Part shown: positions 1 through 64,000 of the stretch, one piece after another
Position numbering within the stretch: the first letter of the stretch is position 1
How the letters are laid out: each line of letters starts with the position of its first letter
Origin: a bacterium
Lineage (GTDB): Bacteria > Patescibacteriota > Minisyncoccia > Phycocordibacterales > JAGLPS01
Assembly (NCBI GenBank): GCA_030690305.1
Contig: JAUYHB010000027.1
Span: 79,670 to 143,669 of the forward strand
DNA length: 64,000 nucleotides
Reading direction: 5' to 3'
Position numbers and translations under genes: made by a program
Notes under the pieces: generated by a model
Database searches by the model: none
What the model was told of the DNA's origin: nothing
Seen by the model: only the letters and a program-made list of their open reading frames with translations

Positions 1-1646
1 TCAACACTATTCTTGTGCTCGTTCAAGAGAGATAGCTTTGTTTCTATTTCTTTTTCCTTGTCGGTAGTGGGTTTGGGTTTTTGTGTGTCTAATTCCCCCT
101 GCTCCTTTTCTAAATCAGCCTTCTCTTTCTTTTTGGTTTCTAAACTAAAAATATCTTCTTCCAAAGAGAAAATATCCTTATTAAGTTCTAAAATATTTCG
201 GCGGCACTCTGCTTTCCGCACCTCTATCCCTTCGGTCTTACGCCTTCTTAATTCTTCAAAAGTGGTTTCACCCAACCTATCAGAAGCAGGTATATGTTGA
301 AAAATTATATCTTCAATTTCATGTTGTAGCTCCTCAAAGTTTTCCGGACGACACCTTTTTTCAATAAAGCTCTGGGAAAGATACTTAATCTTTCTCTTGG
401 GCTGGTAGTTACTAAAATCCTTGCTAATAATAGCGATATCTTGTTCGCCGTTCTTCCAGTAAAGCGTGATTTCACAACCCTCTATCGTTTCAGCAATTTG
501 TTTTGTCGGTATAAGTGCTTTGTATATGAAAGATGCTTGATCTTCCTCATCTTGTATAAAGTCGCCTCCCGCGAAAGCGATAAAATCAGCCAAGGCCGTT
601 TTACCAGAACCCTTTTCTCCTATAACAGAAGAAAGGTTTTCATTCAATAAAATCGCTTCTATTCCAAACCAACTTTTTGAGTTCTTAATCTCAACCTTAT
701 CAATAACTTTTGAAGTATTTTTGTAGGTCGGCGGTAGTTCGCCCATAAAAACTCTTTCACCTGGGTATGGCTCGTAAAGAATTTGTTTTAAGCCGTCATA
801 TATAGGATCGGCTTTAAGCCAAGTAATTTCCTTCAGATTATCTTTGCTATTAACTCGTTTTCCTACCCATTCGTCAAATTGAGAAAACGAATGTGCGTCT
901 GAACCAGAAATTACGGGTTTGGATTTAATTTCTTCCTTGCTATCTTCCAAGCGGTCATTTTTTAAGAAATGTTCGGTATTGCTGGGGTTACCAAAAAACC
1001 CATCGCTAAACTTATCTAACTCATCAGTAATCGTGGCCTTTCTCTTTATCCCTCTTACTTTTCCGTCAATTTGTTCTGTTTCGGCTCTAATTCCGTCATT
1101 GTTTGCGGCTGTAAATATCAATACATAATTTGATATATCTGCCTTACCCCCAAATGTTTTTTCCAATGCTTCGTCTATAAACTCTCGTGTTGTTGTCGCT
1201 TTCTCGTAATCTGATTGATTTGATAATTCTGATGCTGTGATATAGCGACCCTCTCCGACAGTTTTATTTGTATTTAATTTTTGTAAAAAAGTTTTGATTT
1301 TCTGTTCAAGGTTTTCAATCTTCGTATTAAACAATAAATGGATGTTGACTTCCTCCTGTGCTTTGTTAACAACATAGCTGGTGGCTAACTCAACATTCGG
1401 AAAAAATTGTTTTTTTGATTTCGGATATTTGGTCTTAAACTTACTAATAAAAATAAAATAGTTATCGGCTGAAAAATAATCCGTAATGCCAAAAACCGCC
1501 GTATCGGATTCTTCTACCTTTTTACAAAATTCATCCCAAACATCACCATCTTTTTCTTCAAGACGGTATTGGTCATTCTTTTTGGTCTTGGGAGTGTGAA
1601 CATGTAAGTCCCATTTTCTCCAAATTGATCCTCGCGGTGAGTTCAT
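1..1646 (-). CDS. PHP-domain phosphoesterase fused to SMC/AAA-like ATPase (Ppl-like single-protein defence candidate). The N-terminus is present; the C-terminus runs off the window start.
   Basis: Manual minus-strand translation from the ATG at 1644-1646 gives MNSPRGSIWRKWDLHVHTPKT, the PHP H-x-H motif. Downstream are FGITDYF, a Walker A GEKGSGKTALADF about 345 aa in, then K/E-rich coiled coil. There is no stop before position 1. A GAGGT SD sits upstream and the start lies 4 nt after the res stop, so it is co-operonic with mod-res. Confidence 0.5.
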   Translation of the reverse strand, partial: MNSPRGSIWRKWDLHVHTPKTKKNDQYRLEEKDGDVWDEFCKKVEESDTAVFGITDYFSADNYFIFISKFKTKYPKSKKQFFPNVELATSYVVNKAQEEVNIHLLFNTKIENLEQKIKTFLQKLNTNKTVGEGRYITASELSNQSDYEKATTTREFIDEALEKTFGGKADISNYVLIFTAANNDGIRAETEQIDGKVRGIKRKATITDELDKFSDGFFGNPSNTEHFLKNDRLEDSKEEIKSKPVISGSDAHSFSQFDEWVGKRVNSKDNLKEITWLKADPIYDGLKQILYEPYPGERVFMGELPPTYKNTSKVIDKVEIKNSKSWFGIEAILLNENLSSVIGEKGSGKTALADFIAFAGGDFIQDEEDQASFIYKALIPTKQIAETIEGCEITLYWKNGEQDIAIISKDFSNYQPKRKIKYLSQSFIEKRCRPENFEELQHEIEDIIFQHIPASDRLGETTFEELRRRKTEGIEVRKAECRRNILELNKDIFSLEEDIFSLETKKKEKADLEKEQGELDTQKPKPTTDKEKEIETKLSLLNEHKNSV

Positions 1647-1650
1647 AATT

Positions 1651-4344
1651 TTATTTAACTACCTCAAAAATATCCCCCGGCTTTTCTAGCGTCTTAAATT
1701 CCCAATTGCCGAAGTTGCCATTGAGATTTACCGCTCTTACCCACTCTTGAGCCGCCGCCCACTTGGCGTCGTCCTGATCGGTTTTCTGACCCTTTACCTC
1801 CAAGATTAGATAGTGGTTATCCGTAAACTTAATTATGAAATCGGGGAAGTAGGTATGGAGCGAACCTTTCCAAAGATAGTAAATTTCAAAACCGAGATGG
1901 TCGTTTTTAGCCCACGACACCAGCCCCGGAATCCTGTCGCGTTCAAACTCAAACGCCATACTACCTTCCCACTTGCTATCGGCAACGACATGGCTTATCT
2001 GACTTTTTTTGACCGGCTGGGTTGGCTTGCTTGTATACCACACAAACGCACTTGCGGTGCTTCTTACCGGCCGCACAGTGTCAAAGATAGCGACAGGGTC
2101 TTCGGAGCTTGAACTTTTTATAAACTGTCCGAGGTGATCTACAATCTTTTGTAGATTAAGGGAGATAACTATCCGCTTGAGTAATTCTGCGTGCTCAAAC
2201 TGCGGCACTTTAGCGACAAGTTTCTCGGACGCTATGAACTCATCAATTATTTTTAGAAGTTGGCTAACATGACTTGCCGGATTGCCTTCCCAATTTTCCT
2301 TGAACCGCTCCCGAAGCCGGACGGCGGCTTGGAGCTTGAGAGTTTGGAAACGCTTTTCTTCTCCGAACTTCATCAAGTCAAGCTCGGTCAGGCGGGTCAG
2401 GTCCGGCTTTCCGTCAATGACAGGCGCAACTTCTACCACAGTTCGCGCATCCTCGGTTGAAAGCTCAAGCGGCTTTAACTTATTCCAGTCAAGCTCCAAG
2501 AAGTAGTTGAGCTTATAATCAACGCGGAGCACATGAGGCCAGCGAATCTCTAATGTCGCGCGCTCCGCTATCGGCTCAATCTTAGTTTTTGGCACTGGCG
2601 GCTTCGGTGGCTTTCCGGTGTCCTCAACGGGCAGATAAGTAAACGGCACGCCGAAGACAGTTACATACTCCGGTTCGGAAAGATTGCCATAATCAATACG
2701 GCGTAACCCGCGACCGATAACTTGCTCGCATAAAAGTTGGCTCGTGAAAGCACGGACGCCCAAGATGTGCGTTACTGTTTGCGCGTCCCAACCTTCCGAT
2801 AACATATTTACTCCTATGACGCATTGGACTTGTGCGCCGGGCTTTCCCTCTTTGCCGACTGTATTCACTTGCTCCCGAAGTTCCTCGGCAAGCTCGCGTT
2901 TGTTTTTTACAAGCTCCTCGCCCTCCTCGGCCTCAATCTTATCAAGCGCGTCCTGATCAATACGAATTAAACCATCGCCTAACTCTCGCGTTACAATGTG
3001 GCCATTTTTGATGGCGTATTCAATGCGCGCCGCCGTTTCCGTGCGGTTACAAATCATAATCATCACCGGCGGCGTTTTAATAGTAGGACGCAGTTTTTTC
3101 CAGTCGTCTTTTTCTCGCAACCAATCACCGCCCAAAATATCAATCGCGTTTGATAAAAGATCGGGCAACCCCTCGTGTGGCTCGGCGCGGCGGTTCAAAT
3201 CGTCTTTGACTTCGGGGTAAATGTGAAAAAGTTTAGAGCGCAAATCTTTGTTCATATTTACTGAATCATCACGAACCGCAATACGCGGAGTTTTTACCAA
3301 TCCGCTTTCAATTGCGTCGTTTAACCCGAAGTCGCTGACAATCCAAGTGAAAAGCTCCTCGCCACGATTATTGCTTCCGGTTGGACGAAATGGTGTTGCG
3401 GTCAAATCAAACGCTTTTAATACTCCTCGCGCGCGATGGATGCGGTCAATACCGCTAATCCAAATCGTCGCCTTCTCTTGCTCCTCTTTGTCTTCCTCTT
3501 GAGATGGCCGGTGGCAATGGTGGGCTTCGTCGTTGATAATCAAAATATTTTGAGCGTTGCCAATGTCGGGCACAACTCGGCGTGTAAACGCCTCATCGCT
3601 TTCCGGACCTTTCTTTACCACCTTCGGGCCATAGTTCTCATTGACCGGCGCAAGCGTATGCCAGTTCTCAACGACAATTTTTGCTTGTAATAATTCTTGC
3701 CACATTGAGGACGGCACGATGTTGAATTTTTGATAAAAATTGTCTTCTCGCTCCGGTTTCAAAACGCGGAGGCGATCCTTCACAGTTAATCCGGGTGCGA
3801 CAACGAAAATGTTTTTTGTAAAACGGGTATCTGTTGGACTTGCGATCTTATTTAACGCTTGCCACGCAATCAGCATTGACATCACAACTGTTTTACCCGA
3901 GCCAGTAGCCATTTTGAAGGATTGTCTTTGCCAACCTTCCGGCTCGGATGGTAAATCAATGCCTTGCTTTTCGCTTGGGCTTGCCTCGGTAAGCCAAATA
4001 GCAGTTTCAGCCGCCTCAAGCTGGCAGAAGAAAAGCGAATACTCACGCTGTTCTCTATCGCGCCAGTATTCAAGAAGTTTACGGGTCGTGCCGGTAACAT
4101 TGGGATAATTTTCGGCACGCCATTTCTGAACTCGTGAACGAATTTTATTAACCAACTCCAGCTCAACGAACTCACCAAGATCGTCGTTACCATTACGGCC
4201 TACGCCGGATAATTTCCAATATCCTGCTTTCCGTCGCCCATCACGCAATTCAAATTCCTGACTTTCTCGGATATACGCCCAATACCGAGTTGGCTCGGTG
4301 TAGGCATCGTTGATAATCAGTTTGTCTATGCTTTTTTGGCTCAT
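1651..4344 (-). CDS. res: Type III restriction enzyme Res subunit (SF2 helicase plus C-terminal PD-(D/E)xK endonuclease)
   Basis: 897-aa ORF with Walker A MATGSGKTVVM and DEAH box INDEAHHCH. The C-terminus carries a D..EVK nuclease motif (DFIIKFTDNHYLILEVKGQ). The start overlaps the mod stop (ATGA). Confidence 0.8.
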   Translation of the reverse strand: MSQKSIDKLIINDAYTEPTRYWAYIRESQEFELRDGRRKAGYWKLSGVGRNGNDDLGEFVELELVNKIRSRVQKWRAENYPNVTGTTRKLLEYWRDREQREYSLFFCQLEAAETAIWLTEASPSEKQGIDLPSEPEGWQRQSFKMATGSGKTVVMSMLIAWQALNKIASPTDTRFTKNIFVVAPGLTVKDRLRVLKPEREDNFYQKFNIVPSSMWQELLQAKIVVENWHTLAPVNENYGPKVVKKGPESDEAFTRRVVPDIGNAQNILIINDEAHHCHRPSQEEDKEEQEKATIWISGIDRIHRARGVLKAFDLTATPFRPTGSNNRGEELFTWIVSDFGLNDAIESGLVKTPRIAVRDDSVNMNKDLRSKLFHIYPEVKDDLNRRAEPHEGLPDLLSNAIDILGGDWLREKDDWKKLRPTIKTPPVMIMICNRTETAARIEYAIKNGHIVTRELGDGLIRIDQDALDKIEAEEGEELVKNKRELAEELREQVNTVGKEGKPGAQVQCVIGVNMLSEGWDAQTVTHILGVRAFTSQLLCEQVIGRGLRRIDYGNLSEPEYVTVFGVPFTYLPVEDTGKPPKPPVPKTKIEPIAERATLEIRWPHVLRVDYKLNYFLELDWNKLKPLELSTEDARTVVEVAPVIDGKPDLTRLTELDLMKFGEEKRFQTLKLQAAVRLRERFKENWEGNPASHVSQLLKIIDEFIASEKLVAKVPQFEHAELLKRIVISLNLQKIVDHLGQFIKSSSSEDPVAIFDTVRPVRSTASAFVWYTSKPTQPVKKSQISHVVADSKWEGSMAFEFERDRIPGLVSWAKNDHLGFEIYYLWKGSLHTYFPDFIIKFTDNHYLILEVKGQKTDQDDAKWAAAQEWVRAVNLNGNFGNWEFKTLEKPGDIFEVVK

Positions 4345-6839
4345 AATTTTTTGATGACAAACGATTCAATACCTCGGTCGTCAATAATTTTGATGGCAAC
4401 TTTTTTATGTTCGCCCACCTTAAACGGCAGTGATTCAACACCAATAAACGAATCCATTACTTCTTCGTTCACCGCGCCGTTCAAAGTTTTCGCAAGACCA
4501 GTCCAATCCCGCTTTTCATCTTTCATTGGGAAGAAAACTTGAACGGGTAAAATACTTTGCTCGTCGTAATCAGTATCCAACATCCACATCGCAATCCGAG
4601 TGGTATCGCCGGAATCAATCTCGCCCGTAACGGGATTATAGTAATCAAATCCATTAACGCGCACCTTGTATGTGCCGCCTTTGCTTTTAACAACCTCAAT
4701 GTCCGGCTGGCCAATAAGCCAGTAGCTTTGGCTGGACGAACGCTTCTTGCGTAAATCCGAAGTTAGAAGATCAACGCTCATCTGCGCTTTGAGTATGGAA
4801 ACACCCGGCCATTTCATCTCATCAATATCCTTTGACGCTTCGGGGTCAAAATGAAATGCCGCAAAGATGACGAGTTCCGGTTTATCGGCTAAAATGCGCG
4901 CCTCGTTGATAGCTTCCTCTACTTGGCGTTGCTCAAGCGGGCCGTAATCCGGGCCGAAACTGATAACCGCTTTTTTCTGTTTTCCTTTCTCGTCTAAAAT
5001 TTCACCTTCGGCGTGTAAATACTTTGTCCCCGCCATCGGTTCAATACGAGAAAAATTGATGATACTCCCGCCCACGGCTCGGATACCGGACGACTTCAAC
5101 TCGTCGCGCCATACTGCCTGATTCGCTGTTTCTCCGGTGCGCGCAATGTCTTCGCCGGTTGTAGTAACTTTCTGCTGACTTCCGTCAAATGGTTTAACAC
5201 GAAGTCCGGGAACAGCTTCAACTGTAAATGGACTGGCTACACGGACTTTACTTGTGTCAATTACTGGCTGGTCATAAAGAATTTCCTGTTTGTCTAATTC
5301 ATTGTTTGCGATTGATTTAATTGTGATATGAGGAACTTTCCTATATACAAAACCGCTTCCTACTCCTTCGGTTGGATGAGCAAGTTGATAGTGGTCAAAA
5401 TAAGAAGTCATAAGTCGTTGTTTCGCAAGCGTAATAGCAACGCGCGAGGTGTCGCAAGTTATCCAGCGACGACCCCACTGTTCGGCTACATGAGCAGTAG
5501 TGCCGCTTCCGCATGTTGGGTCAAACACTATATCGCTTGGATCAGTAGTCATCAAAATACATCTTTTCAAAATCTCTTTTGATGTTTGAACGGCATAAAT
5601 CTTTTTTAGTTCGCCAACTGTATCAGTCCAAACATTAGTATATTTACTAACTGGAAAATCATCAAAATAATTTACAAATCTTAATGTGTTGCCGAACGCT
5701 ACCAACCGCTTTGCGGCCTCCAATTTTTTCATACCTTCAAGATTGGTCTTCCAACTCCGATTTCTTCCGGGCTTAAAGGTTCTTCCTTCAAATTCATAAT
5801 CAAAAACACAACTTGCTGTTAAACCTGAAGAAACAAGGTCTGCCGAGCTAAATATTTTACTGCCTTTAGGGAGAAGTGAAGGGTTATGTATTTCCTCGGC
5901 CGATAAACTGCGTCGTTCTCCACTTGGAAGGTGAGCATAACCAAACGCTCCTTCGGTTGAATCTTTCTCTTTAAACAGTTGGCGATATTTAATTTTATTT
6001 CTATCCTTCGCATACCAAAGCAGATAGTTAGCAATACCAGTTAGTCCTTTACTTCCAAGTCCACTTGTTGTTCTAAAAGTAATAAGAGAAAAAAAGTTTT
6101 GACTACCGAATACTTCATCAAGTAATTCTCTGACATGGTGGATGTTTTCGTCTCCAATTTGGACAAAAATTGAACCGGAATCGCTTAACAACTCACGAGC
6201 GAGAAGGAAACGATCTTTCAAATAAGAAAGATAAGAGTGTATACCCAACTCCCATGTATCACGAAACGCTTTAATGGTTTCCGGCTCGGATGGTAAATCC
6301 TCATCTCTGTCCTTAACATCTTTACGATTAACGAACGGCTGAAAATTTGAGTTGTATGTTATACCGAAGGGAGGGTCTACATAAATCATCTGAACTTCGC
6401 CAGCCATACCCTCTTTTTGTAGCAAGCTATTCATCACAAGGAGCGAATCACCAGCGATAAGACGGTTCGTCCAATCTTGCGCGTGATGATAAAACTCAAA
6501 CGCCTTACCAATCGTGAGTTTTTTCTCAAAAGCGTCAAAGAGTGTCGCCTGTTGATTGAGTTCTTCTTCTTTCAAAAATGATTTTACAATACGCATAGGA
6601 TCAATGCGCTCGTGAATATGTAAACTCAAATTGCGGACATTGACTTCGTTGCCTTCTTGTTTACCAGCCCAAGAGAGATACGGATCAATATGCGGATCGT
6701 GCGCGTATTTTGTAATGCCATTCAACTTGTCGGTTTGTGATGACACAAGACCGACCGGCGGATTATTCTTTCGCTTTTTATCCGCGTGTGAATATGCCTC
6801 AACTGATATTCTTTTCTTTTTTGATGCTTTGCGTGGCAT
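4341..6839 (-). CDS. mod: Type III R-M Mod subunit, N6-adenine DNA methyltransferase
   Basis: 832-aa ORF with motif IV IYVDPPFGITYN (DPPF) and AdoMet motif I VFDPTCGSGTTAHVAEQ. It sits immediately upstream of and overlaps res. Confidence 0.8.
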   Translation of the reverse strand: MPRKASKKKRISVEAYSHADKKRKNNPPVGLVSSQTDKLNGITKYAHDPHIDPYLSWAGKQEGNEVNVRNLSLHIHERIDPMRIVKSFLKEEELNQQATLFDAFEKKLTIGKAFEFYHHAQDWTNRLIAGDSLLVMNSLLQKEGMAGEVQMIYVDPPFGITYNSNFQPFVNRKDVKDRDEDLPSEPETIKAFRDTWELGIHSYLSYLKDRFLLARELLSDSGSIFVQIGDENIHHVRELLDEVFGSQNFFSLITFRTTSGLGSKGLTGIANYLLWYAKDRNKIKYRQLFKEKDSTEGAFGYAHLPSGERRSLSAEEIHNPSLLPKGSKIFSSADLVSSGLTASCVFDYEFEGRTFKPGRNRSWKTNLEGMKKLEAAKRLVAFGNTLRFVNYFDDFPVSKYTNVWTDTVGELKKIYAVQTSKEILKRCILMTTDPSDIVFDPTCGSGTTAHVAEQWGRRWITCDTSRVAITLAKQRLMTSYFDHYQLAHPTEGVGSGFVYRKVPHITIKSIANNELDKQEILYDQPVIDTSKVRVASPFTVEAVPGLRVKPFDGSQQKVTTTGEDIARTGETANQAVWRDELKSSGIRAVGGSIINFSRIEPMAGTKYLHAEGEILDEKGKQKKAVISFGPDYGPLEQRQVEEAINEARILADKPELVIFAAFHFDPEASKDIDEMKWPGVSILKAQMSVDLLTSDLRKKRSSSQSYWLIGQPDIEVVKSKGGTYKVRVNGFDYYNPVTGEIDSGDTTRIAMWMLDTDYDEQSILPVQVFFPMKDEKRDWTGLAKTLNGAVNEEVMDSFIGVESLPFKVGEHKKVAIKIIDDRGIESFVIKKL

Positions 6840-6843
6840 AAGA

Positions 6844-7056
6844 TTATTTAATTAAATCCTCAATAGGCACGCCTAATGCTTTTGCTACTCGTTCGATATT
6901 TCTAAGGGCCATATTTCTTACACCTCTCTCAATGCCGCTAATGTAGGTTGGGTGTACACCTAAAACCTTGGCGAGGCTGCCTTGAGACATTTCTTTCTTC
7001 AGGCGGATCTCACGAACGCGCTTTCCAAATTTGATTGAGATATCAGGCATGGTCAA
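6844..7056 (-). CDS. XRE-family HTH transcriptional regulator, controller (C-protein)-like, leading the mod-res operon
   Basis: 70 aa with an HTH: LGVHPTYISGIERGVRNMALRNIERVAKALGVPIEDL. It ends 4 nt before the mod start. Confidence 0.6.
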   Translation of the reverse strand: MTMPDISIKFGKRVREIRLKKEMSQGSLAKVLGVHPTYISGIERGVRNMALRNIERVAKALGVPIEDLIK

Positions 7057-7159
7057 AATGTGTTTATTTTCGTTATTATAGCAACCCTTGTAACATTATT
7101 CTATATAGGATTATTATTCTACAAGATGACATTTCCTTGTTTTTTATCAGATTCAAGAT

Positions 7160-7778
<619 letters not shown>

Positions 7779-7818
7779 AAAAGAACTAAATTATTAAACT
7801 TAATAATTTAGTTCTTTT
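7779..7818. terminator. Perfect 19-bp inverted repeat hairpin, bidirectional rho-independent terminator
   Basis: AAAAGAACTAAATTATTAA-ac-TTAATAATTTAGTTCTTTT has T-runs on both strands. It separates the GC-rich element from the small minus-strand ORF at 7849-8064. Confidence 0.6.
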
Positions 7819-7848
7819 AAATTCAACCAATTCCCAATTCTAAAAGGA

Positions 7849-8064
7849 CTATCTCACAAAAGTAGTAAAGGTGAGTTTAAAGCTTTCAAACCTTTTTTTC
7901 TTAATCTTTTCTGCATCACGAAGATACTTTTCCCCTTGCTTTATGACCCATTTCTCATCAGCATAAGCATCGTGAAAAGATTGGCTTAGAGAATCCAAAA
8001 ACTCCATTTCTTCTTTCTCATCTTTGCTGGTTTTCTCTCGCTTGACTCTAGTCATTGATATCAC
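7849..8064 (-). CDS. Small hypothetical protein (71 aa), K/E-rich
   Basis: ORF directly downstream of 8086-9399 on the same strand; low-GC island. Confidence 0.3.
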   Translation of the reverse strand: MISMTRVKREKTSKDEKEEMEFLDSLSQSFHDAYADEKWVIKQGEKYLRDAEKIKKKRFESFKLTFTTFVR

Positions 8065-8085
8065 CTCCTGAGTAATTTTTTAGAA

Positions 8086-9399
8086 TTAAATTGTCAACAA
8101 ACTTATACTTCTATCTAATCGTATTCTGAAATTATAAAACATACTTGATGAAGATTGCAAATGCCTCGTTGGGTCAGCAATTATACCCACCATCATTTCC
8201 CTGCCGTTTTTCGATAATACAACCTCACAAAACCATAAATAATGCGGCAAATTTGACTTTACCATTTCCTCAAACCTACTTTTGTCCTTGTCAGATAGAG
8301 TCTTTTTCTTGGGGTTCATTAGAAAATTCTTTAATATACTATTATCCACAATTAAGAATCTTTCTGATTTTACCTCATAACCCTCTTTAAGAAATACACT
8401 TTTTACAAAACGTACATAATTTTTCTTCATATTTGGAAAAGGGATAAAAACTTTTTCCATTTCTGGGACTATCATATACCCATTTGGTTTTATATAATCT
8501 TCGATAGCTTCCCAATTTACTAAATCTACAAAAGATTTGCCTTTCCTAGTATCACCATCCAAATCTTTTTGTTGGAAAAAAGCACCAGAATCATCGTATA
8601 CTAAATATTTTCTTCGGTTGTCTATTCCAAGCGTATGCCCAATTACAGTAATAACATGATCGTTTGACGTTAAAATTATGGGCAATTTACTTTCTATATA
8701 ACTATCCGCCCATTCTCTAAAATATTCTTTATACTTGTTAAAATGTATACTTGAAATTGGAATTTTGGCATTATTAAAAATTTCTATCATGTGATAAATA
8801 GTAATACCCTCGCTGGAGATCATTTTAGTCTTAAACGAGTATCCGCCAACAATGTCAGAAAGTTTTATCAAATTATATTCCAATGTTCTTCTCACAAATT
8901 TTGTAACCATAGCTATAGCAGCATGGGCGCATATTGTGACAACACCATCTTGAGAAAAAAATGGAAAAGTATGAATAATTAATTCTTTTCCACAAATATG
9001 AACAGTTTTTTTATAAGTCATTACATATACATCTTCTCCATACGTCCTCCTAAATTCATGAGCTAACATCTTCCAATTCGGATATATAAATGACAAACTG
9101 GCAGACACCTCACCGATGGGCCGTATATTCGCAAATCCAAGATAGAAATCCGATTCAATAACCTTATCTTTGAAGAAGTGAATTCTTGCTACAAAAGGCT
9201 TGAATTGATATGTTGTGTTTATATAATGCAAAGAAACCATTTCCTTCCATTCTCTCTCGATATACTCATCTTCTAATATAAAAAACTTGGCGTATTTGAT
9301 AATCCTATCTAACCTCGATATAAGATATCTTTTAATTAGTTCTTCAGGGATATTTAGTTTCTTAGCAAGTTCTTGGGATAGTAAGGCTATATGTTGCAT
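8086..9399 (-). CDS. Hypothetical protein with a C39-like (papain-fold) cysteine peptidase domain
   Basis: 437 aa. VTICAHAAIAMV resembles the C39 Cys motif CGxAxLAM. It is followed by His (HVITVIGHTLG) and Asp (YLVYDDSG) in the Cys-His-Asp order. Local GC is very low. Confidence 0.4.
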   Translation of the reverse strand: MQHIALLSQELAKKLNIPEELIKRYLISRLDRIIKYAKFFILEDEYIEREWKEMVSLHYINTTYQFKPFVARIHFFKDKVIESDFYLGFANIRPIGEVSASLSFIYPNWKMLAHEFRRTYGEDVYVMTYKKTVHICGKELIIHTFPFFSQDGVVTICAHAAIAMVTKFVRRTLEYNLIKLSDIVGGYSFKTKMISSEGITIYHMIEIFNNAKIPISSIHFNKYKEYFREWADSYIESKLPIILTSNDHVITVIGHTLGIDNRRKYLVYDDSGAFFQQKDLDGDTRKGKSFVDLVNWEAIEDYIKPNGYMIVPEMEKVFIPFPNMKKNYVRFVKSVFLKEGYEVKSERFLIVDNSILKNFLMNPKKKTLSDKDKSRFEEMVKSNLPHYLWFCEVVLSKNGREMMVGIIADPTRHLQSSSSMFYNFRIRLDRSISLLTI

Positions 9400-9674
9400 T
9401 GGTAAACCTACTTACATTTTATAGTTAGTGACTATAATTTACACAACGGATTACCCGCGCTCTTGGCACAAAGTAATCACATTTAATGAATTTTGGGCAA
9501 GCTATATTATATTAAAAATAAAAAATCTTCACTTTTGCGAGTGAAGATTCAGGATTATTGCACAGTAATAATTTTCTTCCTCAAATTTAGCCCTTAGAGT
9601 ATGCATTCTTATATACTAAAATCTATAATAACTCAACTAATTTTTATTAGGGCAATGTGCACATAAAAAGACAA

Positions 9675-9709
9675 CCCCGACTGAATCTTTAGAAAAGATT
9701 AGCCGGGGG
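9675..9709 (-). terminator. Imperfect hairpin plus T-tract, terminator for the EEP gene
   Basis: CCCCGACTGAATCTT...AAGATTAGCCGGGGG is followed on the minus strand by TTGTCTTTTTATGT. Confidence 0.4.
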
Positions 9710-9829
9710 AAATATAATTTAATTTTAATACCAGCATTCAATCCTGCCAGTTAAATTTTTGTATTAGTTTAACTATAGCACGTATTTCATATTTCCATAT
9801 CTCTTTCTTGCTTATTTTTAGAGGATATT

Positions 9830-10873
9830 CTATCTATGCTCAAAATTATCGGCATCTCTGTTATTCCACAGCAACACAGTTAACGGCAAGTGATCAGAGG
9901 CATATGCGCCATATAACCAAATCCCTTTATTTTCCCTACCCTTAATCTTCTTAGGAATTTTAACTCCCTGTGGCGTTTGCAAATCCTCTTCCCACGCTCT
10001 ATGCACATGCGCCGAGTCTGGAACGATATCCTCATCGCTATAAATGTCCTGATACCACATCGTGTCATATTGGCTCTTGGATAGCCTGCCCCTCGCCTTA
10101 TCAAGTGTTGTCACGTCTTTCGATATTAAGACGTGCTTTATGTTGGGCAGACTTTTAAAAGAGTCCCACTCTTTCTTGTCTACGTTCGTATTGAAGTCGC
10201 CCATGAGGAAAACGTCATTTTGGCTCTCGTCTGAATCCTGTACCGTCTTGTATACGAAAACAAGTCTTCCTATTTCGTCTTTTCTCCATTGTGCGGCGGG
10301 CGAAGCGGCATGAATGGTAATAATGGTAAAGTCGAAATTGCCGTCTTTTGCTCTAAATGAGGCAATAAAAGGCTCTCTGTCAAACTGCCTTTCTTGATCG
10401 TTCAATCCGGACATTTTATTTTCAGATTCATTCCACACATGGGCCGAATCTTTAACAAGTTCAATTTTTGACTTTCTGTAAAGGAAAGCATAATACTCGA
10501 AGGTACTGAATGCCTTGCTTTTTTCAGCGTTTGCCGTTCCATTCGGCTCGGGACTGACAACATAGTCCCAATCTTCACCGAGATGAGCAACTATCTCCTG
10601 CAAGGCTTCTATACCCTTTCCGCCTAAAGGGTTATTTTTTGTGGCGCCGGTATTCATGACTTCTTGAATCGCAACGATGTCATAATTCTTGAGGATTATT
10701 GCTGCATTTTTCACTTGATACGGATTGTCTTTGCCGAGCTTCTCGATGTTAAAGGTGCCGATCCGGATTTGAGTAGTTGAGCTAAGGGAAACAGAAGGAT
10801 CAGAGTAGCAAACAGTATTTGGAGAAACAAAAAGGAGGGCAAGGAAAATGATCGTGCATATAAATTTACGCAT
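9830..10873 (-). CDS. Secreted endonuclease/exonuclease/phosphatase (EEP, DNase I-like) family protein
   Basis: N-terminal signal peptide MRKFICTIIFLALLFVSPNTVC. EEP motifs IRIGTFNIEKLG and YDIVAIQEV. Confidence 0.6.
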   Translation of the reverse strand: MRKFICTIIFLALLFVSPNTVCYSDPSVSLSSTTQIRIGTFNIEKLGKDNPYQVKNAAIILKNYDIVAIQEVMNTGATKNNPLGGKGIEALQEIVAHLGEDWDYVVSPEPNGTANAEKSKAFSTFEYYAFLYRKSKIELVKDSAHVWNESENKMSGLNDQERQFDREPFIASFRAKDGNFDFTIITIHAASPAAQWRKDEIGRLVFVYKTVQDSDESQNDVFLMGDFNTNVDKKEWDSFKSLPNIKHVLISKDVTTLDKARGRLSKSQYDTMWYQDIYSDEDIVPDSAHVHRAWEEDLQTPQGVKIPKKIKGRENKGIWLYGAYASDHLPLTVLLWNNRDADNFEHR

Positions 10874-10887
10874 ACGAACAAAATCTT

Positions 10888-11484
10888 TCAGACTCTATTA
10901 TCCAGCCAGACATCATTAACCACATTGAACAGTTCCTGATTGTCGTAATCCGCAGGCAACACATTCTCCGCGAGTTTATTAAACAGGTTGTATCCCTCTT
11001 TATAAAATCCGTTGGCAATCAGTTCCGAACAAATCAATCTCTTTCGGCTATTAAAAATGTTCCTCATATAAAGCAAAATTTTCCCCAGCCATGCGGCAAT
11101 GGGAAACCATAGGAGCTGGAGCTTGTCATAAGGGATATTATTCATGGTTGCCCACCACAACGTTACTTTAATCCTGTCATTGTCATCAATGTAGTTTTTT
11201 CTGACAACTCTTATTTCAATACCTTTATCCACGTAATCTTTCTGTAAATTGCAAACCCTTGACTGTGGGATTTGACCTTCAACCAAATCATACCCGCCCA
11301 TGCTTCCCGCAACATGAGTCCATTTGCTGCTTTCGCCGTAACCAAGCTTATGTTGAACCACAATGGTTGCTTTCGTGCCGCTCGCCACCAATATCACGTC
11401 GCCTATTTTGATTTTGTTGGGATCAATCTGTTTCTTGGAGATATTATCTTGCGACATAAGCCCTCTTTCCCACCCACAAAACAA
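10888..11484 (-). CDS. LRAT/NlpC-P60 superfamily (H-box / NCEHF-like) protein
   Basis: GDVILV resembles LRAT GDLI. It is followed by His in WTHVAG and Cys in RLICSELIANGF, resembling the NCEHF motif. Confidence 0.4.
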   Translation of the reverse strand: MFCGWERGLMSQDNISKKQIDPNKIKIGDVILVASGTKATIVVQHKLGYGESSKWTHVAGSMGGYDLVEGQIPQSRVCNLQKDYVDKGIEIRVVRKNYIDDNDRIKVTLWWATMNNIPYDKLQLLWFPIAAWLGKILLYMRNIFNSRKRLICSELIANGFYKEGYNLFNKLAENVLPADYDNQELFNVVNDVWLDNRV

Positions 11485-11625
11485 AAAACCCTCGCCTCTA
11501 AGGACGAAGGTTTGAGTTATTTTAACGTGGCAGTTCCCCCTTCAAACGTACCGCACCCGCTTTTCATTAAGCATTTTTATACACCTAAACACTCCTGAAA
11601 TCAATGATTTTCAGAAAAGCATGTC

Positions 11626-11796
11626 TACTTCATCAGCTTAAGGATCGCTTCGATATCACGGATGGCGATTTCAACGCTTTTGTCCGAGACCTTTTTCCCT
11701 GCCATGAAGCTATTAAGGACAGTCAGAGGCATTGTAAGTTTATTTCTAATCTCTGCTTCCAGTTCCTGTTTTTTTGAAAATTTTGGTTTGGTCATA
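11626..11796 (-). CDS. Possible small ORF (~56 aa), approximate coordinates
   Basis: Manual translation gives MTKPKFSKKQELEAEIRNKLTMPLTVLNSFMAGKKVSDKSVEIAIRDIEAILKLMK. It lies in the intergenic gap and is below the 60-aa track cutoff. Confidence 0.2.
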
Positions 11797-11844
11797 TTTT
11801 TTCTACGGTCATCCTACAATAAATTCCATGAAAAGACGACAACT

Positions 11845-14298
11845 TTATGTCAATCTTATTTTAAGGCCTACAACACAAAATCCCAGCATCCCTAAGACGA
11901 ACAGGACAGCTGTTGACGGTTCTGGAACAACTGAAGAGTCAATGGTTTCCTCAAATCGGTAAAGATTGATATTCCCAATTTGAGCTCGGTGCCCTTTTTC
12001 ATCGCTATCATAAAGAAAGGTCAACCACTGATTGGTTCCGGCATATTGAGAGACGTTGATCGGCGGTGATGAAAGAAACTCATTCGAATTTCTAGGGAAT
12101 GAACCACCATCAAAACCAAACAACGGATCAAGTCCGACAAAAAACCAGAGTTCGTCTTCCGGCAAGGGGTTCTCGAGCAAAAAAGCAAATGACAATGATT
12201 GACTATCTATAGGGAATGAATATTCTCTGAATAGAAATACTGGTGAGGCTGTTGCCATATGGTAATAACCATCTAGAAAATACACGTCTCCTTTTTTGAG
12301 CCAGAAATCAAACGCTCCTATGTCCACCTTCGCTGTATGCCCGGATGTCGGTCTTGTAGAAGCATCCCAAGGTAAAAGTGTATATACTGACAACGGATCT
12401 TGAAGATCATCTTCTTTAACTAAAAATGGATCATTCTGTCCCAATTCCCGACGAACAGTATCTATACTTTGTCCCTGAATACGCGGAGCAGGATTAAGCA
12501 CCTTTGACCATGCGGCTCCTACATCTGAAATTGGCATTCCATTGGATTTACTGAGTGTCCCCATCTCAATCTTATTAAAGGGATTGTGTAAATCATCATC
12601 CACTCCAAAATACCAATTAAAAGGATAACCATGATTAAACACATCTCCCAAATGAGATGTGGGAGGAAAACCTTTAGTATCTATATTAACAATGTCTCCA
12701 CCGCTTTCTACGTCTACATCCAAGAAATAATTTTTTCCAAAAGATGTTGGGTAGTTATCTATCCAAATTCCTTTTCCCAAAGCGTTCTTTTCTATCCAAC
12801 CGTCTAATTTAAGTTCAGTTAAAGAATAGGGTTGCCCTCCATCCGGCGCATCAAAGAGAGTAATCTGATCAACGTCATATCCATAACCATCAAGCAAATA
12901 TCCTCCAAAAGAAACTACACCGCCTCCATTGCTATGCCCAATCAAGTGTATCGGCGGCTGACCATTAATTTTTCCTAAAACTGTACCACTTTCTGCAAAA
13001 GTAGTCTCCAGCGCTCTCGCCATGAGCCTTCCCTCTTTCCACACTAAATTTCCCGGCCATGGTTTTTCTGTTATTGGATCTTGTCCTTGCGGAAAGGGTT
13101 GGCTTGGAGGTCCATAAGTCGTTGATGCAACGTCCATCCAATTCCAAGCCAAGACGTTAATATCTTTTCGATAATTTAGCGTCCCCGTAATAGGATTCTC
13201 AACTGTGTCCCGTATCCAAGAGGGTAAGGAAGAGTTAATTAACGCGCCCGTCCCATCTTTTTTCACATTGTTTGGTTCCCACCCATGAACAAGGACAACC
13301 GTTGGCTTTGATGAGTCAAATCCGGCTGTTCCGGGTAAAAGAACCTTCTTTCCGCCTTGCTCCTGCATTGACCATAACCCATGAAGAGGAGGAGGTTCAA
13401 TTTCAGTAGGCCTATTGTTTTTGGAAACAATCGGCTCGCCGTTTTGTGGATCTACGGAACCCGTCGGATGTTCTTGCGGTGGCGGTTCCTCATCATCTGG
13501 CGGCGGCGGTTCCGTATCGCCTCCCCCGTCATCTGGAGGTGGCGAAGGAAGAGACACTATGGAGGCAGCGCCCCATGCGTTCCCCAGTCCGGAGCCATTG
13601 TAATCAAACATTGACGTCCCGAGCCCTGTGGTGGTATCAATCGAAAAAATACTCGTTCCTGCTGCCCCGTAGAGAATCCCATTATCAGGTGATGCCAAGC
13701 CGAAAACATTGTTGAACCCTGTCGGGCCAATGACTGTGCCAGCACCCGTGGATACATCAATCTCCCTCAAGAAACTTGCAAGTGAAAAGGGATTTGAACC
13801 CAAGGAGGCACTGTACAACTTTCCATTGTGAAATGCCAAATCTCCTGACATGGGAGACCCCGTATCGCCGATCAGGGTGCTGCTCGCCGTTAGTGGATCA
13901 ATCGTGTACAGACCTTTACTAGATCCCCCTGCATACAAGGTGCCGTCGTTTCCAAAGACAAGGGAATTTGCGCCCAGAATGCTATGGAACCCTAAAGGGG
14001 TGGCCGCCGCAGTTGTTGGGTCAACCCGCCATAGCTTATCGAAAGTAAGACCATAAAGATTTGCTGATGGATCAAAGGCAATATCCGTCAACTGAAAACC
14101 AGTGTTTCCAATCAGGTCAACCGTTCCATCCTCCACATCTACCTTCGCGAGATTCCCAAGTTCATCATCAAGATAGAGGAAGGTCGCAGCGTCTGCTCGA
14201 AGTTGCCCAACAAAAGGAAAATTACATACGAGAAAAAAGAATGTTAACCCTACTACAGAGAATGTAACAAAGCCCCTCCTGAATATACCCATTTCCAA
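11845..14298 (-). CDS. Secreted multidomain protein with beta-propeller-like repeats, a Pro/Asp/Glu-rich linker, an alpha/beta-hydrolase (GHSNG) lipase/esterase domain and a C-terminal PEP-CTERM sorting signal
   Basis: 817 aa with a signal peptide. GXSXG motif HLIGHSNGGGV. The C-terminus VVPEPSTAVLFVLGMLGFCVVGLKIRLT is a PEP motif plus TM helix plus basic tail. Confidence 0.55.
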   Translation of the reverse strand: MEMGIFRRGFVTFSVVGLTFFFLVCNFPFVGQLRADAATFLYLDDELGNLAKVDVEDGTVDLIGNTGFQLTDIAFDPSANLYGLTFDKLWRVDPTTAAATPLGFHSILGANSLVFGNDGTLYAGGSSKGLYTIDPLTASSTLIGDTGSPMSGDLAFHNGKLYSASLGSNPFSLASFLREIDVSTGAGTVIGPTGFNNVFGLASPDNGILYGAAGTSIFSIDTTTGLGTSMFDYNGSGLGNAWGAASIVSLPSPPPDDGGGDTEPPPPDDEEPPPQEHPTGSVDPQNGEPIVSKNNRPTEIEPPPLHGLWSMQEQGGKKVLLPGTAGFDSSKPTVVLVHGWEPNNVKKDGTGALINSSLPSWIRDTVENPITGTLNYRKDINVLAWNWMDVASTTYGPPSQPFPQGQDPITEKPWPGNLVWKEGRLMARALETTFAESGTVLGKINGQPPIHLIGHSNGGGVVSFGGYLLDGYGYDVDQITLFDAPDGGQPYSLTELKLDGWIEKNALGKGIWIDNYPTSFGKNYFLDVDVESGGDIVNIDTKGFPPTSHLGDVFNHGYPFNWYFGVDDDLHNPFNKIEMGTLSKSNGMPISDVGAAWSKVLNPAPRIQGQSIDTVRRELGQNDPFLVKEDDLQDPLSVYTLLPWDASTRPTSGHTAKVDIGAFDFWLKKGDVYFLDGYYHMATASPVFLFREYSFPIDSQSLSFAFLLENPLPEDELWFFVGLDPLFGFDGGSFPRNSNEFLSSPPINVSQYAGTNQWLTFLYDSDEKGHRAQIGNINLYRFEETIDSSVVPEPSTAVLFVLGMLGFCVVGLKIRLT

Positions 14299-14331
14299 CC
14301 GCCTTTCCTTTGTTTACCACGTTCGTTTTCT

Positions 14332-15075
14332 TTAAAACATCCCTCCCACTTGGACTGCCAATCTGTCCGCTATGGCCGCGCAGGCTTTCGCTCTGTCGAT
14401 GTTCGTCTGCTTTGCCGTGACCACGATGCGCGTCCTATATTCCTGATGTCCTGAATCAACTTGCCTCTCCGACGTAAAGCTGGTCGCGGAGCCGTAGGTG
14501 GTATTGGTCTTCATCATGCCTTTGACTCCCCCCTCGACTCTTTCTTTGATTTGAATGTCTACCGCGCCCAAATAGGTATCGACATGGATCATCGACCCCA
14601 CGACTCCGCCGATGACAGACCCCACAAGGGTGCCTGCCACTCCTCCGGCAACGGGGCCTCTCCAGCCGCCTCTGACATTGGAACCCGCCAACCCGCCGCC
14701 AAAGCCTCCGACAAGCATGCCCTCGGCGGTCAAGTCCTGCTTTTGCGCGCCCATATAAAGGAGATTGGCCTGAAGGATATGACCTGCTTTGCTCACATCG
14801 TTAGTTACGACATACCCTCGGGAGGAAATTTTGCTTTTTAACAGCTCCGCGAAGTCTATCTCCTGAAAATCCGAGGTATTGGTGACCCGGACAAAAATGC
14901 TGTTGTTCTTGGCGAGACTTTCGGGATCGATGAATATCGTCTCCGACATTTGTGCGGAGAGGGTCATCTGCCGGTTGCTTATCGCTTCTATGGTCCCGGC
15001 GCATCCGGAAAAAGTAACTGCTACAGAGACCAATAAAAAACATACGACTGCGAATCTCGGAATTTTGTAATACAT
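14332..15075 (-). CDS. traT: TraT complement-resistance / surface-exclusion lipoprotein homologue
   Basis: 247 aa with lipobox FSGC. It aligns by eye with F-plasmid TraT: QMSETIFIDPES vs QMSETIWLEP, ILQANLLYMGAQKQDL vs IQANVLKADKMDL, and the Gly-zipper segment YRTRIVVTAKQTNI vs YQTRVVSNANKVNL. Confidence 0.65.
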   Translation of the reverse strand: MYYKIPRFAVVCFLLVSVAVTFSGCAGTIEAISNRQMTLSAQMSETIFIDPESLAKNNSIFVRVTNTSDFQEIDFAELLKSKISSRGYVVTNDVSKAGHILQANLLYMGAQKQDLTAEGMLVGGFGGGLAGSNVRGGWRGPVAGGVAGTLVGSVIGGVVGSMIHVDTYLGAVDIQIKERVEGGVKGMMKTNTTYGSATSFTSERQVDSGHQEYRTRIVVTAKQTNIDRAKACAAIADRLAVQVGGMF

Positions 15076-15091
15076 TTCGCCTCCTTCGTTG

Positions 15092-15481
15092 TCACTTACC
15101 CTGTTCGGTAATATTATAATCTTGAACGATATCCCCTTGGAACGTGATAAACATCATTTGTAATGATTGGTTTGCATGATATATTCCCACCAGCGCGAAT
15201 ACATCAGAAAGGTGCGGGCGCATTTCCATATATTGATACATCCAAGTTTCGCCGACCGAGGATTGGCTTTTGGAATAAGGCTTACCGAACATGGTTAAAA
15301 TCTCATTTTTAGTGGTTACGCCTTTCTGGATCGCTGCGGCCCGGCTGATATCAAAATTCTTTCCTGCTGTTACGCAACCCCCGACAGATAAAACCATGAC
15401 CGACAGGAACGCTATAATCAAGGTTGATAGGACGGGATTAAGTGAATAACGAGCGTTATTAACAGGCACTACCTTCTTCAT
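15092..15481 (-). CDS. Small outer-membrane lipoprotein, BamE/SmpA-OmlA-like
   Basis: Start chosen at the internal MKKVVPVNN: it gives a signal peptide with lipobox SVGGC and avoids overlap with the upstream gene. KGVTTKNEILTMFGKPYSK resembles the BamE fold signature. Confidence 0.4.
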   Translation of the reverse strand: MKKVVPVNNARYSLNPVLSTLIIAFLSVMVLSVGGCVTAGKNFDISRAAAIQKGVTTKNEILTMFGKPYSKSQSSVGETWMYQYMEMRPHLSDVFALVGIYHANQSLQMMFITFQGDIVQDYNITEQGK

Positions 15482-15555
15482 AGCAAAGATCACCATAATC
15501 AATCTCCTTGTCGGCTTTACTGCTAAGCATCGAAAGCGACTGCCGTTTTGTCGCC

Positions 15556-16464
15556 TCAAGAGAGTTTCACTCGTTGTTCTTCGAGCCAGCCCTCCACGCA
15601 TTCGATCTTTTCGCGGATTCCTTGGATGTTCTCTTCCTCTTCATCAATCCATCCCTCAACCCGCTCACGAAATTCGTCATTCCAAGCTGTGTCGCGTTTC
15701 TCACGAAGTTCTTCCAAGTGAGTCTCTCTGTTCGCCAAAATTTCCAGAAGCCGTTCGAGCCGTTGTCGGAGATTCCCGATATTGTTTTCCGCGCGTTCTT
15801 TCCATGCCGCTCGCTTCGCTTCCCGTTCTTCCCGGATTTGGCAGCGGGCCTCATACGCTTCTTGCTGAGTTTCTTTCCAACGGGCCCATTGATTATCAAG
15901 AATCTCTTTTGCCTTGGAGAGCGCTTCAAATGCTTCCTGCTTGTGGTGTCCGAGCATTTCACTTTTGTACCGGGACAGCAGTCCCCATCCTTCGCGCAAC
16001 ACCTCCGAGCACGCATTGAGCATCTCCCTGTGTTCGTCCACAGGTGACCCGGGAAGCAACCGAGAAAACGCGGCACTGAACATATTAATCGGAGCGAGGA
16101 AGGCTCCCGCCAATCCTTCTTCAAAACCGCTTGGAGGTATGGCGGAATGCGCCCGAGCGATGATCTCGTCTCTATATCTTTCCGATATACCTCTCATGGA
16201 TTCCCGGAGCTGGTTTTCCTGAGATTGGATCTCTTTGACGCGGTCGATAAGGGATTGAAAACGGGTCCACGCCGCTTCTCTTTCCTCTCGACTCGGGTAA
16301 CGGCTTCCCTTGAACCCGGCTGCGATCGCGCGAATTTGTTCCCATACAGGTTTCCATTTCGTCCGAAGCGGAGCGGCATCCTCGACCGTAGTTTCCAGTT
16401 CATCAATCAACCCATCAAGCTCGCGACTGTCCATTCTTCCCCAAAAAAGTGGTTCGGTTAACAC
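15556..16464 (-). CDS. Coiled-coil hypothetical protein (302 aa), E/R/W-rich
   Basis: Long ORF, divergent from the XRE regulator. Heptad-like EExxR repeats. Confidence 0.4.
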   Translation of the reverse strand: MLTEPLFWGRMDSRELDGLIDELETTVEDAAPLRTKWKPVWEQIRAIAAGFKGSRYPSREEREAAWTRFQSLIDRVKEIQSQENQLRESMRGISERYRDEIIARAHSAIPPSGFEEGLAGAFLAPINMFSAAFSRLLPGSPVDEHREMLNACSEVLREGWGLLSRYKSEMLGHHKQEAFEALSKAKEILDNQWARWKETQQEAYEARCQIREEREAKRAAWKERAENNIGNLRQRLERLLEILANRETHLEELREKRDTAWNDEFRERVEGWIDEEEENIQGIREKIECVEGWLEEQRVKLS

Positions 16465-16500
16465 CTAGGCCTAACCGGTAATTTCTAAAAATAATACCAC

Positions 16501-16518
16501 TGACAGCCATAGCTGTCA
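16501..16518. promoter_or_regulatory. Perfect palindrome TGACAGC-CATA-GCTGTCA in the divergent intergenic region, likely an operator for the adjacent XRE regulator
   Basis: 7-bp perfect inverted repeat 2 nt upstream of the regulator ATG, between divergent genes. A -10-like CATAAT lies at 16529-16534. Confidence 0.35.
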
Positions 16519-16519
16519 A

Positions 16520-16765
16520 ATGATTTGGCATAATGACCCTATGCCGAAGGATATACGAGTCAGGTTCGCCAAGCACCTCAAACAACTGCGGGAGCGAAGA
16601 AAGTATACGATCTCTCAATTGGCTAAACGGTCGGGGGTAAGCAGGCAGCACATTCGAGATCTTGAGCTCGATGTGCCTCAGAAAAGGGTGACGATCGTTA
16701 CTCTTGAAAAACTCGCTAAGGGGCTGGGCGTTCCGATGTGGGAATTGCTTCGTTTGCGGGATTAA
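16520..16765 (+). CDS. XRE-family HTH transcriptional regulator
   Basis: 81 aa: YTISQLAKRSGVSRQHIRDLELD...LEKLAKGLGVPMWELL. An alternative start at 16541 (MPKDIRV) is possible. Confidence 0.55.
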   Translation: MIWHNDPMPKDIRVRFAKHLKQLRERRKYTISQLAKRSGVSRQHIRDLELDVPQKRVTIVTLEKLAKGLGVPMWELLRLRD

Positions 16766-16802
16766 TACCAGATTTAAAAAATTACTGCATCGAGGCCTAA
16801 AA

Positions 16803-17864
16803 CTATGTCTTCGGTTTTAAAGATGCCTCCACTAAAGTCAGAAATTTTTGCGCCCTTTTTGCGACAAATTCTTTATCAGTTATCGGTACTAGATAGTGTT
16901 CATTATTCGGCCCAAGAGAAAATAATACAAACTCAATACGCGTATGATTTGAGTCTGGAGACTCCAAATAAATGAAAAACTTGTCGTGAGTTGGAAACCC
17001 CAACATTCCATGGCGTGAAAGGTCCGTCGTCAATGTACCTGCCGTTTGGTCGCTTGCAATGACTTTATCGCCCCGAGATTTCAATGTACGTTCTACAGCC
17101 TGCCAAACCGTTTCATAGCTGCCCTCAAACACATGAGTATGAGAATCAAAGAATCGTGCTTCGGTATAAGGTTCAATCATAGCCACCAATTTTCTCGGAA
17201 GTCTGTATCGATTGGTTCCCCCTTCTCCACCATCGGCGGCTAATCTTTCTTTACCTCGTTTTTCAAATTGTTCCAGATTCTCGATTGAAACCTGCACTGC
17301 CCCATCCATGGGAGTATTCCGGGTGAGTTGAACTGACCAAACCCCGTTGCGTTTTACAGCTTCTCCTTTTAGGAGCTCACCGCCCTCTTTCCAGAGCGAC
17401 CACTCCTTCGACTCTTTGGGATAAAAAGCGCGTGTGCGGTAAGCTGAACAAGTGACATTAAAGGTGGCGTGATCTTCAATCCCGTTAAGACGATCCGCCT
17501 CAGACATTTCTACGAGAGATATGCCGATATTAAAATTCCGTATCTCCCAGAAATCGGCTTGTTCTCCAAACTTCGCAGGAATAGAACTTATAAACTGCAT
17601 ATTCCCGTCTTGACGCTTACTATGTGTCTCAAAATGTCTGAGCACAGCCCTTTCAGCGCCACTTTTGGCATCGAACGGATTAAATGCCTTAAATTCGGCC
17701 CAAGATTGTGGAAAATTATTGGAATCACAACCAATAAGATTGATTACAAAAAATCCCACAATCAAAATCCGAGACCAAGCTTGAACGGATTTGATTATTC
17801 CATTTGCCAATGTCACGCCCTCTCTCTTTACATCGCATATTGCCTCGAACTCTCCGATAAGCAC
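16803..17864 (-). CDS. Hypothetical lipoprotein
   Basis: 353-aa ORF. A signal peptide-like SVQAWSRILIVGFFVINLIGC (lipobox LIGC) suggests the true start is a downstream GTG/TTG near 17805. Confidence 0.4.
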   Translation of the reverse strand: MLIGEFEAICDVKREGVTLANGIIKSVQAWSRILIVGFFVINLIGCDSNNFPQSWAEFKAFNPFDAKSGAERAVLRHFETHSKRQDGNMQFISSIPAKFGEQADFWEIRNFNIGISLVEMSEADRLNGIEDHATFNVTCSAYRTRAFYPKESKEWSLWKEGGELLKGEAVKRNGVWSVQLTRNTPMDGAVQVSIENLEQFEKRGKERLAADGGEGGTNRYRLPRKLVAMIEPYTEARFFDSHTHVFEGSYETVWQAVERTLKSRGDKVIASDQTAGTLTTDLSRHGMLGFPTHDKFFIYLESPDSNHTRIEFVLFSLGPNNEHYLVPITDKEFVAKRAQKFLTLVEASLKPKT

Positions 17865-17893
17865 GGGGAGTCAACAAGAATGTTTGAAGGCAG

Positions 17894-18898
17894 TTAAATT
17901 AAATCAACCTCTTTAAAATTAACCTTCTCTTCTTCAATCTGATAAGTTAACAAGGCGATATCCAATTGATTCAAAATTCCCTTAATCCCTTTAATACCTT
18001 TTTCATCAGGGAGAACTAATATCTTCCGGGCTTTCTGATGCCCTGCAGCATGGAAAACCAGCTGACCTATGGCCGTATATATGCTTTGTCTGTCCAAGGA
18101 TGATTTTATTTCGTATATGCTTAATATTTGACCATCGGATAGGACTCCCAAATCAATATAACGATTATTGAATATTTCACACTTAGAAGATTGATGTTTC
18201 GTTCGAACATATTTTTCAAGCTCGTTCACGACGAAACCATGGTATGACTCATATTCAATATTACGATGAAGATTCGCTTTTCTTCTGCCAAACGATTCAG
18301 GCGAAAATCCTAATAAAATTTTCTTATCAATGCCTCTAAGGTGATCATTGTTCTTAACGGCCGCCTTAAAATTAGCGACCTCTTGGACAAAATTGTACAA
18401 ACTCCTAAGAAAATATTTCGAATTAAAAGAGGCGATCAATATGGCCTCCTCGATTTTACCCTGATTATCAATGATGTCGCACCGTTCTCCTCTATACCAA
18501 TCTATAAATGCATTTTTCCCTATTCCGGGACTTCCCCCTCCTATCTTTCCTCTGCTTAAAACATAACAATTCCCAGTCTCATCCTTGGCAAAAATCCCCG
18601 ACAATCTTTTTTCTACACCTTGCAATGGAATGTTGATTTCTACGGCGATAGTTTGCATTCCTTTTCTGCTCACTCCCAATCCGAATCCATTCCAATATCT
18701 TGGGATAGCGACATCTTTTTTCATTAAGATTTTCGTGGCAAACCAAAGTCTATCGTCATAATAAACCGTTTCTTGAAAATTCCCACCTGGATGTCCGATT
18801 ACCAATCTCTCGACGTTATTCAATTTGGTCTTGAGTATTTTCAACATTTCCTGCTGGCAATTCGCCAACTCGTTTCTATCAGAAATAACCTTTAACAT
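17894..18898 (-). CDS. Hypothetical protein with a C-terminal PD-(D/E)xK nuclease-like motif
   Basis: 334 aa. The C-terminus DLGVLSDGQILSIYEIKSSLDRQSIYTAIGQL shows a D...EIK...QxxY pattern. Confidence 0.35.
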   Translation of the reverse strand: MLKVISDRNELANCQQEMLKILKTKLNNVERLVIGHPGGNFQETVYYDDRLWFATKILMKKDVAIPRYWNGFGLGVSRKGMQTIAVEINIPLQGVEKRLSGIFAKDETGNCYVLSRGKIGGGSPGIGKNAFIDWYRGERCDIIDNQGKIEEAILIASFNSKYFLRSLYNFVQEVANFKAAVKNNDHLRGIDKKILLGFSPESFGRRKANLHRNIEYESYHGFVVNELEKYVRTKHQSSKCEIFNNRYIDLGVLSDGQILSIYEIKSSLDRQSIYTAIGQLVFHAAGHQKARKILVLPDEKGIKGIKGILNQLDIALLTYQIEEEKVNFKEVDLI

Positions 18899-18955
18899 AT
18901 CGCATCCAGTCGTATGTCCGTCGATTCTTCTTTATTTGAATTTTATAACTCTAAT

Positions 18956-19546
18956 TCACTCTTTTAGAAAAAATATTAGTAAAAATGCAAAGACAAACAA
19001 AACAATTGCAGGTGGCAGTATTTGAAAAATGTTGTATATCAAAAATTCGGATTTGCTTATTTCAGGGTTTATCGTGATTACTTTAAAAGAAAATGTGATA
19101 AATGAAATTAAAGCAAGAAATAAACTAAAAAGAGCTATTATATTTGCTGCATGCTTGCGCATGTATTTATTGGCTGCTTTATCAATCTTTGAATCTAAAA
19201 CCTTGCTATATTTCAGTAGCTCCTCTGCCAAAACATTTGTATCTTCAGCCCTAGCTAAATCCCGATCCATTAAGCGCGGCACTTTAACCCCGTTAATCTC
19301 TATATTAGAATTTATCGGACTATCGGCATATGATTTAAGAGCGTATGTTGTAACAATAATATCTGTCTCTTCTATGCGATGCACAGTTTCAACTATTTTT
19401 TTCTCGCCAACCAACTGCTTAAGGTATTGTTTCACTTCATCCGCACTATGAATTGACAGATCGCGGAGAATTATCCCTTCTCGAACCCAGTTGGGACCTC
19501 GTTCTGATAGACATTTAATAATATCATTTCGTATTTCTCTGCCCAA
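18956..19546 (-). CDS. Hypothetical protein, N-terminal winged-helix-like domain plus C-terminal transmembrane segment
   Basis: 196 aa. The hydrophobic C-terminus is IIALFSLFLALISFITFSFKVITI...ILPPAIVLFVFAFLLIFFL. Confidence 0.35.
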   Translation of the reverse strand: MGREIRNDIIKCLSERGPNWVREGIILRDLSIHSADEVKQYLKQLVGEKKIVETVHRIEETDIIVTTYALKSYADSPINSNIEINGVKVPRLMDRDLARAEDTNVLAEELLKYSKVLDSKIDKAANKYMRKHAANIIALFSLFLALISFITFSFKVITINPEISKSEFLIYNIFQILPPAIVLFVFAFLLIFFLKE

Positions 19547-19564
19547 AATTTCCCCTTAACTTTA

Positions 19565-22500
19565 TTAACCCCTGCTTGCTAAAAATTCCTTATTAACATC
19601 TAAATGTTCCTTTATTGATTGTTCAACACTGTCCGCGCATCTTTTCAATAAATTACTTAGAGCTCCCAGAGAAGTTTTTTTCTGCATCTCTTCGTAAATT
19701 CGCTTTTTTTCCAAAAGGGCTGGTGGAGCTTGACCACCAGAAGAAGACCATCCACCCTCAGGATATGTTTTCGAAAATAACAAAGAACGAATTGTCTTTA
19801 AATTATCACTCTTGATTCCTTCTTCAGAGATTCTTAAGAATAAATCAACAGTTTCACCGTTTAGTGGGAGGTATTGAGCACAAATCAATATCTCGTTAAT
19901 TTGCTTCTTTTGAACCAGTTCATTAATATATTCTGTTATATAAAGCTGATTTGTTTTATTGTTACGGGCGAATAAAATTGGCTTTAGTATTTTCTGAACG
20001 TCATAATATTCCACTCCTTCAGAATAAATATTATGCCATTCCAGAGATTGGGAAAGAAATTTCCTATAATCCTCGTAGGATTGAATTGATCCGCTCAAAT
20101 GTTTTATTCCATCATAAGGTATCGCCTCGAATTCGGCTCGTTTGTTATGCGTCTTAGATTCCTTAAGGCGATAATCAATGAAAGCAATTAATTCATCCAC
20201 ATTTCCAATACAAAATTCCACAATTTCCTGATCGTGCCATTCCAGCTCAGGCCTATCTTTTATTAAATCGTAGAGGGCTTTGACTAACTTGTTGATATCT
20301 TTGTGCTTCTTAAAATCATCCTTTAGTGAGTGGGTAAGAAATGAAACGTTGTCAACAAACTGATTATCGATATTTTTAATTTCATTTAACGCCAATAATA
20401 ATAATCCCATCAAGTCATCAACATTCTTATTTTCCTTGAAAACGAAATAAAGGTTTCGCACTACTTTGCTTATTATTTTGTCATTACCGCACCCAATGAG
20501 TTTTCTTGACCAATCCGATCGTTCTCTTGGTTGCTTTATTGTAATCAAATGTAACAATGTGCTGATTCGCTCATCTGTCGCCTTATTAATATCTGACAGT
20601 ATCTCGTTAGCTAACCGTTGCAGATGATTAGGATCAAGGTTCGTTAATGCACCGTCAATTTCCATTTTGAAATAATCGGGTATTAATTGCCATAATGTAG
20701 TGTTATCCCGAATTTCTCTAAAAGCGTCTGAATTCAACTCAACCCAACAATAAATAAAAATGGGATATAGATGTGAATTTAAAGGTTCAATCTTCTTGGC
20801 AAAACGATTTACAAATTTTGCTATCAACTCGGCAGAGCTATATTCCTGATTTAATTGTTGGACAGGCCTTGAAAAATCATGTGATTTCAAATACCATTTT
20901 TTTGACATTACATTCTCAACTAACCACGGCCATTTATTAGCTTGGGGAGCATCCTTTGAAACTTCTTCAAAACTCTGGACAATATCTAACCGAGAGGAAA
21001 AATATCGAAAAAGCTCGTATTCAGGACTTCGAGGAATACTTTTTAATAACTCAGTAATCTTTTCTATTCCCGGAGCATCTTGGGCCCACCAGTGCAAGAA
21101 CAAATCCTCTATGTCGCTCAACAGACGAAAATCTGTATTAGGATGAATCAAGCGGCCAATGTCATCAATAATTTTAATTTTTTCTTGAACAAATCTTTCG
21201 GCTAAAGGTAGCTGAGAAGGTGAGACATGGCCCATCCTCGTTTTGCCAATGTCGCTTACAACGTCAATTGCGCAAAGCTGGTACTCAATATTGGCATGTG
21301 TAAGCAATTTATCTAATAACGCCATTGCTGCATCTCTCATTTGTAATACTTTAGGATTATTGGGCAGAGGTCTTTCACCAAATTCCATTTTATCCAAATA
21401 AGAGCGGCTATATTCGTGGGTTGCTGCTAGAACTTCTGACAATGCTGATTTGACCATGTCCGCTCTATTTTTATTCGGCTCATCCAACCACTTCTCCATT
21501 AGATTCAGCATCTCAACAATAGAATCAACATCATTTCTTAAAGGAGAAACGCAATCTTTAATTAAAGTTAACGGTTTATAGTTGTCATATGTTCCCTTCA
21601 TTTCTAATGAATATAATCTTTCAATTAAGCATAAAATTTCATTTCGGTATTTGTGGCTTCTGATTAAACCATCAATGGCCGGGCCATAATCATCTGTAGA
21701 AAGCAATACAACGCGATAATCATCGGGATAAAGGAAGCTAGTTTCTTGGGGAGGGGGAAAGTCAAAATATGTATTTATTAAATCAAGACAACCTTTGGGT
21801 ATAAATTCGACAACATTTTTTAACCATTCCAGTCTTTCTCTTCTTTCAGTCCCCGAAGTATCTTTAGCCTTGTCGATCCACTCGTTTATAAATTCCTCTA
21901 ACATAGCTGAAATAATGTTAGCTTGACCATATTTAAATGTGGCTCCCAAATTAACAAAGATATTTTTCGAAAACAGAGGCATCCATTGCAAAACTAGGTT
22001 TTTCAAGTACTCCTTACTTAACTGTTCTAGCTTATACAATAAGTAAACATCGCCTCGCATGTCAGGTGAAAATCGAATTGCGCGGCCGACTTGCCGTAAT
22101 ATATTAGACTGAACCAGCCGATCAATGGCCTTTTTTATAAGATCACTACTTTTATTTAACTGTTTAGCTATTTCGTCAATCGTTCCCTGATTATCCTTAT
22201 TAAAAGGCACAATACATGCTAGATTTAAAAGAAGTTCATCCGCGCCGTCTTGAAAAACATCAGCAAGTGACTTCTTTGCATCAACAATAATATCTTCAAT
22301 TATTTCAGCTTTAATTTTAGAAAAGTCTTTAATCCCATCCCCCCTAATACGCTTTCCGATAAGAACAATAAAGTATGGATTAGGAAAGTCATGCACAATG
22401 ATTTCCTCATCGTTAACTCTATCTTTATTTGCACAGGCACGAAGCAGTTTCAATAAATCATCCTTAGGCCACTCATTAATTTTCAGAACAGTGGTAAACC

Positions 22501-23416
22501 CGCTCGCCCTAAACTCTTGTATTCTATCTTGCAAAATATAAATTCCAGATGTCCTTAAGCTAAGCACAACTTTGATATCCACACCGCTTTTAGTTAAAAA
22601 GGCCAAAAGAGGATTTAAAGTATTTAAATCACGGTCTGCATCGTCAAGAATTAATAAGTATTTCTGTTTAGGGTCAATTTCTTCTTGTATGGCAGCTTCA
22701 AAAGATCGATAACCCGTTTTAAGCATCCATGGCTGCCGAGTGGGGTCATACTCATATGCCAAAGTTGCTATTTCTCGCAGCAAATGCGATTTGCCAAAGC
22801 CGCCGGGTGCGTGAACAACAAATAATTGGTGCTTATCTGAAGCCATAAACTTTTGAAATTCTTCTATATAAGATTTAAATGCAGTGATCTCATGGGCAGG
22901 GACATCAATTAACTGCTTCTCTAAATCATCAAAATATAGACTGGCGGGGACTAATAACGGATGCTGTGGATCACCGAAATAAGAATTTCTAAGAAAGGGC
23001 TGTCGCTCAATTCTAATTTTTAGATTTTCTCTATGCCAAACATGTAGTGATTTTATTTCCTTGGGTTTTAAATTTTCCAAAGCCTTGACTTGGTCAACCC
23101 TTAATTCTGCAGTGGTAGCAATGCGAAGGTGCTCAACCTTGTTTTTAATTGCCTTGTCGATTTCCTTACTAATTTCCGACTTTAAATGACCCTCTGCTTC
23201 ACTAAAATTCTTTTGCGTCCATTTTGATTGAATGGAAAATAAACCCTCTAAATTCTCGCTAGGGTAAAACCCTTCATAATAACCATCCCAGCCGTTATCA
23301 AAACCAATGTAAGGACTCGAAGGAATAAAAGCTGGCGAGTTACATTCAATTGCGAATAAGTGATTAACCAATCTTTGAAAATCTTTTTCGTTAGTTATTT
23401 TTCCCAGATCTACCAT
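19565..23416 (-). CDS. Giant STAND-type P-loop NTPase with an N-terminal Mrr-like restriction-endonuclease motif and a ~900-aa C-terminal helical region (Avs/AVAST-like antiviral NTPase candidate)
   Basis: 1283 aa. N-terminus GFDNGWDGYYEG...GLFSIQSKW matches the Mrr_cat DxGxDG...QxK pattern. Walker A HAPGGFGKSHLL. Walker B YLLILDDADRD (hhhhDD). The remainder is long and alpha-helical. Confidence 0.5.
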   Translation of the reverse strand: MVDLGKITNEKDFQRLVNHLFAIECNSPAFIPSSPYIGFDNGWDGYYEGFYPSENLEGLFSIQSKWTQKNFSEAEGHLKSEISKEIDKAIKNKVEHLRIATTAELRVDQVKALENLKPKEIKSLHVWHRENLKIRIERQPFLRNSYFGDPQHPLLVPASLYFDDLEKQLIDVPAHEITAFKSYIEEFQKFMASDKHQLFVVHAPGGFGKSHLLREIATLAYEYDPTRQPWMLKTGYRSFEAAIQEEIDPKQKYLLILDDADRDLNTLNPLLAFLTKSGVDIKVVLSLRTSGIYILQDRIQEFRASGFTTVLKINEWPKDDLLKLLRACANKDRVNDEEIIVHDFPNPYFIVLIGKRIRGDGIKDFSKIKAEIIEDIIVDAKKSLADVFQDGADELLLNLACIVPFNKDNQGTIDEIAKQLNKSSDLIKKAIDRLVQSNILRQVGRAIRFSPDMRGDVYLLYKLEQLSKEYLKNLVLQWMPLFSKNIFVNLGATFKYGQANIISAMLEEFINEWIDKAKDTSGTERRERLEWLKNVVEFIPKGCLDLINTYFDFPPPQETSFLYPDDYRVVLLSTDDYGPAIDGLIRSHKYRNEILCLIERLYSLEMKGTYDNYKPLTLIKDCVSPLRNDVDSIVEMLNLMEKWLDEPNKNRADMVKSALSEVLAATHEYSRSYLDKMEFGERPLPNNPKVLQMRDAAMALLDKLLTHANIEYQLCAIDVVSDIGKTRMGHVSPSQLPLAERFVQEKIKIIDDIGRLIHPNTDFRLLSDIEDLFLHWWAQDAPGIEKITELLKSIPRSPEYELFRYFSSRLDIVQSFEEVSKDAPQANKWPWLVENVMSKKWYLKSHDFSRPVQQLNQEYSSAELIAKFVNRFAKKIEPLNSHLYPIFIYCWVELNSDAFREIRDNTTLWQLIPDYFKMEIDGALTNLDPNHLQRLANEILSDINKATDERISTLLHLITIKQPRERSDWSRKLIGCGNDKIISKVVRNLYFVFKENKNVDDLMGLLLLALNEIKNIDNQFVDNVSFLTHSLKDDFKKHKDINKLVKALYDLIKDRPELEWHDQEIVEFCIGNVDELIAFIDYRLKESKTHNKRAEFEAIPYDGIKHLSGSIQSYEDYRKFLSQSLEWHNIYSEGVEYYDVQKILKPILFARNNKTNQLYITEYINELVQKKQINEILICAQYLPLNGETVDLFLRISEEGIKSDNLKTIRSLLFSKTYPEGGWSSSGGQAPPALLEKKRIYEEMQKKTSLGALSNLLKRCADSVEQSIKEHLDVNKEFLASRG

Positions 23417-23485
23417 TAAATTACTCTCATTTTAATTTTCTTTGCCTATTAGTCTTTCTTGAAATTAAGGTTATTTTAACGCACT

Positions 23486-25432
23486 TCACACCATTTTGAC
23501 ACCAAAACTTTCAAGCCATCGCTGGATTACGCCTAAATGCTTTTCCCCCAGCCCTCGGTTACCTGTTTCCCACCTTGCCAACGTCCCCGGATCAACGCCT
23601 AAACGCCTCGCCAGTTGTGCTTGGGACAGGCCTAGGGTCTTCCGACAATGTATGATTTGCTCTGTGAGTGTCTGGGCCTCTGGCAATGGATTGTAGCCTA
23701 AGAATTCAATGATCTTGGGAATAAAGCGGATTTCGGGTTCGGTAAGCCCTAGTTCCCAGTGGCAGATGGTCATTTCATCGGCGCCAATTTGTGCGGCCGC
23801 CTGTTTCTGGAACAGCCCAAGGTCTAACCTGCGCTTCTTAACATGGTCTCCGATGGTGGTAAGGCTCTTGGGATAGGCCGGATCAGGCGGCTTTTGGGCG
23901 GTACGCCTGATATGGCAAAAAGGCAACGCAAGGATGTGGTTCTGAAGCTCTTTGGCCACTTTCTTAGTGGAGGGCAAATAAAAGAGGTTGACTTCCACTT
24001 CATCCTTCCCAATGACAATGCTTTCCGTAATGTTCTCTATAATCTTGCGTTTCTCCGCAAATTCAAGCCGGGACCAGTTCCCGTACAACCCCTTTCCCTC
24101 AGCAAGGATTTCATCCGATGAGAGGTAGTTAATCTTCAAGAAGTCGATTTCGGCCTGAACGCGCGGCATCTCATCTTCCAGTTGCTTTTCTTTCTCCTCC
24201 AAGGGTAAGTAGCGCTTGCCGAACCCTTCCTTGGTGATCTGTTTGGCCATATACAGGTCATATGTTTCATCCATTTCCTTTTTAATCTTCTGATACTCCC
24301 TCTCCAAGGCCTGCATCAGTTCCGCTTTGTCCTTGATGGTGTCTTCCGCCCCGTGAAGGTACTTCTCTATATCCTCAGGGGACATGAAGAACCCTTTCAG
24401 TTCCTCAAGGTAGATTTCCTCAAGGTCGGAAATAGTGATTTTGTTTCGGCACTTGCGGCATACGTATTTGTTGGGGTAATTGGAAAGGACGTACATCTGA
24501 CCCTTGCAGGCGCAGACCGCATATCCGGCAAACAACTGTACGGCCGTTCTCGATACCCGTTTTCGTGACTTTCCCTGTTCCTCAAGAATGTGATTGCATC
24601 GCTGCCACAGTTCGGGAGAAATGATGGGCTCGACTTCCGTGAAAACCCAGTCTTTCTCCGGCTTTACTTCCCAATGCCTCTTTCTATCAAGCGTTTTACT
24701 GTAATTGGCGCGGTGCAGTCCTTTAGCAGTGGAGTCTCTCAAGAGCCGGTCAACGGTCGTGTCCGAGAATTTTGAATTGTTCCTCGTTCGATAACCGGCT
24801 TCGTTCAAAAGACGCGCAACAACCTTCTTTCGCCTGTGTTCCAAGAAAAGCTCGTACATCTGTTTTCGAATCGGCACCTCGTTCGGAGCTGGGATAAGTT
24901 TCTTGTCCTTCCACTGATAGCCAAAAGGCGCCGCTCCCCCCAAGGGTTTCCCCAATTTTGCCCTGATGGGCACGGAGGCAGCGACGCGTTCCGCAATTTC
25001 ATCTCGTTCCCATTGGGCAAGCGCACTAATCATGGTATACAGGAGGCGTCCGGCGGGACTGCTTGTATCGATTGATTCTTGCAAGCTGATCAAGTCAGCA
25101 TTGCACTCTCTAAAGATTTCGGCGAATTCCAAAAGTTCTTTGGTGTTCCGTGCAAGCCGAGCGAGTTTGGAAAAAATAAGGCCGGTGATCGTTCCCTTGC
25201 GAACGTCGCTTAACATTCTCTGAGTTTCTGGATGATTGAAGACGGTCTTCCCGCTCACGGCTTCAAGATGATACACTGTTTTTACGTCCCACCCCTTCGA
25301 TTCGGCGTAATAGCTGGCTCGCTTTTCATGGTGCTCTGGGCTCTCTCCTTTTGCCTGATCTTCGGTCGATACTCTGATCCATATGCCGACTTGCTTTTTT
25401 AATCCATTTCCCTCATGTACATTCTTAGGCAT
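23486..25432 (-). CDS. Large serine recombinase (resolvase/invertase catalytic domain plus recombinase domain) with two extra C-terminal XRE-like HTH domains
   Basis: 648 aa. N-terminus VGIWIRVSTEDQAKGES carries the catalytic Ser. C-terminal HTH-like segments are LTTIGDHVKKRRLDLGLFQKQAAAQIG and TLGLSQAQLARRLGVDPGTLARWETG. Confidence 0.7.
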   Translation of the reverse strand: MPKNVHEGNGLKKQVGIWIRVSTEDQAKGESPEHHEKRASYYAESKGWDVKTVYHLEAVSGKTVFNHPETQRMLSDVRKGTITGLIFSKLARLARNTKELLEFAEIFRECNADLISLQESIDTSSPAGRLLYTMISALAQWERDEIAERVAASVPIRAKLGKPLGGAAPFGYQWKDKKLIPAPNEVPIRKQMYELFLEHRRKKVVARLLNEAGYRTRNNSKFSDTTVDRLLRDSTAKGLHRANYSKTLDRKRHWEVKPEKDWVFTEVEPIISPELWQRCNHILEEQGKSRKRVSRTAVQLFAGYAVCACKGQMYVLSNYPNKYVCRKCRNKITISDLEEIYLEELKGFFMSPEDIEKYLHGAEDTIKDKAELMQALEREYQKIKKEMDETYDLYMAKQITKEGFGKRYLPLEEKEKQLEDEMPRVQAEIDFLKINYLSSDEILAEGKGLYGNWSRLEFAEKRKIIENITESIVIGKDEVEVNLFYLPSTKKVAKELQNHILALPFCHIRRTAQKPPDPAYPKSLTTIGDHVKKRRLDLGLFQKQAAAQIGADEMTICHWELGLTEPEIRFIPKIIEFLGYNPLPEAQTLTEQIIHCRKTLGLSQAQLARRLGVDPGTLARWETGNRGLGEKHLGVIQRWLESFGVKMV

Positions 25433-25442
25433 GGCGCCCTCC

Positions 25443-28400
25443 TCACTTCTTCAGCTCTTTGAGTTTCTTTAAAGAATTGGCAACGACCCTCACAATCGCC
25501 TGCTCGCGGATTTCTGCGCTGTCAGTCGGGCGATAATTTGTCTTTAATTTATATCCCTTCACCGTCTTTTCGGTGCTCATTGATTTCATCGCGATTTCCT
25601 GCATGAAGGGTAAGAGTTGTTCGGGAGAAAAGAAACACACCCGCTCTCTATCCTCTTCGGTAACTTCCAACGCGATAGCATTTCTTAACTGTTCGAGTTT
25701 TCTGGGATCAGCGGATATTACCGTAACATATTGGAATCCTGCGGACAAACACTTTTTAACGTTGGCCGCCTCCTGATCCACCGGCGTCGTTACGCAAATC
25801 TGGCAGGCGATGGAACACTCCCCTTTTTGAAGCGCGACATCGACGCTTCCTTTGCCGTCGAGAATGGATTTCTCGATCACGGAAAGATACCCCAAATCAT
25901 CCGCCTGTTTTTTTATGAGAAACTGAAGGTACTTATGCTCCCTGCCTCCTCTCCCCGGCTGAACTGGTATGGGAGATCTCTTTCTCTCGGCAATCGCATG
26001 GATCGGCGCGGATTCTCTTGCAGACGGAATGTCTTCTTTTAGAACTCTGACTTCTTCCTTCTTCGGTTGAACAATTGACGGCTTTTCAACTTCAAATTCC
26101 ATTCTCGGTTCAATTGGCAAGTTCTCTCGTCGAATGCCGTATTTCTCTCTCGAAAGAGCGATGATTCGCCGCCGCTTCTCCTCGGCAATCGTCTTGTCAA
26201 CCCTCGGGAGAAGTGCAGTCGTCAGATTGAAATCAAAGTCGGCCCGCTCGATTCGGCAGACAGCCTCTCCGATTCCCAAGCTCTGCATGTCATCCGACTT
26301 GAAAAAAGAAAAACCGTTCTCCAGTTTTCTCGCGTCTTGGTCTCCCAAACGAAAACAAATGCGGGTACACGCGTTCGCAAGCACCGCGCTCGCGACATCC
26401 GGGTCGCGCGCTTCCAACTGCCGTAATTCCTGATGCGCAAGCGTCAGCCCTAAACGATATTTTCGGGCGCCGGAGAGAATAGATGCCATAGAAGGCGTGG
26501 AGAAATTTTGGAATTCATCGATATACAGCCAGAAGTCCCGCCGGTCTTCTTCTCTTGTTTCTTGTCTCCCCATGACGAGCTGATGAAATTTGGAAACGAG
26601 CAGACTGCCGAAAAGATAGGCGTTCTCCTCTCCGATGGCTCCCTGCGAAAGTCTGGCGAGAAGAATCTTTCCGCCGTTCATGATTTCAGCAAAGTTGAGA
26701 CGGTTTTCTTTTTGGGAAACCATATTGCGGATAGGCTTCGGACGAAGAAAAGCGTCAAGCCGGGTAATAATCGGGGCTTGGGGTCTTCCGGACAAAAGCG
26801 GATAAGCACGGGTCCAATAATAGACAACCTCGGGGTCGGTGACTGTTTTCAAAAATTCCGTTCTGAAGGACGGCTCGATGAGAAACCTGCGCAAATCGGC
26901 TAATGTGCCGCCGCGTGTGCTTTCGAGAAATGCGATCACCGCATTCGAGAATACGGATGTCATCTGGTCTCCCCATGCTGTCGAAAGCCTGCGGAAAACG
27001 GCGACGAGATCGGAGGCAAGCAAATTCTTCTCGAGCTCGGAATGCGCGGACAAAATGTTAAAGCCGATTGCGTATTCTTCATCCGATGGGTCGAGGACGA
27101 TGACGTCCTCGAAGCGTTCTTCCGGAATGTGTTCCAATATGGTGTTCACTAAGTCACCATGCGGATCAAGAACGGCAATTCCTTCCCCATTGCGGATATC
27201 CTGCAAAATGAGATTAAGCAGCAACGTGCTCTTGCCGGTACCACTCGCGCCGATTACATGCGTATGACGCACTCTTTGGTTCGAGTTTAAGGTAACCATT
27301 CGAGTCTCGCCGAGATGAACGTTTTCCCCGAGAACCAAGTTATGGTTTAACGCCGTCTTGGGCGCGGCTTTGGTCTTCTTTGCCCTCCGGTTAAGTTTTT
27401 CCGTTTTCACTGAATCCGAGGGCAGATGGACAATGGAAATTAGTTCATCACTATTGAGAATCATGCCGCTTCTTCTCGATTTCCTTGCGATCAAATCATT
27501 CTCGCGGTCTTCTAAACTATACCGTTCATCGTCTTCAAGCGGAATCAATTCGTTGCCGGTGGGATTTGAAAAGACCGACAGACTTCCCGCAAGCGCCTTC
27601 ACGATCTCTCTTGACCTATCCATTCGCGTGCTTCGCGCGGCAATGCGCACAACTGCGGCGTATAAAGGCTTTTCGACTTTTGTCTTGGCTTGAGCGGCAA
27701 AATCCGGGGCGTTCATAAAGAATGGCGTGCCGTCGGGACAGATGACTGCTTGCAAAATGCTTTCAGCCCACGGCGCGCAAACCGGCTCGAAAATCACCTG
27801 AAATACAGCGGCTTCTCCATCCCGCATCTCCGACAATGCTCCCATGATTCCGATAAATGGATCGGGGTCTAACTTACGTGAAGTTGCAAGCGGCAACATG
27901 AACTCCTGAGCAAGTCCGAAATCAACTATGGCAGTCTCTCCATCGCCTTTGACGCCTCTCCATGAATTTCTAAAGAAATCGGAACGGATAGACATGGAGG
28001 CTTCCGGGAAATGCGCGGAGAGCTGGGCCCTTACCTGACCCAGATCACCATCCGAAACGACGATTTGAACCGTGATCGAATCGGACAAACCGATGATTTC
28101 GAAAACAAGCGGGTGCGCGCAATACGACAGGCTCAACAAAAATTGTTCAAAGACTTCTTTGGAAACTTGGGATGCGGCGGGCAGGGTTATCTGAATCTCA
28201 TGAGGCAAAGTATATGACGCCCTGTTGGATTCGATATCAAGCGGTTCCGCCTCTTCGGGAGCATCGCTCGCCGTATTCTTTCTTCGCGAGACAAGCAGAC
28301 CAAACACTTGATCTGTCACGCTACTTAAAAAAGTCTTCCTGCGTCCGTCATCGATGGAGGGTTGGGTTGAGTAATATCCGGGAAACGATACGAACGGAGG

Positions 28401-28517
28401 CTCAGGAAGAACATGAAAATCAAAAGATTGTATTCCTCTGCCCCCATATTCCCATTCGTAAAACCGGCGGGTGGCTTTGACGATTTGCGATTCGTATATA
28501 TCTTCTGCCAATGCCAT
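25443..28517 (-). CDS. FtsK/HerA-superfamily P-loop ATPase (DUF87/VirB4/VirD4-like core) with a ~400-aa N-terminal and ~240-aa C-terminal domain of unknown function
   Basis: 1024 aa. Walker A HVIGASGTGKSTLLLNL, then VLDPHGD, Walker B LYIDEFQNF, and ARKYRLGLTLAHQELRQL (RKYG...Q..QL motif). No N-terminal TM helix. Separated by 10 nt from the recombinase gene. Confidence 0.5.
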   Translation of the reverse strand: MALAEDIYESQIVKATRRFYEWEYGGRGIQSFDFHVLPEPPFVSFPGYYSTQPSIDDGRRKTFLSSVTDQVFGLLVSRRKNTASDAPEEAEPLDIESNRASYTLPHEIQITLPAASQVSKEVFEQFLLSLSYCAHPLVFEIIGLSDSITVQIVVSDGDLGQVRAQLSAHFPEASMSIRSDFFRNSWRGVKGDGETAIVDFGLAQEFMLPLATSRKLDPDPFIGIMGALSEMRDGEAAVFQVIFEPVCAPWAESILQAVICPDGTPFFMNAPDFAAQAKTKVEKPLYAAVVRIAARSTRMDRSREIVKALAGSLSVFSNPTGNELIPLEDDERYSLEDRENDLIARKSRRSGMILNSDELISIVHLPSDSVKTEKLNRRAKKTKAAPKTALNHNLVLGENVHLGETRMVTLNSNQRVRHTHVIGASGTGKSTLLLNLILQDIRNGEGIAVLDPHGDLVNTILEHIPEERFEDVIVLDPSDEEYAIGFNILSAHSELEKNLLASDLVAVFRRLSTAWGDQMTSVFSNAVIAFLESTRGGTLADLRRFLIEPSFRTEFLKTVTDPEVVYYWTRAYPLLSGRPQAPIITRLDAFLRPKPIRNMVSQKENRLNFAEIMNGGKILLARLSQGAIGEENAYLFGSLLVSKFHQLVMGRQETREEDRRDFWLYIDEFQNFSTPSMASILSGARKYRLGLTLAHQELRQLEARDPDVASAVLANACTRICFRLGDQDARKLENGFSFFKSDDMQSLGIGEAVCRIERADFDFNLTTALLPRVDKTIAEEKRRRIIALSREKYGIRRENLPIEPRMEFEVEKPSIVQPKKEEVRVLKEDIPSARESAPIHAIAERKRSPIPVQPGRGGREHKYLQFLIKKQADDLGYLSVIEKSILDGKGSVDVALQKGECSIACQICVTTPVDQEAANVKKCLSAGFQYVTVISADPRKLEQLRNAIALEVTEEDRERVCFFSPEQLLPFMQEIAMKSMSTEKTVKGYKLKTNYRPTDSAEIREQAIVRVVANSLKKLKELKK

Positions 28518-28537
28518 GCAACAATTCCTTCAATGAA

Positions 28538-29167
28538 TCATTTCCACAGGGACTTCATAATCGGTTTGCGTTGATCTTCGGTAAGTCTGATTCCCTTAGC
28601 TTTCGTCACTTCGTCTATGACTTCCAACACTGCTGAATGAACGGCATCGGCGTAGCTATTTATGGCGTCATAGCGAAAAAAAGTAACGGGCCTAAAAAAA
28701 TAATAGTAGACGGCACCAAGGAGAAGAATTTTGAGGACGATAGCATCAAAGTCCGTCAATCCTTTGCTCGCCATGCTTCTCGAAAACCAGACAAGCGAGC
28801 CGATTACTCCGGCAAGAACCACCGATCCCCAGAAGAATCCTAACGATGAAATAAACACATTGAAGAAAAGAACCACGATGACAAGCAGGACAAGCATTTG
28901 AAGAGGAGTAAGACGCGACGATATGTCCCCCAATCTCGATGAAAAGAAGAAGCCAGTCCCGAACGGTGCGGCGCATATGTAGCCGATAAGCCGCTCCCGG
29001 CTTAAACGCAGATACTCACGATTACTGGAAAGCAGTCCCCCTTCTTTCCATTCAACACGTGATATTTCCAAGTTGGGTATTTGACGCCGGGCAATGGCTT
29101 TTTCGAGGAGATCGTAAAATTCTTGAGGGGAAGTATTGAAATTTTCTATAAGGTGATGCCAACTCAA
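28538..29167 (-). CDS. Hypothetical membrane protein (209 aa)
   Basis: Central hydrophobic helices LVLLVIVVLFFNVFISSLGFFWGSVVLAGVIGSLVWF. It ends 20 nt upstream of the ATPase gene. Confidence 0.4.
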   Translation of the reverse strand: MSWHHLIENFNTSPQEFYDLLEKAIARRQIPNLEISRVEWKEGGLLSSNREYLRLSRERLIGYICAAPFGTGFFFSSRLGDISSRLTPLQMLVLLVIVVLFFNVFISSLGFFWGSVVLAGVIGSLVWFSRSMASKGLTDFDAIVLKILLLGAVYYYFFRPVTFFRYDAINSYADAVHSAVLEVIDEVTKAKGIRLTEDQRKPIMKSLWK

Positions 29168-29518
29168 AATTACATCTATTTTCTCAGCCCGTTGGATTAT
29201 AAGCCCCTTTTTTGAAATGATAACAATTTAAAAATTTATTATACCATTTCTAAGCTAATGAGTTATAAAAAATGATTGGACGGGTGCATCCCCCATACTT
29301 AATAAAGTTTCATGCCTCTTAGTTGGCAAAGTTTTAAGAATAGCTCAGGCATACCAACATTGCAGTGACACGTCTATTTGATTATCGTTTTACATCTAAA
29401 ATTTCGTACTAAAAATTGATTCAAAACCACTTCCCTTTCCTGTATAATTATATTTAAGTTGGTCTTCAATATTTATCTTGTTAGCACATATCCCTATAGT
29501 TTTCCAAGGAGGACAAAA

Positions 29519-30016
29519 ATGAAGGAAGAGGGTTTTTTGTTAACACTTGCTCAGGTTGGAATAGCGTTTGCTGGGTTTAGTGGGCTGATTACTGTATTCA
29601 GGAAATCTGAAAAACCATGGACACTTATTGAAATCGCTGCTGTAAAACTGATTTTGCAGCATACACTTGGACTATTTTGTTTTTCTCTTCTCCCTGTTTT
29701 TATTTTTTATTGGCATGGATCAGAGAAACAAATTTGGAGGATCTCAAGTATAGCGCTGGCTGGATTTTTTTGGGTAGTATTTGTATATAATTGGCAGCAA
29801 CTAAGACGACTAACTAAAGATGGTCACGTTCCGGCACACCCTAAAATGCTAAAACGTATATTTTTTCCCAAAACAGCTGCTGCGGGCATACTTCAAATTT
29901 TTAACATCTTTTTTGACCAATTTCTTCTATATTCCATTGGCCTAGCATGTCTTATTTTTTCGGCAGTAATACAATTTTGGGTTTCTACTATGCGGCACAC
30001 GAGCAACGAGCAATAA
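29519..30016 (+). CDS. Hypothetical multi-pass membrane protein
   Basis: Start chosen at the ATG with SD CCAAGGAGGacaaaaATG; the ORF track begins at 29459. Several hydrophobic segments. Confidence 0.4.
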   Translation: MKEEGFLLTLAQVGIAFAGFSGLITVFRKSEKPWTLIEIAAVKLILQHTLGLFCFSLLPVFIFYWHGSEKQIWRISSIALAGFFWVVFVYNWQQLRRLTKDGHVPAHPKMLKRIFFPKTAAAGILQIFNIFFDQFLLYSIGLACLIFSAVIQFWVSTMRHTSNEQ

Positions 30017-30021
30017 AAAAT

Positions 30022-30056
30022 AACTGCTTACTATGAAGCAGTTATTTTTAAAATTT
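30022..30056 (+). terminator. Rho-independent terminator
   Basis: AACTGCTT-actatg-AAGCAGTT followed by ATTTTTAAAATTT, 6 nt after the stop. Confidence 0.5.
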
Positions 30057-30063
30057 CGGCTAC

Positions 30064-30168
30064 TTAATCGTAGTAGTTTTGACCTGTGTAAAGCATATAA
30101 ATGCCCGATCCAATTTCAAATACGATAAAGACGCCACAAATTATCTTCACTATCAAGGGTAATTCCAT
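30064..30168 (-). CDS. 34-aa hydrophobic peptide (type I toxin-like or leader peptide candidate)
   Basis: Manual translation gives MELPLIVKIICGVFIVFEIGSGIYMLYTGQNYYD. Strong SD GGAGGAG 4 nt upstream of the ATG. Below the ORF-track length cutoff. Confidence 0.35.
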   Translation of the reverse strand: MELPLIVKIICGVFIVFEIGSGIYMLYTGQNYYD

Positions 30169-30174
30169 TACACT

Positions 30175-30242
30175 CCTCCTCTTTGGCAGTTACAGCCCAC
30201 ATGCGTGATTGCATGTGCAGCTTTTTTCTGCCAAAGAGGAGG
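30175..30242 (-). promoter_or_regulatory. Perfect 15-bp stem (CCTCCTCTTTGGCAG / CTGCCAAAGAGGAGG) enclosing an inner 7-bp hairpin plus T-tract. On the minus-strand transcript it sequesters the SD of the small peptide ORF.
   Basis: Arms at 30175-30189 and 30228-30242. Inner CACATGC-gtgatt-GCATGTG followed by CAGCTTTTTTC (reads as a plus-strand terminator). The SD GAGGAGG of the peptide ORF is part of the stem. Confidence 0.45.
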
Positions 30243-30272
30243 GCCTTCCCAAGAACACAAAATCCTTTCTTA

Positions 30273-30301
30273 ATCAAAGCATACTATCAAAAATTTGTCA
30301 A
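30273..30301 (-). promoter_or_regulatory. Sigma70-like promoter for the small peptide transcript
   Basis: Minus strand TTGACA (30296-30301), 17-nt spacer, TTTGAT (30273-30278). Confidence 0.35.
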
Positions 30302-30396
30302 TACCACGAGGAGGATCGTTCTTAGAAAATAAAATCCAGCCATATAGAGTCCCCATTTATGTTTAGATAAATTTTTAAGAGATTAAAGAATTGTGT

Positions 30397-30430
30397 CCCC
30401 TTCGTAAATGCAGTAGCATTTACGAAGGGG
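30397..30430. repeat. Perfect 15-bp palindromic hairpin CCCCTTCGTAAATGC-agta-GCATTTACGAAGGGG
   Basis: Seen directly. No adjacent convincing ORF. Confidence 0.4.
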
Positions 30431-31364
30431 AAGAAAACCCAAGGGGTTCTCCAAGGGGAAATTTTCAACGCATTTTTTGGCGCGTCCAATTATCCACTAT
30501 TCAATATGGTTCGTCATTGAGCCAGATACCAAGAGAAAGGTTTGCGACTTGTGGAAAAATAGGCTGTACCTATTTTCAATGTGCCCCTCTGCGAGGAATA
30601 AAACATCCCGCTATTTGTCACATTGCAAACGCCTAACTCTCAAAATCTCTCCGGCTCACTGATATAACTCTGCAGTGTATTTGTCCGAAAAACACAGATG
30701 GAGGCTTCTATCTATAGTTTGATCATTCCAGCCCCCTTGCCATTGCCTGCCGGTAAATGCAAAGAATAACTTCTTCGCCGGCCTTTCGGCCGCACGCAAT
30801 GGCAGCGACCTAGAATTCGATGATCTCTAGTTCATCGTCTTTACTTTCCGTGCCAAACGACTTCTCCTCTAACGAAACAATTTCAAATTCTTCATCCGGC
30901 ATAGAAGTAAAGCGGTTGGTTATTAATCTCGACCTTTCCCCCTCTTCTTATGCAAGGGAGTCTACAGATGAGAGCTGGGGTTTAAATTGATAATAAGTGG
31001 GTTCCCTTGTTTCTCTCCTCTGTAGGCTTCCATGCACAAAAGCCCAACTGATCTAAATTCAGCTGGGTTTGGAAAATTTTTAACGTCTCTAAAGTCTTAT
31101 TGTGCGACGTACCAGAGTTATCCACAGTTGTCACATTCGGGGCTACTGTCAAGCACTTCCCCTGAAGTTCATCCGCCATTTCTCAAATCCGACGATATGC
31201 GCGAAAAATAAAAAATTAATAATAATTTCTTTTTCTGAAGAAAAAATTTCAGAAGTTTTTAAAATTTTTGAGAGAAAGAAGAGGGAGTATAAAAACAAAT
31301 GTGTATTTCCCGCCACCTTCCCCCTCCCCCGACAAGGATACCGGGGAATTGTCTGTACAAAAAA

Positions 31365-31394
31365 ACCGCTACGTTAATTTATAAACGTAGCGGT
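31365..31394 (-). terminator. Rho-independent terminator for 31401-32015
   Basis: ACCGCTACGTT-aatttata-AACGTAGCGGT flanked by A7/T7 runs. Confidence 0.5.
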
Positions 31395-31400
31395 TAAAAC

Positions 31401-32015
31401 TTAAGAACGAAGAGAATTCAGAAACCTTTCCTGCATCGACTTTTCATAGTGACTATCCGCTTCCTGGCCCGCACTGATATTTTCCTGAAACACCTTTCCC
31501 GTCCTCAGGTCATCAAGGGCATATGCAACCATTTCTTCAATGTTGCCTTTAGTCACGAGCGGAAGAGACTGCCCCTTTCCCTTTTCGGAATAATGCAGTC
31601 GATTGACGACATACTGCAATCCAAAAGAAAATGCTTTTCCGAGCCCGGAGTATGAAGGGACATAGAGACTTACCCCTTCCGACCTGTTTGAAAGAACACC
31701 TGTGTTTGAAATGCCGTCATAGTGGATTTTGAACTGATAAAATCCCACGGTTAAAACCGAGAACAAACTACGGCAGTGGTTGAAAGCCCTATCTTCCGAG
31801 GGGGTGGGAATGACGCGCAGGAGATACCCCCTGTCTTTCATAAGGTTTCCTGACAGTACCGAAGAATCACCCAAGATTTTCGGGTGACGAAACAGTTTAA
31901 TACATATGTCGCCAGGACATCCCGTACCCGGTTCGGCGATGAGGATGTATCCTCTTTTGAAAATAAGCTTTGTTGCTATGCTTCCTACATTATTTTTGGT
32001 AATGATGGTAAACAT
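31401..32015 (-). CDS. Hypothetical protein (204 aa), no recognised domain
   Basis: ORF with its own downstream terminator. Confidence 0.35.
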   Translation of the reverse strand: MFTIITKNNVGSIATKLIFKRGYILIAEPGTGCPGDICIKLFRHPKILGDSSVLSGNLMKDRGYLLRVIPTPSEDRAFNHCRSLFSVLTVGFYQFKIHYDGISNTGVLSNRSEGVSLYVPSYSGLGKAFSFGLQYVVNRLHYSEKGKGQSLPLVTKGNIEEMVAYALDDLRTGKVFQENISAGQEADSHYEKSMQERFLNSLRS

Positions 32016-32144
32016 TCGCCCTCCTTTGTGCCCGTTAGTATTTGGTTATTGTCATGGAACTTTGACTAGGGCACATTCAAACACGGGCCCAGGGAAATTG
32101 CAACAAAAAACCCCGCCGTTTCCAGTAGGGGTTTTTTGTTTAGA

Positions 32145-32540
32145 TTAGTTCTTCGCTATCTCATCCGCGAGGGTAAACTTTGCCCAACATGGAGAGGATG
32201 ACATCCACGGGCGTGCCCCTTCTCTCTCATAGAGGTCGCGGGCATAGGCGAGGTTGCCATCAAGCGTATAAATGTCCAATCCCAATTTTTTTGAGCGTTC
32301 AAGGTGATAATATTCGTTAATCTGCATCACCCCGACATCGGCACGGTTCACTTCTCCACGAAGAATTTTACCGCCCTTATCATACTGACGAAATCGAGAC
32401 TCACAGTACGCAATCTTGGTCATCACGGGTGTGTCGACAAAGTAATGGCGCACATAGAGTTCAACGTTCGTAGCCTTCTCCAACTGTTCCTTCTCTTCCT
32501 TTTTCACCTGAGTAACGGCGGAGGTTTCCACCCCTGCCAC
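32145..32540 (-). CDS. Lytic transglycosylase (SLT-domain) protein, apparently N-terminally truncated (GTG start, no signal peptide)
   Basis: IAYCESRFRQYDKGGKILRGEVNRADVGVMQINE matches the SLT catalytic ES...GLMQI pattern. In frame upstream there is no ATG, and a TAG lies about 28 codons up. Confidence 0.45.
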   Translation of the reverse strand: MAGVETSAVTQVKKEEKEQLEKATNVELYVRHYFVDTPVMTKIAYCESRFRQYDKGGKILRGEVNRADVGVMQINEYYHLERSKKLGLDIYTLDGNLAYARDLYEREGARPWMSSSPCWAKFTLADEIAKN

Positions 32541-32874
32541 AGGAGAATCGGGAACGATAGTGTTGAACGAGTCGGGAATTTGAGTATTGGTTATATTTGA
32601 AAGAGCGAAGATAATGCTAAGTGCGGTAAGTTCTAAAATAGGCTAAATTTTATTTTGTAAAAGGCAACTTTCGCTTTGGTCTTATCCCCTGCGGAATGAG
32701 ATGTTGGGCGAAACGCCTCTGTCCTGCAAGCCTCCGGAAGAATCAAGAAAGTTTTTTCTATTTCAACCGAAGCGGGCTTTTAGGAAATGAAAAAATCCAG
32801 TTCTTCACTGGACTTCTCTTAATCATAGCAGATTTTAAGAAGAGTGTCAATCCCCTTTTTGTTTTATAATAGAA

Positions 32875-32898
32875 GATACGGCTTAACAAAGCCGTATC
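32875..32898 (-). terminator. Hairpin terminator downstream of the PspC-domain gene
   Basis: GATACGGCTT-aaca-AAGCCGTATC. Confidence 0.35.
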
Positions 32899-32920
32899 TC
32901 CCCTACCCTGCCAAATCAGA

Positions 32921-33121
32921 TTAAACTGCCTCTTCCGGCATAATGACCCAGGCTACGAAATAGGCCAAAATCATCGGAAAAACACCCGTTACAACACCCA
33001 AAAGGAGTGTTCCGAGGCGCACAAGAGTCGGATCAAGCTCATATGTCTCCGCAATACCTCCGCATACACCCCCCAGAATCTTGGTTTTAGTTGAGCGGTG
33101 CAATTTTTTCTTATTTTCCAT
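32921..33121 (-). CDS. PspC-domain membrane protein
   Basis: KKLHRSTKTKILGGVCGGIAETYELDPTLVRLGTLLLGVVTGVFPMILAYFVAWVIMP matches the PspC domain signature. Confidence 0.7.
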   Translation of the reverse strand: MENKKKLHRSTKTKILGGVCGGIAETYELDPTLVRLGTLLLGVVTGVFPMILAYFVAWVIMPEEAV

Positions 33122-33175
33122 TAAATTTGTATTAAATTAACAATCTTCTATCATCGCTGGCATTCTAGCACAAAA

Positions 33176-33204
33176 AACAGCCTTTTCGCAAAGAAAAGGC
33201 TGTT
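33176..33204 (-). terminator. Rho-independent terminator after the small membrane protein gene
   Basis: AACAGCCTTTTC-gcaaa-GAAAAGGCTGTT with a flanking T-run on the minus strand. Confidence 0.5.
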
Positions 33205-33217
33205 TGAAACTATTGTC

Positions 33218-33400
33218 CTACCGAAGGGGAATGGTGGGAGTAAATGAGTTGCCCAGAAAGTTTTGAGACTTTCCAAGGGCGAACTGAAATGTTTTCAGGA
33301 ACAGGACAATGGTCTGTTGTATTTCCGAAAAGATGTCGGGAACAAGAAACTTGAGGAGGATGATAAGCAACCCAAGTCCCAAAACTCGTAATATTCTCAT
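33218..33400 (-). CDS. Small membrane protein (60 aa), paralogue of 33952-34107
   Basis: MRILRVLGLGLLIILLKFLVPDIFSE... is similar to MTTILRVAGFIFLVLAFKQFFPDVFDG. Confidence 0.4.
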   Translation of the reverse strand: MRILRVLGLGLLIILLKFLVPDIFSEIQQTIVLFLKTFQFALGKSQNFLGNSFTPTIPLR

Positions 33401-33607
33401 AGAGAATGGTTTTGAGAGGGACTTGTATCGCAGACGACTATCTGCGACTGAGGCTTAATCCGCCTACTCCCCCTCTATACCGAAGGCTTTATAGAAACCT
33501 GCGATACAGAGAGGGTTTCCTCGTTCACTATCTTTCGAAACCTCAAAGAACTACCTGTAGAATAGCACGAAATTAACAAAAAATCAAGTCTGTTTTTAAT
33601 AAAAAAA

Positions 33608-33642
33608 GACCGGCGGGTTATGAGCCCGAGGCCGGTCTTTTT
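33608..33642 (+). terminator. GC hairpin plus T5, terminator-like
   Basis: GACCGGC...GCCGGTC followed by TTTTT, preceded by A7. Confidence 0.35.
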
Positions 33643-33878
33643 GGAACGGATACCTCTACAGAGAAGAACCACCGGACGAAACAGCATTTCAGACAATTGA
33701 AACACTCAACGTCGTGCTACTTCCTAAAGTATACAGTTTTTATTAAAAAAAGGTCAAGAAAAAAGGCCGGAGGGGGTGTCTATTCCTTAGCTTATGGCTT
33801 CGATATAACCGCCTTTGCCTTTTCCCCTCCAGCTTCCTGCATCCTCATTCAGTATACATATTTTTAAATAAAAACAAA

Positions 33879-33910
33879 CCACCCCTCCGCCTGTTACAGC
33901 GGAGGGGTGG
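33879..33910 (-). terminator. Rho-independent terminator
   Basis: CCACCCCTCCGC-ctgttaca-GCGGAGGGGTGG with TTTGTTTTTATTT following on the minus strand. Confidence 0.5.
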
Positions 33911-33951
33911 TGTTAATAAAAGTTACCGAACTACTGTGGGCTCCCAGTTCC

Positions 33952-34107
33952 CTATCTCGCGATAGAAGGAATGGGGCTCGCTTGGAGGAAGTCGGGGCCT
34001 AAAAGCCCAAGCATCGCTTTCTCCATCCCGTCAAACACATCCGGAAAGAATTGTTTGAACGCCAGGACGAGGAAAATGAACCCCGCTACCCGTAATATTG
34101 TCGTCAT
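33952..34107 (-). CDS. Small membrane protein (51 aa from the internal Met), paralogue of 33218-33400
   Basis: The ORF track gives 33952-34158. The internal start MTTILRVAGFIF aligns with the paralogue. Confidence 0.35.
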   Translation of the reverse strand: MTTILRVAGFIFLVLAFKQFFPDVFDGMEKAMLGLLGPDFLQASPIPSIAR

Positions 34108-34320
34108 TTCTTTGGACAGAAGAGACTTCACACGGTGCTCGACGCCCACACACCGCATGCGGAAGATTCATCCCTTGATGAAATTCATCTTTCGATGAGC
34201 CACTCCTCTGCAATTCCAATAGTACCACTTTTCAAGCCCTTCGTCAATTACGAATCACTTTTTGGCAAAAGTCAAAAAGGGCTAATTTTGCTTTAAATGT
34301 TCTATACTTAAAAAATACTT

Positions 34321-34950
34321 ATGCACAGCAAGAAGCTAATTCAATACACCATCTCCCTCGGCGCGCTTGCCGCAGTCTTCTACCCTATCTTTGTATGGTT
34401 CGGGAATTCGGATTTGTCGTGGAACAAAACGGTGGTGTTTGAAATTTTCCCCGTGCTTGGGCTGATCGCGTTTTCCATCATGTGGCTCCATATTGTCGGA
34501 GGGCCTTTCAGAGAAAAGTTGGAGCAATATTTTGATTACAAAAAGTTTATGACGATTTCTTCTATCGTTGTTTTAATCTGCATCGTTCTCCACCCCCTTT
34601 TAATCTATGTCGGTTTCTGGCTTATCGGAGTTAAAGGAAGCGGATTTACGTATGCTCCGGGCGATAAACAATACCTCGTATGGTTTGCCATTGTTGCATG
34701 GCTGATTTTTGTCGCTTATGACATTTTAAAGAAATTTAAGAATACCGATTTTTTTGTGCGACATTGGTACATCGTTAAACTCATCGCAACGCTCGGTTTC
34801 TTTCTTATCCTTTTCCATTCCCTCGGTCTCGGAGGAGATTTGCGCACAGGTTCCTTGCGGTATGTGTGGATTTTCTATGGCATTACTGCCGCAATCGCCG
34901 CGATATATACCTACGGCATTCAGCCGTTTTTCAAACTAAAAAGTGTATAA
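34321..34950 (+). CDS. Hypothetical multi-pass membrane protein
   Basis: 209 aa with at least 5 hydrophobic helices. Confidence 0.4.
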   Translation: MHSKKLIQYTISLGALAAVFYPIFVWFGNSDLSWNKTVVFEIFPVLGLIAFSIMWLHIVGGPFREKLEQYFDYKKFMTISSIVVLICIVLHPLLIYVGFWLIGVKGSGFTYAPGDKQYLVWFAIVAWLIFVAYDILKKFKNTDFFVRHWYIVKLIATLGFFLILFHSLGLGGDLRTGSLRYVWIFYGITAAIAAIYTYGIQPFFKLKSV

Positions 34951-34953
34951 CAT

Positions 34954-35421
34954 CTATTGAGTAGGCGGTGTTGATACTCGGGACGCTCCCCCAATTTGAA
35001 CTGTTTGAGCGGTTATACTGCCATCTTGGTTCGCCGTACCAGTAATAACAATTTGTTCACCGGTTTTCAAATCGTCTGCCGAACCAACTGTGTTTTCTGA
35101 TATTTTTGTACTTTCCGAAAATAGGATAATCTTTGAACCTCCGTCCTGCAGTTTAACGGTAATACTCTGTTCGTCTTTTGAAATAATTTCTCCCGTAACA
35201 AAAGAAGAGCCTCCCCGCGTACCGTTTCCTTGCATCACTATCCCCACATTTTCACCCAACTGTTGCGTACGCTCTTGCCGCTCTTCGGCGGAAAGATTGG
35301 AAAAATTACCGCCTTGAAATGTCGCGGCAGTATTGTTTTGTGCATACTTCATGCCCCCGAAAAATGAAGCGCTTCCGACAATGACTACTCCGACTACGGT
35401 TCCTGCAATGATTTTATTCAT
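34954..35421 (-). CDS. Membrane-anchored/secreted hypothetical protein (DUF5666-like beta-rich C-terminus)
   Basis: N-terminal TM, then Gly/Thr-rich beta-like segments. Confidence 0.35.
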   Translation of the reverse strand: MNKIIAGTVVGVVIVGSASFFGGMKYAQNNTAATFQGGNFSNLSAEERQERTQQLGENVGIVMQGNGTRGGSSFVTGEIISKDEQSITVKLQDGGSKIILFSESTKISENTVGSADDLKTGEQIVITGTANQDGSITAQTVQIGGASRVSTPPTQ

Positions 35422-35452
35422 AATTTTTTCTTTATTGTTTAATTTTTACTGA

Positions 35453-36676
35453 TTATTCGTATCTTAATGCTTCTATCGGATTAAGCGCCGCCGCCCGCCG
35501 TGCCGGATAATAACCGAATACTATGCCGATAACCGCCGACACGCCAAAGGCAAGAAGAATTGAAAAAATAGAAACCTCCGTTTGAATAAGTCCTAAAGCG
35601 GTAATCGTAAACGATATCCCCCACCCCAGGACAACTCCGACAAATCCTCCAACAAATGTGAGCATAATTGCTTCCGCGAGAAATTGAAGACTGATATCTC
35701 TGCGTTTTGCACCAATGGCTTTGCGCAGGCCGATTTCTCTCGTCCGTTCGGTAACGGTCGTGAGCATCATATTCATAATGCCGATGCCTCCCACGAGAAG
35801 CGAGATGCCAGCCACGGCGGCGAGTAAAATAGTAAATGTCTGCGTGATGCTTGAAGCGGTTGAAATGATGTCTTCCTGATTCAAAATACTGAAATCCGCC
35901 TGCGTGGAGTCGGAGATTTTATGTCTCATTAATAAAAGGTCGGTGATATCCTGCGCCACCTGTTTCATAACGTCCGCGTCGGCAGCTTGCACGTTGATGC
36001 TGGTTACGTACTTGTCTCCCGTAAGATACCGTTGGGCGGTAATAAGAGGAATGTATATTTGGTCGTCCTGGTTTGTGAAACCGGAACCTCCCTTTGTTTC
36101 AGTTACGCCAACAATTTTGAATTGCAGCTGGTTGATTCGGATTGTTTGTCCTATAACAGAAGCGCCTTCTCCGAACAAATCATCGCTTACGGTGGGTCCG
36201 ATTACGGCGACTTTTGACCCCGAAGCGTTATGCGTATCTGAAATGAACGAGCCTTCGGCTATGGCGACATTGCGCACCGCAGGATAACTTGAAGTAACGC
36301 CAACCACGGACGTATTCGTATTGGTGCCTTTTGCTGTCACCTGATAGCGGCTGGAAACTTCTGGCGAAATAGCGTTAACCGATGAAACTTCGGACAATAT
36401 CGCTTCGGCGTCTTCCAAAGTAAGCGTTTGTGCCGAGCCGCGGCCTGTTGATGCGCCGAATCCTATCGTACGCTGCGCACCGGGTGAAATTTGAATAAGG
36501 TTTGAACCGAGAGATTGTATGCTTGATTGAATCGTCCCTTGTGCCCCCGTGCCAATAGCGACCATCGTGATAACGGAAGAGATGCCGATAACAATGCCGA
36601 GCATGGTAAGTCCCGACCGGACTTTGTTTCCTGAAAGGGCTGTGTATGTTTCGCCTAAAATATCGGAAAATTTCAT
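35453..36676 (-). CDS. ABC transporter permease, MacB/FtsX family
   Basis: 407 aa: N-terminal TM, large periplasmic domain, three C-terminal TMs. Confidence 0.6.
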
Positions 36677-37386
36677 TGGTTTTTTTGGCCGACTTTTCGG
36701 CGAACATGCCGTTTTGAATCGTCAACAATAAGGCCGTCCCGAAGAGAAATGATGCGCTCCGCGTGTTCGGCAATATCATGTTCGTGAGTAATAAGAATTA
36801 TCGTGCGTCCATGCTCTTTATTAAGACGGTCAAAGGTTCCGAGAACGATTTCCCCCGTTTTTGTATCGAGATTTCCCGTCGGTTCGTCGGCAAGAATCAT
36901 CGTCGGGTCATTCACCAAAGCCCGGGCAATGGCAACGCGTTGAATCTGCCCGCCGGAGAGTTCGTTTGATTTATGTTCGAAGTGTTCGGAAGTTAAGCCT
37001 GCGGCGATAAGGGCTTTATGCGCACGCTGTAGCCTTTCCTCTTCGCCGATTCCCGCATATATTAAAGGAAGAACGGTATTGCGTACGACGGTTGTGCGCG
37101 GAAGAAGGTTGAATGACTGAAATACAAAGCCGATGTTTTGGTTACGTATTTCCGCCAATTCGTCATCGGAGAGCTGCGAAACGTCTTTGCCGTTGAGATG
37201 ATATGCGCCGGAAGTCGGCGTGTCGAGGCATCCCAATATATGCATAAGCGTTGATTTGCCCGAACCCGAAGGTCCCATAATTGCGACAAACTCACCGTCC
37301 TGAATGGTAAAAGAAACTCCCCGAAGCGCTTGAAAAGCGGTCTCTCCGGATCCGTATGTCTTGGTAACGTCGCGTATTTCTATCAT
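36673..37386 (-). CDS. ABC transporter ATP-binding protein (MacB/LolD-type)
   Basis: Walker [11 protein letters not shown], signature [15 protein letters not shown], Walker [12 protein letters not shown]. Confidence 0.75.
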
Positions 37387-37392
37387 ATTTTG

Positions 37393-39180
37393 TTAGCGGG
37401 AAATGGATGTGCCGCTCCGTACACCTCCACCGCCTATAAGCGATGGCGCACTTTGTGTTGTTGTTTGGGCCGTGCCTGAGGCAATAGTTCGCACGACAAT
37501 CTGTTGTCCTTCCGATACTCCGGATAGTATTTCCGTATTTGTATCATCAGTGAGGCCGATTTCCACGGGAATTCTTTCCGGTGTAACTGCCGATGGCACT
37601 CCCTGTGTACCGCCTGTCACCTGGAGAGCGGGATTGAATACCTGCACATAATTCATGCCACTTTGCGTCACAATCGCGCTTGCGGGAACCGTGAGCACGT
37701 CTTGCCGTGCCTCGGTAATAATGGAAGCGTTGACGGTCATCCCCGGTTTTATCCTTTCATCCTGCGTATCAAAAGAAATCTTAATCGCATAGGATACAAC
37801 GCCTTGCGAAACCGTACCTACCGCATCCATTTCCACAACCTCACCAGTAAGCGTAAGGTCCTCTACCGCATCAAATGTCAGCGTTACTTTGTTTCCGAGT
37901 TTTATTTTTGCCGCATCGACTTCATTGAGAGAGAGTGAAGCTATTTTTTGATTGGTAATAACAGTTGCCGCTGCAGTTCCCGTTGACACCGTATCAAACC
38001 GTTTGATATTTAAAGATGTGATTACGCCGCTAAAAGGTGCCGTAATAGTATAGTTTGCAAGATTGTTTTTAAGCTCTTGCAAACTGCGTTCCTGGTCGGA
38101 AATACTATATGCACTTGATTGAAGGCTGATTGGATTTTCGCCTGTGGGATTACCGATTTTGAGAATTTCCAAATTTCTTTCATCGTCACGTATAGATTTT
38201 TTTGAGGCATCAAGAGACTTTTGTTGGGCTAGAAGCGAACTCAATGTGCTGTTTGTAGTTGCAAGATAGCTTTTTGCATTCGTACGCATAGTGGTAATTG
38301 CAGAATTTACAGTGGTATTGTGCTGATTAGCATAATCGATTGCGGTATCAAGAAGATTGAGAACGCTTTGAAGCGCTTGGGCTATCGCGGTCGTGGTATC
38401 AATTGATTCGGTAAGAATTTTCTCAAGATCATCGCCGCTCGAGTACCGTGTAAGTGTTTTATAATTAATCAGGCCCTTGTCGTATTTACCTCTGGCAATA
38501 GAATGATCGCTTTTGGCCGTGTCGGCAAAATTATTGAAGGTCTCGTATCCCGCATCGTTGACCTGAACCACGTTTATAATAACATCCACGTTCCATTGGG
38601 ACTTACTGGGGCTTAGGTCATATCCATACAATACGTTGTAAAGCCCAGTAACAACGGTGGGTAAATTTAAATACGTGTCCGACAGTGTGTTAAAAGTATC
38701 GTTGTATGTTGAAGTGAGTTCCTTTTTCGCGTCATCAAGCGCTTCATTTGCTTTATCAAAATCAATAGGAGCTTGCGCGGAATCTTTTTGGAATTGTAGT
38801 TTTGCTTGTGCGAGTGACTGTTCGGCGTCCGCAATAGACTGTTTCGCATCCGTTGCATCAATTGAAGCAAGTGCCTGGCCCGCGTACACCGTGTCCCCTG
38901 CTTTTACTCCAACCCAGACAATGTCGCCACCGGCTTTAGGTTTTATGTCTATCGAATCGGAAGAGGAAACCTGTCCTGAAGCGGAAACTGAGGCGATAAC
39001 CGTGCCTCGCGTTACCGTTCCGAGGACATAACGAGTCTCGGTTGTTTTACCGCGCATTGCGGCAAAAGCCGTATACCCTCCGTACACGAGGGCCAGCACG
39101 ATTATCACGCTCACGATTTTATGCGCTTTAGAAAACTTAATTATATTGTTAACGATTTTGTATGAGAAAATTTTTTTCAT
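37393..39180 (-). CDS. HlyD/MacA-family periplasmic adaptor (membrane fusion protein) with a long coiled coil
   Basis: 595 aa with an N-terminal TM, coiled-coil region and C-terminal beta domains. Confidence 0.55.
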   Translation of the reverse strand: MKKIFSYKIVNNIIKFSKAHKIVSVIIVLALVYGGYTAFAAMRGKTTETRYVLGTVTRGTVIASVSASGQVSSSDSIDIKPKAGGDIVWVGVKAGDTVYAGQALASIDATDAKQSIADAEQSLAQAKLQFQKDSAQAPIDFDKANEALDDAKKELTSTYNDTFNTLSDTYLNLPTVVTGLYNVLYGYDLSPSKSQWNVDVIINVVQVNDAGYETFNNFADTAKSDHSIARGKYDKGLINYKTLTRYSSGDDLEKILTESIDTTTAIAQALQSVLNLLDTAIDYANQHNTTVNSAITTMRTNAKSYLATTNSTLSSLLAQQKSLDASKKSIRDDERNLEILKIGNPTGENPISLQSSAYSISDQERSLQELKNNLANYTITAPFSGVITSLNIKRFDTVSTGTAAATVITNQKIASLSLNEVDAAKIKLGNKVTLTFDAVEDLTLTGEVVEMDAVGTVSQGVVSYAIKISFDTQDERIKPGMTVNASIITEARQDVLTVPASAIVTQSGMNYVQVFNPALQVTGGTQGVPSAVTPERIPVEIGLTDDTNTEILSGVSEGQQIVVRTIASGTAQTTTQSAPSLIGGGGVRSGTSISR

Positions 39181-39182
39181 AT

Positions 39183-39665
39183 TTATTTAATGGGCGCCTT
39201 CCTTCCTTCAGGCGGTGCGGGAAGAACGCGTATTAGTTTTGCTTCAATTTGAGAATTCTCATTGGGCGACCCCAACACTACGGTAAAATCATCTACCTTC
39301 AAATCGGAAGCGGATATTGTCGTATCAAAATGTCTGATTTGAGTATCGTCCCCAATCAGTATGACTTTTTCAATCTCATCGGGCCCTACCATGACAAACG
39401 TCGGGAGATTGATAGTTACTATCTTCCCCACGGCACCATGCGATTCTATAAAGCCTTCCTGAAGAGGTATTTGAAATGGCCGTGGCCCATGTTCGCCAAA
39501 AGCCCTGTAATAGTTGTCTCCGAAACGGTACGAAAAAGCAGCCTTCCGATATCCGACGAACATACCTGCCTGGAAAATCAGGAGAACTATGAGGGCCAGG
39601 CCTACTCCCACAAGCACTCCCTGAAACGTTTTGGATTGAATAAATTCTTTTAAATTTTTATACAT
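39183..39665 (-). CDS. Membrane-anchored hypothetical protein (DUF5667-like)
   Basis: 160 aa, N-terminal TM. Confidence 0.35.
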   Translation of the reverse strand: MYKNLKEFIQSKTFQGVLVGVGLALIVLLIFQAGMFVGYRKAAFSYRFGDNYYRAFGEHGPRPFQIPLQEGFIESHGAVGKIVTINLPTFVMVGPDEIEKVILIGDDTQIRHFDTTISASDLKVDDFTVVLGSPNENSQIEAKLIRVLPAPPEGRKAPIK

Positions 39666-39673
39666 ACAAATGG

Positions 39674-40099
39674 TTATGAGTGGCTAAATAATGGAAATAA
39701 TCCATTTCGTGTGTTCCGTGCAAATACTTTAATTGAGACGAGTAATGCCACAATGGCCACAAGGGAAACGGTAATCCCCATGAACGGAAGAGATTCCAAA
39801 AGAGAGAGAGCAAACTCTTGCGAATGTGCGAGTACGATGTCCGTATCCGAGAACAGAAGGGAGAAATAACTGTAAAAGCTTGACTGATGCAATTGGGCAA
39901 TTAAAGACTGAATAGAAAATATAATGCCAACAGCTGAAACGGGGGTTACGACAAGGGACCAAAGAAGATACCTTTGCGCCACACGACGTTCTTCTTTTCT
40001 GATATCTAAAAGGATATTGGCCTTAAGCCTTTGAGGTACGTCCAGTTTTTCCGATTCCTTCATACCTACTATACGAAAAAGGGATGCATTTTGGTGCAC
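39674..40099 (-). CDS. Putative anti-sigma factor (small single-pass membrane protein)
   Basis: Immediately downstream of the ECF sigma gene; TM helix. Confidence 0.35.
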   Translation of the reverse strand: MHQNASLFRIVGMKESEKLDVPQRLKANILLDIRKEERRVAQRYLLWSLVVTPVSAVGIIFSIQSLIAQLHQSSFYSYFSLLFSDTDIVLAHSQEFALSLLESLPFMGITVSLVAIVALLVSIKVFARNTRNGLFPLFSHS

Positions 40100-40127
40100 C
40101 CTTTACTCAATCTGTTTATTAGAAAAT

Positions 40128-40703
40128 CTAGACCTGTTCGGCTTCAAACAGCCTGCGTAAAGAAACAAGAGCCCTTCTATACTGGCTTTTGACCGTATGG
40201 AGAGGTTTTTGCAAAATCTTTCCCATTTCGGCAAATGTAAGATTGCCCGAATGTCTAAGCACAAGTACTTCCCTGTATTGCGGATTGAGCTGTATTAAAA
40301 GCGATTCAATGAATCTGGCATCTTCGGCTCTTGCTATCAATTCGTCAGGTAAAGGCTCCCCGTCTGCGAGAGTTTCCGCAAGCATATTTACACCTTGCTC
40401 ATTTTCAAACGATGAGAAAGAAAGTTCTTTTTTCTCGCGCAACCAGTCAATCGCCGTATTGCGGGCAATCGCAAAAAGCCAGCCTTTGAAATTGCTTCCC
40501 TGCCGGTATGTCCGTATATGCTTCCAAGCTTTTATGAAAGAATCCTGGGTGATGTCTTCCGCCGCCTGGAGGTCATGCGTCAATTTGAAAGCGAAGTTGT
40601 ATACATCCTTTAAATACCTGTCTACAAGTAAATTAAGGGCTTTTTCATCCCCTTCCAAGTAATCAACAATCAATTGTTCACTCTCTCTTTTCATTGAAGT
40701 CAA
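40128..40703 (-). CDS. ECF-subfamily RNA polymerase sigma-70 factor
   Basis: Region 2 DITQDSFIKAWKHIRTY. Region 4 REVLVLRHSGNLTFAEMGKILQKPLHTVKSQYRRAL. Confidence 0.7.
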   Translation of the reverse strand: MTSMKRESEQLIVDYLEGDEKALNLLVDRYLKDVYNFAFKLTHDLQAAEDITQDSFIKAWKHIRTYRQGSNFKGWLFAIARNTAIDWLREKKELSFSSFENEQGVNMLAETLADGEPLPDELIARAEDARFIESLLIQLNPQYREVLVLRHSGNLTFAEMGKILQKPLHTVKSQYRRALVSLRRLFEAEQV

Positions 40704-40719
40704 AATTATACCACAAAAA

Positions 40720-42039
40720 TCACTGGAGTGTATTTAGGGCCGCGCGAGTTTTTGGTCCTACAATACCCAGAGGTTCAATGTCATTCGCATTTTGGAAGGC
40801 AATAACCGAAGCGCGGGTGATGGCTCCGAAGTACCCCGTCGGTTCGTCATTAAAGTATCCTTCACGCTTAAGCAAAAGCTGAAGTTCCTGCACGTCATTT
40901 CCCCGCATCCCCTGTTCAAGAAATTTTGTAAAGACAAAAAACGGTCCGGCAACAGGACTGCTTGCCGCATCAAGCGCGGCTCGTGTTCTCGGTCCCACAA
41001 TGCCGATCGGGTCGATTCCTTTCGCATTCTGGAACGCAACAACAGACGCATGCGTAATGGGTCCGAAATACCCCGTCACACCTGCTGAGAAAAAACCGAG
41101 TTCTTTGAGTTTCTGCTGTAATACACGGACGGCCTCCCCTTCCGAACCCTGGGATAACTCTGAAGTCGCAGAAGTTGTATTTGAAACCGGAAGCGTAGGC
41201 AGAAGCCTGAATGAAGCGGCTACTGCCTTGCGGGTAAGCACATCAGCGATTCCTGTCGGTGGCAATTTATTTTCATTTTGAAATTGCCTGACAGCCTCCC
41301 GCGTAACGGAATTATAAGTCTCGGCAATCGCTCCCGCGTAATAGCCAAGAGCTTTAAGTTGTTCGTGGAGTGTGAGGATATCGGGGTCAATCATTCCTTC
41401 CTGGAGGCTTCTTGTGATTAGAACTTGTTCCTCTTCTTCGAGACCGCCCTCGTTTGAATGCATTATTACGCTTCCTCCCGACTGGCCTGAGGATGTTTTG
41501 CCTCCTGAAGCGGCGAGCAAACTTTCATAGGGGTTGATGGCAGTACGGCTCGGGTCCCATATCTCAAAGTGAAGATGTGAGATAGTCGCTTCGGCATTAC
41601 CACTATCGCCGACCCAGCCGATAAGTTGTCCTTTGGTAACGGTTGTTCTACGCTTCAAGCCCGGCGCGTATGCATTCGCTTCCCCACCCTGTCCGTCGTC
41701 GGTTCCCGGTGTGTCGTTATTAAGGTGAAGATATCGGTAAGAAAAACCTTCCGAATCGCGGATGCTAATTGAATATCCCCATGATGCTTGGGGAATTGCA
41801 ATAAAGGTAATGACACCATCGGTGGCGGCTACTACAGGCGTCATTTTATCCGCAATAATATCGATACCGAGATGTGTGCGGGTTCCGCCATCGCGCGGTT
41901 CCGAAAAATCGTCCCTAAAGTTATATTTTCCATTCACCGGAAATACGATGGTTCGAGCCCCCGCGTATACTTGGAAAGAAAAAGAAAAAAAGGCGAGAGC
42001 GATGATTCCCGCGAGGAGTTGTGATGTATAAAGTTTCAT
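40720..42039 (-). CDS. M23 family metallopeptidase with three peptidoglycan-binding (PG_binding_1) repeats
   Basis: HLGIDI and ISHLHFEI motifs. Repeats like LKALGYYAGAIAETYNSVTREAVRQFQ. Confidence 0.6.
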   Translation of the reverse strand: MKLYTSQLLAGIIALAFFSFSFQVYAGARTIVFPVNGKYNFRDDFSEPRDGGTRTHLGIDIIADKMTPVVAATDGVITFIAIPQASWGYSISIRDSEGFSYRYLHLNNDTPGTDDGQGGEANAYAPGLKRRTTVTKGQLIGWVGDSGNAEATISHLHFEIWDPSRTAINPYESLLAASGGKTSSGQSGGSVIMHSNEGGLEEEEQVLITRSLQEGMIDPDILTLHEQLKALGYYAGAIAETYNSVTREAVRQFQNENKLPPTGIADVLTRKAVAASFRLLPTLPVSNTTSATSELSQGSEGEAVRVLQQKLKELGFFSAGVTGYFGPITHASVVAFQNAKGIDPIGIVGPRTRAALDAASSPVAGPFFVFTKFLEQGMRGNDVQELQLLLKREGYFNDEPTGYFGAITRASVIAFQNANDIEPLGIVGPKTRAALNTLQ

Positions 42040-42123
42040 TCTGTTGTTTAGTATGTAAACGTTTCGTGCGGCTGAATCTTACCCATTCTAAGTCAATGTA
42101 GACAGTTGGGCATCATGTAAGGA

Positions 42124-42768
42124 TTATGGATAATTTCTTCCATCTTCGGTTATTGGAATTTTTTCACCTAAATATTTCGGCTTCCTATTGAAGATAAGAT
42201 TGAGTGCTGCTTTCTCATTGGCAAGCACCTCACGGACATAATTACGAAAAAGCATATGTCCGACATCGGCATTTACTCCATAAGCTTTTATTCCAAGTTG
42301 ACGCGCGATAAAAACGGAGCGGGGCAAATGGAATGACTGGGTACAAACAAGAATTGAAGAGACTCCGAAAATGTCACGGGCGCGGTACATACTACTATAC
42401 GTGTCAAAGCCGGCGTGGTCGAGAAAAATGTCCTGGTCCGGAATGCCCTTGCTTATAAGATAGAGGCGAACAGGATTCACTTCATTATGGCTGTCAGTAC
42501 TGTTATCTCCGGAAACAAGAATCTTTGATACTTTTTTGGCTTCATATAGTTTGATGGCCATGTCCGCGCGGTCAATAAAAATGGAAGAAAGTGCGCCGTC
42601 AGGAAAAATTGCCGCTCCGGGAATAAGCGCTGTTTGCGCATCAGGAGCTTTGAGGGCGTCATTGTATATATATGCTTTTGCCCCTGTATAAATAACTATA
42701 TTGGTAGCAAAGACAAAAATAATTAAAAGCCCCAAACCCAATGCAATAAAAAGTAAGAGACGCTTCAT
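42124..42768 (-). CDS. YdcF/ElyC/SanA (DUF218) family protein
   Basis: N-terminal TM plus a DUF218-like core; architecture-based. Confidence 0.4.
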   Translation of the reverse strand: MKRLLLFIALGLGLLIIFVFATNIVIYTGAKAYIYNDALKAPDAQTALIPGAAIFPDGALSSIFIDRADMAIKLYEAKKVSKILVSGDNSTDSHNEVNPVRLYLISKGIPDQDIFLDHAGFDTYSSMYRARDIFGVSSILVCTQSFHLPRSVFIARQLGIKAYGVNADVGHMLFRNYVREVLANEKAALNLIFNRKPKYLGEKIPITEDGRNYP

Positions 42769-42797
42769 CTCTCAAGTATACCCTTTCTTACCGTCAA

Positions 42798-43691
42798 CTA
42801 TTCGGTACCCGCTTGTGCGGGTATTTGACCGTAGTAATTGAAAAGCGCCTGGATACCGGCGAGGTTTTTTCCCCATTCAATGGTCCCGTGGGTAGAAAGT
42901 TCCACGGTAATCGCGGGAATGTTTATGGAAGCAAGCCACCCTTCGGCATCTCCCGTGATTTCATATACATCGAATGATTTAACAGCCGGATATCCCGATG
43001 CGCGCGAATAGGCATTCATTATGTCGAGTGTTTCGGGAAGAATCCCCGCTTCGCATTCCGACGCGTACACGGCGTTTGATTGGCTGTGCCAGAAGATGAC
43101 GGCCTTCGGATTATTTTCTAAAACGAAATCACGGATAGCCTGCGTTTCTGGCTCGGAAAACGCTTCGGTACCGGCGCTCACCGTTTTTGTCCGCCATGTG
43201 CTTGTGGGCTTCCACTTGCAATCAAAGTTTCGGTTGAGGTCTACATCATTGGCGTTGAAGCGGCCTATCCCCGTAGTATCCGCAACCTTTGGCGCATCCG
43301 CGATTACAAAACGTCCTTCTTTGCCGATTACTTTATACACTCCATCGGGGTTGGCGGACGGAATCACGGTAACGGACACATTGTCGGGAATGACATCCAG
43401 GTTTTCGTCGAGATAATCCATAAACTCATACGAAAGAATAACACTGTTCCATTCGTAACCGCCGTGTATACCTCCGACAAACAAAAGATGCGTTTCCCCT
43501 TTCCCATACGTATATGCGTCAATGTTTCGTCCTTCAACAGACTGGCCGATGACCTCGTGTACAGGCGTGACAGATTCTACTATTGGCAATTCGGGCGTCT
43601 TTTGAAGATTTAGAAACGTAAAGACCCCGATGCCAAGCACCGCAAAAACGAGAACGATTATGACAATCGGTTTCTTAAAAAGAGGCGGCAT
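42798..43691 (-). CDS. M14-family zinc carboxypeptidase-like protein (gamma-D-Glu-diamino acid peptidase-like)
   Basis: FVGGIHGGYEWNSV and NRNFDCKW motifs. Paralogue of the next gene. Confidence 0.5.
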   Translation of the reverse strand: MPPLFKKPIVIIVLVFAVLGIGVFTFLNLQKTPELPIVESVTPVHEVIGQSVEGRNIDAYTYGKGETHLLFVGGIHGGYEWNSVILSYEFMDYLDENLDVIPDNVSVTVIPSANPDGVYKVIGKEGRFVIADAPKVADTTGIGRFNANDVDLNRNFDCKWKPTSTWRTKTVSAGTEAFSEPETQAIRDFVLENNPKAVIFWHSQSNAVYASECEAGILPETLDIMNAYSRASGYPAVKSFDVYEITGDAEGWLASINIPAITVELSTHGTIEWGKNLAGIQALFNYYGQIPAQAGTE

Positions 43692-43713
43692 AGTTCGACA
43701 AGCTCACCACAGG

Positions 43714-44613
43714 TTATTCGGTGTAGTATTCAAGGAGAGCCTTAATGCCCTTTTCGTTTTTAGACCATTCGGTATCCGTGTGATTGGTGAGAAGAACGCT
43801 GATTGCGGGAATATTGTTTTTGGCGAGCCAGTTTACCATGTCGCCCGTTATTTCATAGAAATCAAAATTTTGGAAAGCGGGATATCCCGAAGCGGTAGCG
43901 TATGTGTTGGTAAGCGTCTGTGTTTCCGAAGAAACGCCATTGTGACAGTTTGACGCGAACACTCCTCCGGCGGCACTATACCAGACGACAACCGCTTTCG
44001 GTTTGCTTGTTTCCACGTAATTTTTCATTGCAAGACTTTCAGGCTCTGAAAACGCACTGCTTCCGCCGCTCACGATCTTGTCTTGCCATTTGGCGGAAGT
44101 CTGCCAATCGCAGTCAAAGTTTCGGTTGAGGTCCACGTTGTTGGCATTGAAACGTCCCGCCACCGTCGCGTTTTGTGCCGTAGGAACATCGGCTTGCGTA
44201 AAGCGGCCCGCCGTGCCAACTGTTTTGTTTAATCCATCGGGGTTCAATGCGGGAATGACGGTAACTTTTACGTTCGCGGGAATCGCAGTCGGGTTTGCTT
44301 TGAGATAATCCATCAATTCATACGCGACAAGAACCGTATTCCATTCATACCCGCCGTGTATGCCTCCGACAAAAAGAAGTTCCGTATTACCTTCCCCGTA
44401 GTGATAGGCGGTAATGTCGCGGCCTTCCGCGGATTTTCCGATAACCGTTTGTTCTTTATTTACAGGCTCGGTGTCCGTCCCGCCGGTTTGTTCGTTCCCC
44501 GGTTGATTCGTATCGGTAACGGCCTCATTGGGAACAGCATAGTTTGCCCAAATAAAGTACCCTCCGACGCCCAAAAGAATAACAACTGCCAATATAATAA
44601 GTGTGTTTTTCAT
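43714..44613 (-). CDS. M14-family zinc carboxypeptidase-like protein (tandem paralogue)
   Basis: FVGGIHGGYEWNTV and NRNFDCDW. About 50% identical to 42798-43691 by eye. Confidence 0.5.
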   Translation of the reverse strand: MKNTLIILAVVILLGVGGYFIWANYAVPNEAVTDTNQPGNEQTGGTDTEPVNKEQTVIGKSAEGRDITAYHYGEGNTELLFVGGIHGGYEWNTVLVAYELMDYLKANPTAIPANVKVTVIPALNPDGLNKTVGTAGRFTQADVPTAQNATVAGRFNANNVDLNRNFDCDWQTSAKWQDKIVSGGSSAFSEPESLAMKNYVETSKPKAVVVWYSAAGGVFASNCHNGVSSETQTLTNTYATASGYPAFQNFDFYEITGDMVNWLAKNNIPAISVLLTNHTDTEWSKNEKGIKALLEYYTE

Positions 44614-44688
44614 ATGTTTCAGTATAACATAATGGCTTATAATAATGATTTTTAGGCATTCAGCCGTTTTTGAAACTAGAGAAAAAAG

Positions 44689-45633
44689 TTATCTGAATAT
44701 CACCGAACCGCTGTCGAATTTGAGGTCCAAAACAAGTTCGCCCCGTGAAGTGAAATGGTAGCCCGATGTATTAGTGAGAAGGTTTGCGAATTCGCTTTCC
44801 TGCGAGCCTTCGCAATACATTTTCGTTGACATCATGTCCGTAAACGAAATTTGGCCGCCGTTCGCGGAATATGTTCCGCCCATACTATTGCAATCAGTTT
44901 TAACCGAAAACTTTCCGTCCTTGGAAAAGTCCAGCGTAAACACCCCCGCTTTTTTCGGAAGTATTTCTCTTCCATCGTTGTACAGTGCTCTTATCCATGT
45001 CCAGCTTTTCATATCAAGCGTCATTCTCGATGGGTCCGCTTCTCCTTCAAAGTCCTGCACGACTTCGCCGAACTGCATTGATTGCGGGTCAAGTTTGAGC
45101 CAGATACTTTTGCCCACCGACGGCTGTGCAGTCATGGGTTCTCCGGGCACGCGGTCGGCATAGTTCACTACGATTACGTTTTTATGCGAAGGGTTTTGAC
45201 TTAATTCGGTAGTCTGCGGAGCAATGCGGTCGCCAAGAAGCAGTCCTTGCGAGCCGATATAGCCTCGTTCCGTATTGAGCGCCGCAACGACATAAAAAAA
45301 TTGCCCGCTTCCTCCCGTTTCCTGAGTAAGAAGAAACACGGCGTCCTCTCTGCCATCATCGTTAAGGTCAAGCATTACTTCGTTTCCGAAATAACGAGTG
45401 ATTATTTTTGAAGCGGAATCGGGCGAGGCGTCAATTTCGGAAAGGCCGTTTGAGAGCCTCACACGGTTGCCGTCAATGACATATTCGGCATTTTTGTAAT
45501 CCTTCCCCGCGTACGCCTGTTTTTCGTTATAAATAAAATTGTTAAAGGCAAAAAACAAGGCAACGAGGCCCGCTACGGCAAGAACGACGATGAGACCGAT
45601 GGTTCTGCCGATAAAAAATTTGTTTGGGTTCAT
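44689..45633 (-). CDS. Membrane-anchored protein with VCBS/FG-GAP-like repeat and C-terminal META (HslJ-like, DUF306) domain
   Basis: LDLNDDGREDAVFLLT, and TLDFSKDGKFSVKTDCNSMGGTYSANGGQISFTDMMSTKMYCEG. Confidence 0.45.
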   Translation of the reverse strand: MNPNKFFIGRTIGLIVVLAVAGLVALFFAFNNFIYNEKQAYAGKDYKNAEYVIDGNRVRLSNGLSEIDASPDSASKIITRYFGNEVMLDLNDDGREDAVFLLTQETGGSGQFFYVVAALNTERGYIGSQGLLLGDRIAPQTTELSQNPSHKNVIVVNYADRVPGEPMTAQPSVGKSIWLKLDPQSMQFGEVVQDFEGEADPSRMTLDMKSWTWIRALYNDGREILPKKAGVFTLDFSKDGKFSVKTDCNSMGGTYSANGGQISFTDMMSTKMYCEGSQESEFANLLTNTSGYHFTSRGELVLDLKFDSGSVIFR

Positions 45634-45653
45634 AGTTCGTATATTATAGCCTA

Positions 45654-46859
45654 TTATCTTTTCGGCAAAATATTCCAGATGGCGGGGTCCTGCCCCCCAT
45701 CCAGTTTAAAGATGGCGATGCCGCGCACCCCGAGTTTCTTCGCCAGAGCAATTTTGTCGGCAACAGAGCTCGCGTCACCCCACGTCATCATCCGGAACAC
45801 CTGATTGACATTTGTGGTGTTTGCAAACGTCAGCGCCGCTTGCGCGACATTCTGGCTGTTTTGGATAAATTGAGGTTTGGCGGTGATAGGCGTTGTTGTC
45901 GGCAGATAAGAGAAAAATATTTCCCCTTGTGCGTTTCGCGTGGGTGTAATGCCAAAGGAGTTTGCTATTGGGATTGCGTAGCCGGGATTAAAACTCCACA
46001 GCAAATCATATGCGAAACTGCCGGCATAGGCGGTAACGTTGTATTCGTAGCCGTACGTCGGCACGCCGATGACTATTTTTTTCTTGCTTATGTCTTTGGC
46101 CATAAGCGTTATGACCTTTTCAACCCATGCGGGGTCTGCCACGGGCGCGTACAGTTCCCCTTTTGCTTCCGCTTCGGCCATGAGTTTGAGGTCAATGCTC
46201 TGCTGGTCGTATGCCATAACACGCACGCGGTCGCAGTATTTGTTGATTTCTTTTAAGTCGTTCGCGTAAAGGCTTGCATCGGCAGGAGGAGTGTTGCCGA
46301 AATAGCGGTCGGCAACGGGCGTGCGGGCTTCTATGGTGCACATCACCCACTTATTGCCCATGCGCTGATATAGCCCGCGAAGAAACGTGGAGAAATAATC
46401 TCTGTCTTCCGCACGTTTGCCTTCAAAATCTATATCAATACCGTCAAAATTATTTTCCTTCACGAGCGCGGTGATGGCATCTTCAAGGGCAATACGTGAT
46501 TTCTGATTACTCAATATCTTGTGCAGAAGTTCGGAATTGCTCGTCATGATGGTCGGAATGATACGGACTTTTTGGCGTTTTGCCTCGGCGATGAAACTCA
46601 CCCAGGGCTCTTTATCAAGTGAGCCGTTATCAAGGAAAGTGCCATCGCTTTTAAGCGTATAGACGAACGGGTTTACTTCTATAAGTTGGTTGAGGTGTGG
46701 CAATACATCGGCAGTCCCTGTCGCTGTTCTCCAATACGGTATCCAACCCGAAACCTCAAACGGCGCGTAGATAGGCGCGGCAGATGCGCCGAAGGGCGCA
46801 AGCAGAAAAATAGCCAAAACAAAAAGCGAGAGGAATGATATTCTCATAAGTACTTTCAT
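45654..46859 (-). CDS. Glycoside hydrolase family 18 (chitinase-like/YaaH-like) secreted protein
   Basis: Signal peptide. FDGIDIDFEG matches the GH18 DxDxE motif. Confidence 0.5.
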   Translation of the reverse strand: MKVLMRISFLSLFVLAIFLLAPFGASAAPIYAPFEVSGWIPYWRTATGTADVLPHLNQLIEVNPFVYTLKSDGTFLDNGSLDKEPWVSFIAEAKRQKVRIIPTIMTSNSELLHKILSNQKSRIALEDAITALVKENNFDGIDIDFEGKRAEDRDYFSTFLRGLYQRMGNKWVMCTIEARTPVADRYFGNTPPADASLYANDLKEINKYCDRVRVMAYDQQSIDLKLMAEAEAKGELYAPVADPAWVEKVITLMAKDISKKKIVIGVPTYGYEYNVTAYAGSFAYDLLWSFNPGYAIPIANSFGITPTRNAQGEIFFSYLPTTTPITAKPQFIQNSQNVAQAALTFANTTNVNQVFRMMTWGDASSVADKIALAKKLGVRGIAIFKLDGGQDPAIWNILPKR

Positions 46860-46867
46860 GCTATCTA

Positions 46868-47356
46868 TTATAACGGATAAAGGTTAGGGGTATTACTTCT
46901 TTCAGGGAGCGATTCTACTATTAAAAAGTTTTCTTGGATAGCAGTTGTTTGTGACTGAAACTTATTAAATTTGAGAACATTCACTACAGCAAAAATACAT
47001 AGAAAAAGAATCCCTATCATTAGAAAAATCGCACTCCCAATAGTCAACCAGTCAGCTATCTTACCCCAAGCCCCATTATAGTTCCTTAGTGAACGTACAT
47101 CTTCTTCTTTTCTAGAAAAATGCCAATCCGCCAAAATATACGCAATAATAATCGAGAAGATTGAAAGAAGTAGTAAACTCCACGATATGAAAAGAATCAA
47201 AATATTTGATAGACCAATATTAACGATACCGGTAACAAAAGTTATAGAAAGAACAAAAGTACCCGCTGAAAAAGTGACAAGTAACTTGTCAAACTTTTCC
47301 CTTTCTCGAATACGGGCTTTTCTAATATCTGTTATGATTTCTCCAATTGTTAGCAT
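46868..47356 (-). CDS. Hypothetical membrane protein
   Basis: 162 aa with 3-4 TM helices. Confidence 0.35.
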   Translation of the reverse strand: MLTIGEIITDIRKARIREREKFDKLLVTFSAGTFVLSITFVTGIVNIGLSNILILFISWSLLLLSIFSIIIAYILADWHFSRKEEDVRSLRNYNGAWGKIADWLTIGSAIFLMIGILFLCIFAVVNVLKFNKFQSQTTAIQENFLIVESLPERSNTPNLYPL

Positions 47357-47384
47357 GCTTTAAGATATTTGGAATTTATTTTTA

Positions 47385-48170
47385 TTAATTTAGTGGCATT
47401 GTTCTGATATAGCGTGAAAGGTGGAAAGTTACAAGATGAAGGTCTTCATCATTTAAGATTACTGAGGAGTTTTTTATAAATGTCGGAAGCGCTTTTGGAT
47501 TTAGGAGCCATAAACCTTTTTTTTCTTGAGCATACTTTGAACTTGTAGAGTCAACAAACCAACCGGGAAAAACAATAACTGGTCGGACCTGAAATTCTTT
47601 TCCAGTACTTTCTTTTAAAATTTTCTTCAGCCAAATTGCTTCATCAATACTTTGAGTAATTGGGTGTTTATCAGGATAACGACTACCCACTATTACACCC
47701 TCGCCATCGAACGTAATAGATTCATTTCCACCCTTCTTGCTCCGCGCTTTAGTTTCAATGGTAAAAATTCCATGTGGAGAAACGACAACGTGGTCAATGT
47801 TAAAATTCTCTCCCAATACGTCATGGAAAACGACACAGCCTGAAACTCTGAGTTCTTCAAGGGATTGTCCCACCTCCCTCTCACCATCCCGCCCTAGTTT
47901 TATTTTTTGTATTTCAGATATATTTTTTTTAAGTCTGAAAGACAAGAAAATTATTACTATTAATCCCGCAATTAAAGTCCTTACAGGGTGAGGTTCTATT
48001 GGAAATGGAAAGTAAAAACGTATCCATTCAAAAATAATAAAGCATACACTAAATAAAATAAGAAGAGCGGGAAAAAATAATTTCTCGTATAAGGAATCCT
48101 GCAATTTTTCGTCAAGAGACTGGCCTGGAAGCCGTAATATCTGGTTTTTAAGTGGACTATTCATATTCAC
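47385..48170 (-). CDS. NERD (nuclease-related domain) protein with N-terminal TM helices
   Basis: GCVVFHDVLGENFNIDHVVVSPHGIFTIETKARSKKGG is the NERD signature. Confidence 0.55.
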   Translation of the reverse strand: MNMNSPLKNQILRLPGQSLDEKLQDSLYEKLFFPALLILFSVCFIIFEWIRFYFPFPIEPHPVRTLIAGLIVIIFLSFRLKKNISEIQKIKLGRDGEREVGQSLEELRVSGCVVFHDVLGENFNIDHVVVSPHGIFTIETKARSKKGGNESITFDGEGVIVGSRYPDKHPITQSIDEAIWLKKILKESTGKEFQVRPVIVFPGWFVDSTSSKYAQEKKGLWLLNPKALPTFIKNSSVILNDEDLHLVTFHLSRYIRTMPLN

Positions 48171-48748
48171 AAAATCGGATATTGAGCAAATTCCGAAAGC
48201 AAATTTTTTTCGTACAAGATGCGAGAAAAGGCTTCGGCTTCATAGAGAGCGCCATTGAGAGCGTTGTGCGGATGCGGTTCTACAGGAATGCCGACATATT
48301 CCATTATTGAATCGGAATTAAGAGCGCTTCTCCCCTTTTCTATGGGCGGTGTAATACCATGTTGAACCATATGCAAATACACCATTGAATGCAAATCAAG
48401 CGAACGGTGCGCCAAAGTGAAGTCCATATGATTGCGCTCGGTCGCGGCCTTTAGAAAATCTAAGTCAAAAGAAGGGTTCTGCCCTGCAATCGTATGCACC
48501 TTGCTCTCCAATAGCCATTTAAAAAATTCTTTAACAATCTCCCCTTCCGATTTTTTCGCGGGGTCCGTGAGGCTTTCTTTACTGAAACCATTTACCTCCA
48601 ACGCCTCGTCCATAATATGCGCCCCCGCCCACATTCTGCATTCTGCGTAGAAACGCCTTTCAGGGTTATTGAAATCAACCGCGCCAATACTTAACAGCGA
48701 GTGCTTGTACGGGTGCGTTCCTGTTGCTTCTACGTCTAGGATAATCAT
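48167..48748 (-). CDS. DEDDh-family 3'-5' exonuclease (DnaQ-like)
   Basis: MIILDVEATGTHPYKHSLLSIGAV (Exo I motif D-x-E). 4-nt overlap with the NERD gene start. Confidence 0.55.
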   Translation of the reverse strand: MIILDVEATGTHPYKHSLLSIGAVDFNNPERRFYAECRMWAGAHIMDEALEVNGFSKESLTDPAKKSEGEIVKEFFKWLLESKVHTIAGQNPSFDLDFLKAATERNHMDFTLAHRSLDLHSMVYLHMVQHGITPPIEKGRSALNSDSIMEYVGIPVEPHPHNALNGALYEAEAFSRILYEKNLLSEFAQYPIL

Positions 48749-48790
48749 TTGTGTTATCCTAAATGATAGAACATTTCAAAGGAGGAAACC

Positions 48791-48988
48791 ATGCCCCTTA
48801 AAAAACGTCAGAAAAACATTCTAACGGCATTAAAAGAACTGGGCGGAGAAGCGTCCACCCGTGAGATCGCGGAAAAAGTGTCATTAAATGTAAACGGTGT
48901 CTCCCAGAGCCTTGGCGCTCTTGGTAAGTATGTTGTCGGACTAGGCGGTCGAGGTGGAGAAATGCGCTGGAAATTGGTAAGTGAGTGA
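48791..48988 (+). CDS. Small winged-helix DNA-binding protein
   Basis: 65 aa: KNILTALKELGGEASTREIAEKVSLNVNGVSQSLGAL. Confidence 0.35.
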   Translation: MPLKKRQKNILTALKELGGEASTREIAEKVSLNVNGVSQSLGALGKYVVGLGGRGGEMRWKLVSE

Positions 48989-49074
48989 TTTTTTCACAAA
49001 TTAAAGAACCTCTTCCCGAGGTTCTTTTTTATCACTAACCCCTTCACGTTAAAGTGAGGAATTGCGAATGGCCT

Positions 49075-49518
49075 TTATTTAAGACCCTTGCAATTCGCCG
49101 CGGGAGTGTAACCTGCCGCGCGGGCTTCCTCGGGAGAATTAAAAGTAATTTTGTTTTCTTCCGCTATGCTTCTGGCGCCCGAACACCACGGATAGTGGTA
49201 CTTCGTCCCCTTCTTTGAAGCGACAACCATTTCCGAAGAGACCTCCTGGGAGGCGAGATTTTGGGCTTGCGTGACCTGTGCGGGAGATGCTATCTGGGAG
49301 GTGTTCTCTATCGCCACGGGCTCTTTATGGCCAAAGGAGAGCCTCCCCAAGCCAAAAGCGGCCGAGCCCACCAAAATGAGCATAAAGGCCACAAAAAGGC
49401 TTTGAATACCGTCATCGTCGTTACCGAAAGAGGCCTTGATTTTCTCCGTGATTTCTTTTATACTGTTCCCCATTACGTCAAATTGTAACACAGCACTATG
49501 GCACATAGAAAAGCCCAA
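49075..49518 (-). CDS. Membrane-anchored protein with C-terminal Ada-like metal-binding domain (degenerate)
   Basis: C-terminus [38 protein letters not shown] resembles the Ada N-terminal Zn-binding fold. Alternative start at 49473. Confidence 0.3.
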
Positions 49519-49770
49519 GGTTCTACAAAAAACGACCGAGATTCAAATGCGAAGTATCGCGGTATAAAAATCAGCAATGGAGGAACGGCTAAAACCGGAA
49601 TGATTTTGGTGCGCCAAAAAGGCACGAAGTTTATCCCCGGCAAGAACGTCGGTATGGGAAGCGACTATACTCTCTTTGCTCTCAAAGACGGAAAAGTGAA
49701 ATACGGCACGAAGCGCAAAATGCACTTCGACGATACCATCGTCTCCAAAAACATCGTCCACGTTATCTAA
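49498..49770 (+). CDS. rpmA: 50S ribosomal protein L27
   Basis: [24 protein letters not shown]... is a typical L27 N-terminus. Confidence 0.8.
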
Positions 49771-49820
49771 ATCAAAATCCGCCCTGAGCAAAGTCGAAGG
49801 GCGGATTTTTTGTTTTCTTA

Positions 49821-50273
49821 CTATTCTGAGTCTGAGGCGGTAACAATTAATTTCAGTTTTGTTGTCTTGCCGTTGGCTTCAACTTCAATCATATGCTCCC
49901 CCACTTCTTTGACGGGGTGCTCGAGCTTGATGAATCGAGGACTGATATCCAAGCGTGTTTGTTTTTTTACTTCTTCGGCAATTGTTTCTTTGTGAATACC
50001 CGCGAAGAGATGCCCTTTTTCGTTTACCTTGCCTTTGATTTCAACGGTAACTTTGGCGATGTCGCCCATGTTCTTTGCCAGTAAATCTTCCTGGATTTTG
50101 ATATCCGCTTCCATCGTCTTTTTCTTTGCCTCAACTTCCGCAACAAATCCCTCTGTTGCCAAACGGGCAAAATGGTTAGGAAAAAGGTAGTTCTGCGCGT
50201 ATCCGGCGGAAACGTTTACAATATCGTATTTTTTGCCCACTTTCGGAGCGTCTTTAACCAAAACAACTTTCAT
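49821..50273 (-). CDS. rplI: 50S ribosomal protein L9
   Basis: MKVVLVKDAPKVGKKYDIVNVSAGYAQNYLFP. Confidence 0.8.
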   Translation of the reverse strand: MKVVLVKDAPKVGKKYDIVNVSAGYAQNYLFPNHFARLATEGFVAEVEAKKKTMEADIKIQEDLLAKNMGDIAKVTVEIKGKVNEKGHLFAGIHKETIAEEVKKQTRLDISPRFIKLEHPVKEVGEHMIEVEANGKTTKLKLIVTASDSE

Positions 50274-50312
50274 ACATTAGGTTTTAGATTCCTTGGTAAT
50301 CCTGTATTTCTA

Positions 50313-51539
50313 TCACTTTTTGAGGAGAATATCAACCGCCTTCTGTAATTGGGGGTCTCTTCCCTTTTCAATATCCTCGGAAGTTATCGGCACTACAACG
50401 TCGGGCGTAAAACCGGCGACAGAAATAGAGTTGCCGTTTGGCGTCAGCCATTTGGCAATGGTAATTTTCAGAGATGTATCGGCGGTCAGTTGTACGAGTT
50501 CCTGCACCGTGCCTTTACCGAATGTCTGTTCTCCGACAACCGTTGCGACACCGTGCTCGCTTAAGGCTCCCGCCAAAATTTCAGAGGCCGAAGCGGAGCC
50601 TTGGTTTACAAGAATAACGAATTCGAGATTTTCGTTGAAAATATCATAGCCCTTGCTTCTGTGGAACTGCTGTTCTTCTTTTCCCCCGTAGTCTTCGATG
50701 GCAATAATTTTGCCCGCCGGTAGAAACCAGCTTCCGATGTCAACAGCGGCTTCCAAAAAGCCTCCAGGATTTCCACGCAAATCGAGCACCAACCGTGTTG
50801 AGCCCGAGAGAATGAATTCACGAAGGGCATTTCGGAAAAGATTCGGCGAAACTGCGGAAAAATTGTAGAGTTTTATGACAAATATGCCGTCAGAGCGAAG
50901 TTCGGTATCAAGAGTGGGAATGTCTATAACGTCGCGAACAACGCTTATTTCAAGCGCTTCACTTTCGCCTTCACGGACAATGGTAAAGGTCACTTTCGTG
51001 CCTTTCGGTCCGCGGATTTTTTGAATAGCGTCATCCACGGAAACGCGGGCCGTTGAAGTGCCGTCAATTGCTATGATTTTGTCCTGCGCCTGAATGCCCG
51101 CGCGATACGCCGGCGTGCCTTTGAGCGGGGCAACAACCGTCAGCACGTTGTCTCGGATGCCGATTTCCATTCCCACGCCCTCAAAATTTCCGCTGATTTC
51201 GCTTTCAAAGTATTTTGCTTCCACGGGCGGGAAAAAGACGGTGTACGGGTCTCCGAAGGAGTCCGCAAGGCCTGAAATAGCACCCCATACTTTGTCGGCA
51301 TCCGTTACCGTTTTCTCGGTTGTGGTTGAGACCGAAACGAATTTTGAATCAAGGATGGTCCACGCTTTCCAGAACGGGGCGAAGTCGACAGAGGAAGGCT
51401 TGCCCTCCTCTTTATTTAAAAGATTGATAGCAGCGACCGTCGCGCGCTTCTCGCCCATGTAGAATCCAATGCCAAAAGAAGCCCCGATAAGGGCCGCGGC
51501 AACGATAATAACTATTGTTTTGGTGGAAAAATTCCGCAT
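50313..51539 (-). CDS. ctpA: Carboxyl-terminal processing protease (S41) with PDZ domain
   Basis: PDZ segment plus LDLRGNPGG and the catalytic region NQGSASASEI. Confidence 0.7.
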   Translation of the reverse strand: MRNFSTKTIVIIVAAALIGASFGIGFYMGEKRATVAAINLLNKEEGKPSSVDFAPFWKAWTILDSKFVSVSTTTEKTVTDADKVWGAISGLADSFGDPYTVFFPPVEAKYFESEISGNFEGVGMEIGIRDNVLTVVAPLKGTPAYRAGIQAQDKIIAIDGTSTARVSVDDAIQKIRGPKGTKVTFTIVREGESEALEISVVRDVIDIPTLDTELRSDGIFVIKLYNFSAVSPNLFRNALREFILSGSTRLVLDLRGNPGGFLEAAVDIGSWFLPAGKIIAIEDYGGKEEQQFHRSKGYDIFNENLEFVILVNQGSASASEILAGALSEHGVATVVGEQTFGKGTVQELVQLTADTSLKITIAKWLTPNGNSISVAGFTPDVVVPITSEDIEKGRDPQLQKAVDILLKK

Positions 51540-51610
51540 GTGCTTTCCAATTATCGCACGCTCGTATCGTGATGGTCAAATAAAACATCGCAAGATATAA
51601 TAGTGCGTAT

Positions 51611-52525
51611 ATGATGAATCGGTACCAGTACGACAGTGTAACGTGGATAGACCTTAATCAGCCTACTGAAGAAGAGGTTGGTGTTGTCGCTAAAGAATTT
51701 TCCATAGACGCGGTGGTTTCTCACGACCTTCTGACACCTACACCGAAGCCTAAAGTGGAAATCGGAAATGGATATCTTTACACGGTGCTTCACTTCCCCG
51801 TATCCAAGCATACGCACATGGAAGATTGCTCGTCGCAGGAAATCGATTTTCTTGTCGGCAAAAATTTTGTCATTACCGTGCGGTATGAAATTGTGGACGC
51901 CCTCGAGCAATTGGCCAAAGAGGTTGAAGTGAAGTCCATCGTCACCGACGGCATGGACAAGAGAAGTGGAAATCTGCTCTTCTTTATCATGCTTAAAGAA
52001 TTGTACGAATCGGTGGAGAACGAACTCGGGTACCTCAACGACTGGATGCAAGGTATTGAAAAGAAGATTTTTACCGGGCAGGAAAAAGATATGGTTATTT
52101 CCCTCTCGCATGCCATCCGCGTATTGCTTGATTTCAAAAAAGTTATTCGTACTCATACCCATCTGCTTCCGGCTATCGAGATTTCCGGAAAGAAAATTTT
52201 TGGAGACGAATTTGAATATCAGATTGACGCTCTGCAAGCCGAACACGGCAACATAAGCGAATCTATCGACAGTCTCATGGAATCTGTTGTTGAATTCCGC
52301 GAAACAAACAATTCTCTGCTTGAATCGAAACAGAACGAAGTGATGAAGACACTTACTCTCATGGCGTTTATTACTCTCCCGCTTTCCTTGATTGCGAGCA
52401 TTTTCAGCATGAACACATGGCTTCCGTTTGTCGGACAGGAAAACGATTTTTTCATCGTGCTTATCATTATGGTTGTCGCCGTTTTGACTATTTTCCTTGC
52501 TTTCAAATTAAGGAAATGGATTTAA
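51611..52525 (+). CDS. corA: CorA-family Mg2+/Co2+ transporter
   Basis: Cytoplasmic domain plus two C-terminal TMs with FSMNTW (a GMN-like motif). Confidence 0.55.
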   Translation: MMNRYQYDSVTWIDLNQPTEEEVGVVAKEFSIDAVVSHDLLTPTPKPKVEIGNGYLYTVLHFPVSKHTHMEDCSSQEIDFLVGKNFVITVRYEIVDALEQLAKEVEVKSIVTDGMDKRSGNLLFFIMLKELYESVENELGYLNDWMQGIEKKIFTGQEKDMVISLSHAIRVLLDFKKVIRTHTHLLPAIEISGKKIFGDEFEYQIDALQAEHGNISESIDSLMESVVEFRETNNSLLESKQNEVMKTLTLMAFITLPLSLIASIFSMNTWLPFVGQENDFFIVLIIMVVAVLTIFLAFKLRKWI

Positions 52526-52528
52526 CCG

Positions 52529-53917
52529 ATGCTTTCGCTTTTTAATACTCTTACCGACCGCAAAGAAGAATTTGCTCCACTTCACGACAAAACCGTCGGA
52601 ATGTATCATTGCGGCCCGACGGTATATAACTATCCGCACGTCGGAAACCTCCGTGCTTACGTATTTGCCGATATCCTTAAGCGCGCCCTCTTATATGAGG
52701 GCCTTTCGGTAACCCAAGTCATCAATATTACCGATGTGGGACACCTTGTCGGAGACCATGACGAGGGAGAGGACAAAGTGGAAGCGGGCGCGCGAAAAGA
52801 AGGAAAAACCGCGCAAGAAATCACCGAGTTTTACACGCAGGCTTTTTTCGACGACATACACGCCCTCAATATCGAAACTACCGGCACCCTCTTCCCTCGC
52901 GCGACGGAAAACATTGAAGAGCAAATCGCCCTTATCAAACACCTTGGAGAAAAAGGATACACGTATGTGACATCCGATGGTGTTTATTTCGACACTTCCA
53001 AGTTTCCCGATTACGGGAAATTGGGAAATATAAATTTGGCGGGGCTTTCGGAAGGCGCGCGCGTTGCCGCCAATACGGAGAAGAAGAATCCGACTGATTT
53101 CGCATTATGGAAATTCTCTCAAAGCGCCGAAAAACGCCAGCAGGAGTGGGAATCGCCGTGGGGAACGGGATTTCCCGGATGGCATGCCGAGTGTTCGGCC
53201 ATGTCCATGAAGTTTTTGGGAGAAACGTTTGATATTCATACCGGAGGCATCGACCATATTCCCGTCCATCACAACAACGAAATCGCGCAATCCGAAGCGG
53301 CAACAGGAAAGAAATTTGTCCGTTTCTGGATGCATAATGCGTTTATCAATGCTTCGGGAGACGTGAAAATGGCAAAGTCGGAAGAAAATTTCGTACGGCT
53401 CGCGGGTATCGCCGAACATGGCATTCATCCCATCGCTTGCCGCTATTGGCTCCTCTCCGCTCATTACCGTTCACCGATGATTTTTTCCTGGGACGCGTTG
53501 GAGGCGGCGGATGTCGCGTTGCGGAAACTTAATGCGCACGTTTTACAACTTCCCGAATCCGAAGGAAAACTTGCTTCTCCATATCATGCGGAATTTAAAA
53601 AACTTATTGAAGACGATTTGGACACTCCCAAAGTGCTCGCGCTCTTGTGGAAACTTGTTAAAGATACTCAAATAAAAGAAGAGGACAAGAAAGCGACTAT
53701 TTTGGACTTTGACCGGGTACTCGGGCTCAATCTCTCCGCTTCCCTGTTTGAAGAAGGGATAATCCCCCAAAATGTCCGCGAACTTGCCGAAAAACGAGAG
53801 AAGTCCCGCGTGGAAAAAAATTGGAAAGAGGCTGATGCTCTTAGAGAACAAATTCTTTCCCTTGGCTATGAAATACGCGATACGGAACATGGTTTTTTCA
53901 TCGGGAAAAAACGCTGA
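52529..53917 (+). CDS. cysS: Cysteinyl-tRNA synthetase
   Basis: HCGPTVYNYPHVGN (HIGH region) and KMAKSEENF (KMSKS). Confidence 0.85.
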   Translation: MLSLFNTLTDRKEEFAPLHDKTVGMYHCGPTVYNYPHVGNLRAYVFADILKRALLYEGLSVTQVINITDVGHLVGDHDEGEDKVEAGARKEGKTAQEITEFYTQAFFDDIHALNIETTGTLFPRATENIEEQIALIKHLGEKGYTYVTSDGVYFDTSKFPDYGKLGNINLAGLSEGARVAANTEKKNPTDFALWKFSQSAEKRQQEWESPWGTGFPGWHAECSAMSMKFLGETFDIHTGGIDHIPVHHNNEIAQSEAATGKKFVRFWMHNAFINASGDVKMAKSEENFVRLAGIAEHGIHPIACRYWLLSAHYRSPMIFSWDALEAADVALRKLNAHVLQLPESEGKLASPYHAEFKKLIEDDLDTPKVLALLWKLVKDTQIKEEDKKATILDFDRVLGLNLSASLFEEGIIPQNVRELAEKREKSRVEKNWKEADALREQILSLGYEIRDTEHGFFIGKKR

Positions 53918-54151
53918 AAGTTAAACAAAAAAAAACTGCCGAGAGGTTTTACGCTCTCGGCAGGCAAAGAAGGAGGTACTGCTCACTACTCTAATGACTA
54001 AAGATCCCTCTTCAGTCGCTTGCCACACTCTAACACAACAAATCTGCAGGTCAAGGACTTGTTCACAATTTAGACACACCTTTTCCTCTTTTTCCTCCTC
54101 TTTTTTAATAGACGGATTTTTGGGTGTGATAGACTTAAAGTTACAAAAAAA

Positions 54152-55540
54152 ATGCCTGTTTCTCCATTTATGCAAGTCAAAAATGTCCGCGTACCTCCTC
54201 AAAACGTTGAGGCGGAAATGGCATTGTTGGGCTCGGTCATGCTTCGTCCAGAGGCATTGTATGAAATTATCGACATAATTTCTCCCGATGTTTTTTATTC
54301 AACGAGACATCGGATTATTTTTGACGGGATGCTTGATTTGTTTTCCAAAAGCACACCCGTTGACCTTCTCTCCCTTTCTTCCCGTCTTAAAGAAAAAAAT
54401 CTTCTCGACGATGTCGGAGGAAGCACATATCTTTCCGAACTCGTAAGCTCGGTTCCCTCTTCCGCCCACGTTGAACACTATGCGGAAATCGTGCGCAAAA
54501 AATATCTGATGCGCAAACTTATTGAGGCATCCGAACATATCGCCCTTCTCGGATACGAAGAGGCGCATGAGATTGAATATATTCTTGATGCCGCGGAAAA
54601 AAGAATTTTTGAAGTTACCAACACTTCCAACCTTCACAATTTCACCTCTCTCAAAGACGCTCTCGGCGAAGCGTGGGAAAGATTGGACAGGCTCCACCGT
54701 TCCGAAGACAAAATCCGCGGAGTGCCCACCGGCTACCAGGAACTCGATAACAAACTTTCAGGTTTGCAAAAATCAGACCTTATCATCCTTGCCGCACGTC
54801 CTTCCATGGGAAAAACGTCTCTTGCTCTCGACATTGCCCGCCAAACAGCGATAAAACACAATACTCCCGTCGGTATTTTTTCTCTGGAAATGAGTTCGCA
54901 ACAGCTTGTTGACCGCATGCTCGCGGCCGAGTCGCGCGTTGACGCGTGGAAATTACGCACCGGCCAGCTTTCTATAGAACAAGAATTCGGAAAAATCCGA
55001 GATTCGCTTGACGTGCTTTCCAAAGCCCCGATTTATATAGACGACCAGCCCGGCAATACAATCCTCAAAATGCGTTCCACCGCGCGACGCTTGAAGAGCG
55101 AAAAAAATCTCGGGCTTATTATCGTCGATTACCTTCAGCTCATGGCCCCGACGCATACGCGTGCTTCGGATTCTCTGGTTCAACAAGTCACGGAAATTTC
55201 CCGCTCTCTCAAACACTTGGCCCGCGAACTTGATGTGCCCGTGCTCGCGCTTTCCCAGTTATCGCGCGCCGTTGAACAGCGCGGCGGACGTCCCCGACTT
55301 TCGGACTTACGCGATTCGGGTTCCATCGAACAGGATGCGGACGTCGTGATGTTCATTCACCGAGAGGATAAATACGACGAGAACAGCGACCGGCCGAACA
55401 TCGCCGAAATACTCATTGAAAAACACCGTAATGGTCCGACCGGAAAAGTTGAACTTTATTTTGACGACAAAAAGTCAACGTTTCTCAGTATTGAAAAATC
55501 GGAAGTTCCGTCCGCCGACTCGGAATTCGGTGACCTGTAA
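54152..55540 (+). CDS. dnaB: Replicative DNA helicase DnaB
   Basis: NVEAEMALLGSVML N-terminal domain, Walker A AARPSMGKTSLAL, RecA-like core. Confidence 0.85.
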   Translation: MPVSPFMQVKNVRVPPQNVEAEMALLGSVMLRPEALYEIIDIISPDVFYSTRHRIIFDGMLDLFSKSTPVDLLSLSSRLKEKNLLDDVGGSTYLSELVSSVPSSAHVEHYAEIVRKKYLMRKLIEASEHIALLGYEEAHEIEYILDAAEKRIFEVTNTSNLHNFTSLKDALGEAWERLDRLHRSEDKIRGVPTGYQELDNKLSGLQKSDLIILAARPSMGKTSLALDIARQTAIKHNTPVGIFSLEMSSQQLVDRMLAAESRVDAWKLRTGQLSIEQEFGKIRDSLDVLSKAPIYIDDQPGNTILKMRSTARRLKSEKNLGLIIVDYLQLMAPTHTRASDSLVQQVTEISRSLKHLARELDVPVLALSQLSRAVEQRGGRPRLSDLRDSGSIEQDADVVMFIHREDKYDENSDRPNIAEILIEKHRNGPTGKVELYFDDKKSTFLSIEKSEVPSADSEFGDL

Positions 55541-55543
55541 ACC

Positions 55544-56167
55544 ATGCGAAGCGTTGATACTCTGATTGAGATATTCATGAAGTTTCCCGGCGTGGGCCCC
55601 CGTCAGGCACGCCGTTTTGTATATTTTCTTTTGGGAAAAAACGGGACGTTTATCGCGGAGTTGAACGAAGCGTTGCAGAAGCTTTCCAAAGAAATGCGTC
55701 TATGCGAATCGTGTTTCAGATATTTTCATAAAGAGAACGGCAATACGTCCGCCGTATGTTCCATATGCTCGGACACGCACCGCGACGAACATTCCCTCCT
55801 TATTGTCTCGGGAAATGTTGATTTGGAAAGTATTGAAAAAAGCGGATATTGGAAAGGGCGATATTTCGTGCTCGGAGGCATTGTTCCCATACTTGAAAAA
55901 AATCCCGAACAGAGAATCAAACTGAAAGAATTGAAACAAAAAATAGAAAAGGAGGGCAAGAAAAAAATACTTAAAGAGATTGTCCTCGCGCTCAATACCA
56001 CTCCCGAAGGAGAAAATACTTCCCTTTTCTTGCAGTCCAACCTTGAACCGCTTTTTAAAGAACATTCAATTAAAATCTCCGTGCTTGGACGCGGGCTCTC
56101 AACCGGTGCCGAGCTTGAATACGCCGACAGCGAAACCATCAAAAACGCTCTACAAAACAGGCATTAA
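55544..56167 (+). CDS. recR: Recombination protein RecR
   Basis: HhH KFPGVGPRQARR, C4 zinc finger CESC...CSIC, Toprim domain. Confidence 0.8.
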   Translation: MRSVDTLIEIFMKFPGVGPRQARRFVYFLLGKNGTFIAELNEALQKLSKEMRLCESCFRYFHKENGNTSAVCSICSDTHRDEHSLLIVSGNVDLESIEKSGYWKGRYFVLGGIVPILEKNPEQRIKLKELKQKIEKEGKKKILKEIVLALNTTPEGENTSLFLQSNLEPLFKEHSIKISVLGRGLSTGAELEYADSETIKNALQNRH

Positions 56168-56195
56168 AAAAAACAGACGCGATTTGCGTCTGTTT

Positions 56196-56594
56196 TTACT
56201 TTATAGCGTCTATTTTCACCACAGCAAAGGGCTGGCGGTGGGTATTAACTTTTCGGTAACGGCTTTTTTGTCTGTATTTTAAAACCAAAACCTTAGCTGA
56301 TCTTCCCGCTTTGGCGTATGTTGCTTCCACTTTCGCACCTGTTATATACGGTGTGCCGATGGTTGTGTCCGTGCCATTGTCCACCAAAAGCACTTTATCA
56401 AAAGTGATCTTGTCTCCTTCTTTGTGTTCTCCGGCAAGTTTTTCAATTTTTAGGGTGTCCCCCACTTTAACCGTGTACTGTTTTCCGCCAGTCAAAATAA
56501 CTGCGAATTCTTTTCCTGAAGCGGTCTTCGGGGTTTTCTTTACCGTATTCTTTTTTACTGCCTTTTCAGCCATAATGTTGCCTATTCTACACAA
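56196..56594 (-). CDS. rplU: 50S ribosomal protein L21 with Lys-rich N-terminal extension
   Basis: EFAVILTGGKQYTVKVGDTLKIEKL...YRQKSRYRKVNTHRQPFAVVKIDAI. The true start is probably MAEKAV (56573). Confidence 0.75.
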   Translation of the reverse strand: MCRIGNIMAEKAVKKNTVKKTPKTASGKEFAVILTGGKQYTVKVGDTLKIEKLAGEHKEGDKITFDKVLLVDNGTDTTIGTPYITGAKVEATYAKAGRSAKVLVLKYRQKSRYRKVNTHRQPFAVVKIDAIK

Positions 56595-56690
56595 ATATAC
56601 TCAAAATGCAAACGTTTTTACAGAGCCATATTATGTGCTAGTATCTCCAAGAGAAATTTAAACCGAAAATTCTTAAAAAACGGAGGAAAT

Positions 56691-56942
56691 ATGGCATTAA
56701 AGATAGGAAGTCTCGCTCATTTTGAAAGGTTTCTTGACAAGGGAAACAGACCGTGGGAATACGTCAAAGCATTCGAATCATCCGGGATGTCACACGAGAA
56801 AGTGGACAAAATTCAAGAGAAAAGACTACAGAGAAGTGAGGAGGCAGTATCGCTATTCATGCCAAATGACAATACAAGCGATGACTGGTTCCCCGCTCCC
56901 GGTTTCGAGACGGATGGAAAGAAAAAAGAAATCGAAGGCTGA
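56691..56942 (+). CDS. Hypothetical protein (83 aa)
   Basis: ORF with an upstream SD AACGGAGGAAAT. Confidence 0.35.
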   Translation: MALKIGSLAHFERFLDKGNRPWEYVKAFESSGMSHEKVDKIQEKRLQRSEEAVSLFMPNDNTSDDWFPAPGFETDGKKKEIEG

Positions 56943-57046
56943 CAAGAGCCGCGACGTTAGTACGTTCGCGGCTCTTTCTTTGACTTTTATTTGTTTTTTC
57001 GGTTCAATACAGAAAGAGAAGAACTTTTACAAAAGGAGTCTAACAT

Positions 57047-57266
57047 GGGACAAAAAAAAGAGTTAGGAATAAAAGAACTTGTCATCAGTGATGAACTGCG
57101 GGAAAAGTTTAAAACCGAAACCAATCCTGAAGTCAGGAGAAGACTGGAAGAACTTCACGGATGGAGAATGGAAAGCGCCCGTATCTTTCCCTACTGGCCA
57201 AAAAGAGGAGGGCATAATGCTGAAGACAGTCGACAAAAAAATGCAGGACTACTACAACGCTTATAG
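57047..57266 (+). CDS. Small hypothetical protein (~72 aa)
   Basis: SD AAAGGAG 8 nt upstream of the ATG. MGQKKELGIKELVISDELREKF... Confidence 0.35.
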
Positions 57267-57525
57267 AAGAGAAATCGGCACTCCGGCAGACTTCAAGAGA
57301 TTCTCTCGGCTTCCCGGAGAACTTACAGAAAGACTGGAAGAAAATTTCCTTGATGAGTTTCGTCAGGGAGACCAGATACTTTTAAACAAAATTGCGGCTG
57401 AAGACCGAAAAGTCCTTATCGGGAAATTGATAAGATTTTTGACGGGCGGGATTTTACTCGCTCTTCTTCTCGCTCTCTTTTTAAACACCGTCGTAGACCC
57501 TCTTTTGCGTTTTGTTGTCAGTTAA
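57217..57525 (+). CDS. Small membrane-anchored hypothetical protein (~102 aa); overlaps the previous ORF by 50 nt in another frame
   Basis: SD GAGGAGGG 4 nt upstream of the ATG. C-terminal TM GGILLALLLALFL. Confidence 0.35.
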   Translation: MLKTVDKKMQDYYNAYRREIGTPADFKRFSRLPGELTERLEENFLDEFRQGDQILLNKIAAEDRKVLIGKLIRFLTGGILLALLLALFLNTVVDPLLRFVVS

Positions 57526-57528
57526 AAG

Positions 57529-57565
57529 CCGTGAGTTTGTAAACTCACGGCTTTTTTGTTTTTCC
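57529..57565 (+). terminator. Rho-independent terminator
   Basis: AAGCCGTGAGTTT-gtaa-ACTCACGGCTT followed by TTTTGTTTTT. Confidence 0.6.
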
Positions 57566-57607
57566 TATTTTTTCATTTCTTCCCGTTGAAGTGATTATGA
57601 ACGTCTT

Positions 57608-58693
57608 TTACTCTTCCTCCCTGTCGGGCTTTTCCAAAGTCAAAACTTCTATGCCCGGGCTTTTCTCGGTAATACGTAAAACGTCTTTATCAATTTTTCC
57701 GAGTTCTTTGTATGCTTTGTTGTAATGGTTAACCGTTGTGCCAAGCGTGTTGCCCATAGCCGAAAAATACTGCTCATAGGCACCGATATGCTTACCTAAA
57801 TCCGCTACTCGCTTGATTATGTCTTTTGCCGTCTCTTCAATCTGAAGCGCGTGAAGGCCTTGAAGAACAGTCTGAAGATACGCAAAAAAAGATGTGGGGG
57901 AAACAATGATGACGTGCTTTTCTTTGAAAGCGTATTCGATAAGGTCGCGGGTATTTACTTTCGTGGCGCCTACTTCGTTTACAAGCAAGTCGTAATACAC
58001 AGCCTCATGAGGAATAAACATGAAAGCAAAATCCATAGTATTCTCGGACGGCTTTATATATTTCGAAGTCTCGTCAATGCGATTTTTCAAATCCCCTTTA
58101 AAGAGTTTTTCCAGTTCACCACGCCGTGTCGGGTCTTTTTCCTCCGTTAGACGGTTATAATTTTCCAATGAAAATTTTGAGTCTATGGGGATAATTTTTT
58201 CTTTAACAAAGACTACAGCGTCTACAACCGTGTCATCTTTGAATTTGTACTGCATCTGGTAATCCTTCGGCGCTAAAACGTTCTCAAGAAGCGTCTTTAG
58301 AAAGTATTCTCCGAGTATCCCCCGCTGTTTTGGATTTTTCAGAACATCCTGAAGCGATTTAAGCTGGTCGGCAAAAGAAACGACTTGGCGGTTGGTTTCA
58401 TCAAGCCGAGTGAGTTTCTCGGTCACATCGCGGATTATCTTCGCCGAACTCTCGCTTGTGCGGTGCAGAGAGTCCGTCATTTGGCGCGAGTTTTCCAGAA
58501 GTTTCCCGTCCACAGTTTGTGTGAGTTCGGACTGCCGGCGCGTGAGTTCGTTCATCTGCTCGAGAATGAGTTTGAGGCCGGTGTCGTTGCCTTCTTTCTC
58601 CTGAGGTTTTCTGCCTAGAAAAAACCACAGTAAAAAACCGTTTAAAACGAGTATGGCAATACCGATAAAAATAAGAACTCCCGTCTGAGACAT
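57608..58693 (-). CDS. rmuC: DNA recombination protein RmuC
   Basis: N-terminal TM, long coiled coil, C-terminal RmuC nuclease-like domain. Confidence 0.6.
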   Translation of the reverse strand: MSQTGVLIFIGIAILVLNGFLLWFFLGRKPQEKEGNDTGLKLILEQMNELTRRQSELTQTVDGKLLENSRQMTDSLHRTSESSAKIIRDVTEKLTRLDETNRQVVSFADQLKSLQDVLKNPKQRGILGEYFLKTLLENVLAPKDYQMQYKFKDDTVVDAVVFVKEKIIPIDSKFSLENYNRLTEEKDPTRRGELEKLFKGDLKNRIDETSKYIKPSENTMDFAFMFIPHEAVYYDLLVNEVGATKVNTRDLIEYAFKEKHVIIVSPTSFFAYLQTVLQGLHALQIEETAKDIIKRVADLGKHIGAYEQYFSAMGNTLGTTVNHYNKAYKELGKIDKDVLRITEKSPGIEVLTLEKPDREEE

Positions 58694-58730
58694 AGCGTCA
58701 TTATAGCAAAAATAGTATATTAGAAGGCAT

Positions 58731-59183
58731 ATGTTACACCAAGCAATACGGGGAAAGATGACTGAGGCAATGCGCGCAAAAGACGAAGTGCGTCTTCTGA
58801 CCTATCGCGGACTTATCGCCGCGTGTACCAACGAACTTGTCGCCAAGCGCCGCAAGCCCGACGAAATGCTTACCGATGAAGAAGTGCTCGCTGTTGTTTC
58901 GCGTGGAATTAAACAGCGCAAAGACTCCATTGAACAATTTACAAAAGGCGGACGCCCTGAATTGGCCGCAAGCGAGGAAGCGGAAATGAAAATTCTTGCC
59001 GAATTCCTTCCGCCCCAAATGTCCAAGGACGAGATTAAAATTGTTGCCGAAAAGAAAAAGGCGGAACTTGGCATGACCGACAAAGCGAAGGCCGGAATGC
59101 TTATGGGCGCCGTCATGAAAGAACTAAAAGGCAAAGCTGATGGAGGTGATGTGAAGGAAGTTATTGACGCTCTTTTCTCTTAG
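58731..59183 (+). CDS. GatB/YqeY-domain protein
   Basis: TEAMRAKDEVRLLTYRGLIAA...GMLMGAVMKELKGKADGGDVKEVIDALF. Confidence 0.7.
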   Translation: MLHQAIRGKMTEAMRAKDEVRLLTYRGLIAACTNELVAKRRKPDEMLTDEEVLAVVSRGIKQRKDSIEQFTKGGRPELAASEEAEMKILAEFLPPQMSKDEIKIVAEKKKAELGMTDKAKAGMLMGAVMKELKGKADGGDVKEVIDALFS

Positions 59184-59189
59184 GTTCGA

Positions 59190-59217
59190 TTGACAGAGCG
59201 GGTTTGAGGAGTACTAT
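59190..59217 (+). promoter_or_regulatory. Sigma70-like promoter (TTGACA-16-TACTAT)
   Basis: Seen directly upstream of the 59264 gene. Confidence 0.35.
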
Positions 59218-59263
59218 TTCCCTCAGACATTTTGCTCCACATACAGAACAAAAGGAGGTAGAA

Positions 59264-59485
59264 ATGGTTACTGCGCAAGACCAAGATTTTTACAACCTGT
59301 ATCGCCTATTAGGATGCAGCTCTTCCGTATTCAGAGAGATATTTCACGGGTTTTCTCCCCAAGATATCAAGTGGATGGAGAAAAATTACCGAGCGAACGA
59401 AAGACAACTGAAAATCGCTCATAGAGCCTGGTGGGAAAAATGGAAGTGCGAGAAAATAACCGACGTTTCCCCTTGTTGCGGCTAG
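59264..59485 (+). CDS. Small Cys/Trp-rich hypothetical protein (~73 aa)
   Basis: SD AAAGGAGG before the ATG. MVTAQDQDFYNLYRLLGCSS...KWKCEKITDVSPCCG. Confidence 0.35.
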   Translation: MVTAQDQDFYNLYRLLGCSSSVFREIFHGFSPQDIKWMEKNYRANERQLKIAHRAWWEKWKCEKITDVSPCCG

Positions 59486-59646
59486 ACCGCGTTTTAAGAG
59501 CCCTGAATGGCAGGGCTCTTTTTTGTTATCAACAGGCCTATATAGATGGTTGACTTTTGGGGCAAATTGTGATACTATATTGACAGGATACGTATTTTGT
59601 TACTTTTACATATATACGGCTCAGTACTTTCAAAAGGAGGCGAAAG

Positions 59647-59964
59647 ATGGTTACAACCACCCTTCCCATCATTAAGGAGCCGGGAACATTGGCAACAGAA
59701 GCAGTGGCGAAGTTCCGCAAAAACAAAAACGCAGGCATTCCAATCACATTGGAATCCGCTGTTAATTTTGTTCTTCTTCTCAACCAGGGTCAGACAATAT
59801 CCGACCCGTACAATGAACTGTCGAAAACAGTTCTCACCCTTGCATATCGACAATGCAACGGTAACCGACATAGAAGAAAAGAACAACAAATGCGTCTTGA
59901 TTTGCAGAAAACTTCCCCATTCCTTCCGCCACCTCGCCAGTGGTTTCCCTACGCGAACGATTAA
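59647..59964 (+). CDS. Hypothetical protein (105 aa)
   Basis: SD AAAGGAGG before the ATG. Confidence 0.35.
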   Translation: MVTTTLPIIKEPGTLATEAVAKFRKNKNAGIPITLESAVNFVLLLNQGQTISDPYNELSKTVLTLAYRQCNGNRHRRKEQQMRLDLQKTSPFLPPPRQWFPYAND

Positions 59965-60093
59965 GTTCGTTCCCTCCCCCTAAAAGAGCGAAAACCATAA
60001 AACGTTTCCGCTCTTTTTCTTTTAAAAAACAAATGGGTGCTATAATTTTTTAAGAAACGTTCTTCACATACAGAAAAAAGAAAGGAGGAAACC

Positions 60094-61200
60094 ATGCGTC
60101 TGCCGGGACTAAAAATCAAGAATTTTGATTTAAAAAATTGTATTTTTCAAGGCGGAATGGGAGTTGGAATATCTCTCTACCCGCTCGCCGGTAGTGTCGC
60201 AAAGGAAGGTGGACTTGGAATAATTTCAAGCGCCGGACTCGACACTGTAGTATCAAGCCGTGACAGAAAAAAACTTGATACATACAATGCAGTGCGTACC
60301 GAAATAGAACTCGCAAAAAATTCAGCCGGAAACAGCGGCGCCATCGGCATTAATGTCATGTGCGCACTCATTGGTAGTTATGAAAATACTATCCGCGGGG
60401 CAATTGACGCCGGGGCAGATGCGATTATTTCCGGTGCGGGATTTCCACTCGGTCTCCCGAGTATTACACCGCCCAAACACACCGCCCTTATTCCGATAGT
60501 TTCCTCGGCACGAGCCCTGAAAATTATTGTGGAGCGCTGGGAACGATTTCACTATCGGCCCGATGCGGTTGTTTTGGAAGGGCCTTTAGCCGGTGGCCAT
60601 CTCGGTTTCAAAATGAATGAGGTGGAAAATGCAGAGTTTGCGTTGGAACTTCTTTTACCTCCGGTATTGGATGTCACACACAAACATGGCGACTTTCCTG
60701 TTATTGTTGCCGGCGGGATTTATACGCATGAAGATATTTTGAAATTTTTGGCGATAGGTGCCAAGGGCGTACAGATCGCAACTCGTTTTCTGGCAACCTA
60801 TGAAAGTTCCGCGACAGACGCATACAAGCAAGCCGTAATCTCCGCGGGTATGGACGACATAATCGTCGTTGCGTATCCGGATTCCGTTCCGGCTTCACCG
60901 TGTATGCTCCCGTTCAGAATATTGAAGCACTCGCCAATGTACACACATGCGCGGAAGCCAAAATGTAACAGAGGATATCTTCTTCGGCGCGGTACGGACG
61001 GGAAATTATCCGTCTGCCAAGCAATGCCGGGACATCCGAAAAATAATTCTTTTCTTTGTCTCTGTAATGGATTAATTAGTTCAGCTGGATATGCTCCGGA
61101 AGAATTTCCTCTCTACACCGTTGGGGCAAACGCCTACCGAGTAGACAGGATTCTCTCGGTTAAAGAGCTCATGGATGAGCTAACAAACCGTTGCTTCTGA
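60094..61200 (+). CDS. Nitronate monooxygenase / 2-nitropropane dioxygenase (NMO, FabK-like) family oxidoreductase
   Basis: 368 aa. GGMGVGIS and a TIM-barrel FMN-binding pattern. C-terminal Cys-rich tail. Confidence 0.55.
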   Translation: MRLPGLKIKNFDLKNCIFQGGMGVGISLYPLAGSVAKEGGLGIISSAGLDTVVSSRDRKKLDTYNAVRTEIELAKNSAGNSGAIGINVMCALIGSYENTIRGAIDAGADAIISGAGFPLGLPSITPPKHTALIPIVSSARALKIIVERWERFHYRPDAVVLEGPLAGGHLGFKMNEVENAEFALELLLPPVLDVTHKHGDFPVIVAGGIYTHEDILKFLAIGAKGVQIATRFLATYESSATDAYKQAVISAGMDDIIVVAYPDSVPASPCMLPFRILKHSPMYTHARKPKCNRGYLLRRGTDGKLSVCQAMPGHPKNNSFLCLCNGLISSAGYAPEEFPLYTVGANAYRVDRILSVKELMDELTNRCF

Positions 61201-61216
61201 TTCTAGAGGCAACGGT
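61184..61216 (+). terminator. Rho-independent terminator overlapping the NMO stop
   Basis: AACCGTTGC...GCAACGGTT followed by T8. Confidence 0.55.
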
Positions 61217-61247
61217 TTTTTTTATTCAAAAAGAAAATTTAAGTTTG

Positions 61248-62135
61248 CTACCAACTTCCCGAGGAACCACCGCCCCCGGAAGAACCTCCTCCGAATCCTC
61301 CAAAGCTACCACCGGAACCGGAGGAACCTCCTCCCCCTCCAATCCACCACGGGTAAGAACGGCCTGATGATAAATTACGCTTATAGGTGCTTGAAACTAT
61401 AAAATCGAAAAATAAGCCGAAAAAGACAAGGGAGAGAAAAGCCAGAATGCCCGTGTAGAAAAACCCAAAGAATATTCCAACGATAATACCGATAATTCCA
61501 CCAACTACGCCCCCGCCCCACCACGACTTTGAGCGGGCAAGCACAGAGCCCAGATACACAAAGGAAAAGAAAATTACAAAAGCCCAGTTGAAAATGGCGT
61601 CGAAATTGACGTTCGTGCCCACTTCCGCGGTGGCCGCCTGTTCCTCGCCCGTTATAACACGTTGCATCCTGTCGGTCGCCGCGCTGATGCCACCATAGTA
61701 GTCGCCGTTTTTAAACGCCGGCGTCAGGATTTTGCTCATTATGTAAAAACTTTCGGCATCGGTTAATACAGGCTCAAGGCCGTATCCGACTTCAATGCGC
61801 ATCTTATGGTCTTCAAAAGCGATAAGAAGCAAGACACCGTTGTCCGCCCCCTTCTTGCCTATGTTCCATTCATCAAACAATTCTACGGCGTAATTTTCAA
61901 CAGTGTCGCCGTCAAGATTGGGAATCGTTACTACCGCGATTTCATTGCCTGTGTTTTGCTCGAATGCCGTCAATTGCGCGGAAAGCGTTTGTTCGTCCTC
62001 TTGGCTTAGAACGTGCGCAAAGTCGTTCACAAACCCGAGCGGCGTTCCCGGACTTGTATACGCGAACACAAAAATCGGAACGAGAACGAAACCCGCTATC
62101 AAGGCGGCTTTTTTGATGTGGGGAAAAATGTTCAT
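61248..62135 (-). CDS. TPM-domain protein with Gly-rich C-terminal tail
   Basis: Start taken at the internal MNIFPH (signal/TM). C-terminus SGSGGSFGGFGGGSSGGGGSSGSW. Confidence 0.5.
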   Translation of the reverse strand: MNIFPHIKKAALIAGFVLVPIFVFAYTSPGTPLGFVNDFAHVLSQEDEQTLSAQLTAFEQNTGNEIAVVTIPNLDGDTVENYAVELFDEWNIGKKGADNGVLLLIAFEDHKMRIEVGYGLEPVLTDAESFYIMSKILTPAFKNGDYYGGISAATDRMQRVITGEEQAATAEVGTNVNFDAIFNWAFVIFFSFVYLGSVLARSKSWWGGGVVGGIIGIIVGIFFGFFYTGILAFLSLVFFGLFFDFIVSSTYKRNLSSGRSYPWWIGGGGGSSGSGGSFGGFGGGSSGGGGSSGSW

Positions 62136-62136
62136 G

Positions 62137-62691
62137 CTAGAACTGAACCTGCGGAGCAGTGTCGGAACCGGATACGGATTCAAAGTATGCGTGTTCAATA
62201 AAGCCCGTAATTTTCGCGATAAGGCTAGAGGGCAGGGTTTTTACTTTCAGATTGTACACCTGCACCGCGTCGTTGAATCGTTTGCGCTCGGTGCTGATGC
62301 GATTTTCCGTTCCTTCAAGCTGCGCCATGAGCGTCTGCACGTTCTCGGCCGATTTCAATTGCGGATAATTTTCAACGACAACCAGAAGGCGTCCGAGAGC
62401 CGATTCAACTTCCCCCGCAGCTGCCGCTTTTTCATCCGTAGTCTGCGCGCCGGAGTAACGGGTACGTGCCTCGGCAATGGCCGTGAAGATTGTTTGCTCC
62501 TGTTGCATTATGCCCTTGACGGATTCCACCAAGTTCGGAATCAAATCAAATCTTCGCTGGTACTGCGTTTCTACCTGCGCCCACTGGTTATTAACCACTT
62601 CGTTTGAAGTAACAAGACCATTGTACGTCATAAAACCATACGCTCCCAAAACAACTGCCAAAACTAAAATTATTAAAAGTGTGTTTTTCAT
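62137..62691 (-). CDS. lemA: LemA family protein
   Basis: N-terminal TM plus NEVVNNQWAQVETQYQRRFDLIPNLVE, characteristic of LemA. Confidence 0.65.
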   Translation of the reverse strand: MKNTLLIILVLAVVLGAYGFMTYNGLVTSNEVVNNQWAQVETQYQRRFDLIPNLVESVKGIMQQEQTIFTAIAEARTRYSGAQTTDEKAAAAGEVESALGRLLVVVENYPQLKSAENVQTLMAQLEGTENRISTERKRFNDAVQVYNLKVKTLPSSLIAKITGFIEHAYFESVSGSDTAPQVQF

Positions 62692-63212
62692 GATGAGATT
62701 TTATAACGATTAGGTGGAAAATTCAAATGGGAATCGGCTATCTGTATCTGTATGGTCACGGATAATTCAATTGCCGTCGTAATTGAATTTCCTCGACCCC
62801 ACGGGGAATCGGTCACGCCTAATTTTCTGCTAAAAATCTTGCCTCACAGGTTTTCGCCTACTGGCAAAACCCGCGAGCCCACCTCCTTCACCTTCGTTCA
62901 GTCCGGTCTTGCACCGCTTCCAGTTGTCGCGGTTCACCCCACCTCGCGCCGTCGCGCTCCGTCTTTCGATTATCTCTCCCAGAGATTCATGTGCCGACAT
63001 AAAAGCCCGCATAAAGCGGACATTATGTTGGCATGAGCCCAGAGAGCTTAGGATGGAACACCTTGGAAACCATGGTACTTCGATGGAAGCAGGTGTTTCA
63101 GACAATTGATCCTAGCTACTTGGTACCTCAATTAAACCATGTTTTATAGCCATTTTGCAAAAAGTATCCTCACCGTAATACTTACCTCAATGGTAGTAGA
63201 ACAAGACACATA

Positions 63213-63965
63213 TCAGGGCATATCGAGGCCGAACTCATTGACGTAATCTCGAATGTTTCGGTTCTTGTCAGCAAGCTCTTTTTCGAAAGTAGAGATTTTA
63301 TCGAGCAGACGCTTCTCGTTTACTGATGTTGCCATGGTCTTCGCTTCCCCTAGGAGTTTACGTGCTCGTCGAAACCGATTAAACGTTCTTAGCTTTACGG
63401 CGAGGTTGTAGAGGGTGTGTGCTTGTTCGGATTTCATGCCGGCTAACTCAAATTCTATGATAGCCCTCTCGAAATACTGAATACATTTATCTCTGGATTC
63501 ATCTATTTTGAGACGAACATCTCTCCCATAGAGATATCTATCGAGGTTCCATCGCCTTACAAGATAGAGGTTAGCTATTTTGCTTTTGTACTTGCCGCCA
63601 TCTTGAAAGTCGAGTTTGTCTGCTAGGTACTTTGAGCTATAAGCGTCCCCGATAGTCGAAAGCTGGTGGCCTCTAAAATTATGATCCGGTGATTTCTCCG
63701 CGCCTTCAATGACAGCCGCCAACGTTGAATTTATCTCTTGCTCGAGTTCTTTCCGACGCTTACCAATCTCCTCATACTCTGTTTTGTCTCTTTCAAGCGA
63801 AAAATCAATCCAACCAAAAACACGGGCAGACAATACGAGATTTTTTTGTCTGTAAATTAACATTGATAAATCCGACATCAAAAAGAAACACTTCTTGCCT
63901 AAAAAGTAGTTTCGCATAGTCGCATTGTTGCTTCTTGTTGCAAGGTCGATTCCTTCATTTGCCAC
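63213..63965 (-). CDS. Hypothetical protein (250 aa), helical/TPR-like
   Basis: ORF only. Confidence 0.3.
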   Translation of the reverse strand: MANEGIDLATRSNNATMRNYFLGKKCFFLMSDLSMLIYRQKNLVLSARVFGWIDFSLERDKTEYEEIGKRRKELEQEINSTLAAVIEGAEKSPDHNFRGHQLSTIGDAYSSKYLADKLDFQDGGKYKSKIANLYLVRRWNLDRYLYGRDVRLKIDESRDKCIQYFERAIIEFELAGMKSEQAHTLYNLAVKLRTFNRFRRARKLLGEAKTMATSVNEKRLLDKISTFEKELADKNRNIRDYVNEFGLDMP

Positions 63966-63967
63966 AG

Positions 63968-64000
63968 CTAGGAGTTTGTCATTCTCCGTAACATGATCGA
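63968..64000 (-). CDS. C-terminal end of a gene continuing beyond the window end
   Basis: Open minus-strand frame ending in TAG at 63968-63970, 2 nt before the next gene's start. Confidence 0.25.
   Translation of the reverse strand, partial: SIMLRRMTNS

Follow-up and report, generated by a model that had tools for sequence, protein, structure and literature searches.

A TrlF-family gene predicted to end a Type III restriction-modification operon on a conjugative element

ORF calling on the window, the whole stretch of 64,000 nucleotides that was analysed, placed four genes at its beginning on the minus strand: a small HTH gene, mod, res and an ORF that runs out of the window at position 1 (Table 1). 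Read from the sequence, the HTH gene and mod are separated by a 4-nt gap, mod and res overlap by 4 nt (ATGA, 4341-4344), and the TAA stop of res is followed by AATT and then by the ATG of the last gene, trlF, giving a second 4-nt gap. The earlier note on this DNA had described the mod/res overlap, an ATG 4 nt past the res stop and a four-gene minus-strand operon, all of which agreed with these junctions (4, -4 and 4 nt) and with the apparent continuity of the genes across them. It had also named a terminator or promoter between res and the last gene as evidence that would speak against the operon, and around 1600-1800 a consensus scan of the minus strand predicted neither a terminator-like nor a promoter-like site, total sites being no more numerous than in shuffled sequence. 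The Shine-Dalgarno site that had been claimed for the last gene was found to be poorly placed, and because the only GAGG sits ~15 nt upstream of the ATG, translational coupling is the likelier route into trlF. The HTH controller, a Type III mod, a Type III res of the BPTD_3080 family and trlF are predicted to form one minus-strand operon.

Table 1. Genes, domains and upstream features of the locus, with positions in the window, and loci in which trlF lies beside restriction genes.
Feature	Position or loci	Strand	Details
Imperfect inverted repeat, candidate C-box operator	7087..7125	.	13-nt arms and central palindrome, just upstream of TATAAT
TATAAT, -10-like hexamer	7075..7080	-	~20-25 nt upstream of C-gene start; read from sequence
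Xre-type HTH gene, C-protein-like controller	6844..7056	-	68-70 aa; Pfam HTH_3 1.3e-15; PADLOC Control_protein PDLC03665 1e-22
mod, Type III beta-class N6/N4 DNA methyltransferase	4341..6839	-	832 aa; PADLOC MTase_III PDLC03632 2.9e-159; Pfam N6_N4_Mtase 6.4e-33
res, Type III restriction subunit, BPTD_3080 family	1651..4344	-	897 aa; NCBIfam NF046055; Pfam ResIII
trlF ORF	1..1646	-	548 codons, open at window edge
trlF PHP metal-dependent phosphoesterase/nuclease domain	732..1646	-	~aa 1-305; AlphaFold2, Foldseek, conserved ligands
trlF N-terminal lobe of ABC/SMC-type ATPase head	259..719	-	Pfam SMC_N residues 315-412; PDB SMC heads; alignment
trlF start of coiled-coil insertion	1..258	-	model helices 463-547; ORF leaves window
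Clade loci, Type III and trlF	window, L001, L002, L090, L175, L178		
Clade loci, Type I and trlF	L170, L171, L172, L173		
Clade locus, Type IIG, HKD-Snf2 helicase and trlF	L174		
Clade loci, EcoRI-type methylase, GmrSD/HNH and trlF	L081-L084		
Outside clade, Type III beside trlF	L025, L032, L033, L146		
Outside clade, others beside trlF	L049 (Type II), L068 (IIG), L026 (Type I)		

The Type III restriction-modification (R-M) assignment made in the earlier note was upheld by the models matched by both subunits and by the mod-then-res order within one predicted operon. In Mod, motif IV (VDPPFG, aa 154-159) precedes motif I (DPTCGSGTT, aa 440-448), which is the beta-class order. Res scored 980 bits against NF046055 (cut-off 800) over model positions 2-963 of 970, placing it in the BPTD_3080 family, and it carries the SF2 helicase motifs MATGSGKT, NDEAHH and VIGRGLRR (Pfam ResIII, 1.1e-09) together with a C-terminal PD-(D/E)XK motif (PDF...LEVKG) at which Pfam gave a TnsA-like endonuclease match (828-871); its match to the PADLOC REase_III model was weak (2.1e-11). 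Type III enzymes need ATP to cut, and they do so ~25-27 bp away from one of a pair of unmethylated sites that stand in inverse orientation.

The first gene has the features expected of an R-M controller, being a small Xre-type HTH protein with a C-protein match, encoded at the operon head 4 nt from mod. Its description as a C-protein gene in the earlier note can be kept as C-protein-like, with the start more likely at ATG 7050 than at TTG 7056. No good -35 was found near the TATAAT hexamer, and the consensus scan gave no minus-strand promoter there. The arms of the inverted repeat beyond it (7087-7099 and 7113-7125) are 77% complementary and flank a palindrome at 7095-7114; their position would suit a putative C-box operator. 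Most relatives of the R-M system of the window were without the HTH gene, and the window HTH protein was 32% identical to an HTH ORF found directly ahead of trlF at another locus (L005).

The last gene had been described as joining a PHP domain (DLHVHT) to a Walker A ATPase and a coiled coil, and on this point motifs, structural model and Foldseek agreed. Pfam, proposed as the check, matched SMC_N but gave no PHP match on the fragment at E<0.01, and the PHP fold was therefore established by structure prediction instead. In the AlphaFold2 model of the fragment (mean pLDDT 78.6) the N-terminal domain matched, by Foldseek, PHP nucleases and phosphoesterases of solved structure: RNase AM 9etk and 7ug9 (TM-score 0.63, normalised to target), and also 3e0f and 4iqj, the last being the PHP domain of Pol III alpha. 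The DLHVHT motif lies at residues 13-18 and is accompanied by the further metal-ligand motifs GITDYF, NVELA, NIHLLF and SGSDAHS, with H17, D56, E86, H103, D250 and H252 conserved in an alignment of 25 sequences; model, structural matches and ligands together point to a PHP fold. Walker A (GEKGSGKT, residues 343-350, nt 597-620) and a Q-loop (YLSQ, nt 366-383) follow, and long helices at residues 463-547 form the coiled coil. The SMC_N match identifies the ATPase as ABC/SMC-type and not AAA+, so the earlier AAA-ATPase label was dropped. As had been noted, the C-terminal half lies outside the window: ~400 residues are expected beyond position 1, and with them the ABC signature, Walker B and the D/H loops. 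A look-up of the exact Res sequence, aimed at extending the contig in this direction, gave no record; the closest TrlF (76% identical, on a 2.6-kb contig) carries the ABC C-terminal motifs.

Family models point to the TrlF family (NF045780), a sister of the Ppl family, as the home of this protein. The fragment scored 270.7 bits (E 4e-80) against a cut-off of 350, covering only positions 1-514 of the 944-position model since the rest of the ORF lies outside the window; full-length relatives (920-1050 aa), one of which is named TrlF family by NCBI, scored 494-699 bits against TrlF and only 72-121 bits against the NCBIfam Ppl model NF042955, whose cut-off is 1000. The earlier identification as Ppl thus survives as a likeness of architecture and not as family membership, which we rejected on these scores, and the PADLOC Ppl model (PDLC02208) gave no match to the window fragment. 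Both proteins are ~900-1000 aa long and place a PHP nuclease at the N-terminus, ahead of an ABC ATPase with a coiled-coil insertion, a layout that the TrlF relatives share. Homology is found in the C-terminal ~120 residues of the ATPase, these being the only part of TrlF proteins that the Ppl models cover (model positions ~745-882). Both also occur among defence genes and on plasmids, but Ppl stands alone and the window trlF is operonic with an R-M system. Ppl reportedly entered the literature as a single-gene anti-phage system in the work of Gao and colleagues in 2020. What is known of the activity comes from E. coli Ppl, which protects by itself and degrades ssDNA as an NTP-inhibited 3'-5' exonuclease that DNA 3'-OH ends activate (PMC12904381); the mechanism is credited to Xu et al. 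(Mol Cell 2026) in PMC13434339.

TrlF proteins (~1000 aa) are common on plasmids and conjugative elements and have been little studied. The family was present in 353 plasmid records, 240 of them conjugative, and trlF can close a type IV secretion operon. The operon of the window also lies on a conjugative element, with TraT, a type IV coupling protein and a serine recombinase encoded at 14-28 kb. The single genetic study of a member concerns the Photorhabdus laumondii temperature-restriction locus trlR-trlF-trlG, where growth restriction at 36 C maps to trlG and not to trlF, and in the Yersinia ruckeri plasmid pYR3 fragments of an R-M methylase lie between trlR and trlF (PMC7554251). Photorhabdus and window TrlF belong to the same family and a small regulator gene heads both operons, but the Photorhabdus operon has no mod or res and carries trlG (AlbA_2 and HATPase_c_4) downstream of trlF. 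At L002 and L172 trlF is followed by a trlG-like or PD-(D/E)XK gene. Small ORFs ahead of trlF at other loci were considered as TrlR-like regulators, and all but one (L005_U1) proved to be spurious translations. A literature search on TrlF, Ppl and PHP found no paper on a link between TrlF and restriction or on TrlF as recurrent cargo, and none joining TrlF and phage.

The position of trlF in other genomes bears directly on whether its adjacency to restriction genes has a meaning. Within the TrlF clade of the window, trlF directly followed a co-directional restriction operon at 12 of 19 loci, a small hand-picked sample taken without a matched control; six of these operons were Type III, four Type I, one IIG and one a methylase with GmrSD (Table 1). 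The Type III locus L178 encodes proteins 68% (Res), 61% (Mod) and 55% (TrlF) identical to those of the window. At R-M-linked loci trlF invariably lay downstream of the R-M genes and on the same strand. Type III-linked TrlFs occupied at least six separate positions in a neighbour-joining tree, so by this tree TrlF joined Type III R-M at several separate points. The coupling cannot be regarded as specific to Type III or obligatory, since Types I and IIG are also linked and the closest R-M relatives are without trlF. Among species-representative genomes, ~70 of 80 TrlF loci had no R-M gene directly upstream, and most TrlF genes of other clades either had no adjoining R-M or lay on plasmids beside type IV secretion genes.

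This recurrence at the ends of restriction operons suggests a two-layer defence unit, and it lends comparative support to the composite module imagined in the earlier note, whose cooperating part we can only infer. A strong version of the idea makes TrlF a dedicated partner, a PHP exonuclease/ABC-ATPase that would sense DNA ends, serve as the last operon gene for restriction systems of any type and either destroy restricted DNA, as a RecBCD-type stand-in for the lineages that have it, or fire when restriction is blocked. We consider this rather unlikely; if it were true, TrlF would join PrrC and RloC among R-M accessories, as a class of its own that is new.

PrrC and RloC are ABC-type ATPases fused to a nuclease and tied to Type I and Type III restriction loci as a second line of defence, PrrC lying inside the EcoprrI Type I locus and RloC, a 'restriction-linked ORF', having a Rad50-like coiled coil. 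TrlF resembles them as a nuclease-ABC-ATPase fusion linked to restriction operons, and a guard of the same kind, silent while the R-M system is intact and triggered through its PHP nuclease by an anti-restriction factor as an abortive or back-up response, would have these two as precedents. The association of TrlF with Types I, IIG and III, and not with one cleavage chemistry, would suit such a guard, as would the weak PADLOC matches of its ATPase head to AriA/AriAB (PARIS), HEC-01A and PtuA, which are sensor-type ABC ATPases. We nevertheless regard it as improbable: TrlF has no detectable homology to PrrC or RloC and their models were absent from its PADLOC matches, its order of PHP first and ATPase second is the reverse of theirs, its effector is an N-terminal DNA/RNA phosphoesterase and not a tRNA anticodon nuclease, and many TrlF genes have no R-M system to guard. 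ABC-ATPase sensors in defence have been reviewed (bioRxiv 10.1101/2024.01.29.577857).

The slot that follows res was found to be variable in relatives of the window R-M system. Three loci (L087, L088 and L089) encode a Res 97-98% identical to that of the window and have no trlF; their homology to the window ends at the res stop codon, beyond which alignment by eye showed a GC-rich hairpin and T run, read as a terminator, at L088 and L089 and probably at L087. A sister locus, L090, shares the junction and ~55 nt of trlF with the window and beyond that only 35% amino-acid identity. The GC content falls from 0.44-0.51 in mod and res to 0.34-0.38 in trlF, and the operon is therefore a mosaic; because trlF is lower in GC and L090 shares the junction but carries a different trlF allele beyond it, we infer that the attachment of trlF to this R-M system was modular and recent. 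A comparison of 80 loci encoding Res homologues (53-98% identical) showed a different gene behind res almost every time, so the possibility that this R-M family has a conserved third gene was rejected. Of ten large downstream genes that were tested, eight matched models of known or candidate defence systems (Shedu SduA, TIR/PDC-S66, pAgo at 509 bits, an AriAB/PtuA-like ABC ATPase, Dsr1-like, PDC-M30A, RmrA-like and PDC-S19), and several began within 20 nt of the end of res. Defence genes are thus exchanged at the 3' end of R-M modules of this Type III family, a site that may be used to seek new ones. R-M operons with embedded defence genes are comparable in having a regulator at the head, an extra exchangeable defence gene and a site that behaves as a recombination hotspot, as in DarTG within a Type I system controlled by RptR (PMC12255303) and the 'embedded' HEC/PDC systems (bioRxiv 10.1101/2024.01.29.577857), but those cases lie inside Type I, BREX, DISARM and Hma systems and the cargo of the window is appended after a Type III res.

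Since Shedu, TIR, pAgo and Dsr1-like genes also fill the slot after res, the adjacency of trlF could reflect nothing other than shared use of a cargo site, with TrlF, like Ppl, as a self-sufficient single-gene defence that borrows the promoter and has no interaction with Mod or Res. The turnover after res, the near-identical R-M modules without trlF, the TrlF genes of other clades that stand apart from R-M and the GC step at the res/trlF junction are all consistent with such a passenger, and we hold this to be quite possible, if doubtful. If the coupling were hitch-hiking of this kind, the locus would be an ordinary piece of defence island on a mobile element. It accounts less readily for the 12 of 19 clade loci with very short junctions, which span four kinds of R-M and make one shared insertion site hard to credit, and for the constant placement of trlF downstream of the R-M genes on the same strand.

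The reading that we tentatively favour, at a little short of even confidence, is a co-transcribed two-layer defence operon in which Mod/Res and TrlF were brought together by modular recruitment. One regulated transcript would supply both layers. Mod/Res would cut unmodified incoming DNA, and TrlF, expected by analogy to act as Ppl does, would respond to the DNA ends, its ATPase/coiled-coil module engaging them and freeing the PHP nuclease, such that breaks left by restriction would open the DNA to degradation and would not be repaired or recombined. On ends of other origin TrlF could still act alone. Cooperation of TrlF with Res at restriction-made ends is plausible on the basis of gene order and of the analogy with Ppl, itself another family. 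Type III enzymes leave short 5' overhangs, which is a counterpoint to the end-sensing model given that Ppl is reported to sense 3'-OH overhangs. Two results, the structural kinship with Ppl and the habitual closing of Type I, IIG and III operons in one clade, make the function of TrlF testable and raise the question of whether a DNA-end-sensing nuclease-ATPase amplifies or backs up restriction.

The Mre11-Rad50/SbcCD complexes process DNA ends with a phosphoesterase nuclease, an SMC-like ABC ATPase and a coiled coil, and this parallel supports an end-processing model for TrlF, although they consist of two subunits, have a calcineurin-like nuclease and not PHP, and serve housekeeping repair, so that the likeness is one of architecture only. 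The same parallel might be taken to mean that TrlF is itself a repair or plasmid-biology factor, incidentally adjacent to R-M genes, as might its frequency on conjugative plasmids, its place at the end of a type IV secretion operon and the fact that the Photorhabdus TRL phenotype is temperature restriction and not phage resistance (PMC7554251). A role outside immunity nevertheless appears highly improbable to us, given that the genes around trlF belong overwhelmingly to defence (R-M, GmrSD, toxin-antitoxin pairs and OLD-like ATPases), that TrlF is sister to the experimentally validated Ppl, and that fast allele turnover at a fixed junction and a disrupted copy, as found at L090, are typical of defence genes.

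The window also carries a group II intron. The trlF copy at L090 is interrupted, and a group II intron like that of the window was considered as the cause and rejected, because the interrupting sequence matched nothing in Rfam and did not resemble the window intron. The opposite strand of the interruption resembles, by eye, a fragment of a DDE transposase, and for this reason it is probably an IS insertion.

The four ORFs at positions 1-7056 of the window all lie on the minus strand and are co-directional, and direct reading of the sequence placed 4 nt between the stop of the HTH gene and the start ATG of mod, an ATGA overlap at mod/res and, between res and the last gene (trlF), the stop TAA followed by AATT and ATG. 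With no terminator-like or promoter-like site found on the minus strand at this last junction in a crude consensus scan (site totals not exceeding those of shuffled sequence), the four-gene operon proposed in the earlier note was borne out, and the closing gene of a regulator-headed Type III operon, with no terminator seen before it, encodes a PHP-nuclease/ABC-ATPase protein. The SD of its own that had been ascribed to trlF was not upheld; the sole GAGG lies ~15 nt 5' of the ATG, which makes coupled translation with res the likelier route. The step in GC content, from 0.44-0.51 in mod/res to 0.34-0.38 in the last gene, makes the operon a mosaic.

Mod matched the PADLOC Type III methyltransferase model (2.9e-159) and Pfam N6_N4_Mtase, with a beta-class motif order, and Res, which carries ResIII helicase motifs and a C-terminal PD-(D/E)XK motif, scored 980 bits on NCBIfam NF046055, 'BPTD_3080 family restriction endonuclease' (cut-off 800). 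The HTH protein matched PADLOC 'Control_protein' (1e-22), and an imperfect inverted repeat adjoining a TATAAT box ~20-25 nt 5' of its gene start fits a C-box and is a candidate for one. Directly 5' of this promoter region, on the operon's strand, lies a compact, ORF-less group II intron, of which no copy was found in any other fetched locus.

Features of the window, with positions and strands
Feature	Position	Strand	Remark
HTH gene	6844-7056	minus	ORF reading
mod	4341-6839	minus	ORF, 832 aa
res	1651-4344	minus	ORF, 897 aa
trlF (last gene)	ATG at 1646, open at window edge	minus	548 codons inside window
Inverted repeat	7087-7125		candidate C-box
Group II intron	7150-7800	minus	
Group II intron domains 1-4	7689-7384	minus	Rfam, 140 and 73 bits
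Group II intron domains 5-6	7229-7158	minus	Rfam, 34.9 bits, just below gathering score
Low-GC stretch	8000-10000		GC 0.31-0.33
437-aa ORF	8086-9399		no Pfam, NCBIfam or PADLOC match
MnuA-like membrane nuclease gene	9830-10873		after 437-aa ORF
TraT	14332-15075	minus	
STAND NTPase	19565-23416	minus	1283 aa
Serine recombinase	23486-25432	minus	C-terminal HTH
Type IV coupling protein	25443-28517	minus	

The trlF fragment scored 270.7 bits (E 4e-80) on NCBIfam NF045780, 'TrlF family AAA-like ATPase', over model positions 1-514 of 944, the coverage being partial because the ORF ends at the window edge; Pfam returned only an SMC_N-type P-loop. Alignment with 24 homologues showed conservation of the PHP-type ligands H17, D56, E86, H103, D250 and H252, the Walker A GEKGSGKT and the Q-loop, with full-length homologues also displaying the ABC signature, Walker B and H-loop. 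In the AlphaFold2 model (mean pLDDT 78.6), the N-terminal part folds as an alpha/beta domain and long helices run from residue 463 onwards; Foldseek matched the N-terminal domain to nucleases and phosphoesterases of PHP type (RNase AM 9etk and 7ug9, 3e0f and the PHP domain of Pol III alpha). These results show that the gene had been correctly described as PHP domain, ATPase and coiled coil; the ATPase head is indeed a P-loop ATPase of SMC type, but its AAA label did not stand, the class being ABC/SMC-type and not AAA+.

Membership of the Ppl family, whose architecture the earlier note had recognised in the gene, was rejected. The PADLOC Ppl model did not match the fragment and, on full-length relatives, nearly always matched the last ~100-140 residues only (50-105 bits). 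NCBIfam keeps three distinct models for TrlF, Spaf_1101 and Ppl, and nine full-length relatives, R-M-linked ones included, scored 494-699 bits for TrlF (cut-off 350) and 72-121 for Ppl (cut-off 1000), so that, judged by model scores, the last gene is a cousin of Ppl, not Ppl. TrlF is a curated, already known family named after the Photorhabdus 'temperature restriction locus' trlR-trlF-trlG, where the phenotype was mapped to trlG and trlF was given no function (PMC7554251). Ppl is reportedly an NTP-inhibited 3'-5' ssDNA exonuclease sensing 3'-OH DNA ends (PMC12904381), its mechanism also being treated by Xu et al. (Mol Cell 2026, as cited in PMC13434339).

The TrlF family recurrently takes position behind restriction genes. 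Within the window's TrlF clade (proteins sharing 38% identity or more with that of the window, with contig gene context read; a small, uncontrolled sample), 12 of 19 loci have trlF as the closing gene of a restriction operon on the same strand, behind Type III genes (window, L001, L002, L090, L175, L178), Type I genes (L170, L171, L172, L173), Type IIG with an HKD-Snf2 helicase (L174) or an EcoRI-type methylase with GmrSD/HNH (L081-L084, counted as one locus); no R-M link was seen in the other seven (L085, L176, L177, L003, L004, L005, L021). Little space separates trlF from the gene before it (3-5 nt in L172, L173 and L175; an overlap in L170 and L002), and L178 pairs the window's R-M family (identity 68% for Res, 61% for Mod) with a TrlF of 55% identity. 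The scatter of Type III-linked TrlFs over six or more separate positions of a neighbour-joining tree, built without bootstrap support, points to repeated, independent joining of trlF and Type III R-M. Among 80 TrlF loci from species-representative genomes, Type III mod-res lay directly 5' of trlF on the same strand in five (L001, L002, L025, L032, L033), and other R-M genes adjoined it in L049 (Type II), L068 (Type IIG) and L026 (Type I with an OLD-like ATPase). The coupling to R-M noted earlier therefore recurs, but it is not specific to Type III, and ~70 of these 80 loci had no R-M gene directly 5' of trlF. A role for TrlF as a dedicated partner of restriction, the most novel of the readings, we regard as less likely than not.

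The mod-res pair was kept in nearly all of 80 metagenome loci with Res 53-98% identical to the window's. A TrlF-like gene directly followed res only in L090 and L146, and the remaining genes 3' of res, several beginning no more than 20 nt after its end, almost all differed. Eight of ten large downstream genes tested matched known or candidate defence models, namely Shedu SduA (L099, L150, L161), a TIR protein (L098, L100, L101), pAgo (509 bits; L115), an AriAB/PtuA-like ABC ATPase (L096), a Dsr1-like protein (L162), PDC-M30A, an RmrA-like protein (L119) and PDC-S19 (L127), the other two being a serine recombinase (L091) and a 501-aa gene without match (L163). This varied, mostly defence content indicates that the 3' end of this Type III R-M family is an exchange site for defence cargo, where new genes such as that of L163 might be sought. 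In L087, L088 and L089 (Res 97-98% identical), similarity to the window ends at the res stop codon, and, as read from the alignment, a GC-rich hairpin and T run follow in L088 and L089 and probably in L087; L090 shares the junction and first ~55 nt of its TrlF-like gene with the window, then drops to 35% identity. TrlF may thus be an autonomous passenger in the cargo slot, a quite conceivable reading to be set beside the recurrence of trlF behind restriction operons within the clade.

The L090 gene (4050-4800), preceded by a res whose product shares 97% identity with the window's Res, is split by ~650 nt that, read by eye, look like a DDE transposase fragment on the opposite strand, so this copy is probably a pseudogene.

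The R-M/TrlF operon sits on a conjugative element, the TraT, coupling protein and serine recombinase genes at 14-28 kb making it cargo of an ICE or plasmid. TrlF appeared in 353 plasmid records (240 conjugative); one annotated plasmid copy adjoins Type I R-M and another ends a type IV secretion operon. A non-defence role for TrlF, in repair or plasmid biology, appears very improbable.

The cooperative reading, which ranks first among the four readings but which we hold tentatively and at slightly less than even, is of two defence layers, restriction and TrlF, from one transcript. That transcript would supply Mod/Res and TrlF, restriction would create DNA breaks, and, by analogy with Ppl, which crosses a family boundary, the TrlF ATPase/coiled coil would engage the DNA ends and the PHP domain would then degrade the DNA; in architecture TrlF resembles Mre11-Rad50/SbcCD. 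Counting against cooperation, the overhangs expected from Type III cleavage are 5' and not 3'. That restriction operons carry further defence genes, inside them or added at an end, is well established, PrrC and RloC being examples, and TrlF acting as a guard in their style, firing once restriction is blocked, seems improbable. Likewise, DarTG sits in a Type I system under RptR control (PMC12255303), and 'embedded' defence systems in restriction operons have been described (bioRxiv 10.1101/2024.01.29.577857). Neither the recurrence of TrlF as the closing gene of R-M operons nor the changing cargo that follows this Type III family was found described in the searchable literature.

Two small regulators of 79 aa, TrlR of Photorhabdus and the R-M repressor RptR of E. 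coli, head operons with restriction genes in them (PMC7554251, PMC12255303) and may form one family; the window's HTH protein, being Xre-type, is unlike them. The R-M/TrlF operons of L178 (601-2724) and L081-L084 start with an HTH_17/MerR-type gene and a GmrSD_N protein, fused in L178 to an AlbA_2 (Schlafen-like) domain that also occurs in Photorhabdus TrlG, which hints at a wider TrlF/AlbA_2 connection. Directly 3' of trlF in L002 (7475-8230) and L172 (7228-7983) lies a 251-aa gene, the L172 copy of which matches Pfam PDDEXK_1.

Follow-up and report, generated by a model that had tools for sequence, protein, structure and literature searches.

The three co-directional genes that lie beside a large serine recombinase in the 64,000-nucleotide stretch of bacterial DNA analysed here (the window) probably do not constitute one system. 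We consider it the best explanation, with a probability of roughly 0.6, that a stand-alone, Avs4-like STAND sensor-nuclease adjoins two independently mobile genes in low-GC cargo next to the recombinase, the three being adjacent and independent. Although all three resemble anti-phage genes, each family normally occurs without the other two, and thus the trio appears to have come together by chance within a mobile defence island instead of forming a new immune system.

The genes are transcribed in the order STAND gene, 196-aa gene, 334-aa gene (Table 1). All three ORFs are genuine genes and evolve under purifying selection: the dN/dS ratios against the related contig L138 are 0.08, 0.05 and 0.125, respectively, and the start codon of the 196-aa gene is preceded by an AAGGGGA Shine-Dalgarno sequence. 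The tight co-directional spacing recorded in the first-pass annotation was confirmed, but its figures of 19 to 58 nt have to be corrected, as the ORF coordinates give 18 nt between the STAND and 196-aa genes and 57 nt between the 196-aa and 334-aa genes. The GC content of the three genes is 0.35-0.37, in contrast to 0.50 in the recombinase. No terminator-like site was found between them on the coding strand, which together with the shared strand, the tight spacing and the low GC suggests that they may be co-transcribed here; the promoter and terminator scan as such gave site counts no higher than in shuffles and is uninformative on this point. The 69-nt spacer that separates the recombinase from the STAND gene is 100% identical in L138, compared to 82-87% identity of the flanking coding DNA, and probably serves the STAND gene as promoter and 5' UTR. 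Promoter-like hexamers at 23502-23473 overlap it, such sites being no commoner here than in shuffles, and the spacer is unique in the window, with no repeats or att-like copies.

Table 1. Features of the locus (window positions; all on the reverse strand).
Feature	Position	Strand	Details
1283-aa STAND gene	19565-23416	-	ORF, ATG start
Mrr-like PD-(D/E)xK nuclease domain, STAND N-terminus, aa 1-178	22883-23416	-	Predicted catalytic E24, D44, Q63-x-K65
STAND NTPase core, aa 182-290	22547-22873	-	PF25199; Walker A GGFGKS, Walker B LILDD
Possible winged-helix segment after the NTPase, STAND aa 377-444	22085-22288	-	Sub-threshold matches
STAND C-terminal region, ~800 aa, aa 481-1283	19565-21976	-	Presumed ligand sensor; conserved end to end in the family
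196-aa gene	18956-19546	-	ORF, TTG start
196-aa protein architecture	18956-19546	-	Conserved N-terminal domain, central helical stretch, two C-terminal hydrophobic helices (nt 18959-19156); alignment and hydropathy
334-aa gene	17894-18898	-	ORF, ATG start
Unassigned beta-rich N-terminal domain of the 334-aa protein, aa 1-185	18344-18898	-	
C-terminal PD-(D/E)xK nuclease of the 334-aa protein, ~aa 200-331	17906-18301	-	D249, E263-x-K265, Q271xxY274, Q279
69-nt spacer between recombinase and STAND gene	23417-23485	-	Probable STAND promoter and 5' UTR
Large serine recombinase (context gene)	23486-25432	-	Pfam Resolvase, Recombinase, two C-terminal Xre-type HTH_3

Our comparison of homologous loci shows that the arrangement is not conserved. 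In the loci compared, where ORFs were called by a crude longest-ORF procedure and many contigs were short, a 334-family ORF was present in none of the 80 STAND-family loci (39 of them with at least 2 kb downstream) and a STAND gene in none of the 55 loci of the 334-aa family (40 with at least 4.5 kb upstream). The profile of the 196-aa family, compared with all ORFs of at least 40 aa in these loci, matched in contigs L138 and L044 only, and the trio as a whole recurs solely in L138. This contig is collinear with the window from the recombinase to a 353-aa gene at 86% nucleotide identity; it therefore represents the same element, and the trio there is not independent evidence. The first-pass annotation had postulated a fixed three-gene partnership, to be checked by gene-neighbourhood synteny, and had named the occurrence of the STAND gene and its neighbours without each other as the finding that would speak against it. 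This is what was observed, and synteny across independent lineages was not found.

The genes do not share one history even within the element. Against L138 the STAND gene has a dS of 1.04 and the 196-aa gene one of 0.84, whereas that of the 334-aa gene is 0.12. The eight-fold lower value of the 334-aa gene compared to the STAND gene implies that it was exchanged separately, and the similar values of the other two imply that they were inherited together. Additionally, the position downstream of the STAND gene is variable in the family. Of the 54 STAND loci in which a downstream gene was called, 28 have no tightly coupled gene, and the remaining 26 carry at least seven unrelated downstream families in a clade-specific pattern. 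A DUF4062-like gene with a possible winged helix occupies this position in 12 of the 13 leaves of one clade, and other clades have tightly spaced genes for FRG-domain proteins or for the c54 family. As hhalign detected no homology of the 196-aa family to the DUF4062-like (c4), c54 or FRG partners, the idea of a common adaptor domain was dropped.

The STAND protein (NCBI MDP2705513.1, annotated as hypothetical) has 106 full-length homologues of ~1280 aa, conserved over the whole length, in bacterial and archaeal MAGs; the family is spread over uncultured Omnitrophota, Elusimicrobia, Deltaproteobacteria, Theionarchaea and Methanobacterium. Pfam Mrr_cat was matched in 0 of 31 family members, and the assignment of the N-terminus as a putative Mrr-like nuclease is based on the structure and on invariant residues; in the alignment these nuclease residues are intact across all STAND clades. 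The NTPase core matches Pfam PF25199 (nSTAND_NTPase5) with 37.3 bits at a cut-off of 34, as do all 31 aligned homologues, 10 of which also give NB-ARC matches, and the Walker residues G208, K209 and D258 are invariant. Therefore, both an NTPase core and an effector domain fused to it, as expected of Avs in the broad sense, are found in this protein. The possible winged helix was indicated by HTH_Cmi2_C (E 0.001, 19.8 bits, cut-off 27) and by DUF4423, CasR and Sta1 on the same stretch, all below threshold. For the C-terminal sensor of broad-sense Avs, of at least 400 aa and typically built of helical repeats, the counterpart here would be the ~800 aa after the NTPase. This C-terminal region is the part most diverged from L138 (dN 0.096, dS 1.17) and gave only marginal matches, to designed helical-repeat proteins, in the profile search of PDB sequences, where nothing meaningful was obtained for the N-terminus or for the full protein. 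A search of plasmids retrieved nothing beyond one 23%-identical P-loop match.

By analogy with Avs4, this protein would be a self-sufficient Avs-like immune sensor: its C-terminal domain may bind a phage protein, the NTPase would then drive oligomerisation and bring the Mrr-like nuclease domains together, and the clustered domains would cut DNA and stop the infection. We infer ligand sensing, oligomerisation, DNA cleavage and the anti-phage role of these genes from such comparisons.

It could be, nevertheless, that the STAND protein cooperates with the 196-aa membrane protein and that the 334-aa nuclease is a bystander. The membrane protein would then disrupt membranes as a second effector, tether the STAND to the membrane or regulate it. 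The 196-aa family follows the STAND gene directly in two distant clades, represented by the window and L138 (gap of 18-19 nt) and by L044 (gap of 11 nt), whose STANDs are 34% and small proteins 35% identical (BLASTP E 5e-11). Chance is not an easy explanation for this adjacency, since both families are rare; for the 196-aa family an exhaustive HMMER search found 86 representatives among 1.84 billion, nearly all of 185-215 aa. The co-inheritance of the two genes and the tight downstream partners retained by other STAND clades, such as the DUF4062-like gene, point in the same direction. However, in the 11 independent contexts of the 196-aa family its gene follows a STAND gene just twice, and the other 9 are without one, being preceded by genes for DUF1122, a xanthine dehydrogenase subunit, a resolvase, ftsZ/radical-SAM, a peptidase or ribonucleotide reductase. 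The family is present in just 2 of ~57 informative STAND loci, and the nearest independent STAND relatives (55-57% identity) carry an FRG-domain gene downstream instead. Furthermore, the nuclease is intact in every STAND clade, which makes an additional effector unnecessary. No observation indicates that the STAND depends on the 196-aa protein, and we regard such a two-gene unit as unlikely. According to the explanation favoured here, of adjacent and independent genes, the 196-aa gene would be a promiscuous small gene, usually found beside other genes and here inherited together with the STAND gene.

The 196-aa protein had been described in the first-pass annotation as a winged-helix-like domain with a membrane anchor, and the second half of this description stands more firmly than the first. 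Hydropathy (Kyte-Doolittle) predicts that the protein ends in C-terminal transmembrane helices, with hydrophobic segments at aa 131-161 and aa 167-196. Both stretches are conserved across 40 family members, where P178 is invariant, and the family also has the invariant residues P18, N19 and R91. The winged helix is weakly supported, by sub-threshold Pfam matches (MCM4_WHD, HTH_69, GMT-wHTH, WH_MCM3_C) in a few of these 40 members.

The motif D...EIK...QxxY pointed out earlier in the 334-aa protein is present as 'IDL...YEIKSSLDRQSIYTAIGQL', and the residues D249, E263, K265, Y274 and Q279 do not vary among 29 homologues. In the structure model (pLDDT 88) the C-terminal part adopts the PD-(D/E)xK fold, thus both the alpha-beta core and the catalytic D...(D/E)xK signature of this superfamily are seen. 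The N-terminal domain has an invariant glycine-rich loop (G117, G120-G122, G125, G127) and no Pfam, PDB-sequence or confident structural family match. Pfam and NCBIfam gave no match to the whole protein, its 29 family members have no relevant Pfam match, and the profile search of PDB sequences with the family gave nothing meaningful. Foldseek of the model against the PDB returned only weak NucS/EndoMS-like matches, which do not resolve the N-terminal domain. One database name, 'McrB related', suggests a type IV (modification-dependent) restriction enzyme, but no SRA, YTH/EVE or winged-helix reader and no McrB GTPase was recognised, and the name is a source annotation without support. The family has no conserved neighbour. 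In sphingomonads its genes are found between VirD4/TraG-like and VirB11-like type IV secretion genes, other members are carried by plasmids, IMG/VR viral contigs contain two matches, and one member adjoins a SIR2-Piwi (prokaryotic Argonaute) pair and a DNA methyltransferase. A 1850-aa protein upstream of the family gene on a Hymenobacter plasmid was considered as well and is not recognisable as a STAND. The 334-aa protein would thus be a separate solo nuclease moving on its own, whose N-terminal domain probably gives substrate or target recognition to the catalytic domain, and it may be either a restriction-type or a mobile-element nuclease that works alone.

The position of the locus in a defence island or mobile element, directly downstream of the serine recombinase, agrees with what had been proposed. 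The recombinase with a TraG-like ATPase flanks it on one side and a TraT homologue on the other, and a type III R-M system is encoded in the window at 1651-6839; a tRNA integration site was not seen, as there is no tRNA within the window. In the STAND family, type I R-M or ParB-methylase genes stand beside the STAND gene in 15 of 80 loci, often with the STAND inside the hsd operon, and on L136 and L137 it is accompanied by genes for methylases, a type III R-M system and toxin-antitoxin pairs. The published background of neighbouring defence genes is ~1.5% (PMC13581612), and on these bare counts the family is enriched next to known defence genes in the way expected of broad-sense Avs.

The same surroundings could be taken as a sign that the genes serve the mobile element and not immunity. 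In that case the STAND would work in signalling or regulation as an NTPase, the 334-aa nuclease would help to maintain or transfer the element, and the 196-aa protein would be an exclusion or membrane factor. The TraG-like and TraT neighbours would suit such roles, as would the type IV secretion and plasmid contexts of the 334-aa family, and many STAND clades are not defence-related (PMC13581612). Against this, the STAND carries a predicted nuclease effector with intact catalytic residues and often resides inside type I R-M operons, its relatives were not found in IMG/VR viral contigs, and the SIR2-Piwi neighbourhood of one 334-family member is that of defence. We therefore consider an element-serving role improbable. 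An obligate three-gene defence system, in which a STAND sensor would work with a membrane adaptor and a second nuclease, is very improbable. The shared strand, the short gaps, the common low GC, the lack of terminator-like sites and the retention in L138 could be invoked for it, but it is largely refuted by the reciprocal absences, by the identity of L138 as the same element, by the low dS of the 334-aa gene and by the lack of a conserved partner of its family anywhere.

The analysis removes a tempting false lead: neither a shared strand nor tight spacing turns neighbours in a defence island into a system. The remaining value is moderate and lies in an uncharacterised Avs4-like family of ~1280 aa that joins an Mrr-type nuclease to an nSTAND5 NTPase, and in two unannotated families, a 330-aa nuclease with a novel N-terminal domain and a 200-aa protein with a predicted C-terminal two-helix membrane hairpin. 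As the latter two ride in variable or mobile regions, they are reasonable candidates for single-gene defence screens. On a bolder reading, which we hold to be unlikely, the nSTAND5/Mrr family has a downstream accessory slot filled clade by clade by unrelated small genes (DUF4062-like, FRG, an unassigned 290-aa family and, in the window and in L044, winged-helix-like/TM); the 196-aa protein would then be a genuine STAND partner in a two-component Avs variant, either as a second effector that targets the membrane or as a regulator tethered to it, and the 334-aa and 196-aa proteins would represent two new widespread single-gene defence or exclusion families. With the clade-specific downstream partners one can ask concretely whether sensors of the Avs type call on accessory proteins from separate genes.

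As to known systems, PADLOC and NCBIfam gave a convincing match for none of the three proteins, a few homologues giving only marginal PADLOC matches (E > 1e-5), in accord with the initial view of the locus as uncharacterised; the initial domain calls (a fusion of Mrr-like nuclease and STAND, a second PD-(D/E)xK protein and a small membrane-anchored protein) were also borne out. No Avs1-Avs5 HMM of PADLOC-DB v2.0.0 matched the window STAND at E <= 0.1, and marginal Avs2 matches (E 7e-4 to 3e-3) were seen in 1 of 31 family members. Avs1-4 bind terminase or portal directly (PMC13581612), and PDB 8dgf is EcAvs4 bound to the phage portal. The likeness to Avs4 does not extend to the sequence level: PADLOC gives no Avs4 match, the HMM matched none of the Avs chains in the PDB, and the search of PDB sequences returned neither Avs3 nor Avs4. 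The Avs4 chain has 1540 aa compared to ~1283 aa here, and the window STAND, unlike Avs4, belongs to the Pfam nSTAND5 clade and to a family hosted by uncultured bacteria and archaea. The catalogue of prokaryotic STANDs (Lee et al., Nature 2026, PMC13581612) lists 589 clades, 198 of them defence-associated, and Avs1-21, with nSTAND clades labelled in its tree. The window family has the two features that the catalogue asks for, an effector domain within the protein itself and a neighbourhood with defence genes; it is likened to the catalogue by these features and not to Avs7-21 by sequence.

The 334-aa protein shares with Mrr/MspJI/AspBHI-type type IV enzymes, NucS/EndoMS and Can2-type effectors a C-terminal D...ExK...Q nuclease fold behind a separate N-terminal domain. 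It differs from them in having no recognised CARF, SRA or winged-helix reader and no conserved partner methylase. It resembles stand-alone PD-(D/E)xK nucleases in that its gene is a solo one and frequently resides in variable or mobile regions.

The first-pass annotation had taken Avs to be generally single-gene systems and the partnership, accordingly, to be a variant. However, multi-gene Avs such as Avs2-trypsin-MBL have already been described, and a multi-gene architecture alone would therefore not be a new category. In these protease-effector modules the protease activates a latent effector. In contrast, the window STAND carries its own predicted nuclease, and the downstream partners in its family have no protease or MBL domains and differ by clade. 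What several clades of the family (with DUF4062-like, FRG and c54 partners) do have in common with multi-gene Avs is a STAND sensor followed by a separately encoded downstream partner.

We read the STAND gene of the window best as a stand-alone Avs4-like sensor-nuclease adjoining two independently mobile genes. The first-pass annotation had proposed that the STAND, 196-aa and 334-aa genes form one fixed three-gene defence system. We investigated this notion in 80 loci with STAND relatives from metagenomes and 55 loci of the 334-aa family from genomes, retrieved by peptide patterns, by which divergent members may be missed. Every ORF in these loci, many of them on short contigs and called by longest-ORF heuristics, was searched with profiles of both families. 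No 334-family ORF was detected in the STAND loci (0/80, at least 2 kb of downstream sequence being present in 39) and, reciprocally, no STAND in the 334-family loci (0/55, at least 4.5 kb of upstream sequence being present in 40). Synteny is not conserved, and by the criterion set in the first-pass annotation itself the fixed three-gene unit is refuted.

The genes are transcribed in the order STAND, 196, 334. They are indeed tightly spaced and consecutive, with the gaps counted here as 18 and 57 nt instead of the 19 to 58 nt noted before, and the serine recombinase described beside them was found. The GC content is 0.345–0.373 in the three genes, 0.50 in the recombinase and the ATPase and 0.44 in the window; the trio is a low-GC cargo of a mobile element. 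The Xre-type HTH_3 pair at the recombinase C-terminus (about residues 524–645) is an unusual addition, with weak PADLOC matches to RmrA and HTH_VI. The 1024-aa protein may act in conjugative coupling or in defence; its PADLOC match is to mad8, a MADS-system model (E 6.9e-18). A second low-GC patch (0.31–0.33) lies at 8–10 kb, and the restriction-modification (R-M) pair consists of a ResIII helicase of 897 aa, whose C-terminus weakly matches a TnsA-like endonuclease, and an 832-aa N6_N4 methylase, their genes overlapping by 4 nt.

Features of the window and of the loci of the nearest independent STAND relatives (L136, L137)
Feature	Coordinates	Strand or position	Description
STAND gene	19565-23416	minus	ORF, 1283 aa, ATG start
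196-aa gene	18956-19546	minus	ORF, 196 aa, TTG start, AAGGGGA Shine-Dalgarno ahead
334-aa gene	17894-18898	minus	ORF, 334 aa, ATG start
Spacer	23417-23485	recombinase stop to STAND start	69 nt, 100% identical in L138
Serine recombinase	23486-25432	upstream of STAND	648 aa; Resolvase, Recombinase, HTH_3 x2
TraG/TrwB/HerA-like ATPase	25443-28517	upstream of trio	1024 aa, long C-terminal extension
353-aa protein		downstream of trio	no family
TraT homologue	14332-15075	downstream of trio	surface-exclusion lipoprotein
437-aa protein and Exo_endo_phos protein	8086-11484	within second low-GC patch	437-aa protein without family
Type III-like R-M pair	1651-6839	farther downstream of trio	
FRG-domain gene	L136 9858-10796; L137 9846-10748	start on STAND stop codon	PF08867, E 4.6e-22

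The trio occurs elsewhere only in the groundwater contig L138. This contig and the window are collinear over a segment that starts at the 3' end of the recombinase and reaches into the 353-aa gene, with 86% of the nucleotides identical, so L138 is the same element. The dN/dS values between the two (0.08 for STAND, 0.05 for the 196 gene and 0.125 for the 334 gene) are those of real genes in all three cases. The dS values are 1.04, 0.84 and 0.12, respectively, and this contrast shows that the two copies of the 334 nuclease gene share an ancestor far more recently and have a history of their own; together with its upstream spacer (window 17894-18955, L138 5033-6094) it is 95–96.5% identical. The element is a mosaic with a recently exchanged nuclease gene: even here the 334 gene behaves as a separately exchanged module, while the STAND and 196 genes were co-inherited. 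The spacer ahead of STAND, a single copy in the window with an overlapping promoter-like site, is flanked by coding DNA only 82–87% identical to L138 (dS about 1); it could be a promoter or leader under conservation, or else a site of recombination where the GC content shifts.

The 334 family comprises at least 161 clusters of about 330 aa, and searches of Pfam, NCBIfam and PADLOC assigned it to no family. Invariant are H220-G221, D249-L250, E263-x-K265, Y274, G278-Q279 and H283, and in the N-terminal half W52, N70, F72-G73, E87-I88-N89 and a glycine-rich loop (G117, G120-122, G125, G127); Foldseek left the beta-rich N-terminal domain unassigned, giving weak NucS/EndoMS-like alignments only. 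No neighbour recurs across the 55 loci, the flanking genes usually lie 100–400 nt away, and the settings vary from sphingomonad type IV secretion sets and plasmids to a SIR2-Piwi neighbourhood and type I R-M (L124, L127). In the sphingomonads (L104-L109, L132) the gene is cargo within a conjugative type IV secretion gene set, a VirD4/TraG coupling protein and a small CopG-like gene standing on one side and VirB11/VirB4-like genes on the other. A member on a plasmid of Hymenobacter monticola (NZ_CP094537.1 89340-98070) has, at a distance of about 1 kb, a SIR2 and Piwi-domain pair (short prokaryotic Argonaute) together with a large DNA methyltransferase. On the plasmid of Hymenobacter sp. YIM 151858-1 (NZ_CP110138.1 54683-67421) a 329-aa member closes a packed co-directional run (Ser/Thr kinase, 529 aa, 1850 aa, 139 aa, nuclease; gaps 16–19 nt), whose order echoes the giant/small/nuclease arrangement of the window; the 1850-aa giant has no recognisable STAND domain and was rejected as a STAND.

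The main surviving alternative is that STAND and the 196-aa protein form a functional pair. A word-indexed search with the latter returned near-identical copies only, and exhaustive HMMER yielded 86 representatives at 50% identity, nearly all of 185–215 aa and matched over their full length. They share an N-terminal module with invariant P18 and N19, an invariant R91, a helical stretch in the centre and, at the C-terminus, two hydrophobic helices in which P178 is invariant; winged-helix Pfam families matched only below threshold and in a few members. The family lies directly 3' of STAND in window/L138 and in locus L044 only. As both families are rare and yet adjacent in two distant clades, chance is hard to credit; however, most members of each are found apart. 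The 196 family occurs without STAND in nine other independent contexts: beside DUF1122, a xanthine dehydrogenase subunit with toxin-antitoxin genes, a resolvase, ftsZ/radical-SAM with an Xre gene, a U32 peptidase, ribonucleotide reductase, an HTH_3/HNH region and on two short contigs. In loci L142-L147, L155, L157 and L158 the genes are often single insertions amid housekeeping genes, with toxin-antitoxin modules close by (Phd/ParE, HicB twice, MazE/PIN); a small Xre HTH_3 gene precedes them in L155 and L158, and a DUF1122 gene in one lineage.

A tight co-directional downstream gene is present in 26 of the 54 STAND loci having a called downstream gene. These 26 genes fall in at least seven unrelated families with no detectable homology between them, and in a neighbour-joining tree of STANDs the partner is clade-specific (c54 in one clade, none in many). 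The nearest independent relatives (55–57% identity) carry an FRG-domain gene instead. A DUF4062-like partner accompanies 12 of the 13 leaves of one clade and looks like a genuine two-gene variant. This partner (260–300 aa, 5–12 nt 3' of STAND; L026, L027, L030, L031, L033, L035-L037, L041-L043) has an N-terminus DUF4062-like at E 7e-5, marginally below cut-off, and in most cases the two genes are part of a type I R-M operon. More generally, HsdR, HsdM, HsdS or a ParB-methylase adjoins STAND in 15/80 loci, often with STAND within the hsd operon, and L136 and L137 have methylases, type III R-M and BrnT/BrnA nearby; the published background is that about 1.5% of random genes have a defence system within 5 kb (PMC13581612). 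The IMG/VR viral contigs yielded no STAND relative.

The STAND family itself counts at least 106 clusters, nearly all measuring about 1270–1330 aa and aligning over their whole length; the source MAGs belong to Omnitrophota, Elusimicrobia, Deltaproteobacteria, Theionarchaea and Methanobacterium. The window protein matches PF25199 (nSTAND_NTPase5) above the curated cut-off, as do all 31 aligned homologues (10 also touch NB-ARC), and it has intact Walker A (GGFGKS) and Walker B (LILDD) motifs; G208, K209 and D258 are invariant. E24 in the first helix, D40 and D44 ahead of the first core strand, and Q63-x-K65 at the end of the following strand are invariant, the E...D...QxK arrangement typical of Mrr-type nucleases; no Pfam Mrr family matched any of the 31 members and the family profile no PDB sequence. 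The C-terminal approximately 800 residues are conserved within the family. The most divergent relatives (P0103, P0104, P0106; 27–33% identity) carry an additional Xre-type HTH (HTH_3, HTH_31, MqsA-like) preceding the nuclease.

By analogy with Avs1-4, whose direct binding targets are phage terminase or portal (PMC13581612; PDB 8dgf, Avs4 with a phage portal), the C-terminal domain would bind a ligand, NTP-dependent oligomerisation would follow, and the Mrr-like nuclease would thereby be activated. PADLOC (2023) gave no convincing model for the window STAND or across its family, which is uncharacterised and absent from that collection. A 2026 survey describes 589 STAND clades, 198 of them defence-associated, with Mrr effectors among the seeds, and multi-gene Avs systems have already been described. 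Mrr-nuclease STANDs are thus of a known kind and the family of the window STAND most likely lies within the survey's catalogue already, so its interest is modest.

Follow-up and report, generated by a model that had tools for sequence, protein, structure and literature searches.

A predicted Mrr-like nuclease-STAND-solenoid protein encoded in a bacterial contig, probably a single-protein immune receptor of antiviral-STAND design

The analyzed window, a 64,000-nucleotide stretch of bacterial DNA, holds a complete gene whose product agrees at 100% identity with the NCBI MAG entry "hypothetical protein Q8O71_03950 [bacterium]". The preliminary description of this DNA had reported a 1283-amino-acid (aa) open reading frame (ORF) at positions 19565-23416; the ORF is present there, and its strand, left unstated in that description, is the minus strand. 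The following features were assigned, with the evidence for each given in parentheses (AF2, AlphaFold2).

19565-23416, minus strand: complete gene, 1283 codons plus stop, ATG start
22967-23416, minus strand: PD-(D/E)xK (Mrr-like) nuclease-fold domain, aa 1-150, the predicted effector (AF2, Foldseek, conservation)
23345-23347, minus strand: conserved E24 on helix 1
23222-23299, minus strand: predicted catalytic core D40-x3-D44 ... Q63-x-K65 (DNGWDG...IQSK) (conservation, model)
22832-22966, minus strand: conserved acidic linker, aa 151-195, with the motif PQxPxFVPxxxYF (family conservation)
22466-22831, minus strand: STAND nucleotide-binding domain (NBD), aa 196-317 (Pfam PF25199, model, conservation)
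22787-22810, minus strand: Walker A APGGFGKS, aa 203-210
22640-22657, minus strand: Walker B LLILDD, aa 254-259
22553-22555, minus strand: conserved R288
22064-22465, minus strand: helical domain (HD, aa 318-385) and winged-helix domain (WHD, aa 386-451) of the NOD module (model secondary structure, fold matches)
19568-22063, minus strand: all-alpha HEAT/ARM-like solenoid, aa 452-1283, the predicted ligand sensor (AF2, Foldseek)

All motif strings cited in the preliminary description were found in the ORF, namely GFDNGWDGYYEG (aa 38-49) and IQSKW (aa 62-66) in the N-terminal domain and the two Walker strings listed above. Two of its distances needed correction: the N-terminal motifs are separated by 12 aa instead of 16, and Walker A lies approximately 140 aa past QxK rather than about 60 aa, a figure that fits only the spacing between Walker A and Walker B (approximately 50 aa). 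We found 106 homologues of the protein, mostly full-length and 26-87% identical to it, and because of these homologues and of near-invariant residues in 170 full-length cluster representatives, the ORF and its motifs are not attributable to chance. Overall, what had been observed in this sequence was confirmed, and the reading placed on it was largely supported.

AF2 modeled the N-terminal 175 aa confidently (pLDDT 87.3), with lower values (61-71) for the linker in the model of the isolated domain. The PD-(D/E)xK fold that had been proposed for the N terminus was found in this model, whose helices (H) and strands (E), H10-25, E45-51, E56-65, H71-91 and E96-101, follow the alpha-beta-beta-beta-alpha-beta order of PD-(D/E)xK nucleases; D44 directly precedes strand 2 and Q63-x-K65 stands at the end of strand 3, the two strands being consecutive. 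Chains of EcAvs4 (8DGF) were the top Foldseek PDB matches of this domain (E 1.5e-3, probability 1.0), and the segment matched is presumably the N-terminal Mrr domain of EcAvs4. Further matches were EcoT38I, R.BspD6I, Can2, MspJI and AF1548, together with Rpb5-type non-catalytic versions of the fold; the E-values were modest, none being at or below 1e-3, and global TM-scores were low (0.48-0.54). The N-domain is also the best conserved region of the family, with a column conservation of 0.58 versus 0.34-0.44 elsewhere. Among the 170 representatives, D40 and D44 were each kept in 165 of 165 and K65 in 163 of 167, while position 63 was Q in 157 and E in 6 more. Because these predicted catalytic residues are conserved, the N-domain itself is likely to be the enzyme.

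The characterization of the N terminus as Mrr-like held for fold and motif but not for significant sequence-profile similarity. Escherichia coli Mrr and the Mrr_cat domain (PF04471, Type IV restriction) belong to the same fold class as the N-domain and have their motifs in the same linear order, G-x-D-G-G-(W/I)-D-G being followed by h-Q-x-K-(R)-W and then by hhhh-T-T/N; 22 of 170 relatives carry the I of Mrr at position 43. The helix-1 acid is E24 in the query family, whereas the position of the FE motif of Mrr is occupied by Q14. The Mrr_cat model did not match the query and matched only one of 26 family members (E 0.0021). Alignment to E. coli Mrr by hhalign, with either a single sequence or a 23-sequence profile, was insignificant (E 0.12, probability 0.5%), the Mrr profile being of low diversity because the homologue search had returned close relatives only; a relaxed hhalign path, also insignificant, crossed all three motifs and paired the predicted catalytic core with DGGIDG and QAK in the E. 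coli enzyme. At the sequence level, no PDB match was obtained with the N-domain profile, the whole-family profile or the most Mrr-like member. The N-domain profile recovered only 270 clusters in 1.84 billion, and the best 150 of these 270 nearly all had the same architecture or were fragments thereof.

The central module was identified as STAND rather than as a non-STAND AAA+ domain, on the basis of its Pfam assignment, its NBD-helical-winged-helix order and its fold matches. Pfam PF25199 (nSTAND_NTPase5), an entry that covers the P-loop core only, matched aa 182-290 at 37.3 bits, above its gathering score of 34, and nSTAND_NTPase5 annotation was precomputed on almost all homologues; one relative, L025, also scored above the Pfam NB-ARC threshold. 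The NBD has five beta-alpha units in the AF2 model, and its Walker motifs follow the GxxxxGK[ST] and hhhhD[DE] patterns of STAND P-loop NTPases, with K209 of Walker A kept in 170 of 170 representatives and D258 of Walker B in 168 of 170. A conserved LRxVG..RFxPDMxGD motif, of which R448, F449, P451 and D452 are invariant in the family, sits on the wing hairpin and the residues after it. Foldseek matched the module to RPP1, WRR4A, EfAvs5, MalT and the archaeal ATPases 2fna and 2qen, whereas Orc1/Cdc6 ranked below these STAND matches. Avs5 (SIR2-nSTAND3-repeat; EfAvs5, 9JAP) and the plant or bacterial NLRs RPP1, WRR4A and MalT share the NBD-HD-WHD module by structure, but they belong to other NTPase clades (nSTAND3, NB-ARC, MalT) and carry other effectors (SIR2, TIR) and other sensors. 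Avs5 illustrates that "nSTAND" clades include experimentally validated antiviral receptors (PMC12931631). nSTAND5 was mentioned in no paper of the literature that we searched.

The remainder of the protein had been described as roughly 900 helical residues; its helical nature was borne out, as an alpha-solenoid, while its length was measured as approximately 830 aa (aa 452-1283). In the AF2 model, the solenoid includes one beta-hairpin pair (aa 666-683). The model of aa 177-1283, which comprises the NTPase and the sensor, had a pLDDT of 90.3, and its top Foldseek match was EcAvs4 (E 7e-9, with low global TM-scores of 0.21-0.23), followed by the HEAT solenoids of importin-beta, CRM1, CAND1, SF3B1 and CAP-G. 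The solenoid is net acidic family-wide, with a median pI of 5.5-5.9. The occurrence of condensin CAP-G and like HEAT solenoids among the fold matches would suit a STAND-gated nuclease whose solenoid senses some cue other than a viral protein, such as nucleic acid, a small molecule or a perturbed host factor (guard-type), as would the repeated location of the gene beside or within restriction-modification (RM) operons and the existence of some Avs families without an identified phage activator. We regard such sensing as unlikely, since the family-wide acidity of the solenoid argues against general DNA binding, so that a DNA-sensing solenoid was down-weighted, since the best structural match of the NTPase and sensor part is the protein-sensing EcAvs4, and since all characterized nuclease-bearing Avs detect a phage protein. 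The nucleic-acid variant would correspond to Type IV-restriction-like recognition of modified or foreign DNA.

The window further holds a Type III RM system and TraT, and the gene is adjoined by a serine recombinase and a VirD4/TraD-like ATPase. The GC content of the gene is 0.36 versus 0.45-0.50 in the flanks. An ORF begins 18 nt past its stop codon, and the downstream ORFs include those of 196 aa and 334 aa; none of them had a counterpart in other homologue loci. Scans of the island boundaries revealed no convincing att-like repeats or tRNA, and promoter and terminator scans gave hits at chance level only. Phage records and IMG/VR contained no family match, and plasmids yielded one weak match, to the NTPase. 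The gene is probably cargo of a low-GC mobile or defence island; since these searches of mobile elements yielded only that one weak match, its mobility is judged from context only.

Loci of homologues were examined in the same way. Two homologues sit within Type I RM operons; others adjoin Type I or Type III RM systems, a ThsA-like SIR2 protein or AbiE, and some have as neighbours toxin-antitoxin (TA) modules or an FRG domain protein that fits PDC-S15, a candidate defence model of PADLOC. As a raw count, RM, TA, Abi or SIR2 neighbours occurred in 10 of 10 Pfam-annotated loci, and in 13 further loci RM components were the most recurrent neighbour families, several of these loci having housekeeping neighbours only. 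By the definition of Lee et al. 2026, under which defence association means defence-gene neighbours or a defence-type effector, the gene is defence-associated.

This context also bears on whether the protein is an immune receptor at all. STAND clades include non-defence roles, and non-defence clades are interspersed with defence clades (PMC13581612); together with the recombinase and coupling ATPase beside the gene and the Rpb5-type folds among the N-domain matches, this would accommodate a STAND regulator or a maintenance or competition factor that uses its PD-(D/E)xK-fold domain for DNA binding or site-specific processing, not killing. Such a role seems improbable, however, given that the D, D and (Q/E)xK positions predicted to be catalytic are near-absolutely conserved, that synteny with the recombinase and the coupling ATPase is conserved in no homologue locus, and that what recurs beside the homologues is RM, TA and Abi genes rather than genes for conjugation.

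Downstream genes were considered as possible partners. Four loci, with STAND proteins sharing only 24-56% identity with the query, have an FRG gene that starts 0-6 nt from the STAND stop codon; downstream positions are taken by DUF4062 genes in two loci and, recurrently, by DUF5677-like genes in a subset. This close spacing, like that of the ORF behind the query gene, could be taken to mean that the N-domain is only an oligomerization or adaptor module and that the effector of a two-gene system is whichever gene follows (FRG, DUF4062 or, in the window, the ORFs of 196 aa and 334 aa). We consider this very improbable: the downstream gene varies by locus and is missing or unrelated in most, the FRG and DUF4062 proteins match the stand-alone PADLOC candidate systems PDC-S15 and PDC-S60, and the conserved catalytic residues favour the N-domain as an enzyme in itself. 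No partner gene was found to be conserved across the family. A fixed two-gene system was rejected because the FRG, DUF4062 and DUF5677-like genes recur downstream only in subsets and the ORFs of the window are without counterparts.

Relatives of the protein exchange the N-terminal effector while the NTPase and sensor stay. In Arcobacter and Sulfurovum relatives, the N terminus is replaced by a SMEK_N nuclease domain, SMEK having been described as a nuclease (PMC10810196), and a Methanoculleus relative carries a TM-helix N terminus on the same NTPase and sensor; relatives P0103/4/6 have an extra HTH.

The order of nuclease effector, STAND NTPase and helical sensor, which the preliminary description had likened to that of Avs families, was borne out by the AF2 models and Foldseek, and the protein combines the three parts expected of an Avs, an N-terminal effector, a STAND NTPase and a large C-terminal repeat sensor. 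EcAvs4 (Mrr-STAND-TPR, a portal sensor) has the same domain order, is likewise a single-gene system of defence islands, and came first in Foldseek with the N-domain model and again with the NTPase and sensor model. However, the two proteins share only 11-16% identity in structural alignments, EcAvs4 is longer (approximately 1540 aa, versus 1283 aa), and the sensor of the query, unlike that of EcAvs4, is likened to HEAT/ARM karyopherin-like solenoids. The whole-family profile found neither 8DGF nor other Avs chains among PDB sequences, PADLOC-DB v2, which includes Avs1-5 models, gave no match to the protein at E ≤ 0.01, and none of the NCBIfam defence models matched it. Therefore, the designation "Avs2/Avs4-like" stands for architecture and closest structure but not for family membership; the protein is Avs-like in design but is not assigned to Avs2, which recognizes the large terminase, or to the portal-recognizing Avs4, because PADLOC and NCBIfam matches are absent and similarity to Mrr_cat is insignificant.

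The architecture and folds, the conserved Walker and predicted catalytic positions, the setting in defence islands and the effector swapping in relatives point to what the gene probably encodes, an immune receptor that consists of a single protein of antiviral-STAND (Avs, or bacterial NLR-like) type and travels as cargo of a low-GC mobile or defence island. Nuclease-bearing Avs3, Avs4 and Avs7 have been described (PMC13581612; bioRxiv 10.64898/2026.08.25.746987). By analogy with these three, the acidic alpha-solenoid would bind a conserved protein that an incoming virus or another mobile element supplies; binding of this ligand would lift the autoinhibition of the ATP-bound NBD-HD-WHD module and lead to oligomerization, the oligomer would pair the N-terminal Mrr-like PD-(D/E)xK domains as active dimers, and these would cut DNA indiscriminately, so that infection would be aborted. 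If active, the protein would be one more nuclease-armed pattern-recognition receptor beside more than 90 prokaryotic STAND defence families.

The family is rare and spans bacteria and archaea. Its members come mainly from uncultured anaerobes and archaea, not Enterobacteria; the archaeal holders are Bathyarchaeia, Theionarchaea, methanogens and Halobacteria, and the bacterial ones are Omnitrophota, Patescibacteria and others. It is distinctive in its absence from PADLOC and NCBIfam, in a divergent head of Mrr type that is missed by ordinary HMM searches, in its karyopherin-like sensor and in its spread over archaea and candidate-phyla bacteria; no family member was found in the literature searched. 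To our knowledge, almost nothing has been established experimentally about antiviral sensing in archaea and candidate-phyla bacteria, and the trigger, once identified, could reveal a viral protein that is "visible" to immunity in those lineages. We tentatively raise the possibility, itself rather doubtful, of a distinct ancient Avs lineage that is horizontally shared by Archaea and uncultured Bacteria, whose unusually well-conserved HEAT-like sensor would recognize a protein fold common to archaeal and bacterial viruses and whose recurrently coupled downstream genes (FRG and others) may be second effectors. Were this so, the family would represent a pattern-recognition receptor that works in both domains of life and is new in its sensor type as well as in its trigger. 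For annotation, the assignment offers a name for a widespread "hypothetical protein".

The STAND protein was encoded by an uninterrupted ORF of 1283 codons (window 19565-23416, minus strand), the ATG start of which was supported because homologues start at the same position and a GAGAG purine run lies upstream. This ORF carried all the motifs quoted in the preliminary description, namely GFDNGWDGYYEG (aa 38-49), IQSKW (aa 62-66), the Walker A motif APGGFGKS (aa 203-210) and the Walker B motif LLILDD (aa 254-259), except that the two N-terminal motifs were separated by 12 residues rather than 16. An identical MAG entry in NCBI was annotated solely as 'hypothetical protein Q8O71_03950 [bacterium]'.

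No other part of the protein was as conserved as the N-terminal domain, whose mean column conservation was 0.58 versus 0.34-0.44 elsewhere among 170 full-length representatives. E24, D40, D44 and K65 were invariant in family alignments, and Q14, N18, the PSSPYIG stretch, W43, G45, Q63, T67 and T101 were nearly so. Among the 170 representatives, D40 and D44 were kept in 165/165 and K65 in 163/167, and position 63 held Q in 157 representatives and E in another 6, as would be expected for the (D/E/Q)xK position of PD-(D/E)xK nucleases. The AlphaFold2 model of the domain (26-sequence alignment; pLDDT 87.3, pTM 0.78) comprised helix 10-25, strands 45-51 and 56-65, helix 71-91, strand 96-101, a further helix and strand 123-127, an alpha-beta-beta-beta-alpha-beta core in which D44 immediately precedes strand 2 and strand 3 contains Q63-x-K65. 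The PD-(D/E)xK fold, which the preliminary description had proposed to look for in a structure prediction, was thus seen, and Foldseek against PDB placed EcAvs4 chains (8DGF) on top (E 1.5e-3, probability 1.0, TM 0.48-0.54), followed by EcoT38I, R.BspD6I, Can2 nuclease domains, MspJI, AF1548 and Rpb5, all of them restriction-endonuclease-fold proteins. In sequence comparisons the similarity to Mrr was weak: the STAND protein failed the test for Pfam Mrr_cat, which matched 1 of 26 relatives (E 0.002), sequence searches of PDB with the N-domain and related queries were empty, and hhalign of the family N-domain against an E. coli Mrr profile was not significant (E 0.12). A relaxed hhalign path placed GaDgGWDG on sGDGGIDG, IQsKW on VQAKRW and LRIATNAEL on VFITTSxYT of E. 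coli Mrr. From fold and motifs, without significant sequence similarity, we conclude that this is a divergent Mrr-type PD-(D/E)xK domain.

The central domain matched Pfam nSTAND_NTPase5 at aa 182-290 (37.3 bits versus a cut-off of 34), which assigns the protein on sequence to this family and the STAND superfamily, and a Methanoculleus relative additionally exceeded the NB-ARC threshold. In the AlphaFold2 model of aa 177-1283 (56 sequences; pLDDT 90.3, pTM 0.78), an NBD of five beta-alpha units was followed by a helical bundle and a winged helix, whose hairpin bears the conserved LRxVG..RF with PDMxGD directly after. EcAvs4 was again the top Foldseek match (E 7e-9), next came the HEAT/ARM solenoids importin-beta, CRM1, CAND1, SF3B1 and CAP-G, and further matches were the STAND NTPases RPP1, EfAvs5, WRR4A and MalT, along with two archaeal ATPases (2fna, 2qen); Orc1/Cdc6 ranked below these. 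The STAND assignment made from sequence was therefore borne out. The helical remainder, put at about 900 residues and suggested as a possible sensor, was modelled as an alpha-solenoid of about 830 uninterrupted residues with a single beta-hairpin pair. It is net acidic family-wide (median pI 5.5-5.9), which is easier to reconcile with a sensor for protein than with one for nucleic acid; a less likely explanation is that the STAND protein answers to a non-protein trigger.

Among 5.8 billion proteins searched by word index there were 106 homologues, nearly all of 1270-1330 aa with full query coverage and 26-87% identity; they were unnamed, and PF25199 (nSTAND_NTPase5) was the only annotation on almost all. 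Scanning one genome per species gave 33 family loci, in bacteria (Omnitrophota, Patescibacteria/Paceibacterota, Acidobacteriota, Planctomycetia, Armatimonadetes, Bacteroidota, delta- and gamma-proteobacterial MAGs) and archaea (Bathyarchaeia, Theionarchaea, Methanobacterium, Methanomicrobiales, Halobacteria). When the N-domain profile was run exhaustively as an HMM against 1.84 billion cluster representatives, only 270 matched, and nearly all of the 150 best-scoring matches listed had the same ~1.3-kaa architecture or were fragments thereof. Therefore, the family is rare, coherent and spread over both prokaryotic domains. It was absent from phage GenBank records and IMG/VR, and a plasmid search gave one weak NTPase match. 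In three homologues an HTH precedes the Mrr-like domain, and other relatives shared the NTPase and solenoid with a different N-terminus:

L035, 8551-12522
L036, 9467-13372
L025, 7307-11272

Arcobacter and Sulfurovum relatives aligned from about aa 161 and carried instead a SMEK_N domain, SMEK being described as a nuclease domain of short-Argonaute partners (PMC10810196); Methanoculleus relatives had a hydrophobic helix together with a helical region in its place. Effectors are thus swapped within the wider nSTAND5 clade while the NTPase-sensor chassis stays constant, as is typical for defence proteins of the Avs and NLR-like kind.

The homologue loci repeatedly point to defence:

L041, 4026-15279: homologue inside a Type I RM operon (HsdM, YhcG, STAND, HsdS, HsdR)
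L042, 3107-16055: homologue inside a Type I RM operon (HsdM, Fic, AbiJ, STAND, HsdS, HEPN, HsdR)
L044: Type I RM adjoining the homologue
L006: Type III RM adjoining the homologue
L004: ThsA-like SIR2 protein directly upstream
L003: AbiEi/AbiEii nearby
L005, L043: TA modules nearby
L001: E2/ThiF, reverse transcriptase and terminase genes nearby

Genes between hsdM and hsdS are the classic 'hsd-embedded' defence hotspot arrangement. The homologues of L041 and L042 were inserted there, with YhcG, Fic, AbiJ-NTD4 and HEPN genes alongside. Among the neighbours at 13 further loci, the families that recurred most were RM methylase, specificity and Res, and several of these loci were plainly housekeeping. 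FRG-domain genes (PF08867; PADLOC candidate PDC-S15) started 0-6 nt from the STAND stop codon in four loci (identity of the STAND protein to the query in brackets):

L005, 13858-14793 (56%)
L006, 13846-14745 (55%)
L031, 13789-14664 (26%)
L033, 8413-9300 (24%)

This coupling is recurrent yet not universal: DUF4062 genes (PADLOC candidate PDC-S60) were directly downstream in L008 and L023, and other genes elsewhere. The difference in the downstream gene between loci argues against a two-gene system in which that gene is the effector, and the STAND protein was therefore treated as a self-contained system.

The preliminary description had called the protein Avs2/Avs4-like. PADLOC models, including Avs1-5, gave no match, while the architecture agreed and EcAvs4 was the closest structure for both the N-domain and the NTPase-plus-solenoid models, so that the protein would be Avs-like in working and, in predicted structure, closest to Avs4; the preliminary interpretation was correct in substance. 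In Avs3, Avs4 and Avs7, a phage protein binds the repeat sensor, and the ensuing STAND tetramerisation brings Cap4 or Mrr nuclease domains together in pairs that form active sites (PMC13581612; bioRxiv 10.64898/2026.08.25.746987). Given this precedent, and with the parts list and its conservation observed, we infer each functional step by analogy: the solenoid would bind a ligand, the protein would oligomerise in an ATP-dependent manner, the nuclease domains would form dimers, and DNA degradation would lead to abortive infection. A census of prokaryotic STAND proteins distinguished 589 clades, 198 of them defence-associated, and named nSTAND clades (PMC13581612); the family may already be catalogued there, and our literature search found no paper mentioning nSTAND5. 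Nothing here is surprising to a specialist; the points of moderate interest are the spread across both domains, an Mrr head that HMMs do not see, and the question of the trigger.

In the window, the STAND gene lies within a stretch of 1.6-30 kb, which differs from the housekeeping right half (CysRS, DnaB, RmuC, MacB) and also holds:

1651-6839, minus: Type III RM pair, Res of 897 aa (ResIII helicase) and Mod of 832 aa (N6_N4_Mtase)
7384-7689, minus: two Rfam group II intron segments (group-II-D1D4-3, 140 bits; D1D4-1, 73 bits)
9830-14298, minus: EEP-family endonuclease/exonuclease/phosphatase (347 aa) and an 817-aa protein, in the same island
14332-15075: TraT
17894-19546, minus: two unannotated ORFs directly downstream of the STAND gene
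23486-28517, minus: large serine recombinase and adjacent VirD4/TraD/HerA-like ATPase

The recombinase, the VirD4-like ATPase and TraT suggest an integrative, possibly conjugative element, whose ends were not found in the window (no tRNA, no convincing repeats). GC was 0.36-0.40 across the STAND gene and the ORFs that immediately follow it, versus 0.45-0.50 in neighbouring genes (window 18001-24000), consistent with recent horizontal acquisition, and the synteny around the gene was not conserved at homologue loci. A non-immune role on a mobile element is an unlikely rival to the defence reading here.

The first downstream ORF (18956-19546, 196 aa) starts 18 nt past the STAND stop codon and ends in two hydrophobic helices; in the C-terminal part of the second (17894-18898, 334 aa), ...YIDLG...IYEIKSS... 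is reminiscent of a D...ExK nuclease motif. Both ORFs were without matches in Pfam, PADLOC or NCBIfam and without counterparts beside homologues. The intron segments are situated between the Mod gene and ORF 8086-9399, and no reverse-transcriptase ORF was recognised nearby, so the intron may be ORF-less or truncated. The 817-aa protein had a weak C-terminal PEP-CTERM sorting signal. The recombinase (648 aa), directly upstream of the STAND gene, has two C-terminal HTH_3 domains, and the ATPase (1024 aa) also matches PADLOC mad8 (E 7e-18). Residues 828-871 of Res weakly matched a TnsA-like endonuclease. In L006, the STAND homologue has directly upstream of it a Type III pair 26% identical to that of the window.
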